DNA of 56,396 nucleotides, filler included, from Bipalium vagum (taxonomy: Eukaryota), in NCBI GenBank assembly GCA_037834085.1. It is 3 parts of 3 records of this genome, joined end to end, with 100 filler letters (N's around TTAATTAATTAA, not from the genome) between each part and the next. Parts side by side here need not be neighbours in the genome. Positions count along the whole stretch, not along the records: positions 39,353 to 56,396 come from JBBMKC010080928.1; 2 more parts are not named here. One strand, 5' to 3'. Position numbers and translations under genes: made by a program. A model generated the notes under the pieces. That model ran no database searches. It was not told the origin of the DNA and saw only the letters and a program-made list of their open reading frames with translations. Below, piece by piece: positions 1 through 56,396 of this stretch. Position 1 is the first letter of the stretch. Every line of letters begins with the position of its first letter.

Positions 1-222
1 AATAACAAATTTTGAAAAAAAGGAAATGACGTCAGTGATGATTTTGGCGGGGGGGGGGGGTTACAGCGGAATGAGTGATGACGTCAAATGAGAGGAGGGG
101 GGAGAAATGAAGTCATTTGAAAAAAACCCAATGATAATTGTAGGAATGCTGGCACATTCGATGAAAACTAGTATAAATACCCCAGGGAAAATCTAAAAAT
201 TCACCGTCAAAAATTCTAAGAT

Positions 223-310
223 AGTTTATTATAACTAGAAAAGAAAATTTGAAAATTAGAGTTTATTATAACTAGAAAAGAAAATTTGAAAATTAGAGTT
301 TATTATAACT
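223..310. repeat. 37-bp tandem duplication (2.4 copies)
   Basis: AGTTTATTATAACTAGAAAAGAAAATTTGAAAATTAG at 223-259 and 260-296, with a partial third copy at 297-310. Confidence 0.9.
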
Positions 311-759
311 CATTTTACAAAGCAAAAATTGATTAATTAAAGTGTAAGTGAATTATTATATTCACTATAATAATTACACAGAACATGAATATAATTTCCC
401 GTTTCTGTTTTTATTGAATTACTTCTTATTTCTTCTTTTTGTGTTTTATTTTAGCAATTACGATCTGGTAAACTAGTTATCAGATTCGCTATTTTACTGA
501 AGGGCATCTACACATTTCCTGGTGTAGATTGAATATCTGCTTTAATTTAATATTGTCATTTTGATCTCAGAAAAAGAAAACCTTTGTAAAAAAGTTGTAG
601 AAAATTGTAATTGAAATAAAGGTTTTAAAAAGCGTTTTGTTTGCCTTATTTGTGACGGGTACACCTTAAGGAGTCAGATTAAGATAAGTTGTACACATCC
701 TCACTCTCACAAAACTTAACAAAAGGAAGGAATATTATATTTTATTAGAGATCAGGAGC

Positions 760-1400
760 CATGCTACATGATACCCAGTGAAGACAGAGAGCCAATAATG
801 TTGCAAAATAACGATGAAGTATTAGGAAGCCGTTTGTCAGGAAGAAAAACGTAATCACGAATATCACGGAAATATCTTTGGCCTAAGATGGATCAAGATA
901 TCAGGAATTGGTGTCAGTCGTATAAGATTTGTCAGACACACAGAGGAAGAGGAGCTAAAATGAAAGTACCACTAAAGCCAATTACAATACCTACAGCACT
1001 AATGGGGTCATTACTAGAAACGATATCTGAATATAATAGTTTTATGTGATTATTTTGCGAAGTGGCCAGAAGCATATACAACGAAGAATCAAGAAGCTAC
1101 AATTATAGCGAAGATTTTTGTGGAGGAAATTTTTTCAGGTATGGAGCACCGAGAAAACTTTTAACGGACCGAGGAATGAACTTCATGAACGAATTAATCA
1201 AGTAAATTTTCGAACTTTAGGCCATCTCAAAGTTTAGCACATCAACACATGGGCCTTTTCGTTTGTTTACGTATAGAAACACAGTCCATCCAACAACACC
1301 ATGTTATCTGGTGTACTTAAGGATTAACAACAAACATGAGAAAAAGCGGAATTTAATATAAAATATGGCCAGGAGAAATACAAGGAGCGATATAATAAAA
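760..1400 (+). mobile_element. Degenerate Gypsy/Ty3 LTR-retrotransposon integrase remnant
   Basis: Frameshifted translation gives the Zn-binding region KYLWPKMDQDIRNWCQSYKICQ and the rve core DYFAKWPEAY..QEATIIAKIFVEEI/RYGAPRKLLTDRGMNF, then FTYRNTVH. Confidence 0.85.
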
Positions 1401-2322
1401 CGGCAAAAAACGTGTCCATACATGTATTCGATACTACTCTGTGAGCTCCTATTAATTGGTCGTAGAGCTGACAAACGAGGAACAGCTACAGGATTATGAT
1501 TTTAAAAAAGAAATTGAAAAACAATCTTTTTATTAATTGGGAGAGGTTTATTTTTGAATCTTATCCAATATTTCCTGTCACCACTAATGACTCGAAAATA
1601 ATCTCGTGCATGGTCTAGGACCCTGATCACAACACAGTTCGGTGAGACGTATCATTTATTTCACATTGATTTGAATATTTTTCTTTTGTTGCACCAAATT
1701 TTGTCATCAATATTGTTCGAATACTTTTATTTTTATCCTCTTTGATTATTAACCAGTTATTTTACTCTTTCACAATAAGCACCGGAGTTTTTGCACAACT
1801 CAAAGTTTTGCCAATCTAAGATTGTTTTTTTTTATTTTGAAAATCGGAAATATTATTTTCAATGGAAAATCATCTTTTATTTACCGTTTTAGATTTTGAT
1901 ATTGGGTGAACAATAATTTAAATACATATTTTCCTAATCCATTTTGTATAATTATTAACAACAACTATTTTATAATTAACTGTTGCTTTCACCTTTAGTT
2001 TTATTTAATTGCTTCAGTAAAGTCACTAACAGGAAGTAAAAATGTAAAATCTCAAGCAAAGTAATAATTTCACAAAGTCTTGTTGACTATCAATATTAGC
2101 TGTGGTATATATTTTTGAAAGATGAATAAGTTTCTTAACCCTATTTCATTTATTAAATCAGATTGGATAATTCCTCCAAGTTTAAAATAATTCTTTTAAA
2201 AAGCGTATATTAAGTTTTTCATGGCTTTATTTTCGAAATAAACCCCAAATATCCTTCTACTATTTATAAAAACAAAGTCTTATTTGCTGATATAATTTTT
2301 AACTTTTATTTCACCTTATTAT

Positions 2323-3190
2323 AAAGTTGTCCGAAAAGTCTTTATACATAAAATCAACATTTAATAATTTTAGAGACATCATTCTTCAAAATACAAACGA
2401 TCATTTTCTATGATAGCCGTCTGTCTTTCTGCAACTAATTCAATTTGTTTCCGATACCATTCCTTTGGTTAGAGGTAAGGAATTCCTATCATAATGATTC
2501 TACCTCATTAAATGTATTAACTGTCAACCATAAAAGCAGTCAGGGAGCGACATAAGCCGTAATCCGGAATATACGAAGCATGCGGTAAAACTTCTATTTC
2601 CTCAGAACCCTCCAACTTTTGTTGAGCTACAGGAGAGTGGTGTGCAGACGCATTATCACGCTGATAAAATAAACAAATTCTAGTCGAAAAAGCTGGATAA
2701 CGATTGACGAAAAGGGGGTATATACAATCAATTTGCTCAGCATAAAGACAGTTGTCTACAGATCTGCAACTTGGAAAAAGTTTGATGTATAATACTTCCG
2801 CAATTCCAACACACAACATTATCTTGTGTCCGAAACGACTCTGTTGTACCTCTAGTAAAGGTACCCCTTGTAAAGCTCGTTGTTGTCAGTTATAAGGATC
2901 GCCGCCGTATTTCAATGGACTATACATATACCTTAAACTTCACAATTTGTTCAGCTAGAGCTTTTGCACTTTTCCATTTTTCAAGTAATGGCAATAGTAC
3001 ACGAATTGCTATTTTATCTTCACTCAATTAAAAGTAGGTAAATCTTTTAAAAAAACTTAAATTCCTAAAATATTAAAAAATAATGACGTTATATGAAAAT
3101 CCAGCTTTAAAAAAATAAAGAACAATTAACAAACAAAATGTAATTTTAAAATTATTAACTATTTATGCACAACGACTTTCCGGATAACCA
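2323..3190 (-). mobile_element. Internally deleted mariner element
   Basis: Imperfect TIRs: AGTTGTCCGAAAAGTCTTTATACATAAA (~2325) versus the reverse complement of 3162-3189. The minus-strand ORF has QRDNASAHH..EVLPHASYIPD..LCRSL, a decayed HDNARPH/YSPDL. Confidence 0.85.
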
Positions 3191-6100
3191 ACCTAATTAG
3201 TTCAAATTTAATTAGTAAGTTCAGATACATACTAATTATATGCTGCTTTCTGGACTAATGGAGACTAGATTTCGATTACATTTTAAACATAAGATTAAGA
3301 GCTGAAATATAAAATCATTGAGACCTAAAATAAATAAAACAGATGGATTTCAGATTCATGAGATTAATGTTAGATCAAAATACAATGCCGAACTGGTCGG
3401 TTAATAATATTAAAAGTCAAAGGAATTAGCTGAAATAATACAATTCTTTTTCAACTATTGGTAAATCGATAATAATAGCACTATAATTGCATGAAAATCA
3501 AATTCATAATAAGAATCTTAAAGACAAAGCTCTCTTAAGTTAAATAATTTATTTCTTTTCGTAATCGTTATCTTTTATCGGTAATATTCTTATTTTTCTA
3601 ATAAAATTAACTAAAAACAATTTTTAATAATAACTCTACTTTTCCTCACATTTATCTTAGTACTAATAAATCGCTCATGATCCAAGACTTATCGCACAAA
3701 AATGATGGTCGCATGAATAGTATTATCAAGTAATTATAAATTTATTTTAATACAATAAACATTATTACTAAACATCAGTAATAATGATTTTGAAAATAAT
3801 AATAATATTATTATTAATGTACATTGAACTTCAAATTCAAGCAGGTGGTTGATTAAAACATAAATAATCATAAAAAACAAATGAAATAATTAATAATTGA
3901 GCTCTGTTTTCAGTAAATAACTTCAAAAAATTAAAAGCAAAGTATGAAAATAAAAATTGTCAACTGGTACTTCAAAGGTCATGCAGATAGTTGGGGTGAT
4001 TTGCTTACCAATTATTACAGAGAATTTACATTTTCAAATATACAAGAGGCAGTGTCGAAGCAATGATCACAATAGATTTCAGTCAATAGAAACGATAGGA
4101 TTTTCAATGCAATATTCATCCACAGAACCTTCAAGTCGATCGTTCAAAACTTTCTCCAAGATCAATATCTGAACAGTAATAAATGTCATAAACTATCGTT
4201 CAACAATTAAATGACAATTTTTGTTCTAGGGTTGGCTGAAAATCAGCTTAATTTTTTACAATCTTAAAACAATTTATTATTAAAGATGATTGAAAATGAA
4301 ATCTGCCGAAAATTTAACAATTCTTATAAAAACACGTGACATAAATAAATATTTATAGTGAAAAGAATGGATTGACAATTTTTAAGATAATAGATTTTCT
4401 ACATTTTGAATATTAATTCATTGGAAACTTTTTAGGTAATAATAATGAGTACATTTTTAAAATTTCTTTACACAAATTATTGAAAAATTCCATATTAAAG
4501 AAAAATAATTTGTGAAATTTTAAGTTCATTATCTATTTTGTCATTCTTTGTAACCTCTACATCTTAAGTAATTATTTTTTAAAATAAACTTTTATTTAAA
4601 AATCCAAAATATATTTCAAACAAGTATCTCTACAAATCTGAAATGCAAAAAATTATTTGAATAAAAAATCAATAATTTTCACATTATTTTTACATTTTAG
4701 AATTTATGAGAAAATAAAATAAAATTTGAAGTACTTTTCATACGTAAAAAAGTTTACAATCATAAGGCCCGGTGTTATCAGTAAGAAAAAAATCAATCAA
4801 TATTCAATAATGAAAATTTTTCTTTGGTAGAATTTAAAATTATCATTTACTATAATTTTCAAAAATTGTTATAAATAAATAATTTTGTGTGCTATCAGAA
4901 AACATAGTAAACACTACATTACACATATAATGATTAGAAACATGAAATTAATAATCACAGACTTTTGTTTATATGATTAAGTTTGTAGGTAAATAAAAAT
5001 TATCAATATCTCTTAAGAATGACACGATTTCTTTTTTTTAAAAATATATTGGTTGATTTTTTTCGTGTACATTTAAAATGAAAATAGCGAAATTATTCCG
5101 AAAAATTGAATCACAATAGACAAAAATGATTGATTGGAAGTGTAATGCTATGGGATTTTTAAAATATTTATTTATCAACTTAAGTGTAATGGTATCATAA
5201 ATAATGATGGAACTATTTTTAATTTGAGAAAATCTGGTATATAAAATAGTTTACAAAAACAATTAATTGAACATTGTTAGAATTAAGAGTTGAGAAGTTA
5301 TAATTACAAAAGCGATCAAATTGTTATTTGAAAATTAAACTATTTTTTACAATTTAATTAAAAATTATTTTTCAAATAAATGTTAATTTAAAATAAAGAA
5401 TGTGCACATTGATAATTAGTTAAGATATGTAAATGATCGATCAAGAATTACTGAAATATAAAGATAATTTATATTGACAAACACCTTATAGTATAATGAC
5501 GTAGATGTGTGCATAAGCATAAGGACTTCATAAAATGTGAACAGATAATTAATGAATATTAATGTAAGTTAAAATTGAAAATGTCAAGAAGAAAACCAAA
5601 AATCTTGCAATTATTTCAGGTACAATAAAAACATGGGACCAATGAAAAGCTCAAAAAAGAAAAAATCAATTTACCTCATCTATTGAAAGAGAATTAGATT
5701 TAAAATTCTTTTACAATAATAAAGAGTTAAATATATTTATTTGTTAATAGAATAAAGATTTTTAAAAATATCAATAGATGCAGGACTAAATAATAATATG
5801 ACCTTTATTTTTAAATACATGTGAAACACTTAATGATTATTTCTGTAAATATTTAGTGCATATAAATGTATATCTTAGAGAATGAAATATAAATAAACCA
5901 TTTAAATTGCAAAGCAGAACAACGAAATCAATAAATTTATTAATATATAAAAAAATAATTAATTAAACCGTGTTAAAATTTTTATAGGCATAAACAAAAC
6001 AACATATGTGAAAATGGGTTGTATAATTTCAAATTCATTTGTGTGAAAAGACGAAATAATCTGACACAACTCTGATTTATACAAACATACCTTTAATTTT

Positions 6101-6299
6101 AGGTTAAAAATCTTTTGTATTATTAAGTTATCGTTATCCATTTACATTAAAAACTTGATAAATTAAGTAATAGAAAGGTTATGTATGCTGCTGAGAAAGT
6201 TTGTGCAATCGACTACGTACATAAACCAAAAGTACATAATTTTTGTTTATCAAATTAATCTTTTATAAAAGTCAACATTCTTTTACTATTCTTTTTTTG

Positions 6300-6800
6300 A
6301 TTAAACAAACTTTTCAAAGCATTTTGTCCATTCTGATATTAGCACCTCTAATCTGTTAATATTTTTATTCACCACGTAGTTTCTTTTTCATGGTTGGGAA
6401 TGAAAATTCACAAGGTGGTAAGCCAAAAGAATACAGACTATGTGAGGATCTCAAGAACCTTCGGATGATCGCGAAAAATGGTTACGATTACTTTCATACT
6501 GATAACAACGTAAGATTCAATTTTAATGTTTGTGATATATTGATCTCTTCAATCATTTCAAACACATAATCAATTCTTTTTGGATGAAAGCGAAAACCAT
6601 CACGAAATTATCCTTTCTGAGTTGTGCGCAGATGTTGGAATTCTGAGAACCACTTGTAAACGCAGCTCTTTGATGATGATATATTCCGAAAGGTTAAATG
6701 GAAATCGATCTAGATATTGCTTTTGTGTAAAATATTATATCCAAATATCCTGAGATTGTCTGAATTTGTTTAGATTTTGTAAATGTTTTGATAAAATAGT
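6300..6800 (-). mobile_element. Highly degenerate mariner transposase remnant
   Basis: Minus strand gives the HTH-like SSSKSCVYKWFSEFQ (~6640-6690) and PHSLYSFGLPPCEF/FPTMKK (~6385-6450), a decayed PHPPYSPDLAPCDF. Confidence 0.6.
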
Positions 6801-6874
6801 TAAAACAAAGAATGAATCAGAAAAGAATCACTTTAGTGAGAATTATACTGGCACGTTTAATAAGGGTTTATTAG

Positions 6875-7507
6875 TGTGATACTATCAATACGATCCGAAA
6901 AGTAAAACCCAGTCTAAGCAATGGTTACCAAAAAGAATAAAGTGGACCAATCAAATTCAAAGCTGAACGGTCAATGAAGAAGGTTGTGGCCACTATTTTT
7001 TGGGATTCTGAGGGTGTAATCCTGGTAGACTTTCTCGAGAATCAGCGGATAGTTACTGGTAGGTACTACGAAGAGGTTTTGCGAAAACCTCATGCTGCAC
7101 TTGTAAAGCAACACCCAGGGAAACTTCATCGTCGAATTTTGTTTCATCATGACAATGCGCCACATTCATGTAAGTTATCCAGGGCTGTTTTTCGAGAATA
7201 TAGTTGGGAAATACTCTCGCATCCACCATACAGTCCTGACTTGGCTCCCTCAGATTTTTTTTGTTCCCCGAATTGAAAAAAAATATCAAGGGCATTCGTT
7301 GGGAAACAATATTGGAAGTCAAAAGAGCTGTTTTGGATTGGTTCAAAACAAAGGATAAAATTTTTTATAGAAATGGTTTAGAACGCTGGCGACACCGTAT
7401 GGAAAAGTGTTATGAGTTAGATGGTTCATATGTAGAAAAATAAATTTGTATTATGTACTTTGTTTTGATTTGTATGATTTTTCCGGGAACTCTTTGACTC
7501 ACCCTCG
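6875..7507 (+). mobile_element. 5'-truncated mariner (transposase C-terminal half plus 3' TIR)
   Basis: YQYDPKSKTQSKQW..MKKVVATIFWDSEGVILVDFL..HHDNAPH..HPPYSPDLAPSDFF, frameshift, then FPELKK..EKCYELDGSYVEK*. 3' TIR TTCCGGGAACTCTTTGACTCACCCTCG followed by TA. Confidence 0.95.
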
Positions 7508-7594
7508 TACATCTTCATTATTAATTATACAATTTCAAATATTTTGGATATAATATTTTCTATTATTAAAAAACATAAATGAAACGATAATATA

Positions 7595-8113
7595 CAGGGA
7601 GATTCATAAGTGACGCAAATTTTGAATGCTTAATTTTATGAAGTTAAATTTAAATTATATTTTTATAAATTAATTTTGGAATATTTTATGTTCAATATCA
7701 AGGATTTTTTTATTTTAGTCAAGATCATGATTTCCTTTGAAGATTGATTTTTTTTCATAAAATGTTATTATTCAAGTGGAGGAAGTTCAACAACAGCGTT
7801 GGGCAAATTTAAGAAGGAACGTGGTTTAATAAAGGAACCATTCACAACTCAGATCATAAAAAATGGTTGATATATTCGAAAGAATTGGCAGTGTCAATGA
7901 TATGCGTAAATCAGGACAATGATCTATGGAAAATTGTCGATGTGTAATCGTTTAAGAATAATTGAATCTCAGAAAATAGAGGACACTGAACATTTATTAT
8001 GACTACAATATTCCTTTTTTGAATTTTATATTTTAATAAATATTACTTTAGTATCCCTACTTTTTTGTATATTATACTGAGCTTTAATTGTTCGTCACTT
8101 ATGAACCACTCTA
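7595..8113 (+). mobile_element. Non-autonomous Tc1/mariner-superfamily element with DUF4817-like HTH remnant
   Basis: TA-flanked TIRs CAGGGAGATTCATAAGTGACG / CGTCACTTATGAACCACTCTA. Internal MVDIFERIGSVNDMRKSG resembles the KFxxTGSVxDxxRSGRP motif. Confidence 0.8.
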
Positions 8114-8386
8114 TATATTCGTTCCTTCACTTAATATTTTATTTACAATTTATTAAACTTTGAAATCAATTATCAGAAGACTAAGGCGGAGGTTTTAATT
8201 ATGGCATAAATTAAATAATAAAAAATATAATAATTTAAAAGTTTAAAAAATTAATTGACCTTTAAATTTTTCTATTAAATAATGCAGGATTTTCATTACA
8301 GTGAAATAAATTATCACTTGTCTTGTAAGTAGAACAATCACCATTAATTATTATTGATTGAATGTTAATTGGCAATTTTTTTTTAG

Positions 8387-9878
8387 ATGTTAAACATAAT
8401 GCCGTCCTCAGTTCACCCACAATTTAATCGGTCTCAGTCTATGAGTGCAGCTTGCCATCATTCATGTACTGATAGATATTCAAGATTACAAGGTTGGTAC
8501 TTAAAAATGTATTCGTCTTTTATATATTTAAGATAAATCGAATGGAATATTAAATTCAAATTTAAATACTTTCTTTTTTACTGTAGAGTTTTGTGTTTCA
8601 CTTTTTTTAAATATGGATTATTTTTAATTTTATTACAGTATTCTACAGATTATCCGAACGGAAAATTAACTATATATACTTATAATTGAAAAAAGACACT
8701 TTCTGTTCAATTTTTTAATGATTCCGGTTTTCCTCATTAAACTTAGCGACTTATTTTATCAGTTCATTGAATAATTTGTTTTAATTTGAAAAAAAAGTTA
8801 TCCAACATTATTAATTAATACTTAAGCTTACCAAAAATATTTTAAAACATCAATTTTAAAGATGTTACTAAAATTCATATTAGTTAAATGAAATTTTCTT
8901 CAATTATCCGAATAAAGTTTGGATAAAACTGGATTCGGATAATTGGTAGAATACTGTATTTGAATAATAAAATATGAATTAAGTTGAAAAATCAATGAAT
9001 TCTTGGAGAATTTATTTTATAAAATATATATATTGAAAGTTATTAAACTGTTTGTAATTAGTGGTGCTCGGAGAATTCTTAAGGATTGATTTTATTGTTT
9101 ATTTATCATTGTTATTATTTTTCTCTTTTTTTATTTGAATGGAAATGACTAATCAATAATGTTACCAAACTATTGCTTTATAGCATCTTGATCTTTTGTA
9201 TTTCTGTAGATTTTTCTGCTATTCCACAGTTTCGAAATTGTGAGGAATTCAGTGACCTAACATCCAGTGAATCAACCGTCAGCAGCGGAACTGTTAATGT
9301 TTCTCGTCTTATGTCAACAAATTACCTGACCGAAGTGACAAATCTAAGCTCTACCGTGTCTGGTGGAGGAGAGTATTTGGTCGCGGCTAATGTCCCATCA
9401 GCTCACAATTATGTTAATCAGCACGACAATCCAGAAAATTTTGACACCACCAATCAATCAGGCTCCAATTATATAAATGATTCGGTAAATTTGGATTTTA
9501 AATAGATTGATAATTAATATTTTTCTCTAAATCTTTGAAATTAAATTCTGTGCAAATTGAAAATGGTTCTCATCCATTTTCCGAGTGCTTTAATAATTCC
9601 CTCAAATTCTTTTGTAATATTTTTGTTTATTTGACCCTTTGAAAGTAAAGATTGTAATCGATTGATCAATAGTTTACACTTATGTTTTTTGCTAAAATTA
9701 AAGAACAATTTTATTTTAAAACCTTATAATTCAATTTTTGTACTGTTAGATTTCTGTTCTCTGTCTTCCTCCATCAGTCTACATGGGTCTGAAATCATCT
9801 ACGGTTGATCCACATCACTTTCTGTCTTGGGACCAAATTTGTTTTTTAATGTTCGAAATCAATAGTTCTGTAGGATGA
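8387..9878 (+). CDS. Putative spliced orphan gene, Ser/Asn/Thr-rich protein of ~169 aa (upstream exons possible)
   Basis: Exons 8387-8492, 9210-9484 and 9750-9878. Each has a polypyrimidine-AG acceptor, GT donors are at 8493 and 9485, and phases (1, 0) keep one open frame: MLNIMPSSVHPQF..RLQ/DFSAIPQF..YINDS/ISVLCLPP..NSSVG*. No recognisable domain. Confidence 0.6.
8636..8956. mobile_element. pogo/Tigger-like MITE (321 bp) in an intron
   Basis: TA TSD; TIR CAGTATTCTAC(A/C)(G/A)ATTATCCGAA at both ends; subterminal TATCCGAA/TTCGGATA repeats. Confidence 0.9.
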
Positions 9879-11329
9879 GGATTTTTGTTGATAGATTAAA
9901 ATGATCTTATCAATTAAGGTCCCATTCCCTGCTCCATAAAATGTTTAGAAAGACGTTCGTTCTCTTCGCCTGTGTTTTTTTCATGGTTTTAAACATTCCT
10001 CACCGCGTTAAAAATTTTTATGATATTTAGTAAAGAAAACATTTTCGCACGAAAACAGGACTAATTTATTGTCCAAACGTACTTAGACCGGTTTGATAAA
10101 ATTTTGAATTATTAAAATAATTTGAAGTTTTCCTTGGAGATTTTTGTTCAATAGTGACCTCGTGTGTGTTCCTGGATAAATTTTCTCTTTTATGAACCAA
10201 AATTGATAAAAAAAATCTTGAGTTTCAAAAAATTTTTTAAAATCAATTTGGTTCATGTGAAACAGGATTGTTTTGTAAATATTAAACAAATGTGTTATTT
10301 TATTTATTTATCTCGAGGGTGGTTAGATCTGTGATATGGTCGGGAAAAATCGGAAATCGTAAAGAGGACTTGGTCGTTCAAAATGGTTTCTATTTAGTTG
10401 TAGTATTTTCTGTGATACTTTCTCATTAAAATTTATTTTTGGATAATATTTCGAGGCCTTTTTAATATATTGAATAAATTGTTTTGTATCAGGAATTTTA
10501 AAATATTTCCTTTCAGTCTTTTTTTGAAATATGTAAATTTTAAGATCAGTGAAATAATTTTTGAAAATTAAAGTAAAAAAAACACTTCTTAAATTTTAAG
10601 GTTATATTGAAAAATCAATATAAAAAAATTAATTATCAGAAAAAAAGACCAATAATATTTTTATTATTTAGGGTCACATAATAAAAAGTGTCGATAAATA
10701 AATTAATTTTCTTTTTTTCGATCATCGAACTTTATATAATCCGGAAATCAAGTGGATTTTTGAATTGTATAATTTTACCAATCGGTTTTTATTTTAATAT
10801 TATTTTTATTTGAAAATTATTTCTGGTAGTTACTGCAGCGTTATCAACTGTTTCAGAATTCAAAAACTCAAGATTTGGTAACATTTTATTCGAAGAAAAT
10901 AATTGTATGGTTTTAATAAGTGTCATCTTTTAATTCTTTATTTAAACAAATTAATTACTTTAAACTTTTATTAAAATTAATTTAACTATTTAATTTTTGA
11001 AAAAACCTTTAAATTTATTAAAATTATTAAAAATGTATTTTACATTAAGGATTAATTTTTAATATATTACTTTAAAATTTTTTTTAATATTAATTAAAAT
11101 TTCATCCTTTCAATTTCAAATGGCAGAAATGGATTTTCATAAAATTAACATAAAGATTATTTATCTGATGATTTTTATAAAAATATGTTTAACCCAAATG
11201 AATCTTACTGTTAATTTAAGATTATTATTTGCTTGTTTCTAGAGATTTTTATCTTCTCAATTCATTTAATCAGTTTAAAAAAAATATTGATAAGTTTAAA
11301 AGGATATCGATTCCATAAAATTTCAATAC

Positions 11330-12380
11330 GGCGATCTGTCGAGTAATTTCTAGTAATTTATATAGCTCTTATTTATGCAATGATCAGAGATTATAAAAGA
11401 CCAGTAAAGTTGGCGGATGGATTTGAAACTCGATTACGTCTAGCGTTTTTAAAAGAAAAGGATGTGGTGACAGACTGATGAAAATTATTACAATACAGAC
11501 GCAGTTCAGAGAGTATTCAGATTTTTTATCAGAAGGTCAAAAAGTGATGGAACACCAGCTGAAAGAAGATTATTTAGTTGCCATAGTGCTTTTACATTGC
11601 ATAAACAATGAAATCATCAGCAGAGGCACAGAATGAAGATAACAAAAAAAAGATACAGTTCCAGAACTAGTTAAATTATCAAAGTAGTTTAAATATACAA
11701 TTGTAATATCGAAAAAGACAACTACAAGGTAACACAGATATGTTATCAAGGAGAATGTCGATAATGCTAGACAAAACATGAAGATGCAGAGTTGGAAAGA
11801 TGCGAACGAAAAGATCAAATGTTATAACAGTAGACGATGATTCTGTGAGCGATTGGATAAGTGAGGAGAGGAAATAATCCTAGAGACGCATAATCCGTTA
11901 ACACACGTGGCAGCAGATAAAATATACCGATACCTAGAAGAAAGATGCAGAATGAAATATATGAGAACTCAGATTAAACAGATAGTTCATTCAGGCAGAG
12001 AATGTCAGAAGCATAAAGTTCTGACTTCGAAGACGAAAGATAAGGTAAGAGGTTTTAGACATTGAGATATTCTCGACATATGTGGCCCTTTGAGAGAAAC
12101 GGTGGGTCATAAGAGGTATGCTTTTGGATTAATCGATAAACAAAGCAAGAATGTAGTACTAGTTGTGATTTGGAAACAAAACGAAAACAATTCAAAATAT
12201 TTAAATGGAGTTTTTTTAAACGAATGGATTTTAAAATTTGAATGCTCAAAATGACCACATGTGGAATACCGGAGAGTTTTCAAATCAAAGGGCATGAGAG
12301 GATTCGCAGAATAATTAAATATGAAGATATATTTTTCAAGTCGTTACCACCACAACACAAAAGGTCAGAGAGACAGTTTA
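11330..12380 (+). mobile_element. Degenerate Gypsy/Ty3 pol remnant (RNase H end plus integrase)
   Basis: GNTDMLSRR; HHCC-like ETHNPLTHVAADK..VHSGRECQKHK; rve core DICGPLRETVGHKRYAFGLID..NEWILKF..FSSRYHHNTKGQ. Confidence 0.8.
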
Positions 12381-14399
12381 CAGTTTAAGAATATAATTTT
12401 TAATTCAATATAATCCATATTTATACAATATCATTGAATTTATCGAAAGTAAAGATAAATTATTATATGTATTATTATTATGAATAATATAATAATTACT
12501 TTGATACTATTTCAACCAATCTTCTATTTTTAATAAATGATTAAAGGGTTGTGTTCATTTTGAATATTATTAAAATTTTGCATCATAATTTGTTCATTAA
12601 AACTCTAAAAGAGATCTTTTATGAAAAACGAATTTGTTTAATTGAACCTAAAGTAAACTAATACAAAAGAAAATTTTCTTTTCTAGACCACAAGCAATTA
12701 TTTGAATTTTCCAAATGTTTCAAATTCCAGTTTTCTATTTTGATGGAAAATTTAGATGATACTACTCTCTCTATATAATTGCCTTAATTGTATACAAATG
12801 TGTATAACGGTTTTATTTTCGTTTTTCATTTTTCGGTTGTATAAATGCATCTATTTAATGTACATTGTTTTATTCATCTTTTTTCATTATCGAAGATTTA
12901 TCATTTTGCTTTGGATCAGACAATTTATTTGAAAAAAAAATTTGTATTTTTTGAAAATTTTTGTATTATCAAAATATAATAAATATTGATATTTTGGAAT
13001 TTGGACTTGTAACTGTTTTTTCTATGAACGAATTCCTAAAATTATTTTATATATGATTATTATTATCATTATTTGTCATCATATTAAATATGCTGACGCA
13101 ATTTAATTGAGATTCATTCAACAAATTTTATCAATAATGATATAAAGGATGTGTTATGATTATTGACCCTTATTGAGAATATTGCCAAATTTGGAATTGT
13201 GTCAAAGTTTAATGTGCAAATAATGGTACAAAGGAAATTATTTTAGTAAACATAGAAAATTAGGAATAAGTTTAAAATTTTTAAAAATTTTATATATTAC
13301 ATTTTAAAATGGTTTTCTTTATTATGTTAAGTTTTCCTTCCTAGCAAGATCATTTTTCCATTTTTAAGTTCCAGGAGACTGAGATGATTTTTATGAGACT
13401 GCAATATTTCTGGAGTCACAATGACAGAATTGGGTTGATTAGTAGTAATTTTATTATGTTAAAGAGTTTTTTTCAATTTGCATTTTGTATGTTAAAACTA
13501 AAACTTTCTGGACACCAGTGTTGTTACTTTTCGAGAATTGTTGTTTGCTTTATGAGCATCATAAATAATAAGTAGAAGGACATTAAAGTGTTTTAAGAAT
13601 GAGAAATCGGAACTAATTACGCTAAAATATGTTACATTATTTATAGATTATTTCAACTACTTTTATCGATCTACTGTAGGTCAATTTTTAAAAAATAATA
13701 TGTAGTTATTTGTTGCGTACTTCGTAAATTTTTCTTTAATGTCAAAAAACCCTGTAATTCTGTTACACATCCCATGTATTTATGATATCTTTTCCAGTGA
13801 TTTTAATCAAAGGTTAATTGAAAAACTAAACATACACTCAATTCAAAATCTTTTATAACTTTCAAGGATTTTTTCAATATGAATTACAATATTTTATCAG
13901 TGGAAAATAATCAATTTAGTAATCATATGTCAATGAGATAGAGATTTCATTGAGTTAGTTAGTTCTTTAATTTTTCTGTACTGTAGGTAATTATTTTGAA
14001 CATGTCACTTTTGGGTGTCAGTGGTATTGTTAATTTTATAATCATTAAAATATCTATTAACTATATTATAAAAGCTTTATCGTTTTGTTCAACAATGATT
14101 TTTCGATTTAATTAAAAATATAATATTTTTCAAAGTAAAGCGTATCAAGTTATTTAATTTCGTAAGTAATTTAAAATAATAGATAAACTTCATCAAAACG
14201 AAGACAATGTTTAAAATATTTCCCAATATTTAATCCAAATTTTATGTTCAATTAGTTAAAGCTTATGATTTCTGTTGTCTTTAACGTCCATAAAGTCATT
14301 TTCCTGACTCCAAATTACAAAATAGTGGCCCGTTCGAATAAATAATATCGTAATAGAAATCAATTTATTCACAACAAAAATTCAATTCAAATTTTTCGT

Positions 14400-15120
14400 T
14401 GTCATCGTCTCTGTCATTTTGCTTCTCCTCGTTTATTTTTGGTTCACTTTGATTCTGGTTCTCGGCTTTGTTTTCTGAAAAATCTGGTAGTGGTTTATAT
14501 ACTCCTTCATTAGTCAATCACAATATAGATATCTTCCCTCTTCTCAGTTATCAATTATCCAGCTCAACCCAACCTTAGTCGCCTGAGCTGAATTACTGAA
14601 TCTGTAGCTGTCCTCAAGGCCATATCTGATCTATTTGGAAATATTGTCATCCTAATTTCTGGACAGCTTGACAAGGTTGTCTCGGATTCTCCATAATCTA
14701 CCACAACGAACTGCCCATCATGACACAAGCTCTGAATCATTATCTGGATTTAAATTTCAATTTTTTCCTGAATCCAGTTTTTGAAAGAGTTAATAATACA
14801 ATAATAGCAATTCCTGTTCACTGAAAATGATAAGGAGAAAATTTGAGGGAATCATGCCATTAATTTATCATATTTTCCTCTCAATCAAAAATTACCACTT
14901 ACAAATTCTACACTCAAGTGAACCATAAGTCCTTGCCCATCAAACTCTTCCACCAAACTGACAACCAAACAACACTTATCCTTGATAGATAAACATTCAG
15001 GTCTAAGCTGCATCAAATCTGATATGACCCTATTTCAGACGCCCTTTATCGAGTTTGCCACCCGTGAAATATGATTCTTTAATCTTCTGGCGTCTTTCGC
15101 TGAACGAAAACTCAACATCT
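14400..15120 (-). pseudogene. Degenerate intronless ORF of unknown family (copy A)
   Basis: One frame of ~185 codons from the ATG near 15118, with a few internal stops (MLSFRSAKD..EEFDGQGLMVHLS..LRGKY..HDGQFVVVDY..EIRMTIFP), then an acidic tail in a shifted frame. GC is higher than the flanks. Confidence 0.45.
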
Positions 15121-15789
15121 TATGATTGAAGGAAGTATATCTTAATTTAATATTATAATTTAATATTAATAATCTTAGATTCTTGAAAAAATATGAGGTA
15201 AAATTACTTTTCTAATATCTAATATCTTGAATTAAAACTGACTCAAATTCTATTAGGCGGTACAAATTACAAAATTCGCAATTTTTAACATTTTGGAAAC
15301 CGGGACATATTTTTTAATTATTTACAAACAAAAAATAATTAAAATTTTTATTATACAAACAAAACCTTGGGCGTAGAAAATGTGCTACTTAAATTTTATA
15401 AAATTAAAATGTGATCATTAAACAAATTCAATATCAAGCTTTTAGAATTCAGAAAACCCCTGAACTTATTTGGACATTCTAATACTACATGCTTTAATTT
15501 ACAAAAGGTCTTTAAAAATTTCATATAGCTTTAACATTTTACAAAATAAAATAAAGTATCAAATGAAAACATAATAAGTCCGATTCATTTATTTGAACAT
15601 TTTTTTATTTATTATCTTTTATTTGTGAGATATTTTCAGTTTATTTCTTGGTCTTTCTGTTTTAGCCTTTAAACTAAACAGATCGGCATTAAATGAGAAT
15701 ATGTTTTTACCTATAAAAGGAAATCAAATATTTTAATATTTTTCATTGATTATTGATTTTGCAATGTGTCAATTTTTCATTTTTTAATT

Positions 15790-16470
15790 TCATGAATTTT
15801 TAAATTTACCATTTTCTATTACCTTGTTCTGTAATTTTTTTTAATATTCTATTAAATCTTTCTATTTCAACTGTTTTTCCTTCATTCTCTGTTGAGTAAA
15901 TTTCTATCTCATTTTCATCGCAAAATTTCTCAAATGTTTTATTGTAAAATTCTGTTCCTTTATCAACCCAAAGTTTATGAGGTAATATTTGATAAGTTTC
16001 AAATATTTTTTCAAAACCATTTTTAACAGATTTCTCTGTTTTATCTTTTAAAGGAACAGCAAAAGCATATCTTGTAAATAAATCTGTTACAGTTAAAATA
16101 ATCTTGTAATCTCTTTCTCCTGGAATAAATGTTGAATCTGCTTACCAGATATCATTTTTATAATTTAATTTTACTTTAAAAAATTTTTTTGGTTTTCTAA
16201 ATTCTTTCTGAAGTTCATTTGCTAATTTTTTACTTTTTCAGGTTCTAAAATACGCGTAGCTTTGCCAGAGGCATCTTTTGATTTTTTAATTAATTTTTCA
16301 GTTGCAATTGATTTTGTTGCTCTTTCTAATCCTAATCCTAAAGCTACTTTCCTTTTCATAATTGATTTTACAATCATTCTTTCTAATTTTTCTCTAGATG
16401 TTCATATAATATTTTTTCCTAATTTTCGATTAAATAATTCTTTCATTGATTTATAACCTTTTTACATATA
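15790..16470 (-). mobile_element. Maverick/Polinton retroviral-like integrase pseudogene, preceded by a PLA2-like domain tail
   Basis: LANELQKEFRK..NDIW*AD..YKIILTVTDLFTRYAFAVPLKDK..PHKLWVDKGTEFYN..IYSTENEGKTVEIERFNR fits the c-integrase DDE consensus. Upstream IVKSIMKGKVALGLG resembles the end of the Maverick PLA2-like domain. Confidence 0.9.
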
Positions 16471-16479
16471 TTGTTTTTA

Positions 16480-16950
16480 TCATAACATTTTGGACTACCA
16501 TGAAAATCCATTAAATTCATAAACAAATGTGTTTCAGATTTTTCATCAAAATAATAACCATCTAATTTATATTTACTAATACTTTTTTCTTCTTCTCTTT
16601 TTACATGTTAAATTTGTATGTTATTAAGTTTAGATAAATATCCTAACCAATGAATATAAGAATAATAATAATTTATAAGAATAAACATCATCAAAATCAT
16701 TTAATCTCGGAATACCAAGTTCTTCATTATTTATCAGAGACATAAATATTTAGTACGAACTTGTGCAATTGTTATATATTGAAAAGGATCAAGTTGTTTT
16801 ATATTTAAAAATAAATCTCTATATATTAATCAACCTTCTGTTAAAATCATAACATCAGTTAAACAATAATAAAACATTTCTATTTGAAAATTAAACTCTT
16901 CATTATTTCTTATTTTTTCATCATGCCATTCTTTTAATATTATGAATATT
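16480..16950 (-). mobile_element. Maverick/Polinton protein-primed DNA polymerase B fragment
   Basis: KEWHDEK..FNFQIEMFYYCLTDVMILTEG*..DPFQYITIA and HWLGYL..IQI*HVK..KYKLDGY..VYEFNG/FHGSPKCY match pPolB motifs (YCxSDVxIL, DPFxxxTIA, VYEFxGCFxHGCPxC). Confidence 0.85.
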
Positions 16951-16954
16951 TTAC

Positions 16955-17735
16955 TTGGACGTAGTAACGTGTGCTCGTGTGCTCATAATTCCTCACTTTT
17001 ATAAAATTTTGTGTTCGTTCCCTCTCAAATCTTATCTGAATCAAAACACCCCCAATAATACTGTATCTGCAGCTTATGAACTGAATCAAAACGTCCTAAA
17101 TAAAACTTTATTGACAAAAATACAATCCCAAGATATTGATCAACCATAAAAAGTATCTAATAAGTCCAACAACAACAACAAATAAATAATGATAAAATAA
17201 AGACGCTACCAATTAAATGAAAGAGATGAGAGAGAGAGAGAAAAAGAATCACAAAGAAAAAGTCTCACAGGAATCATCACACAAAAAAATATATACAGTC
17301 TGACCAAGAGCAATAAGGGGTGCCCAGGTCGCCGTCTAGGCCCTTCTCAGGTCGTCTAGGCATTCCCAAGCTCGATGAGTCCCCTTGTGAAATCCATCTG
17401 CGTTGTCATATTCAGGGAAAAATACCTAATATCCTTGCGTCGGCTCGTAGTCATAGAATCGAATTGTATCCCTTCTCGCAGATTGTGTCGTGGAATCGAA
17501 TTGTATCTCGCTCACAGATTGTCTAAAAAATTGTGAGCAACTGATGAGAATAACCATCTTTTTTATAGTCTCAGGGATTGGACTACGATCACCAATCCCT
17601 CGCTTCGAGACGGCTATTTCGATCAACAGCCTCTGATTGCTATCTCTGTCTTCACGATAAGACAAAAGGAATTATCAACTCCCACGACGGAGTATAATTC
17701 TTTCTTTTCAACCTCGACCCCGAGATTGATCCTTA
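16955..17735. mobile_element. Unclassified GC-richer non-coding repeat, possibly an LTR
   Basis: Abruptly truncates the Maverick relic. Contains 37-bp-period direct repeats (17456, 17493), a CAGGTCG..TCTAGG duplication, hairpins, and a minus-strand TATAAAA near 17561-17567. No convincing ORF. Confidence 0.35.
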
Positions 17736-17767
17736 TCTTATTATTATTATTATTATTATTATTATTA

Positions 17768-17867
17768 NNNNNNNNNNNNNNNNNNNNNNNNNNNNNNNNN
17801 NNNNNNNNNNNTTAATTAATTAANNNNNNNNNNNNNNNNNNNNNNNNNNNNNNNNNNNNNNNNNNNN
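17768..17867. other. Artificial assembly linker (44 N + TTAATTAATTAA + 44 N)
   Basis: Exactly 100 bp. The central 12-mer puts stops in all six frames, and the same structure recurs at 39253-39352. Confidence 0.95.
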
Positions 17868-18480
17868 ATTATTGCTACAAAACAAATCAGATTTATCTCT
17901 TGAAGATGAGGAACGAATTTGCCGTCCTTCATATTTTCTGACAATGATTTAAATGTTTTAAAGGATTTAAAGAGGATAAGGAACAACAATAATAAGTGTA
18001 GATTTCATTATTAGAATTGTTTCAGATTCCAAATTGAAAAAAATAATATTCAAATTGCATTGCAATTAATAATTTTAAATATTCTTGTACAGTATTACCA
18101 TTAGAATTATTACACAAAATATTACATATTACAATATATTACATAAAACCAAATTTAATTTTCACACCCACCTGACCTTATCAAATGTTATATATTATGC
18201 AATGTTATATTATAGTATTTTATATGTTTATATATTAAAAATGTATTATAGTTGACTTCAAGTTTTCAAATAAGAAAAATGGAATTTCTGTGAGTAAAAA
18301 ATAAAGGGGTTTGAATTTATATGATTTTAATTAATTTGATAAAATTATTTTTTAATACATAATTATATATTCTTAAATGTAATATTAAATTCAAAATTAA
18401 TTTAATAAATTTAATAAATAGTTTGACCTTGATTCTTTCAATTTGTTTAAACCATTACTTTTTCCTTACAAATTAAAAGC

Positions 18481-21358
18481 ATGGCCGTTAATGATGGTTA
18501 GATTCTTCTTTATTTTGCTTAATAATTCAAATTTAAATTAAGATGTGAGCGATGAAGACTGGGGAGCTTGGGGTACAAAAAATAATTCTTAATTCCTTAT
18601 ATAAATTTTCTTTTTTTTACAGGAAAGTCTGAGGCTGACAATACTAGAACTTCTTTTCAGTCTCAGAGTATTTATTCTTTATTAGTTTTCTCTTCTCATT
18701 TTTAGTGTAGACAGTAAAAATGAAAACACATATTGTGATCCAGATACAAATTACACCACTGAATCTTTAAACCGCGATTTAGATTCAGAGAGTACAATTA
18801 AAAAACAGAACAAAAATAGTTATCGCAGTTCTAATACTGACAATTGTTCTTCAAATACTAGTGATTACAATCGTAGAACAAATAACGAACAAACTACAGA
18901 TCACAGATACAGAGGTGGCAATTCTCGAAATGATTCTCGTAGAGATAATTTACCAATGGAAAGAAGTGATTACCGAAGAACACCGAGAAATGACAAAGAT
19001 TTCCAGGAAAATGAAAGTTATGGATCTGAGCGACATAATGTTAGAAACTGTAACAATGAATTTAGTGAAAGAAATTCTAGCTATCGAAATTATAATAGAA
19101 AAGAAAATCTCAATTGTGACGATCGGAATATCAGTGGATACAGAAACGTTGTGAGGCAGGGTACTTCCCCGAGAGGTCATATCGATGATCGACATAGGAC
19201 AAACGAAAAATTTACTTCTCTTAACCGTAGTGGTTCTCGCAATGAAAAATATTCGTCAAACTTATGTAGCTATGATCAACGACAGGTTGAAAGAGATGAG
19301 TCTCCATTTACACAAAGAAATAATTTTTCCTATCGAGAACATTCTCCATTTGGTCATCAAACCGAGCAATGCGATAGGGGATATGATAATCGCAGGTCGT
19401 ATAATCAAATTCGAGACTCCTCTCCATGTAATCGAAAACACAACAATTATCAGACCGATCATTATGAATCTTATAGATCTAACGTGAGATATGATCGTAA
19501 TAATCATGGTGGTCGAAGAACTCATTTAGACGGTAATGGTCCTTATAGAGAATATCAGGGAGAAGAAAGATATAATCGATCAGTTAATCGAGATCCAAGA
19601 GAAAATTTTGGCAATTCCAGATTTCCAGAAAATAATCGATCTGGTCGAAGTCAAATAGATTCAAATCGATATAATGAATTTGGTGAAGACATAACGAATG
19701 ATTTTCAGAGAACAATGAGGTTTCATGATGACGAGAATGACCATGATGATGAAGATGGAAAATTTCCTTCTCGAACGTTTAGCCGGGGTCAGAAATTCAG
19801 TCAAATCGATGACTTATCTACTAACACCAACGACGATACAGTTCCTGCTCCTAAACGTGCCACATATGTTCCTAATGATGATGAAGAGGATTATGAACTC
19901 CATGTAAATTCGGGTATCAATTTCGACAATTATGACAAAATTCCAGTCGAATTGAATGGAGATGACGCTCCAGAATCAATCGATAATTTTAAGGATTTAA
20001 ATTTATCAAACTTTCTCATTGCCAATTTGCGAAGTCTGCATTACCGGAAACTGACACCGGTTCAAAAGTCTGCTATCCCGATAATCTTTGCTAATCGTGA
20101 TCTTATGGCCTGCGCTCAGACGGGTTCCGGTAAAACGGCAGCATTCTTGATCCCAATTATTCAAAATTTGCACTCAAATCCCATGCAGTCATTGACTAAC
20201 AGTCGAGTTGTGTTTCCTCGAGCTTTGATTCTTGCACCTACTCGCGAATTGTGTCGGCAAATCTTTACAGTGGCCCGTAATCTATGTCGCGGTTCCAAAG
20301 TCATAGCAACGTACGTTTATGGTGGCATTCAGATGAACAAATCACGTAGCAACATTCAATCAGCGGGTGGTGCCGACATCGTTGTGGCAACGACTGGTCG
20401 ACTGATGCATTTTTTGGAGTTGGAATGGATCTCGCTGCGTCATTTGAAATATTTCGTTTTGGACGAAGCTGATCGAATGTTGGACTCGGATGGTTTTTAT
20501 GAAAGTGTCAATAAAATTTACGATGATGTTAAGCGCAGTGGTGACGATGATGATCGATCAATTCAGATCTCTATGTTCAGCGCAACATTTCCAAATGAAG
20601 TTCAATCATTGGCTGGTCATTTGCTCAACAATTATCTGTTCTTGGCCGTCGGTGTCGTTGGATCGGCCAATAGTGATGTGAAACAGGAAATAATACAATC
20701 TGATAATCGAGACAAACTCAACGCGGCAATCGATTACATCAAAAACATTCCAAGTGAGAAAACATTGATTTTCGTCGATACGAAAAGAATGGCAGACTTT
20801 TTCGGCATCAAACTCGGTTATATGGGTTTTAAAACGACAACGATACACGGTGATCGAGAACAGGAGCAGCGAGAAACGGCACTAAACGATTTTAAAAGTG
20901 GACGGGTCAATATTATGGTCGCGACAAATGTTGCTGCTCGAGGATTGGATATTCCAAAAGTTGATAATGTTATCAATATTGATTTGCCAAGCGATATCGA
21001 CACGTACATCCATCGGATCGGGAGAACTGGTCGGTGTGGCAATGTGGGACGGGCGATCAGTTTTTTTGATGAGGTCAAAGATGCAGCTTTGGCTCCAGGA
21101 CTCATTGCCAAGTTACAAGAAGCTAATCAAGAATGTCCAGATTGGTTAAGGAGTCTTTGTTCTGGATCAAAAAATGGTGCCAACAGCGTTTACCAACAGT
21201 TCTCGAGAGACACGAGGAAGAATGTCAAAGTCAATCGCTTTGTTGATAATAACAATCGTCAAAGAAGAGGAGGTACTGGTGATGGTGACGATTTCATGAG
21301 AGGAACCAATGTCGATTACGATGAGGGTACTCACACGTCAGAATGGATTGAAGATTGA
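18481..21358 (+). CDS. vasa: Vasa/DDX4 DEAD-box RNA helicase, ~912 aa, 4 exons
   Basis: Exons 18481-18496, 18543-18572, 18623-18667 and 18711-21358, with phase-1 GT-AG introns of 46, 50 and 43 nt. N-terminus MAVNDDVSDEDWGAW (acidic-Trp). Helicase motifs: SGINFDNYD, TPVQK, AQTGSGKT, PTREL, DEAD, SAT, HGDREQ, ARGLD, HRIGRTGRCGN. Acidic-Trp C-terminus SEWIED. Confidence 0.93.
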
Positions 21359-22829
21359 TCGATTGATTAACTATATTTGTATTTGTAACGACTTTTGTGA
21401 AGGACTATGTATTATCTTTTGTAAATTTCGGACTTTTCAATTGATTCTTCTCACAGTACTGATCTATTGTTTATATTGTACCGGGTTTTATTAAATGAGA
21501 ATTAAAATTTGATAAATATATAATATTCATCTTTGAAAGTTATTATTATCACCTTGTAATAATTTTTAATTTGAAAGGGTTAGCAAATTAAATTATTTTT
21601 TTACATTTCTTAATTTGGAATCATTTCCGGATTAAGGCAGTTTTTCTCTGCCAGTAAAGGTGGATAAATATTTAAGCTGAGAGCTTCTAAGAGAATTTTG
21701 TAAAATTCCATTATTGTAGTTTACAGTTGAAATTTTATCAGTTATTATACAATTGATTTCGTTATATCAAATATTTTTAAAAACCGGGTTTCTTATATTC
21801 GAAGTTGGATTGACATGCTAGTTCTTGCAAGCATTAATTAGCGTTATTATCCGTTTAAGAAAGATCATATTTGATTCATCTTTGTAAATGCTTATGTAAT
21901 ATAGGTTTTCAAAACGTTTTTGAATTTAAATTATTGAGTAATTATATTTTCCATTGATTACTTGACAATAATTTTTAAGGGTTAATTTGAATTTTAAAAT
22001 ATCAATGTTTCTATGTCGACAATAAATTGTACTTTTGAAATTTATTGATTTTAATTTCAGTCGATTTTTAAAATTTACAAATTTTATTGTTATTATAAAG
22101 ATAGCAATTATTTTATAATATTGTTCCGGTTCTTGTTTGGTGTCTTATTTTTCATTTTCATAATTTGCTAACTTCAAAATTCTTATTTTTTTCCGAGTTG
22201 TAGGTTGAAAGGACTCCATTTATTTTATATTTCTCAATTTGAGGAAGGCAGTTGGCTTAGACAGGATCAGATTTAATAATAATTATTGAGTAAGATGGAC
22301 AAAATTTCGATTGTTTTTCACTTTAAAACATTGTTCCAAGAAAATAATAAAAATAGATTTTCAAGATCTCAATTTTTAATATTAATTCTGATACTGAAAC
22401 CAGTTCAACTTGTAATATAATGCAAAATCACTTCACTTCAACTTGAGTTCTCCTTTTCAAGCTAAACCTCAACGATAATATAACTTTACTGTTGGTAAAA
22501 TGATTCCAATTAATAAAACTATAGTTAATACAATAATGAAATGGTCAATAATAGAAAACCGAAACTCAAATCAAATGGGATAAAGTTAAATGACTAATAA
22601 TAAAATAATACATTGAAAATCGAATCAAACATGATAATATATTAATAATAAATTGGACAACAACATTAAATATAAAATAAGATAGGAAAACGGAAAATTT
22701 TCACACAATAATGATCATATTCCCGGTTTAACCACAAACACCTTATCAGGTCATTTTTGATTGATCGGACGTACTGAAAAACAAAAGATAACATACGGTT
22801 TTGGAAATTAACCATGATTCACCAAATAA

Positions 22830-24012
22830 ATGCTTTTGTCACTTTCGCCCAGCGATAAATTCTTCTCAACCCTGGGAGGCTCGTACATATGAAAAGCCAA
22901 TCACAATTTTCTTAGAGAAGAGAACTCATTTGCTCATATGATCGGATTGAGCATCAAAGAGTTGCAACTGCCCTGACAGCAATTCTTCGAAGCTTTCAGC
23001 TCTAATTATAAAGATTTTCCTTAGATCTGCTCGGGCATCAAAGAAAATGAATTTCTCCATTGGGCCCATTTGAGTCTTTAGACAATTTTCTTCTTTTTAT
23101 TAATATTATTATTATCAATATTATCATTTCTAATGATATAAAATTTGACTCAGTTGGACTATTTGGGCCTTTACAATATCCACAACTCTGCAAGATCGAC
23201 AAGGACCCGAGTATAATCCTTGGAATATATCATCTGTGAAATTTTCACTAATGATTTTACCTAAAACTCATTTTCTGAAACCAGCATTTACTGCTATCGC
23301 CGGCCAATCAGGTTACGAGCTCTCAAAAGTGAGAAATTACCCAATCAGGATAATAAATAATCATTAAATCTGAAAGTCCTAATCAGAGATAAAAACAGAA
23401 AAGATTTCCATAAGCCTTTACCGGGGTAAAATGAGATAATTTTGACAGATTTCTTAGGGCATGACCATTCCCTGTGGACTCTGAGCGAAAATAATTACTT
23501 TAAAAATCAACGTCGGGGTAAATATTTCCAAAACTCCAACATGATATATTAATCATAATCCAAGCATCTAATGCTGCCATTCTATTCAAATTGTAGCTCA
23601 GCGCTCTGAGCAGTCTATGCGCATGTGAAAGGTCTCATTAATTATCAAGATCTTCTCGACCAGACCAAGAAAGCTCTGCCAGGTTGAACTGTTTTGTTAG
23701 ACACGTTCGCAGTCGACTGCCTTGGATCATGGCTAAAACGAAATGAAGAAATTTTGAGAAGTCTCCAATTTCCTCAATGTCAAATAACCAAAATCGGAAA
23801 ATTATGTGTCGTATAATATCAAATGGAGTGTTGCGCAATGGAAATTTCACAGAGATTTTGGAAAACAATCAGTAAATTTCTCCGAGCTCCACGAAATTGA
23901 AGATGAAAATCTCAATGACGATCAAAATCAATGCCCGTCTGATGATGCTGCTGAAGATCTTGACGATTGCGATGACGACTTGGTCCAAAATGAAAATCAT
24001 AGAAATCCATAA
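22830..24012 (+). pseudogene. Degenerate intronless ORF of unknown family (copy B) with acidic C-terminal tail
   Basis: Stop-interrupted coding-like frames (TDFLGHDHSLWTLSE..RRGKY..NC..LPG*TVLLD..EILRSLQFP), ending in NFSELHEIEDENLNDD..DDCDDD. GC is higher than the flanks. Confidence 0.4.
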
Positions 24013-24120
24013 TAGGGATACATTTATGTGCAAACGATTAAGTTCGTGGAACTTGTATTTTAAATAAAATTTTGTACGTTCGAATCTCTGTATCTCCGAA
24101 TTATTTTCAACTAACAAAAA

Positions 24121-24149
24121 TTATTATTATTATTTTATAATTATCTTCA

Positions 24150-24209
<60 letters not shown>
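24121..24209. repeat. (ATT)n microsatellite
   Basis: Long ATT run, pure from about 24153 to 24209. Confidence 0.95.
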
Positions 24210-24212
<3 letters not shown>

Positions 24213-25153
24213 ATACTATTATTATGACTACTCTTATCAGGACATGTTCAAACCGCAACATTTACAATTTTCTATAGATTTTCTGATTCCCAAAAGAGGA
24301 AAATTACACAAACTTTTATTTATCAGTCAAAGAGTATTATTTCTGTAGATATAAAATACATTCCAAAAAATCATAAGAACGACAAATAAATAAAGCTTCA
24401 TTAAAAAATTAGTATTAAATGACAATAATGTAATCTAACAAAAGTTTTAAGCTGGAGAACATTGGTCTAAATAAAAGGAAATTTGAATTGATGGTCAATA
24501 AAAATTGATAGGTTTTGTTTTAATTATTGGAAATAAAATATTATTAATTGTCATCGATAGCATTCAGAAAACAATTAAAAATGTCAAAAATACTCATGTG
24601 AGATATGGATAAGTCGAATATAATAAGAAAAAAAAACCAGTAAAAATAAATATCACAATTCTCTCAATAGATAAAAAACGGAAAAATAAAGTCCTCTTTT
24701 TCTCTCAACGAATTTAACGAGGATTCATTGTCTGGAGACTGAGCATCAACTGGGTTATGATACTGCTATATTTAGACTTGACTACAATGTTGGTTTTCTT
24801 CGAGAAGACCCTTAAGCATTTTGTTTCTGCATTATTGATCCAATTGACGGACGAATATTTGAAATTTTGTATGAGTGTCTTGGAGAGGACAAATAAATTC
24901 ATTCAATAAAATAGAACAATAAAATACATTTGACTTGCAGTGCATAATGTAGATGCCCATGTCATTAATAGCGAAAATGCAATTTATAAAGGGAAGAGAA
25001 GTCTAAAGAGGTCGATGTCAATTTTTTCATTATTTATATTTAATAAATAACACCTGCAGTTTTATTTCAACATCGAAATAGGCGCATCCGTAAAGCGTGA
25101 GATTCCAGCACAACGTTAAAAATCGGAATTTTATTTCCTTAATCAGAAAAAAT

Positions 25154-25326
25154 NNNNNNNNNNNNNNNNNNNNNNNNNNNNNNNNNNNNNNNNNNNNNNN
25201 NNNNNNNNNNNNNNNNNNNNNNNNNNNNNNNNNNNNNNNNNNNNNNNNNNNNNNNNNNNNNNNNNNNNNNNNNNNNNNNNNNNNNNNNNNNNNNNNNNNN
25301 NNNNNNNNNNNNNNNNNNNNNNNNNN
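25154..25326. other. Assembly gap (173 N)
   Basis: Run of N without the TTAA linker, probably a size-estimated scaffold gap. Confidence 0.95.
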
Positions 25327-26529
25327 TTATCATCTTAACTATTGCAAATAATAATTTTTCATATCATATATAAATTTCAAAATAACTTTGACATTTGAAA
25401 ATAGAGATTTTAAGAGACTTGTGTCATGTTAAAAAATATTTGGAAATATTCAAATGATTTTTTAGAAATTTCAAAATAAAATCTCAGTGGAGAACATCAG
25501 AAAAATTCATAAGAAGTCCTTGAACAGAGAATTGGAATCGAAACTCAAAGAAATAAATATATTGGAAGAAAATAACATCGAAAATATTTCACTGTAAAGA
25601 TTAATTAATGGAAAGATAAAAGTTATAAAATAAATGATTAATAATATCAATTAAATCGATTAATATATGATATATTCATCAATGGGGGGACAAATAAAAC
25701 AAATAAAATAAAATCTTTAATAAAAAGATAATTGGTAAATTGTTAAAGTCATAAAAAATAGAAAATAAATGAAAAAAATTAAAAATTATTGAAAAGACCC
25801 TTAACAGTGAGTCCCGTGTGCTGCCTTTATAAATTAAATCAAAATATACTAAATTTATTTTAAAAGATGACAAGAAATTTTTTTAAGATAATAAGACTTA
25901 TGAAAATAGATAAAAACTGTCAAAGTGTTTAAAAAGGAAAAGGCCATTATTTCTCAAAATTTAATATCTAAAAGCGAAATGTCGAAGACAAAATTTGTCA
26001 CCAATGAATTTTAAAAAATAATTTATATTTTGTGAAATATTGAGAAAATTTCAGAAATTCGAATAATGTGAATTTTATAAATCTTTCTAATATTATAAAT
26101 TTATAGTAAAAATTTGACTTCAGAAATATTTTGATTTCTAATTTATTTCAAATTTCGAAACAAACTTTATATTTAAATTAAATATTTAGGTTTCCTTAAG
26201 ACTCAAGTCGTATTTATTTACCGCTTGGCCTGTCAAACGCTCAACTTTAAAGTTGTATTGCAGAGGGTATGAATGCTTACTCTGACTACTAAAACAAAAC
26301 TAACAAAATATACAAAAGGTCGATTGGGAGTTAATGTTCCTAATGAACTCCGATAAACTAAATATTACTAATACTAATTACTATTTACAAAAGATTTAGA
26401 TGCTTAAAGCACAACAGTTCACCAAATATAAAAATTAATATAATTAACTAAGACGATTTATATACATATTTTATATAACAATTACAAACTTATTAAATTT
26501 TAATTAAAGTCAAGAATAAATCTCTCACT

Positions 26530-27363
26530 TCGATGTAAGTGAAGATTCCCCGTGGTAAGGAGTGGTTTTCAGCCAACTAATTCTACGAAACTGCCAACTG
26601 TTGGTAAACGGATGCACGCATTGAGAATAATCCAAAAGTATGGAAAATGAATACCACATGATTTGACCGAAAGGCAGCAAGAAAATCGCAAAAACTGTTT
26701 TCTAAATGTTACTTACAAGGCAACCATTTGTGCGTCGAATTATAACTAGTGAATAAAAATGATGAAAAAATCTCATGGGAAGAATGTGAAGGACAATGGC
26801 CGGAGAACCATCAACATCGACAGTACAAAGATGGACGATCAGAAGTAAAATGATGCTATGTATCTGGTTGGACCAAACAAGAGTATTGTATCACGAGCTT
26901 CTCAAACCATCCAAAAATGTAACTGATGATTGATATCAGCAATAATTACCCGATTTACGTCGAACAATAAGTGTCAAGAGACCACAATATGGCTTAAGGC
27001 ATAATCAGATCATTTCGCAATCAGATAATGCTAAACTACATCTTGCAAAACCAGTTAAGGAAACATTAAAAAAAATTGGCTTTGATTTTACCTCACCTGC
27101 CGTACTTACCAGACATAGCGTCATCTGACTTGCACTTGTATCGATCCATGCGGTTTTCTCTTGCTGGACAGGCCTTCAATTACTATGAAGATGTCAAAAA
27201 ATTGATTGTTTCAAAGGATCAAGCTTTCTTTTACCGCCTAACTCATTCTTGTCGAAAAGTCGTAACTGCCAACGAAAAATATTTTGACTAAAATAATTGT
27301 TACTTTTAAACAAACGACTTTATTTTCATAAAAAACAATGGGAATTAATTCCCATACCAAATA
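26530..27363 (+). mobile_element. Degenerate mariner transposase (Mos1/mauritiana-like) with probable 3' TIR
   Basis: GK*IPHDLTERQQENRK; KMMLCIWLDQTRVLYHELLKP; SDNAKLHLAKPVKETL; LPHLPYLPDIASSDLHLYRSM; KVVTANEKYFD*. Ends in GGGAATTAATTCCCATACCAAATA. Confidence 0.9.
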
Positions 27364-29498
27364 ATTATTTTAGCATAGAAATTAAGTCATTTTTTAATTT
27401 AATAATATCATCATTGTTAAATTAAATGAAATAAACAAATAAAAGAAATTTGTCAAAAACATGAATACTAGATTTCATGATGCATCATTGTAAGATATAT
27501 CATGACATCTTTTCATGAATATGAATATTTTTATAGGTTTATTTTCTATCAACAAAGTCAGATTGAATAATGATACCACAAGATTTTCGAAGAAAAACAA
27601 TCAATTAATCAACTCAATGTACAAGGTACTGTAAACGATAAAGAACAATAAATGACATTATATATGGAAATTGTAATAGTTTACGCAAACAGGTTTTATA
27701 AATTCTTTTTAAGCTGATTATTATGTAATTAAAAAAATTTGATTTAATTAAAATTAAATAAGTTTTTCAATAATTATTTCACGTCTTTCGTAATTGGCCA
27801 TTTGCAATGATGAAAAATTAAATTATTAGACGATACTGATATACCTATTTCTGAAGGTAATGCAAACCAAATTATTCACTATAGTTTACTGTCAAAGAAA
27901 GCTGGAGAAAAAAGAAAAACCTGTCATAAAATTTTCAAATATTTGTGTGCAGGTATATTATCTAAATAAGATAATCTTGAATTTTATAAATTAAGAACTC
28001 ATTCAGAAATTCATTATAAATTTAAAATTTTAAAACTATCTCATTTAAGAATTCAATTTTAAATGAACATATTTTTGTATTTCAAAAATTTGTCCTTATT
28101 CACATTTAAAAAATAAATTCCGAAAAATTTATAAATGCCAAAATGATATTTGATCGGATTAACAGAAGTTTTTATTATCCTTATGATTTCTTAATGGTTG
28201 TCACATCCTTATGTAACAAGATTCAACAGAAAATTGTAATATAATCCACTTCATCAAATAACTAATAAACTTCTTTGTAAACAGACGATCCAGATTAACC
28301 AGAGTTTATTATATTGCAATACAGGACGGATTTCATTCAATAATACAAGAAAATAAATGTCATCAATATTTTTGTATGAACATTACTTGCATTAGTACTT
28401 AAAACACAAAATCCAACACGGACACCTCTTTTACACTTATTCCAAATCTTAATGAAAACAATTTTCTAAATAAAAGGTTATGAAAGTTCTTAATTGTATT
28501 GACACAAATAAAACTACGATTACTCACAAATGCTTTCAATCTCGGTAATATCTAAATGTCTGATAGTTGTGAGAAAAATTCAAATTAACTGCCTAATACA
28601 TGTCGAGACTCTTACTCCATTTAAACATTCAGAGTTTAATTAAAAATTATCAAACAGCACTAACTTGTTCAAATTTTGCTAATTTATTAAGTGATGTAAG
28701 TCGATTAGCATTATTATCATTTTATCCAATTACAAAGATTAATGTCACAACATGTACTCCAGTTTTGCACTTGTAATAATTTTCTAATACATTTCAGACT
28801 TCCATAATAATAAAATTACCAAATTGTAAACAATATTAAAATATTCAAACAAATATTCACCATATTGTTTCCATAACAAAAATAATCAATACCATATCAA
28901 TCAAATTATTCTATTTCATTATTGATAATAATTCATTAAATGGACGACACATGTTCAGAATCCTCTGTAACTCTCAAAAGCGATTCATCATCGGTTCTAA
29001 CTGCCGTTTACATCGAACCAAATGCCGAACGAAGTTCCATTTCCAATAGCAAAAAGTAATTTCTTCAATCATCATAAAACTTAATGCTTGGTGGTTTAAC
29101 AAGATCTCTCAACAAATCGTCAATTGTGGATATTACCGACCTAAAGAGACACGTAACGGATCTTGAACAATATTTCGAAAGAGCCTTGAAAAACGAAATG
29201 GTCTACGTGTTGGGGATATTTATTTTGTTGTTATGGTACCGGTGTTAGGTCATGGTAGACAGTGGAAAGAATAAATAAATAATAATAATAATCAGGATTA
29301 ATTTATTTCTTTATTCGTAATAATCAACACAAAACGTATTTACACAATCAAATTAGAGAGAATATATTAAAATTTCTTTAATGAAACAAAAATGTTAATG
29401 AGCAAATAGATTAATGGAAAGAATAAGCAACCAATATTAAGGATAATAATAAAGTTGCTTTTTAATATTGCTATACAAACAGAATAAGGCGCATTATT

Positions 29499-32400
29499 TC
29501 AGATTGTTTCTGATTTTTCTGGTAGTTCTTTAGTTGAAGACAAAATATTATTATTGTTGTTGTTGTATCTAGTATTTTGGTTGTTGCAAGGCACAGGGAT
29601 TATCATACTGGAAGCTAAAGCATCACCTGGCGTTGATGACGACGAAATCGGAATAGAAAGCACAGATTCCGAAATCGGATGGTTGGAATTTGCCGTATGT
29701 TGTCGCATATGCCACGTGCAGGCGTACACGCAAGTGAATGGCTTGTCGCAAATTCGGCATTTGTAACGCATTCCCGTATGGGAATTCATGTGTCGTCTTA
29801 CTTGATAGGCGGAAAAAAACTCTTTTTCACAAATGTCGCATTTGAAAAATCTTTGCCCTGTATGAACGTAAAAATGACGCGTCAAATTACCCATCCATCG
29901 AAAAGGTTTTGAACAAGTCGGACAAAAATATATCAACTGTCCATCGACTAGTTCTTTTGGTACGTCGCCCTTTTTCCAGACTTCTTTACGTCGTAAGCAG
30001 ATATGATGTCGAAGACTGTAATCATTACGATAATGTTTTCCACATTCCCGACAACGTAGCATTTTTCGACCGTCTTCATTTCCTCCATAATACACAGCTC
30101 TATTGTCTCCAAAGCAACTGAAATTATCAAAGTTATTTATACGGATGTTAAGAGATTTTATAATAAAATTAGAAATAATTCAATAAAAAATCTGTTATTA
30201 AAAATTCATCTATAAAGTCAAAATTTCAAATGAAAACAATATTTTCTATGAAAAGTTTCTCTTAACCCTTATTATGACATACATGTAAATCAAACGATAA
30301 CTTTAACGGGACACAAGGCTAAGATTTTAACTCAACAAAAATGTTAAATAAAATTTGGCCACTAACAGCCAGTGGGTCTTACGCTGATAAATCTGAGAGG
30401 TGATTATACAATCAGTACATCTCAAAAAGTGCGTTTTATGACCTAAACTCTCGTTTTATAATGATTTACACTTAACCAGGCCTTAGAGATTAGAAGAATG
30501 GTTTCTAAGAGCAATGTGATATATTGACCTGAAACATGTACGTTAATTAAAACAGACGTTAACAATGAATAACACAAATCATTCACAACAGACGATATAA
30601 GCACGACGTAATTCATTGGGTGGAAACCAACGAATCAGTGAGAAGAGTCATTACGTACGTAATTCGTTTGCATATATCAATGACCAGAAAAAACCGCTAT
30701 ACAACAACATTTTCAAATCACCATTATTAGTGGTATAATCATCATTAGCATTCTAAAATTATATATATTTCAAAATCTGTCAAATAAATATTGTTAAAAA
30801 TCGATTGTCGATATTTAATAAATTAATTTTGTCAATATTTATAATCGTTTTAAATTTTGTAAAATTCTGAAAAATATGGCTTCGTCATTTTTCGTTTTAA
30901 TTAAAATTGAAATACCGCTGAATTTTACCTCAACAACAATCGATTTATTGAAACAAAATGGTAAAAAGTGGGAAAGGAAAATGAACTAATCATAGTTACA
31001 TGTTTACTGGATTTTATATTACATTAAACAACGGCAGCATTAAATCACGAAAATGAACAAATATGTGTATATTTCTATTTTATTGCTCTCGTTGTTAAGA
31101 TAACTATCGGAATTCTTTTTATTTTAATCGAGTTTTGGATTATTATCGTATCCAGAGAGATATAAATTTAGTTAGAAACCGATCAAGTAGAGACGATTCT
31201 AAACAAAAAGAATGGTGATGAACCTATTTTAAAAACCATTGTCCACGTCTTTATTTCAAGCCAAAAAATTATCCAGCTATCAAGTCCGGTAATTTCTGGT
31301 GAAATTACCTATTCCCAAATAATAATGCTCTCCCAAAGTTTTACGTGTGTAAAAGTTTTGATACAACATCAGAAAAGGACAGTAATATGAAAATAACCGA
31401 AATATCTGTTGATATTTATTGGAAAACTATTTCAAACTTTTCCATTGACTGGGAACATTAGTGGTTAATTTTTATCTCGATATTTGACATTGAAATTCCT
31501 TATCATCGATATTGTATGTAAATACCTTCTTATCACAATGTCTCTTTTCCTCGATCTTTTCATTTTAATTTACCCATACCAAGGAGTAGTGACAAAATGA
31601 CAACAAATATTGTTATTATTTTTGGTAAATGTTCAATTTGTCACTGTTCGATGTGCTCTCTATCAAGTGACTGATTATTGTGTGTGAGAACACTGAGATA
31701 TGGAATGAGTGTAAAAAATAATAAAATTGGTATGAGAAATGTTGATTAAAACTTTGATGGGCTTGGTGTGACATGTACCTGGGTTCCAGAGTCAATTCTT
31801 CGTGAACATTATTGATTGGCAAATGAAAAATGTAAACTCGAAATCTACGAAAATAGCAAATCATCACAACGTTCATTGTTGGTACCTTGGTTTCAACAGA
31901 AAATATTAGTTTTTTGCGAAATTTGTGGCTGTTTTCCATAATGATTAATTTATTGAAATATTTTTTTAATATTAGTTTTGTGATTAAATCAATATTTTTT
32001 AATGTATACACAAAGAAAAAAACCTAGAAGTTTGATTTACGAAAAATTATGATAGATTTCGAAAATTCATAAAACAAAATTGAAAATAATTTATTGATTA
32101 AATTCGATTTTTAATCAATAAACTTTTATTTATTTTTAAAAAAATATGAAATATTTCTCGAAATTAATATATTTTTTGCTTTCAAAGAATCAATCCAACT
32201 TAATAAACTTGAAGATATTATTATATACAAAAAAGTAGAAAAAGTACAATGAAATAATAATAATAGTATGTATATATATAATGTCAGGAACGTCTATCAA
32301 AATCTGAAGATATGTATATCGGTAACCGATGATCGAAGCAGATTCACGAATTACACGTATAGCAGTTCAAAAGAAAAATGTTGACAATATCACAGTTTTC

Positions 32401-34540
32401 GGCACTTTAATAAAATTTCAAGGGTTAAGAATGTGGACCCATAGGAATTGACCGAGATCCAGAAAAATCAGGTCATCGAATTAAGTTATACAGAGAATAA
32501 GAATACTATCCGAAAGGCCACTTTCCACAAAATTGTAAAATTTGACACGTCCATTGAGGGAAAAAATAAATAATCGATTTCTTTAGCAAAAATGGATCAA
32601 TAAAAATCCAACAAGACAATTTCTTCCATTTACACATGTTATAATGGTATTAGCACCAAAACAAAACGACGATTAAAACTGCTCCGACGAAAATGAAAAA
32701 CGATTGTCCGAGAACGACTATCCAATTTCAAAGATACTGTGGTCGAGTGAGCAAAAATGGAATAAAGACCCCTAAAGGAAAAAGCCTATGTAACACAACG
32801 AAGCACCTCAATGGGAAAAGAACGAGAGAAAGAGGAAAACAGGAACACAAATCGATATTAAACAGCTGATAACAATTCAGTGAGACCAAAAATAGAAAGT
32901 GATATATTTCACCGTACAAATATATATTTATATACCCATTCCCTTTGCAGTCGTGAGTCAACAGAAGCAAGTGATTTATGTAATCACCAATTTACAATGC
33001 ACGCTCAAATACAATGTCATCATCACCGTCACCGTCAATACAGTAGAGAATTATCAGAGAATTGCAGAACTGGTAAAATATAAAATGCTAAGTAGAAATA
33101 ATAAAAAATTGATTCGTTTCTCTGTGTGTTTAAGAAACCTTGTGGAGAAAACGTTCTAAAAATCACAGTTTCACCATCTCATTGAAATAAAATCAATAAA
33201 CAACAATAAGATAGAAAAAACGATGGTTGAACAATGTTACCAGTGATAAAAAGAAAATAAATAAATATAATAATAAATAATTGATTAATCTGTTTAAGAT
33301 TTACTGTGAGGTTTTGAATAATCGATATCGACAAAAGCAGTTGATAAAAGGACCAATGCGACTTGATGAACGTTTCCAATGATCACAGGCTTTTGTGTTT
33401 ATTGATCAACTATTTCTATTGGTTTTATTTAAATAAACGCTTTACAATTATTCCCAAATGAAAAAAAAACCTGAAAGTTCTCACCCACACCCACTATCAG
33501 TCCATCGATTGATTTTAGGTCGTTTACACGATTTAAGGTCGACATTAATTAAATTTAACCAAGAACTTTATCTCCGAACATGACCCCATTCTAATAATAC
33601 AAGAAAAATATCTTTGAGATTAAAAAGGACCGTCTCCCTTTGTATCTCAAAGAAAGTGTTATTTTTTTATGGAATGAAAATTATGTAAAATCAATACAAA
33701 ATGTTTCTGTACATAAAATCGATCAAATAAACAAGAAAAACAGAATGTTATTTTCGTAGACGTCTATTTGTGTTATGCATTAAAATATCAATTATTATAT
33801 TTTATATACAATTATTATTATATCTATAATTATAAATATGTGAAAAATGAAATTAATGAAAAATCGATGGAGAATTTGATGTTGAAAACTTGAAAGAGGA
33901 TTTTGGATAAAATACATCAAAATGTAACAACCTCTTGTACTTGCCAGACATTTTCTTCATACTGTTCGTCTCAGTAGTTAACAGACCCTTGGACAGGGCT
34001 GTTAATCTGGACATTTTTGGTTTCAGGTGTTGGCTACTGTTCACAGATTCCGTGTCGTCTTTCTGGCTAGATTTGTCACTGTTTTCCGTGACTGTCGCAG
34101 CATTCGGTCCAGTCACGGGCTTAAAATCGTCACAGAGCTCGGAATCATTTTCTTCTTCTGAGCCAATCCAAAATGCTTCTCCATAGAAGCTGTCCTCGTC
34201 AGGGACATTGTCATCATCGTTAGTTTTCATAATATTATCCTTGGAATTACTATGATTTTGATTATTTAAAATGCTGACAAAAATGATTTGTGAAATGAAA
34301 TAAAAACCATCATTATTTTAAGCCAATTTACTTGATTGCATCGGAAGAATTTTTGGAAACATCCGAAAATGTAGCTGTTTGAATTTGGGCTTTTTTTCGA
34401 TTACTAAACGATACAATAACATATCCGTCGGAAGAAATTTCTGAATTTGACAAATTTCCTTTACTATTTGTACTCATATCTTCTGATTTTGGAATTAAAT
34501 CTTTTATTAATCGTCTTGCTAAAGACGTTCGATCTGCCAT
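29499..34540 (-). CDS. C2H2 zinc-finger transcription factor, flatworm zfp-1-family-like, ~389 aa, 3 exons
   Basis: Exons 34540-34332, 34273-33932 and 30117-29499 (1170 nt). Both introns are GT-AG phase 2 (58 nt and 3814 nt). One C2HC-type finger (CRECGKHY..HHIC), then three C2H2 fingers linked by TGQRFFK and TGMRYK. Confidence 0.88.
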
Positions 34541-35479
34541 TTTAATTTACTTTTGTAATCTAAAATTATTGAAATTCTAAAAATAATATCAATTAAATTC
34601 AATTTCTATTAAATCATAAATTAAGCAATTATATTTAAGTAATTTTGTAACAAAATTTTTTACTAATTAAATATTTGAATAAAAATTTAACGAAAGCCTG
34701 AAAAAATACAAAATATAAGTGGAATTAAGTTAAGGCTGCATAAACCATTAAAAATATTATGAAAACCAGTTGAATTTTACACGCTAAATTTAATTCTTTT
34801 GATAATAGTTAAACAAGTATATTAAGTAACAAATCCTCAATTAGTTATTTTAAACAAATCTTTCCTTGATAAACTTCCTGTTTATTAAGATTCAAAAAAT
34901 TAAATAAAGTTTTCTATAAATTTTTTCGTTTTTTAAAAACCATTTATTTAATTATGCATTAAAAGCAAAAAATCATAACTGATTGTGCAAAATACAGTCT
35001 TTGTAGAGAAATTTTTTCATCATTTCAGACGATAATTTAAAATAGTTATTTATCTAATTATTGAATTTTTATTTTTCAGAACAATTGACTAATTTAATGA
35101 AAATATTTTCTTTTCAAATAAAACAAGCTTAATATTAATTACTAATGTTCTATATATAGCAGAAAATGAGTTACTTAAAAATCATTTATTTAGGATTCTC
35201 TTAATAAATAAAAATTAATACGAATTAGCTATGTAAAAAAAACAGTTTTACTTGTCTTTAATTGAAATATGAGTTAAGAAAATTTTAATATACTTTATTT
35301 CTATTTCCTATTTTTAAATTCATATGGAAAAATTCTAATTTTCTGATCCAAACAGATAGAAAGAATTCCAAAAATGGTGGTTGAAGTTGAAATTACCTGC
35401 ATTTTAAGATAAATTAATGCTCTTAAAATAATATTTAAATTAATGAGTTATTTGTCTATATCAGAAGTGGCTTTTTAAA

Positions 35480-35900
35480 ATTTCAAGAAAAATAAAAAAG
35501 TGACTAATTATACATACATTTTCTAGTAATCTTATCCAACTGATAATCTTTTTGAATATTAACCAATTTATCTAACTCCAAAAATACACAAGGTAAATAA
35601 TAATCTGGTTAGTTTAATAAATATTTAGTCTCAATAACTGTATTGAAAATCAACTCAAAGACAATGTTTCCATTTGCAGTGGCACTATTTAAAATGTCAG
35701 AAATTTAGAATATCAAATGACTCTATGGTACCTTGATCTGAATACAGATGATTGAAATACAACAACACAAGGAAATAGTGATGCTTGGTAATCACTTGGG
35801 TTAAATTTCCCACAAAGGGATTAAAAAGAAAGCCCTACTTATAGTATGATAATAATTTAATCCTCTTCGTGTGCTAAACTAAATAGCTTATCTGGAACTA
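35480..35900 (-). mobile_element. Possible Maverick major capsid protein C-terminal remnant
   Basis: Frameshifted PDKLFSL..NPSDYQASLFPCVVVF..SDILNSATANGNIVFELIFN..CVFLELDKLV loosely follows the MCP C-terminal pattern. It lies next to a penton-like relic. Confidence 0.3.
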
Positions 35901-36199
35901 AAATAAATGTATTTAGTTATTATTAGTTATTATTATCAACCCTACAAACCGGGCATAATCGCAATATTTTTTTTTAATCAGATATTAAGGAAAAATATCA
36001 AAATTTAAAAAGTCAAAATAAAAAAAATTTAAAAATTTTTGCTTAAGTATGATTTTTTACAAAAATCACAAATTTCAAAAACATAAAAATCGCATTTTGA
36101 AGTTCTTTTAATTTTATTCTATTAACAAGGAAGCATCATTACAAAAATCAGTCAACATTTTATTACAAAAATATTCGACATTTTTATTAGAAAAATAAA

Positions 36200-36620
36200 A
36201 AATTCGGATATTATTTTCAAATTAAAAATTCCATATATATTAAATCAAAATTTTAATTATAACTTAGGTTTAATATATTTTTATTTATTTAATTATAATT
36301 TTAATATTAAGGAAAATAATAATAGAACTATTATATAAAATTTAAGATTCAAAATTTAAAAAAAAATAAAAGATATATTTAACCCTTGGTGCCTATGAAA
36401 TACATGAAATATCTAAATCAATTTGAAATGAATTTAAATATAAGAATTTAGAATTTTTAAAGGAAAATGAGTTTTAAATAAAACAAAACAAAATACAATT
36501 TCTGTAAACTGTATAATGATAATATTAAAAGGTTGTGAAGTTGAATTTCCAAAAGAAAAAAATTATCACATTTTTAAAAATTTGAAACTAAAAATTTTTT
36601 ACCTGGAATATACAAAACAA
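36200..36620 (+). mobile_element. Maverick/Polinton minor capsid (penton)-like remnant; AT-rich relic may extend to ~38200
   Basis: IPYILNQNFNYNLGL..FNIKENNN..LTLGAYEIHEISKSI..LKGCEVEF resembles the penton motifs NIxxxNN and GxYEIxxI. Confidence 0.55.
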
Positions 36621-38217
36621 TTTAATATTAAAAAATAAATAAATTATGATTGAGTGTATTACTGTTGAAGAAGCTTATGATAATGGTGATAAGACTTGAT
36701 TTTCTAAGTAGAGATATTAAAAAAGGATAGAATAATTGAAAGGCCAAAATTTCTAATTTATTATCAAAAGAATGAATAACCAAGATTCAGCCACCCAAAA
36801 TGTCCTGTTCAGGTAATATCATGTAAATTCATCAGTCAATTAATTTCTTTTTAAATGGAAGATAAATACTTTTGTGAAATTTGTGAAATATCCTTCATTA
36901 GGAACTTTGTTGCCAACTTAATATTATTGTAAAGATATCGGTTTGTAAACTATGTGTATTTACCCAACTATTGTATTTGTATAGTAAATAAAAAAATATT
37001 TTAGATAAATGTTTATGAAAAGTGGAAAAGATAATAAGCCAATGCATTCTATGATATGCCCAACGAACGGCCGATACTCGAATAATATCAAAAAAATTCA
37101 ACTGACGCCGATGACTACGATAACCTGATCAGGATCAACGATGATAAAAAAAATCCTGTTAAAGAAGAAAAACTTATTTGTCTTAAATTAATATTTCTAA
37201 AAATTATGTCATCATGAGGATATAATAAAATATGAAAAAATAAATAACCAAAAACAACGACAACAGCGAAGAAATAATACTAAAAAGGATGAAAAAAATC
37301 AATAAAAAATTCTAATACTTAAGAAATTCAAGATAAATATCCGGATCATGTTTAGTTTTCAACCCATGTTCATTTTCCAAATATCCAAATGGTTTTAAAA
37401 AGGAGATTTAAAATCAGCAAAGACAAATAATAATTTTTAAAAAAATTTACAACAGGAAAATATCCAGGAGAATCACATTTAAAATATTTATATTTTTTTA
37501 ATAAAACAATTGCAGTTCACACATTAACGATTCAAATGGACTCTAGTTTAGTTTTCATAGAAGTCTGCTAGTGATTTTAAAGATAATAAGAATAATCAGC
37601 TAAGAAAATGAAAAAAAATAAAAAATTAATATTTTGACTAAAAATGGATAACCGAAAATTTCTAAAATGTTAATTTTAAAATAATATTGAAAACACTTTA
37701 TTGAGACTTTTAAGAGAAGGTATATCTCAAAAGTTATGAAAATATTGATGATGTGCTTTTGAATTCATTTGTGATTGGATTGAATTCTGTTTTTATGAAT
37801 ACATGAATTGGGGTAATCAAATATGAATTGAAAATATTAAATGAATAAAGATGAACGTTTTTCACTTTTTTATATTTAAAATAGAAATAATGGAGTCAAA
37901 AAGTCCAACAGTTGTAAAAAATCAATAAACAGACCAATTTTGTAAAATTCACATATGCAATCAGCGAAGTCTCTGATATGATATAAAAATGGGTAAGATT
38001 GATTCTTATTGTTCTTTAAAATTAGTTAAATTAGTGGGTAAATATCCGAAAATATTGAATTTATCTATTTCTATCAAATATGTAAAAAGTAATTTTAAAT
38101 TAATTGAAGAAATAATTAAAAATGAAGAAAATTTTTTGGAAATTATTGTAATTCATTTTTACCGCCGTAGAATCTATTTTTATATTTTATTGTTTAAAAA
38201 ATTTTAGAATTGTAATA

Positions 38218-38629
38218 CAGTGCAACTTCTATTTTGGACCACAAAATTTCAAGTGGTCCAAAAATAGAAGTTAAGACATAAAAGGCTATAAAACATGTTT
38301 TATATGAACTTATATGGATTTAATAATAGAAATTAAAAAAGGGGGAAGATTCTTTATTGCGAAGTTGCTTGGCAATATTATATTTATCTTCATATTATAA
38401 TTTTTTTTACTCATTCCTGATTTTGGAAATGTTATACGCCAAAATATTATTAAAACAAATTATTAATTTTTTTAAACAAATTATTGAAATTGTTGAACGA
38501 AGAATTTTATTTTTTACATGAAAATATCGAGAAATATGATAAGTACAAATTATTGGTAAAAATATGGAGTTTGGTCCGATTATAGAAGTGGCCGATTTCA
38601 GAAATTTGTCCAAAATAGAAGTTGTACTG
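38218..38629. mobile_element. pogo/Tigger-like MITE (412 bp)
   Basis: TA TSD; 22-bp TIR CAGT(G/A)CAACTTCTATTTTGGAC with one mismatch; subterminal GGTCC..ATAGAAGT repeats. Confidence 0.92.
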
Positions 38630-38887
38630 TATTGATAAATAAGTTTTATAAAGTGTGTTGCCTTAACCTTTATTCATAAGAAAAAATTTTTAAATTAATA
38701 AAGGTAATGTCTTTAATGTCTTTTTGTTTTATTACTTTAATTTAATGGTTATGTTAAAATCATATTTTAAATTTATTATAATATTGTGAATTAATTAATT
38801 TTTATAATTAAAATTTTCATTAGTTTAAAAATTATGAATACAGGAAATGGTATTTTAGTCGCACGAGTTTTTTAAATGTGACAGATA

Positions 38888-39252
38888 TATTGGGTGGTTG
38901 CATTAATTCTCGCTGTTTTTTAAAGAAAAAAAAAGTTAAATAAAAACTCAATATATATTTATTTTTACATGAGATGTCAAGCAAAATATTGTCCATTATT
39001 CTTTACAACATTTTCCAATTTTTCATGCAACATATATATTCCACGATAAAAAATTCTTCTTTTTTGAAATTTTTCCACCAGTCAAGTCACTGCTTAACAT
39101 CTTCATCATTAAGGAAGCGCTGTTCAGAAAGTCCTTGCTGCATTGAACGGAAAAGGTGGTAATCACATGAAAATACTGTCTGGTGAATATGGCGGGTGAG
39201 GTAAAACTTCCCATCCAAATTCTGCAATCGTGTCTTTCACTAAAATTGAGAC
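38888..39252 (-). mobile_element. mariner 3' end, cut by an assembly gap
   Basis: Minus strand [35 protein letters not shown]. TIR-like TA-TTGGGTGGTTGCATTAATTC at ~38888. Confidence 0.9.
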
Positions 39253-39352
39253 NNNNNNNNNNNNNNNNNNNNNNNNNNNNNNNNNNNNNNNNNNNNTTAA
39301 TTAATTAANNNNNNNNNNNNNNNNNNNNNNNNNNNNNNNNNNNNNNNNNNNN
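39253..39352. other. Artificial assembly linker (44 N + TTAATTAATTAA + 44 N)
   Basis: Same 100-bp structure as 17768-17867. Confidence 0.95.
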
Positions 39353-39559
39353 TCCATACTAAAAAAAATGGCTAATCAAATTAAATCATGTGTCATATAA
39401 TAATAATAAAGTGATGTATTAAAACAAAAATTTTAATGTGTTATGCTAAAATATGGTATATTAAAATAGCATAGGAATATTTGACCTTACATTGTTTTAT
39501 ATGGGCTGCTTTCAGAACTTTTCACGCAACCTATATTATGTTTGACATGTTTGGCTGTG

Positions 39560-41730
39560 TGTATGAAGAAATCTTGTATGTAGTTAAATCAGTTAAAACA
39601 TGTTATTGAAATAAATTTGGAAAATTTGTAACTATCAAAACTGCGAAATATTTTTAAAAGGCAATGGTTTTGTATCCTGGTTTAAAAGATTGAAGCTTTA
39701 ATTAACAAAAAGACACAGAAGACTGAGACTTAACAATGTAAATCAACGTGTCAGTAAAAATGCATCATTTTGGAAAAATATAATTTTTAGAAATTAAACA
39801 AGAGTTCTCATTCATAATGACATTAAATACCAATGACTTTTGATAAGAGCAAATAATCGAAAATATTGGATTGAGGAATAAGTTCATTCCGTTTATTTAA
39901 TTAATGTAAATCTCTCATTCTTTCATTGATTTTAGACTTGTTTAAATGTGTTAGTGGTGGCTAAAAAATCGTTACTCTCCATAATAATTTATTTATTCAA
40001 ACCGCTTTCTGTTTTGTTCAATTTGCTATTAAAACAAATGAAATTTTAATACTTTTCACATAAAAATTTTCGCATTTAATTCGAATATATTGAGCTTTAA
40101 AATTTATGATTGTTTTTATTAAAAATTTAATTTATACTTTTATTTAATTATTAAAATCTTTTAGCTCAATATACTGCAAATTAAATTAAAAAATTAAATA
40201 TGTTACTCAGATATTTTTAGATTCTCGCAAAATGTATTATATACATGGTATATCGTAATTTTGAATTTATAGGTAACTTTTGAATATTACTTTAACTTGT
40301 GATTTTATAATGTTTAGAAAATGAACCTCCAAGTCGAGAAGAATGAACATATCCATCTATTTCTGTTTGAATTTAATCGTGGTTCAAATGCTACTCAGGC
40401 AACCACAATCATTGGCAGTGTGTATGGGAAGAAATTCTAGATAAAACAACTAGAAAGCGATTTGCCAGGTTTTAAAGAAAAAAAAATTCTTTGGATGATG
40501 CTCCTCGCGTTGGTCGCCAAATTGAATTTGATGAGCAAAAATTATTGACCATACTCAAAGAGACCAAACCATACTCAAAAAGACCAAACAAAGCGGAAAT
40601 TGGCAGCCTGAATGAACTGTGGTCAAAAGGCTTTCCGTATCATTTGCATTCTATGGGAAGAGTTCAAAAGCTTATCGCGTGGATTCCGCACGACCTAAAT
40701 CAACAAATGATTGGGTTTCCGTTTATGCTTCTTTTCTTGAACAATACAACCCAGTTGTAAATCAACATCGCTCATTTCTCTCTTTACTCGTTACTGGGGA
40801 TAAAAAGTTGTGTTTGTACACCAATATTAAACTGCGAAGACAAAGGATTGACAAAAATGAACAACCTAGTCCTTGTTCCCAAGCGAAGTCTTCATCCTCT
40901 TAAGGTTCTGCTTTTATGATAGAAGGATTTATTCACTGGGAATTACTAGATAGGAATTCAACTATTACAGCTGATGTTTATTGACAAAATGTTCGGCGTT
41001 TGTCAGAAGCAATTTGTTTAAAACGCCTGAATACTCTTTGTGAGATTATCCTTCAACATGATAATGCCCAAATAATAATTCATCAAAATCACAAGGAATT
41101 CGGTTAGGAGGTGCTCCAACGTCCTCTCTATTCACCGGATTTGGTATCATCTGACTACCACTTGTTTCAATCACTCTCAAATAATTTGAGCTGCAGATTA
41201 TTTGAAAATGAAAGAGAATTAAAAAACTAGCCTGTCAAATGGTTTGCCTCAAGAGATTTGACTTTTTACCGCCATAGATTTTAAAAACTTGTGGATTGCT
41301 GGCAAGAAGTAATTACGAAGGAAAGAGAATATATATGTGAATAATTTTGATAAATTTGATATAAATCAAACTATTTTTAGTATTTTAAATAAATGCAAAA
41401 AACGGAATGAACCTATTCCTCAACCCAATAGTTACTGGTTATATTAAATCTCTTACTAGAGTTACTTTGTGGGGACCATTCACTACATCAGAAAAGCGAC
41501 TGATAAGTTTTCTTAATAATGGTGAGAGATATAACTTAGTCTGGTATTTAAAAACTTTAGACACATATGTTCATGTAACAGCTACTTTTGAATTTGGGAG
41601 ATCTAGTTGAATCTTGCAAAATGATGAAACTCTCTACCATCGTAGTAAGGTTGTCAACAATTGCATACAGACAAACAATTTTGAAACATTGAATGGACCA
41701 CCCTAAATCCCAGATTTATATCTTATTTTT
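39560..41730 (+). mobile_element. Degenerate Tc1 transposase split by a nested mariner
   Basis: The 5' part (to 39863) reads LTKRHRRLRL..FWKN, matching KPLLTxxHxxxRL..W. The 3' part (41431-41730) reads VTLWGPF..YLKTL..LQNDETLYHRSKVV..PP*IPDLYLI, matching VMVWG..DNAPxH..WPxxSPDLNPI. Confidence 0.7.
39866..41428 (+). mobile_element. Full-length but inactivated mariner (1563 bp)
   Basis: TA TSDs; TIR TTGG(A/G)TTGAGGAATA(A/G)GTTCATTCCGTTT. The transposase runs from ATG 40321 (MNLQVEKNEH..FEFNRG) through WIPHDL, VTGDKK, QHDNA and YSPDLVSSDYHLF, with stops and frameshifts. Confidence 0.95.
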
Positions 41731-41796
41731 ACACTAATGTTATTGAATTAAATTTTTTTTAATAAAACCATCATTGCTGATGTAATAGAAATTCTT

Positions 41797-44700
41797 CTAT
41801 AATAGTACCAACACATTAACTAACTTGTGTCGTATGTATTCTTCATAAAGATCTTTCCAACTTTTTCCGTCAATGTTCTTAAAACTCAAAATAACGGAAT
41901 CCATCGATTCCTTTTTCTTCAATCTTCCGAAATACACGACTCTGTTTCTGTTGAAAACAATGGGCTTTCTTGGGTCAATTTCAACCTTTTCTCTCATAAT
42001 ATCATTGTTGTCCTTTTGCAAGTAACGTAAATGTATCGAGCATAGGTCATTGTTAATTTCTTCAAGTTTTTCTTTGATTTCCTGAAAGAGAAAAGAAATT
42101 CTTTTAATATTAAAAATCATTATAAAATTAAATCATTATTCTTTTTTCGTATTTCTTTTTTCCGACGAAGCATATTGTACTTATAAGAGTTATATTTTTC
42201 ACGAATTATTTAACGAATGCGAGGGTGAATCAAAATTTTCCAGGACAGTATTTCAAAAATATCGTTGGGAAATACCCTCACATTCACCATACAATCCTGA
42301 CTTGGCTCCCTTAGACTTTTTCTTGATACCCGAATTGAGAAAATATCCAGGGAGTTCACTGAGAAACAATATCAAAGGTCAAAAAACTGCTTTGAAATGG
42401 TTCAGATCAAAGGATCAAAATTCTTATAAAAACGGTTTAGAACGCTGGCGAAACCGTGTGGAAAAGTGTTATGAGTTAGATGGTTAGTATGTCGAAAAAT
42501 TAATTGTTGTGTCCAATTTTGATTTTTCCTGGAATACTTTTGATTCATCCTCAAATAGAAGAAAATTAATTAAGAACCTTTCATAAAAGAAAATTCATTT
42601 CATTACCCATAAGTTCTGGTTCTGGTTTTTGTCAAGTAATCATACCTAAGTAGATCAACTCCAGTGATTTCATAATGGTCCATAAAGCTACCAAATTTTG
42701 TCCAAATGGGAGACAGAAAAGGAACTTGCCTAATTTTTTAACTCTTTTTCATTCAAGTGATTGGGTTTCACATTACAGTATTCATAATAATTGTACTCCC
42801 TCTTTTGTCAATACCAATCATATTCACAAAAACTATTTATCATTTCGTCATTATTGCACTTGTCTTTGATATAGAAAATGCTTTTGTCATGGAGATTTAC
42901 AAGGCGTTTGAAGTCACTTTAATATTTTACCTATTCTAAATGCAAGATAAACAAAAAGGATAATCGTTCATAATGCTTATTTACACTACATCAAATGAAA
43001 GCGTGCAAGGTTATAAGACATGTTCATAATGATATCCATTATCATCTTTACATATCATGAAACAAAAAATACAGGTTTATACTACTCAATCCAGAATTGA
43101 TTCATTTATGTCAAGGCAGTCTTCAACAACTATTTGATTAAACTTGATATGCGGTGACGATAAACAATTTTCTTTAGATAGCTCAACCGAAAACAGTCCA
43201 ATGGCTAAGACCTTGACTTTTATATGTCCAGCTATTCTAATCTCGACTCCAAAACAAAAACATTTTGCATTTTTTTATTTTCTTTTTTACTTTTAAGTTC
43301 CGTTTTTACTCTGATTTTTGTTTTTTCTTATATCCATTTTCTCTTTTTGATATAAATAATTTTATTAATATCAAATATACCTGGTCATTGCAATAGACTC
43401 AAGAATTACTTAGGTTGTTCCAAAAGTTTTAAGAAACAATGGTAAAAGAGACTTGTTATAATACTTTTCAAGAATTTTTGGATACAATAGGTTATGATAT
43501 GAAATATATTTCATACCATTGGCATAACACCTACGTAAAAATGAAAGTCTTTAAATTTATCGTCTTTACAATTAATAGTTGTTCAGTCAACTAATTTGAT
43601 TGAGAGTAGCAACATGTGAAGTATTTTTTTATTTACTGGCAAATAATTTATGAAATAAACTTAAATTTTATAACAAGAACATTACCAGTATTACTTAAAT
43701 CTAATTTTTGAGTTTTTTGATATTTTTTTAATATTTAACAACGGCTGCAGTTTAATTGGTATTTATTTACATTTGTTTTAATGAGCTAATTTATTTTGAA
43801 AAACGTGAATTTAAAAATATGTTTAATCAACATTGCACAATTTTTTAGGTGTCATACTGAGTCAAGTATGAAATTTGTAAAAAACGTTTATCAATAAAAT
43901 GCAAACAGAAATAATTAATCTAATCATCAAAGTTGAATTGACCTTTTCTAAATTTAGCAAACCAATTTGCCACAATGTGCTGTGTAGTTACACTGCAACT
44001 AAATACTCCATTAATATTTAGCGTGGTCTGTGATTCTGTAGTTCCTCGTAAAAATTCATATTTAATGATGATTCGAATTCCTACTTCCATTTTCAAATAA
44101 TTTTATTGTTTAAAGAATGTATATTGATCTGTTTAACATGAGAAAAATGTAAGCTTCTTAAAAAAACCGAATGCAAATATATGAACCCATTGTCAAATTA
44201 TCAGCTGTTAAAATTGACAATGTATGACCTACAAATTTCATACTTGACGACCCAATAGAACTTATTTTATGAAATAATAAATCCATTTATAGGCAATATT
44301 GGTAACATTGGAAGAAAAACTATTAGTCCAACCACCTAATATTTACTTTTTATCATTATTATAAAGATCTCCAGTAATCGTTAGATGAGAAAAAGTTTCA
44401 GGACTAACCTTATATTTTTGAATGACATCTTCTTTCTTTCGCATGTCTTCATCAAGTAAATCAATGTTTTTCGCCAGATAACTCATATCTTCTTCAAGAT
44501 AATTTTCAAAATCTGCAGTCACATGAAGGGGAGCGTCAAACAAACATTCCATGAGCGCTCGAATATTTCGGTTTCGTCTGGTAAATTTAGAATAATACGA
44601 TCCCGATTTCTTTTGAATATAATCTTCGGAGTTTTCGTAAAAGTTTCGAATATTAGCCACATTCAACTTAGATATAATCCAACTAAACCAGCTTTCGATT

Positions 44701-47700
44701 TCCTTTTTAACTACGCCCGTCAACTCAATTCCCGGAGCGAGGATGGGGGCGAAAATCTGAATAAACTTTCTTTGATAATTTGGCAGGCCGATCAGCTCAT
44801 TGAAGTCGACTTTTGTCAAATTGCACTTAATGTGATTCAGTACTGAATCAATGTGTTTGTTCATATTTTGATTGATTTCGTTCTTTTTCTTTTGATGCTC
44901 GGCGAACTGTTGAAGGAATCGGGCCAGCATTTCGTCGCAGCACTGTTTCAATATGTTTTTATTTTCTATAAATTCTTTGAAGTTTATCAAAATTCTGTTG
45001 ACTGTCAAAGTTCTGATCTCGTTGTCAATTTCATTATTTTTCGTTAAGCCAAACAAATGGGAATGGTTGTTTAAAACTTCGTTTATGACCTTCAATTTGG
45101 TTTCATTTAAACGGAAATATCTTTCAATTTCCTTCCTACATTTCTCATATTTATCTTTGACAAATTTATCATTTTGTTTTTTGAAAGATTGATTCAACAG
45201 TTTTCTGTCACTTTCCAAATTCCTCAGATTTTCGATGTATTTGGTTTTCTTTACTTTATCATCTTCTGCAAATTCTTCGGACTCGATTATGTATTCCGTT
45301 GTTTTGACAACAAAACAAAAGAGAAATCTGAATATTTGAATTTTATTAATATTTATTATTTTGTTCTTCATCTCATTTGTTTTAAATTCCCTTTTAACCA
45401 ATAGAAATTTTCGAAAAATTGTTCATTAAAACAAAACAAGTATAAAATATTCTAAATTTAAACAATACCGTTGAGCATAAATCTAAAAAAAACATTTATA
45501 TTTTATGGAAATTTAATGTCCGAAACTGTAATTCCAAAATTAAATTTATTTATACTAAAATTTTTTGAAAAATTAAAACAAAAGGATAAATAAAAAATAT
45601 TAGGTTGTTAAATAAATTCCTGTGATATTTTGATATTCATCTCTAAACAAGAAACGCAACTTATAATCGTCATCTATTCTAAGAAATTAATAACAAATTA
45701 GTCGGTGACAAAATCTCCGCCGTTGGTAACGACGTACACCAACCTGTCCACCAGTTTGTCGAAGTCATGACACCAGAAATTTTTGTGCTTAGTCACAAAG
45801 AAGTTTTTCAGCCATTTTTAAGGGTACTCATTATCGAATATAAGGCCCACCATTTTGAAAAGATGAAAATTCGTTGGAGCTAGGTTCAGAGAATATGTAT
45901 AAGAATCTCCCTATCGAGCTCTTGGACGATAACTTTAACAAAATTAGCTGTGTGGTCACAGAAAAAGAGGATTCAAAAAATATACAAAATGTGAACAAAA
46001 TAGTGCAGTTAAACAAAACAAATGAATAAAATCACGAGAAATTATGTTACAACCCAATATTAAGATTTTAAAAATATACTTACCAATTAAATTTTAATAA
46101 AGTGACATGCTTTCGGAATTTTTACACATAAGAAGGAAAAGAAATAAAATAAATACATAAAGTTTCTCAAAAATTCAAAAGTTAACATTTATTAAAGGTC
46201 ATTATTGATGTGTTTGTATATTTTAATTTAGTAAAATATGAATTGAAAGATTGTGTTTCGATGCAGATCGTTTTGTGAAGACGTTTATGATAGTTTCACC
46301 ATATTTAGAATGACAATAAACAAAATAAATTGTGAATTATAAAAATATGATAAGGTCTAAGTACAAAATATGCAATTTTATAATCTCTTAGGTTATTGAT
46401 TATTCATTATAAACATTAATGTGAATATCAAAGGTATCGACTAAAATTAAATTTCCGTAATTAATATTTTTCTTTATAATAAAATAATTAATAAATAAAA
46501 ATTATTTATTTATAAAACAATATTTTTATGATTTCCTTTAATAAGGTTTAATAAAACATTAGAAACTATTTAAAAAATTAATAATCAATAATTAAAATTT
46601 GATTGGAAGATACTTAACTTTAATTATATTAAAAAAATAGAAATCAGTATTAATAATTTTTTAATTTTTCCGATTTAATACCGTAAAAAATTTTAATTAA
46701 TTTTCTTAATTAATTTTAAATTAATTTAATTTAAAATAAATGAACATAAATTTTTCTAATTTTGAAACTTAATATTTAATTATAAATACAAAATTATTTC
46801 TTGGTAATTAAATCATATTGATTTTGACTAGATGATAACTAGGTAATAAAGTTCAGAATGTCACAAGATGTTTCGAAATTTTTTAAAAATACTATCATTG
46901 ACGTAATTTACCAAATTAAATTTTAATTTTTAATGTAATGTTCATAAATGATTATTTATTAACTATTAAATTATAACATAAAGTAAAAAAATATTTATTA
47001 CCAAATCAATAAAATGGAAATATTCTCTTAAAAATTAGAAAAATGATATAAATAAAGATAATAAAATATTTTTATTCTACGCAAACTCAAATTTTTAATT
47101 GGCATTTACAAAGAGATCATAATTCTCCTTTGCTCCATAATCGATCAATTCCTAAAATCTTAATCATTAAAACTAAAATAAAAATCAATCATTACGATTG
47201 TTTTAATAAAAAAGTTTATTTCTTTCGAGAATGGTACATCCATTTAAAGGCCCTAATCAATTTAAAACCTAATTTATTCATTAAAACAAACCCAATTTTA
47301 ATGAATTTTTTAAAGAACATTTTTATTCGAACTATTAGTTAATTGACGTTCATGATTGTAATTATAATCGTATCAAACGCAATATTTTTGGCAAACTCTT
47401 TTTATAGGTTGTCTTAAAACTCCCCTCTGAAAGCAAACTTAAACATTTTCTTTCAATTCAATCCATTCAAAATATTATTTGTATAATATTGAAGTTTGTA
47501 AGGTTGAGAAAATGGCGGCTCTTATGGGCATCAGAATAAACATTATATTTTTGATGACGAAATTTGAGTCAATTTGTGTGGTAAAAAGAAAGTTCAAAGC
47601 CGAATTTGGGAAAAATTCGAAACGTGAAAGAAGTATTAAAAAACCTTTCATCGCTTTAGTTAAACTGAATCAATAGAATATCGAGAAAGTTCTCTAAATA

Positions 47701-50700
47701 CCAACGACCACTGAAAATGAAGTTAGCAAAGATGTCAGAATTATTAACACTGAGCCACCATATAGTGTTTGGTTTGTTATAACAACCAATTATAAAAGGA
47801 CAATTATCACTGAAACCTTATAAAATACATTTCATATAAACATTGCATGAAAAAGATTTGTACGACAGCATTGAGATTACAAAACTCTGAGCCATTTAAA
47901 GCCATTGAAAGAACAAGGTATTCAAATCTGAAATTAAAAATATTGAGGATTTGAACACAAAAATCAATGAAGAAATAAAAGGTATTACACAGGAGAAACT
48001 TTGAAAAAGTATTTTTAAATCTTGTAAAAAAGGGTGCATTGGTGTATTTCAGTTAAGGGTAGTCATTTTGGACAGTTGTTGTAAATGATTCTATATGAGA
48101 TAGAACTTTAAGATTTCTGTTCACTTTAAACAGCAAGCCAGTAAATATTACAAACGGCATAAGAAACATCGAAACCAACTTTCCGCTAGAACTTTTTGGA
48201 CACCTTGTATTTGGATATAGACATTTCAAATAATTACCAAAAAAATGTTATTGTCCTTATTTGATTTTATTAATTCATTTTATACGTATTATTTGTCAAA
48301 TGCCTACTCGAAAACCGATACTGTATTTGTATTGATCGACTTCAGATGCAAATCTCGGATATGGGTCAGGATATCTTCATAATCTCGACTAATGCAATTG
48401 TTTTCCTGTAGGAAGAGTTCTCTTTTTGTGCTGAATGTCGATATTCCGGGATTAAAAATTATGCACTTCTGTTTTAACTGTGAAATAACACTTTTTCGCA
48501 ATTCTTCTTTTTCTGAAGCTCCCTGAAAAGAACTCATCACATGAAAAACCTTTATGAATGTTTACCTCTAATAAATCACACATGTTTATAATAAAGTGCA
48601 TGGCGGCACCTGGAATTCCATATTTCACCATAAAACTAATGGTTTTGGATAACTAAATAAGAAATATAAGTAATGATGTTCTGTAATTTTTTGTTGGATC
48701 CTAGGAATTATTGATAAAAAGACTGTAGCTTCTGTAGACTGCCAAGATTCGGATTGTCTCAATTAACAGCTGTTGATTTTATTTGAACAATTAATACTAA
48801 AAGGAAAGTCTTAGAATATATCTTGGCATACCTTGAATGCTCAGTACCATTTACATGTTCCAGTTTTTGATAAGGCAACCATCGGTAGGTCTTTAATCTT
48901 ATTTTAAAGAAGTCACAAAATAACTTTCCTCAGCTACAAAAACTTGAAAAATTCTTTGCTCATATTTTTAAAATTTTTAAATTTCCTCAATTTATTTAAT
49001 TAAAAAAATTAACGTAATATAATAATATTTAATAATTTATTGATTTTTATTGTGTTTTATCTTTATATATTTATATAATTTTTTTTCACTCTGGAACAAT
49101 TTAATATATTTTGAATAAGGACTTAAAGATGAAATATCAAATATGACTTCAAAATGGACAAATCCAGTAAAAGTTCAACTGCAATATTTATTGTACTCTT
49201 AAAAATGCCTGGTATTAAAAATTGAATAAAAAATACATTTTAATTGTTATTATTATATTAATATGAAATTCTCAATTGATTATTCTCTTATCTCTAATGA
49301 ATTCAAGATAAAAAGCAAAATTTGAGTCTTTACATAGAAAAAATACTAAGAACCCATATCTCACATTCTTTTTTTGGTTATGAAATCAAAGAGATACTTT
49401 TTAGCTAACATTTGAAATAATCATAACATCCGGAAAATGTTCCAAGAAAAAGTAAAGATTCTTAGAAGAAATTCAAATATTTTTATCATTGAAGATTGAT
49501 TGGAGGGTCAAGAGATTCAAAATATAATCAACCCTTTTTAGTTTTGAAATTTCTTAATTGTTTTCTTCAGTTACCATCAATTCTTCTTTTTATCTTTATG
49601 TACAATATCAATACAAAAGATGCGCGAAAGTTAAAAGTTTCAATGAAATCATTATTTTTTAACTATTATTGATTATTATTAATTGGATATATATTGGATT
49701 GATGGAAATTAATATCACTTTTTTATATTACAGATCTAGGGTCGATAAATTATCATAAAAATCTTTTATTTATTCAAAAAAGTCACTACACTTTCCACAT
49801 TGTTAAAATTTATTTATACTGTCTTTAAAAAATCCGAGTCACAGAATTCGAAAAACGATTCAAATCGATTGTTTTATGGGTCTATGAGAAGTGGCATTAT
49901 CAGGATGAAGCATAATTGAGAGTTTCGAGTTTTTTTCCTCAATTCTTTGAGGTCTTCAAGCAAGCAAACTATGGTATACAAATTCGAAGTAACTGTGCGA
50001 CGATCATCTCAAGGAATGGTAGCGACATGATTTGATTTGGCTTCAAAACAGCCAATCATTTACTTGGAGGTCTTCCGGGATCAAACAACTTTCGTTGGTA
50101 ATTTTTTAATTTTGTACATATATTTCTCGTCTTATGCAATTATTCTTTTCAAAAGATCCTCATTTCTGTGTTTTAAAAATAAAGAACAGCAAATACACAA
50201 GTGCCGAATTTTGTATTTTTGCCTAAATAATAAAGGATCCATTTCTGAGGCTTTTTGACTAAACAATTAGTCTTATTTAATTGATAAATTAATGAAACAA
50301 AGCTTAAGATATCATTCCAGATTAACAAACATTTTCAAATCGTTTTATTTTAAAGATAAATCTTTCGGAATATTTTTCTTTGAGAAATGTCTATGAAAAA
50401 GCAATACTACTTTTCCTTCAACCATGATTGGTAATGTAGAAATCTTAACGTAGACGTATAATTAACGAAAGTAGTAAATAAGGCAACCAAACTTTGAGAC
50501 ATCTTAAAACTCACAGTTTACCTACAGGATCTTTGGTGATCCTATACTTTAGTGACGCAAAAGTATGTCAAATTAATTTTCACTTATATAGTATAATATT
50601 TAATTTTTAGGTTAACTAAAATAATTATAATATTTTTAATTAAATAAATTTATATTTTATAACACATATTGACTATTTACAGTATTTATAAAACATAAAA

Positions 50701-53700
50701 ACAGATTAGTCTTATCAAATTTTTTTTAAAATATTACAAATTTATGCTTAATATTTTAAATTTGACCTACTTTGGCGCCACTAAAGTATAGGATAACCGG
50801 ATCTTGTTTCAGTTGATTATCATTTGGAAGCATAAAAGTTATCCACGAAGTTAATTTTTGATTGAGAAATATTTTTTATATTCTTTTAAAATAAATGTAC
50901 TACAGTTGAAACTAATGATTTTTTAAAATTAGTGCATTTAAACAAATAATATTACAATATATTTTTTATTAAATCAAAATTAAAAGCTTAAAATGATTGG
51001 AAAATATACTTTAGATGTACAGTGAAACCTGTTAAGTTGATCCTTTTAATTTGTTTAGTTTGTTAATATTTCCTTAAGTTAACCCTCTATATTTTGGGCA
51101 AAATGGTCAATCCCAGTGATGCCCAACATTGACAGGTTTCACTGCATTATTTTTTCTTCTAATTAATAATAGTAATTTTAATATTTTTTAAAATCTGAAC
51201 TCGCTCAAAAGTTCCAAGTTTATCTTTTTTATTTTAAAACTTATAAAATTAAAATTTATTTACCCCTCCAACTGTATTGTCTCCGATTGGATTGTTTTTC
51301 TTTAATAAAAAAATTATTCCGGTAATGTCTCTTAAGTTCTTTGTTAATTCATCGTTAAAATGCTGCTTTTCTCCCAATCCTATTGTATCATATATGTCCA
51401 GCCCACCCTAATAATACTGTTAGAGAATAAGGAAAACATAATCTCACCTCAAGAATGGGACTTTTCACAAATATTGAGCATAATTTGCAGGAAACTTCAT
51501 TTCTATTCTGCACATTTTCCAGATAGCTGTTCAATTCCTTTTTAAAATCTTCTCTTTTAATTTTAACCTCCTTTCCTTCTAAATCTATTATTTCAGCCCT
51601 CTCATCTGTGTCATATGTTAATCGGACTTGACAAGCAGTATTACTCCTTATTGATGTGGGTAACAAGTCTTCCTTAATGAGTAAATTGATAAAAGAACTT
51701 TTACCGGCTCCCGAATCTCCTGAAAATATCAAATGAAACTATCAATTATCAATTCTTTTCTGTAAAGGAAATAATAAATATATTACTTTTTAGTCTATAA
51801 AACAAAAACTTTATATTTCATTATACAAATGTCACAAAGGAACCGAACCGCAAACGTCAATAAAATTTAGACATCAAAAACGACTAATATAATTTCTTCT
51901 TTTATGTTATCTTGGCTACTGTAAATAGCAGTCTTTTTAATGACTTTTGCTGCGTAATCTTATTGATTTTGTTCTGACGTCATTGCTGATTTTTCTTCAG
52001 CTTGCGCTTCTGGACTCTCATTGTTAAAAATGCAGTGAAGGACTTTAGATTTAAAAGAACATATCTTCGTTATTAAGAATTACTGTGCAAGGACTAGCTA
52101 CAAACATGTTGAAGAAAGATTGGAAGCGAACTTCGGAACATCTGTACCGAGTAATTCGACAATGTTCAATCTTGTAGGCAAATTTAAAGTTCAAGATGGA
52201 TATTTGGAACATTTGTAAATATTTTACTAAATATACCTATTACATTTGCTGAATTTGGAATTGAACCTATATCTATAAAATCTAGGGAACACTTGAGGTT
52301 ATCATAAAAGATTCAATATTCGTCGCAAACAGAATTAACTTAGAAATAAATTTGAACAGATTTTATTTATTGGTTGTTTTAGAAGATCACTTAATATAAT
52401 TGGTATCAATTTATTTACTTTTTAACTTATACAGGGGCATCCATAAGTTACTGCACGATTTTTTTTAAAATATCTTTTTATAAAAATGAAAACGAAGACT
52501 TTATTTATTTAGATACAAAAGTTGCATAAGGAAAATAATATTTTTCTAAATGGCCTATTCTGAGTGCCTTACACTCACGTGCTCTTTGCATGGTATTTTT
52601 TATAAATTTTTCACATAATTTCGGGGAAATATCTAGGTCATCTTTCTAAATATTTTGTTTGAGGTCCATAGGAGTACTATGTAGAAAACGGTAATTACAA
52701 CACAATATTATTATAAGTCAAACTTTGTTTAGCAATGGAAATTTTGTAAAGATCGGAACAAATGATAACCTGAACAAAGGTTGTGTTGGTTTACATTCCT
52801 TTGAAAAAAATATCAGCTATTGATGCCTCATTTCTGCGGTGTGTGGCTTAGCTCCGTCGTGTTGAAAAATTAACGTTTCTGATGAGCAATACAAGAAATT
52901 TCACAATTAACCTCTCTCAGAAGATCGAGAATTTTTACAAAAGATATCGGAATTTATAGGCAGATCCGTTTCCAATAATTTAAAATGAATTAATGATAAT
53001 CATTTAAAAAAACCTTTAGAAATACTTTCTTCAGGTGAAGTTGTGCTTTCACATCTTTTAAATGTTTTGTTACCTGGAAATAATCAATGATTTTTGTTAT
53101 ATGGATTTTCATACATTCACTTCACGTAATTAATGGTTCCTTTATGTTTAAGAGTATTATTTGACAAAGTGCACTCGATTTGACTTCTGTTTTAGACTTA
53201 ATTCTTAATGAATCCAAACACCGAGCCTATTATTTGTGCCTGTCAGTTTCATGTGATTATATTGCAGTTAAATAACACAGGCGATTCTTTTAATGTCTTT
53301 CTAGGATCTGTTTCAATAATATATTTCAGCACACTGTTATCCATCGAAGATTATCGATTATAATTTAATAGTAAATAAGAGATAACATGTAAATTTTGAC
53401 ATTATAATTTTAAAATAAACATTTTTTTTCTTTTTACTTGTTATTTTTTAACTTAATTATCGATTAAAATTATTTGGCCTAATAAAATAAATAAAAGGTT
53501 TTGATGTATGAATTTTTCTTTTTAGAATTACATAAATTTCTTTATTTTAATATTACGACATATGTTAAATAATACTTTTTTATTTATTATTTAATGAGTC
53601 TATGAAAATTATTTTATTATTATATTTAATTAAAATATCACTTCAGACCGAATAATAATCTTTACAATTATGTAATATAATAAATAAAATTATAAAATTA

Positions 53701-54822
53701 TTTACCGCAAATCAGCAAAGAGCAGCTCGGTGTTTTTGTTAGTAGTTGCTTTTTGCTTCGAAATTGGTCTTGAAGATTTTCAAATTCATTATTGATTTTG
53801 GATATCAAGGGGTCGTCTTTTTCCGTGACTTCGATCTTACCGAGAATGGGAACTTTAATTTTATCAAGCTTCCGAATTTCTTCATATATTGATGATATTT
53901 GATCCATATATTTCTCTAGATGTTTCCTTCGTAACGCATCTTCTTTAAATGTTAAGTCTTTGTTTTCTTTAAACTATTTTCAAAATATTATTTTATTCAA
54001 TTGACGAAACTATTTATATTAATTTTTATTTTTTATTAATTATTTTATATTTACGAAATAATAAATGGATGAAAAAGAGGATAAATTAAATTAAATTCTT
54101 CTTTATAAAAAAATAGTAAAAACTAGTAAATAAATTATTATAAAGAAATAAGAAAGAAGGGTGTGATAAGACTATTTATATTATTTATTTCAAAATACAA
54201 CATAATATTATATAATATATTATATACTATATATAAAAATTTATTTTATATTGGGTTGTTCGGAAAGTCACTTCTCATATTTTAGTAAAAAGTCAGACCA
54301 AAAGTTTTATTAGTTATAAATATTTTAACCAATGATGTATTGTCCTTTTAATTCCAAGACCTTCTGCCATCTTCCAGGCAATTTGATGTAATAATTATAT
54401 TGATTATGATTTAAAGATAAATATAAAAAAGCGAAATGACTTTCAGAACAACCAAATATATAAATATACATTATAAGAAAATAAACTAACCTATATATAA
54501 TCAACACACTAAAAGTGTTCTGTTTTAATCTTATGATAAGAAATTTACGAGTTTTGCAGATATATTATAGTATTCCTTATTATTTTTTTAACATAATAAT
54601 TCGATAATATTTACTCACTTCTTTGGAGTAAAAGACGAAATCTGTCACTGTTGTATTTTCTTTCATCACATTCAGAATAAGTTGTTGTCGAAGATCGGTC
54701 ATGTCTTTGAACTGCGTAATTCCATAACGATTTTTATGTGACAGTAATTTCTTAGGTTCCATTGCATCGATAACGGAGATGGACAATTTCTGAGATAGAT
54801 CATCTTCTGTTTTAGAATTCAT
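41797..54822 (-). CDS. Dynamin-superfamily (BDLP/mitofusin-like Dynamin_N) large GTPase with helical stalk and truncated degenerate kinase-like tail, ~797 aa, 8 exons
   Basis: Exons 54822-54619, 53973-53706, 51719-51448, 51407-51264, 48652-48566, 48522-48308, 45327-44409 and 42081-41797 (alternative donor after 41825). All introns are GT-AG with consistent phases (0,1,0,0,0,2,0). G1 LLICG|DSGAGKSSFINLL, then LLPTSIRSNT (G2), DIYDTIG (G3) and FIINMCD (G4 position). Confidence 0.85.
42220..42553 (+). mobile_element. mariner deletion derivative (MITE-like, ~334 bp), same family as 6875-7507
   Basis: Both TIRs present (CGAGGGTGAATCAAAATTTTCCAGGA / TCCTGGAATACTTTTGATTCATCCTC). The interior is only the transposase C-terminus (PYNPDLAPLDFF..GLERWRNRVEKCYELDG). 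Confidence 0.92.
42980..43250 (-). mobile_element. Tc1-superfamily transposase C-terminal relic
   Basis: PLDCFRLSYLKKIVYRHRISSL resembles PLDFFLWGYLKxxVY. Confidence 0.5.
43855..44256. mobile_element. mariner-type MITE (~400 bp)
   Basis: Perfect 19-bp inverted repeat GTCAAGTATGAAATTTGTA at 43861-43879 and 44230-44248. The right end continues GACCCAATA. Confidence 0.75.
45600..46057 (-). mobile_element. Internally deleted mariner (~460 bp)
   Basis: TA-flanked TIRs TTAGGTTGTTAAATAAATTCCTGTGAT / ATCACGAGAAATTATGTTACAACCCAA. Minus strand WLKNFFVTKHKNFW..KLVDRLVYVVTNGGDFVTD*. Confidence 0.88.
47403..48210 (+). mobile_element. Deleted Tc1/mariner-superfamily element (DUF4817-HTH type)
   Basis: N-terminal RINIIFLMTKFESICVVKRKFKAEFGK and C-terminal KNIEDLNTKINEEI..KRVHWCISVKGSHFGQLL*. 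Degenerate TIR ending GGACACCTTGTA. Confidence 0.8.
49690..50290 (-). mobile_element. Degenerate mariner remnant
   Basis: Minus strand PTKVV*SRKTSK*MIGCF, RRTVTSNLYTIVCL..ELRKK and MLHPDNATSH. Confidence 0.75.
50525..50806. mobile_element. MITE with ~45-bp imperfect TIRs
   Basis: ATCCTATACTTTAGTG(A/G)CGC(A/C)AAAGTA(T/G)GTCAAATT inverted at both ends around an AT-rich core. Confidence 0.85.
51020..51144. mobile_element. Tiny pogo/Tigger-like MITE (125 bp)
   Basis: Perfect 13-bp TIR CAGTGAAACCTGT; TA on the left, CA on the right. Confidence 0.8.
52040..52220 (+). mobile_element. Deleted Tc1-superfamily transposase (HTH joined to C-terminus)
   Basis: KEHIFVIKNY..FGTSVPSNSTMFNLVGKFK runs directly into DGYLEHL* (cf. 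GGHFEHL*). Confidence 0.6.
52430..53340 (-). mobile_element. Degenerate Tc1-superfamily element
   Basis: TA-CAGGGGCATCCATAAGTTACTG terminus. Minus strand LIFQHDGAKPH and QRARECKALRIGHLEK. Confidence 0.7.
54251..54456 (-). mobile_element. mariner MITE (206 bp) in intron 1 of the GTPase gene
   Basis: TA TSD; TIR TT(G/T)GGTTGTTC(G/T)GAAAGTCA; interior IKLPGRWQKVLELKGQYII. Confidence 0.9.
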
Positions 54823-56199
54823 TTTCAAAAAAACGAACTGATCTGAACCACAATACGTAAAATTTCACTTAAAATTTTTAATTCTATTACAAAATTTCAG
54901 TTTCGTTCAAAGGTCAACATTTCATAAAAATAAATTGATGATTTTATGAATCGTCGTTGATAATGAAATTCTGAAAGTATTCCATTGGAGAATTACGTTA
55001 ATTTAATAACATTCCGGATCAAATTAATTAATTAATTAATGAAATCCACCATTTCGTTTTATTCAGACATTTCTCAAGATTGGCGAAAAGACAATTATTA
55101 TAATATTTCGTATGTGATTTAAATGACTTTTATATAGAGCGGGGGGAAATTCTTTCAGTATTTTATAAAAAGATTGAAATTGAATACAAAATTGAAAACC
55201 ACAAATATAAACGGTCTTATTGTATACTAGGAGTTCATAATAAATTGAGCTCCAATTCTGTCAAACATAACATCATTTCGTTTCATGTCAATCCCTGTTA
55301 TTTTAGAGTATTGGGAACTTACCCTGGCACTGAACGTTCTAATTTAAACATTGTTGACAGAGGTAACTCTTTTTTCGTCAACCACTCTGATCAGTTGTAG
55401 CACCAATGGCATTACTTGTTGTTGGATCAAACACACAAGTTTCTTTTTAAATTCAGAAATCAAATTGGAAATCAAATCAAACTTTCTCAGTTAGTCCTGT
55501 GAAGCATATTGGGAAAAAGTAGGGATTGCAGAGAGGAAACCTTTATTTAATTATCGACATGTCAAGAATAACTTAAAGAGGTACTGAGACTATGGCAAGT
55601 TGTATTCTTCTTTTTAAAATGACATTTGAAATGTTGAGTGAAAAAGAAAAACAGAACATGTTTGCAAATCACAAGGATCCAGATATAATTTGATATAGTT
55701 ATACCACGAAAACTGTGAAGTTTGATGATTTAAGAAACATGACATCAGACTTTTCAAAAGGTGTCGGTCTGATAAATTATCTGGCCCATCAGGATGTGTT
55801 TTAAAAAAATTTCCGTTAATATATAAGGCACGAAATACATTTCATCAGGATGGAGCTGCATACCATAAATCAATATTGATGTCTTCATATTTGGACAAGT
55901 CAAGATTTAATATATTCAGTGAATAATGGGTTTAATCTACTTATTTTAATATAATTGACCTATTGTGGATAAACTATAATGAAAATTAGAATATTCTTTT
56001 TCAAATGATATAAGTTCTTGTTAAAAGAGATTAAAATCTTTTATATCAAGCTGTTTTGCGAAAACCAAGGCTTTAGATTTTTAGAACCTCTCCACTCATT
56101 GTTATATGATGGTGGATTGAAAAATTCGGTGAATAATAAATACACGGTGCCATATTTAAAAATTACATGAATTATATGAATTATAAGTGTCATTTTTAA

Positions 56200-56396
56200 A
56201 CAGTTTTAGAAAAATACAGAAAGATATACAGCAATGCTGAATGAACAAATTCTTAATTTTCTTCTTGATGATAATGGAGTTCAGATATTCCATAAAGATA
56301 ATGCTCCCATCCATAAATCGATCCATAGCCGAAAATGGTTTCATGAACATGGTATAAATGTTATGGAATGGCCTCCTTACAGCCCAGATATGAACC
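56200..56396 (+). mobile_element. Tc1 transposase catalytic fragment running off the window end
   Basis: RYTAMLNEQIL..IFHKDNAPIHKS..KWFHEHGINVMEWPPYSPDMN. Confidence 0.9.

What the first reader, a model, noticed from the sequence alone, without database searches (positions are those of the whole stretch)
41797..54822. Bacterial-dynamin-like GTPase fused to a degenerate kinase-like tail: candidate uncharacterised membrane or immune effector
Seen: eight phase-consistent exons encode a ~70-aa N-terminal module, a helical segment, a Dynamin_N GTPase, a long helical stalk with a hydrophobic Pro-rich tip (IFAPILAPGIELTGVV), and finally VEIDPRKPIVFNRNRVVYFGRL..SVILSFK..DLYEEYIRH. That last part follows kinase subdomains I-III but lacks the Gly loop and the canonical VAIK. 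The P-loop is split by an intron, so this is a host gene and not bacterial contamination. Established: the GKS..N.L....LP......T signature belongs to the BDLP/mitofusin branch; DSTYK-type proteins join a related N-terminus to a kinase; Mx, GBP and bacterial DLPs act in anti-pathogen defence. It does not look like classical dynamin, Drp1, OPA1 or a conserved mitofusin. Inference: a divergent, lineage-specific GTPase-pseudokinase, the best novel-system candidate in this window.
Basis: partly seen in the sequence, partly recalled or inferred. Interest (0 to 1): 0.7.

Follow-up and report, generated by a model that had tools for sequence, protein, structure and literature searches.

The report
Invertebrate dynamin-kinase gene, likely cut short
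This intron-containing animal gene encodes a dynamin-type GTPase that runs into what is likely the start of a kinase domain; it matches a widespread, little-studied invertebrate family, and its short 'dead kinase' tail is likely the first fifth of a kinase cut off by a break in the assembly.

Summary
In detail: eight GT-AG exons (54822-41797, minus strand) give one open frame of 797 codons with an intron-split P-loop and a Dynamin_N hit. The gene is not lineage-specific. It aligns in one piece (E 2e-62, columns 5-749 of 999) to a family of ~1000-aa Dynamin_N-plus-kinase proteins from corals, molluscs, brachiopods, hemichordates and amphioxus, labelled 'DSTYK-like' or 'uncharacterized' in databases. 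The tail sits where the family's kinase begins. It probably does not end there: the only GTnAGT donor among 85 GT sites of the coding sequence lies nine codons before the stop, a coral gene model stops at the same column, and an assembly spacer follows 2.4 kb downstream. The remaining ~225 kinase residues are not in the window. G1-G3 are kept; the Gly loop is lost; 33 of 65 relatives also lack a catalytic kinase residue. Likely function: a membrane-binding GTPase that clusters a pseudokinase. An immune role is untested. This scan noted the same family before in Trichoplax and a protist. Ten paper searches found no description of the family.

The parts
54619..54822 (-). Exon 1 (aa 1-68): ATG and small helical N-terminal module shared with the family
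   Evidence: maps to family profile columns 5-53, weak alone (E 0.005); three short helices in the modelled relative; no Pfam hit
53706..53973 (-). Exon 2 (aa 69-157): helical neck and first strand of the G domain; ends inside the codon of the first P-loop Gly (phase 1)
   Evidence: columns 72-124
51448..51719 (-). Exon 3 (aa 158-248): G1 GDSGAGKS and switch-I Thr185
   Evidence: Dynamin_N E 5e-10; family profile E 8e-22; P0001 57% identical and breaks off at the same intron place
51264..51407 (-). Exon 4 (aa 249-296): G3 DTIG; follows a 40-nt intron whose place matches an exon edge seen in Lingula P0116
48566..48652 (-). Exon 5 (aa 297-325): G4 NMCD (family mostly NKWD; NMWD in 2 of 65)
48308..48522 (-). 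Exon 6 (aa 326-396): end of G domain, start of helical bundle
   Evidence: family profile columns 313-377, E 6e-8
44409..45327 (-). Exon 7 (aa 397-703): helical stalk with Pro-containing tip at about aa 583-603
   Evidence: family profile E 2e-14; all-helical model, tip low confidence; 8 of the 9 best fold matches are dynamin-superfamily proteins but Z only 5.3-6.6; tip less hydrophobic than family median
41825..42081 (-). Exon 8 (aa 704-789): last stalk helix, then kinase N-lobe up to helix C; Gly loop replaced (IVFNRNRVVY); ends at a phase-2 donor
   Evidence: columns 688-750, E 2e-5; tail alone beaten or matched by 24 of 2000 shuffles
41797..41824 (-). GTTAGT donor and nine read-through codons to a stop; likely intron, not the true C-terminus
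   Evidence: only GTnAGT among 85 GT sites in the coding sequence, same hexamer as the intron-7 donor; GC 0.21 over the next 100 nt
39861..41451 (+). Decayed Tc1/mariner-type element with terminal inverted repeats, downstream of exon 8 (inside the presumed intron 8)
   Evidence: inverted arms 39861-39910 and 41384-41433, extending to about 41451 (I2 and I25); broken HDNA...PLYSPDL...DY frame (family label recalled, the two fragments sent to Pfam gave no hit)
39253..39352 (.). 100-nt spacer (44 N, TTAATTAATTAA, 44 N), stops in all six frames; likely an artificial join between contigs, 2.4 kb past exon 8
   Evidence: identical spacer at 17768-17867; high-copy repeat on the gene side (depth about 24,000); reading as a joining spacer is recalled practice, not tested

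Best explanation
The gene encodes a fast-evolving member of an invertebrate family that joins a mitofusin/bacterial-dynamin-type GTPase and helical stalk to a kinase domain; the copy here likely continues in exons beyond an assembly break, and the protein would likely bind a membrane by its stalk tip, pair up through GTP and so cluster a kinase domain that is likely catalytically dead. Shown: exon structure, G1-G3 residues, end-to-end match to the family, kinase position of the tail, loss of the Gly loop, a donor site inside exon 8, no kinase C-lobe in the window. Inferred from MFN/BDLP biology (recalled) and from the fold of a relative: GTP-driven G-domain pairing, tip insertion into one membrane leaflet, oligomer growth. 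Inferred: the pseudokinase works as a scaffold or as an allosteric partner of an active paralogue or other effector, so the GTPase cycle on a membrane becomes a signalling switch. By analogy with DSTYK (late-endosome membrane; kinase-dead forms still localise, PMC11933320) an endosomal or lysosomal membrane is the first guess. My odds: family membership 0.9; gene continues 0.75; pseudokinase 0.7; membrane-clustering mechanism 0.5.
For: One continuous profile hit, E 2e-62, columns 5-749, from N-terminal module into the kinase start. GTPase tree joins it to 35 family rows against 16 bacterial or SLIP-GC rows, support 95/86. 107 of 121 relatives reach column 900 or beyond. Donor: 1 GTnAGT in 85 GT sites, background 8 in 17,044 nt; nine read-through codons fit the 1-37 seen at the seven real donors; coral P0134 ends and amphioxus P0085 changes register near the same column 772. 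Nucleotide-binding residues G158, G163, K164, S165, T185, D255, G258, N319, D322 kept. Amphioxus relative P0041 model pLDDT 85, pTM 0.84 matches MFN2 (Z 29.0, rmsd 9.4, 366 aligned), Fzo1 (Z 27.5) and TK/TKL kinases (Z 26). The Atlas places P0032 next to DSTYK clusters (score 0.92; TM 0.48-0.52 over residues 10-948) and BDLP-type clusters. Tip window is the 11th most amphipathic of 787. Kinase death recurs: 6 label changes on the tree, 5 forced by well-supported branches.
Against: The tail alone is weak: no Pfam hit, no protein-kinase hit in PDB sequences, shuffle p about 0.012. The missing exons were not found. The long branch (3.53) makes the tree position unsure, and the link to the P0019/P0058 pseudokinase clade has support 61 only. 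Only 16 of 35 family-conserved columns are kept, including loss of the invariant Pro of G3 and of the AGG...R motif, and G4 lacks its Lys, so GTPase activity may be weakened. The tip has an uncharged run of 13 residues against a family median of 26 and a 19-residue hydropathy of 1.66 against 2.03, so membrane binding may be weaker. The beta-3 Lys is ambiguous: Ser769 fits the commonest spacing (33 of 65) but Lys771 fits 7 of 65. The exon-7 model was built with family rows, so its stalk-like fold is partly circular, and Foldseek found nothing at E<=0.001. Two of the 33 'pseudo' labels come from gaps in gene models (P0085, P0144).
Confidence: 0.55

Rival explanations
1. The gene really ends at the stop at 41797: the kinase C-lobe was lost (perhaps after transposon insertion) and the protein is a GTPase-stalk with a vestigial N-lobe stub.
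For: No C-lobe exon in any frame of the window or among phase-2 candidates; a mariner sits 350 nt past the stop; Gly loop gone; an ATTAAA lies 34 nt past the stop; 14 of 121 relatives end before column 900.
Against: ATTAAA occurs 0.35 times per 100 nt here; the donor is the only one of its kind in the coding sequence and lies where the match ends; GC drops to 0.21 right after it; long introns of this gene are 2-3 kb, as long as the DNA left before the spacer; the short relatives end at scattered columns, as broken gene models would.
Confidence: 0.17
2. It is an innate-immune effector in the manner of Mx, GBP or bacterial DynA: it coats damaged or pathogen membranes and signals or kills through the kinase-fold domain.
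For: Many paralogues per species in amphioxus, corals and bivalves; fusions to a HEPN_DZIP3 domain in 2 and to a trypsin domain in 1 of 37 scanned; fast evolution; DSTYK phosphorylates STING (PMC11933320, passages); DynA protects against phage (PMC12998192, abstract).
Against: No infection or wounding data, no paralogue count, no selection test for this gene. An amphioxus pangenome paper on immune-enriched dispensable genes never mentions dynamin in its main text (PMC12373286).
Confidence: 0.3
3. It is the organism's own, very divergent mitofusin or DSTYK orthologue doing the housekeeping job.
For: Fold of the family is closest to MFN2/Fzo1; DSTYK clusters share the layout; some short relatives are labelled mitofusin-2-like.
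Against: No Fzo_mitofusin domain in the exons or in 37 of 37 relatives; no clear transmembrane pair (best 19-residue hydropathy 1.66); DSTYK clusters show no common Dynamin_N hit whereas this gene has one; DSTYK needs an active kinase (PMC11933320).
Confidence: 0.07
4. It is a decaying pseudogene.
For: 19 of 35 family-conserved columns lost; G4 Lys and Gly loop lost; transposon remains around it.
Against: 2394 nt over eight exons without stop or frameshift, all splice sites intact; shuffled exon 7 always holds 12 or more stops; the losses spare the nucleotide-binding core; a relative is 57% identical over exon 3.
Confidence: 0.05

Closest known systems
[quoted passage not shown] Branchiostoma floridae C3ZD64 = P0032, XP_078587387.1 = P0041; unnamed P0019)
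   Same: Order and length of all parts from the N-terminal module to the kinase start; tip motif; at least one intron place; frequent loss of kinase catalytic residues
   Different: Much more divergent (GTPase identity median 24% to the family against 40% within it); weaker tip; G3 DTIG and G4 NMCD; kinase seen only up to helix C; no flatworm is named among the 120 listed hits
DSTYK (dusty kinase, SgK496)
   Same: About 930 aa, long N-terminal part then a TKL-like kinase; model of the amphioxus relative overlaps it over residues 10-948 (TM 0.48-0.52)
   Different: DSTYK clusters carry no common Dynamin_N hit and DSTYK is an active kinase (PMC11933320); this gene has an intact P-loop and no Gly loop
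Mitofusin / Fzo1
   Same: G domain and helical bundle fold of the family (Z 29.0 and 27.5)
   Different: No Fzo_mitofusin domain, no transmembrane pair, extra N-terminal module and C-terminal kinase
Bacterial dynamin-like proteins (Nostoc BDLP 2j68, mycobacterial IniA, SynDLP)
   Same: Best solved sequence match of exon 3; stalk with a hydrophobic tip
   Different: Spliced animal gene; groups with the animal family, not the bacterial rows; fused kinase

Membership tests
Dynamin superfamily (PF00350) | Dynamin_N GTPase domain above the curated cut-off | tested here: met
   40.1 bits against cut-off 27 from exon 3 alone
Dynamin superfamily (PF00350) | G1, G2, G3 catalytic residues | tested here: met
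   GDSGAGKS, Thr185, DTIG
Dynamin superfamily (PF00350) | G4 N/T-K-x-D | tested here: inconclusive
   NMCD keeps Asn and Asp, lacks Lys; 22 of 65 relatives also lack that Lys, 2 of them with Met
Dynamin superfamily (PF00350) | Long helical stalk after the G domain | tested here: met
   profile E 2e-14; helical model; fold matches weak, Z<=6.6
Dynamin superfamily (PF00350) | GTP hydrolysis, membrane binding, self-assembly | not testable with these tools
   needs purified protein
Invertebrate Dynamin_N + kinase (DSTYK-like) family | Colinear match over N-module, neck, G domain, stalk and tip | tested here: met
   single hit, columns 5-749, E 2e-62
Invertebrate Dynamin_N + kinase (DSTYK-like) family | Groups with the family in a GTPase tree | tested here: met
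   support 95/86 as sister to 35 family rows; long branch; no true mitofusin or DSTYK among the rows
Invertebrate Dynamin_N + kinase (DSTYK-like) family | Complete kinase domain directly after the stalk | tested here: inconclusive
   about 60 of about 285 residues present; rest absent from the window; donor and assembly spacer follow
Active protein kinase | Gly-rich loop | tested here: not met
   Val745 and Asn747 at the two Gly columns
Active protein kinase | beta-3 Lys and helix-C Glu | tested here: inconclusive
   Ser769 by commonest spacing, Lys771 possible; Glu784 fits helix C by hand alignment
Active protein kinase | HRD and DFG | not testable with these tools
   that part is not in the window
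Mitofusin / Fzo | Fzo_mitofusin (HR2) domain | tested here: not met
   no hit in any exon at E<=5; 0 of 37 relatives
Mitofusin / Fzo | Transmembrane anchor near the C-terminus | tested here: not met
   one moderately hydrophobic stretch, uncharged run 13 aa
Mitofusin / Fzo | One-to-one orthology by tree | not tested
   no true mitofusin sequence was among the proteins fetched
DSTYK orthologues | N-terminal part without a Pfam-detectable Dynamin_N, active kinase | tested here: not met
   Dynamin_N present; Atlas DSTYK clusters list only kinase families; Gly loop absent
DSTYK orthologues | One-to-one orthology by tree | not tested
   no vertebrate DSTYK sequence was among the proteins fetched
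Classical dynamin, Drp1, Mx | Dynamin_M, GED or PH domains | tested here: not met
   none in any exon at E<=5; domain definitions from PMC11789081 passages

The most novel reading that the evidence does not exclude
This family is an unrecognised sixth animal branch of the dynamin superfamily, outside the five clades of the 2025 survey (PMC11789081): a mitofusin-type GTPase hard-wired to a kinase, the parent stock of vertebrate DSTYK, that turns GTP-driven assembly on a damaged or invaded membrane directly into a kinase or pseudokinase signal. This gene would extend it to a probable flatworm as a GTPase-active, kinase-dead sensor.
Probability: 0.3. Interest if true: 0.7.

Novelty: new member of a known kind. 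Interest (0 to 1): 0.36.

Why it matters
The gene itself is one divergent and probably incomplete copy, so it adds little alone. The family matters more: about 1000-aa GTPase-kinase fusions are common from corals to amphioxus, about half with dead kinases, and none of ten paper searches found them described. If they assemble on membranes as mitofusins do, they would explain what DSTYK's long N-terminal part is and give a testable link between membrane remodelling and kinase signalling. A complete member from amphioxus or oyster is a better object for that test than this gene; a flatworm copy would be useful mainly if RNAi is possible in the animal.

Tried and rejected
Word-index protein searches with exon 7 (0 of 2508 candidates) and exon 3 (0 of 96) found nothing; the full HMMER scan with exon 3 gave 39 hits and opened the family. 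Exon 8 against PDB sequences gave only 5 chance-level hits, none a protein kinase. Foldseek on the exon-7 model: none at E<=0.001; BDLP 2j68 and mitofusins were not among its 50 listed VIA rows, which excludes nothing. Search for further exons downstream: 15 phase-2 candidates, none kinase-like; six-frame profile scan of the whole window, no hit to columns 750-999 below E 6. A frame at 41715-41560 that looked by eye like kinase subdomains IV-V did not score. Sequencing runs: no RNA holder listed; the single holder X1 behaves as DNA, matches the window without a difference in the eight longest pieces at depth 18-26, may be the window's own source and is no independent support; it cannot test the spacer because repeats flank it. 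Bacterial contamination rejected (introns, phases). SLIP-GC GTPases (P0002, P0020) matched exon 3 only and fall outside the family in the tree (P0002 was not in the tree). No tRNA in the window. No earlier scan note matches exon 3 by sequence. Rows dropped before counts: of the 120 listed hits plus P0019, 98 of 890-1130 aa were kept and cut to 65 at 75% identity; the GTPase tree used 35 of the 65 and 16 of 36 outside rows; Pfam was run on 37 chosen relatives. Paper searches without a description of the family; several were loose, subscription papers are not held, and no supplements were read. Left open: paralogue count, other alleles of exon 8, selection tests and the organism's identity, for want of a whole genome.
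Full report
1. What is there. The window is AT-rich animal DNA (GC 0.17-0.42 per kb). On the minus strand eight exons from 54822 to 41797 join in phase, with GT-AG ends, into 797 codons without a stop. Introns are either 40-43 nt or 0.6-3 kb. Intron 2 cuts the codon of the first P-loop Gly, so this is a host gene. Exon 3 matches Dynamin_N (E 5e-10) and, among solved structures, Nostoc BDLP best (E 0.0045). Shuffled exon 7 always holds at least 12 stops (1000 shuffles). The organism was not identified here; earlier scan notes call the genome a planarian or flatworm (unchecked).

2. Relatives. A full HMMER scan with exon 3 gave 39 hits. The best, P0001 (57%, 97 aa), breaks off at the same intron place. 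Two full-length animal hits, P0019 and amphioxus P0032, carry Dynamin_N plus a kinase. A search seeded with them gave 122 proteins at E<=1e-20; of the 120 listed, 108 by my count show both Pfam families, from corals, bivalves, a snail, an argonaut, Lingula, hemichordates and amphioxus, named 'uncharacterized', 'DSTYK-like', 'bacterial dynamin-like' or after unrelated kinases. A profile of 65 non-redundant members matches the gene in one piece, columns 5-749 of 999, E 2e-62, and seven of eight exons land in order when scored alone. In a GTPase tree the gene is sister to the family rows (95/86) on a long branch. So the architecture is old and widespread, not lineage-specific.

3. The tail. Exon 8 carries the last stalk helix and then aligns to the first kinase columns (E 2e-5). 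The 61-residue tail alone is weak evidence: 24 of 2000 shuffles score as well against an N-lobe profile, though none of 126 scored windows from the rest of the protein does; Pfam and PDB show nothing. Its position makes the kinase origin likely. Relatives have about 225 more residues; 107 of 121 reach column 900. Inside exon 8, after base 41825, lies GTTAGT, the same hexamer as the intron-7 donor and the only GTnAGT among 85 GT sites in the coding sequence (8 in 17,044 nt of the strand); nine codons to a stop follow, like the 1-37 at the seven real donors, and GC falls to 0.21. By hand alignment the donor falls at column 772, just after helix C; coral model P0134 ends there and amphioxus model P0085 leaves register there. 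Our intron 3 likewise matches an exon edge in Lingula P0116. Downstream are a decayed mariner-type element, high-copy repeat and, 2.4 kb from the exon, a 100-nt N spacer with stops in all frames, likely an artificial join. No C-lobe exon is in the window. I put 0.75 on the gene continuing on another contig.

4. Is the kinase dead? The Gly loop has no Gly. The beta-3 Lys column holds Ser769 at the commonest spacing (33 of 65), but Lys771 is possible (7 of 65; its distance to the helix-C Glu would be below the family minimum). HRD and DFG cannot be seen. In the family 32 of 65 keep Lys, HRD-Asp and DFG-Asp; 33 do not, two of them through gaps; the state changes at least five times on the tree. 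A dead kinase is thus ordinary for the family.

5. The GTPase and tip. G1, switch-I Thr, G3 Asp/Gly and G4 Asn/Asp are kept, while 19 of 35 family-conserved columns are lost. G4 reads NMCD; NMWD occurs in 2 of 65. The tip aligns with the family's hydrophobic Pro-containing hairpin but is shorter and amphipathic. The exon-7 model is all-helical with an unresolved tip (pLDDT 73); 8 of its 9 best matches are dynamin-superfamily proteins at Z 5.3-6.6, below the bar for helical bundles and partly circular. The complete amphioxus relative folds well (pLDDT 85, pTM 0.84) and matches MFN2 (Z 29.0), Fzo1 (27.5), SynDLP (24.2) and TK/TKL kinases; its kinase profile finds B-Raf, NEK7 and FGFR2 among the best.

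6. How it likely works. Shown: parts, order, residues. Inferred, from recalled MFN/BDLP biology and the relative's fold: the tip enters one leaflet, GTP pairs the G domains, oligomers grow and bring the C-terminal kinase folds together. In active members this would allow trans-phosphorylation; here the domain would be a scaffold or allosteric partner. DSTYK, the nearest studied protein by layout, sits on late-endosome membranes even when kinase-dead and phosphorylates STING (PMC11933320, passages), and zebrafish dstyk is tied to the mTORC1/TFEB pathway (PMC6981171, listing only). Immunity is a fair rival: gene expansions, HEPN fusions in 2 of 37, DynA in phage defence (PMC12998192, abstract); nothing here tests it.

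7. Against what is known. It works like a mitofusin/BDLP-type GTPase but is not a mitofusin (no Fzo domain, no transmembrane pair) and is not filed as DSTYK (Dynamin_N present, Gly loop absent); orthology trees with true mitofusin and DSTYK were not run. A 2025 survey lists five animal dynamin clades and does not use the word kinase in its main text (PMC11789081, passages); a 2023 survey left out mitofusins and BDLPs (PMC10280142, passages); the STING paper never mentions GTPase or dynamin; a RIP-kinase comparison treats DSTYK as separate from RIPK1-7 (PMC9573974, passages); an amphioxus pangenome paper has no 'dynamin' (PMC12373286, passages). Ten searches found no description of the family; supplements and subscription papers were not seen. 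The family is visible in databases and in Atlas clusters (62 and 56 members), and this scan noted it before in Trichoplax and a protist (AI notes, not evidence).

8. Verdict. Real gene, right domains, wrong emphasis: a new, divergent and probably incomplete member of a database-known, unstudied family. Interest 0.36; the family-level claim would deserve 0.7 if shown.

Noticed in passing
window 18686-21358 (+): Single long open frame (890 codons stop to stop) with DEAD and Helicase_C domains, an Arg/Gly/Asn-rich N-terminus and an acidic Trp-containing end; looks like an intronless vasa (label recalled).
   Followed up: partly
window 29499-30179 (-): C2H2 zinc-finger frame followed by a Ser/Asn-rich tail.
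   Followed up: partly
window 33856-34546 (-): Unknown gene, two coding stretches linked by a likely 58-nt intron (34331-34274); acidic and Ser-rich, no significant Pfam hit. Lies beyond the spacer and is not a kinase exon.
   Followed up: partly
window 17768-17867 and 39253-39352: Two identical 100-nt spacers with stops in all six frames, unlike the plain 173-N gap at 25154-25326: the window is likely several contigs joined, so neighbourhood across them should not be trusted.
   Followed up: partly
window 15806-16141 (-); 6941-7276 (+); 42086-42487 (+): Integrase core fragment (rve, E 2e-11) and a Transposase_1 fragment (E 1e-14); a mariner-like frame in intron 7 by eye, with no Pfam hit.
   Followed up: partly
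window 50535-50798: 40-nt inverted arms, 90% complementary, 184 nt apart, in intron 4 (I3): likely a MITE.
   Followed up: no
P0108, P0122, P0139: Family members from a coral and an oyster carry an N-terminal HEPN_DZIP3 domain, one amphioxus member a C-terminal trypsin-like domain: possible effector fusions.
   Followed up: no
family N-terminus, window 54619-54822: A conserved ~50-aa helical module with no Pfam hit starts most members and is doubled in P0070; not folded or searched alone.
   Followed up: no
family alignment: A large clade keeps the beta-3 Lys or Arg but replaces HRD...N with H-x-[ED]-L-[ST]-x-[DN]-T type motifs and loses DFG: a conserved pseudokinase type across amphioxus, hemichordates, Lingula and bivalves.
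   Followed up: partly
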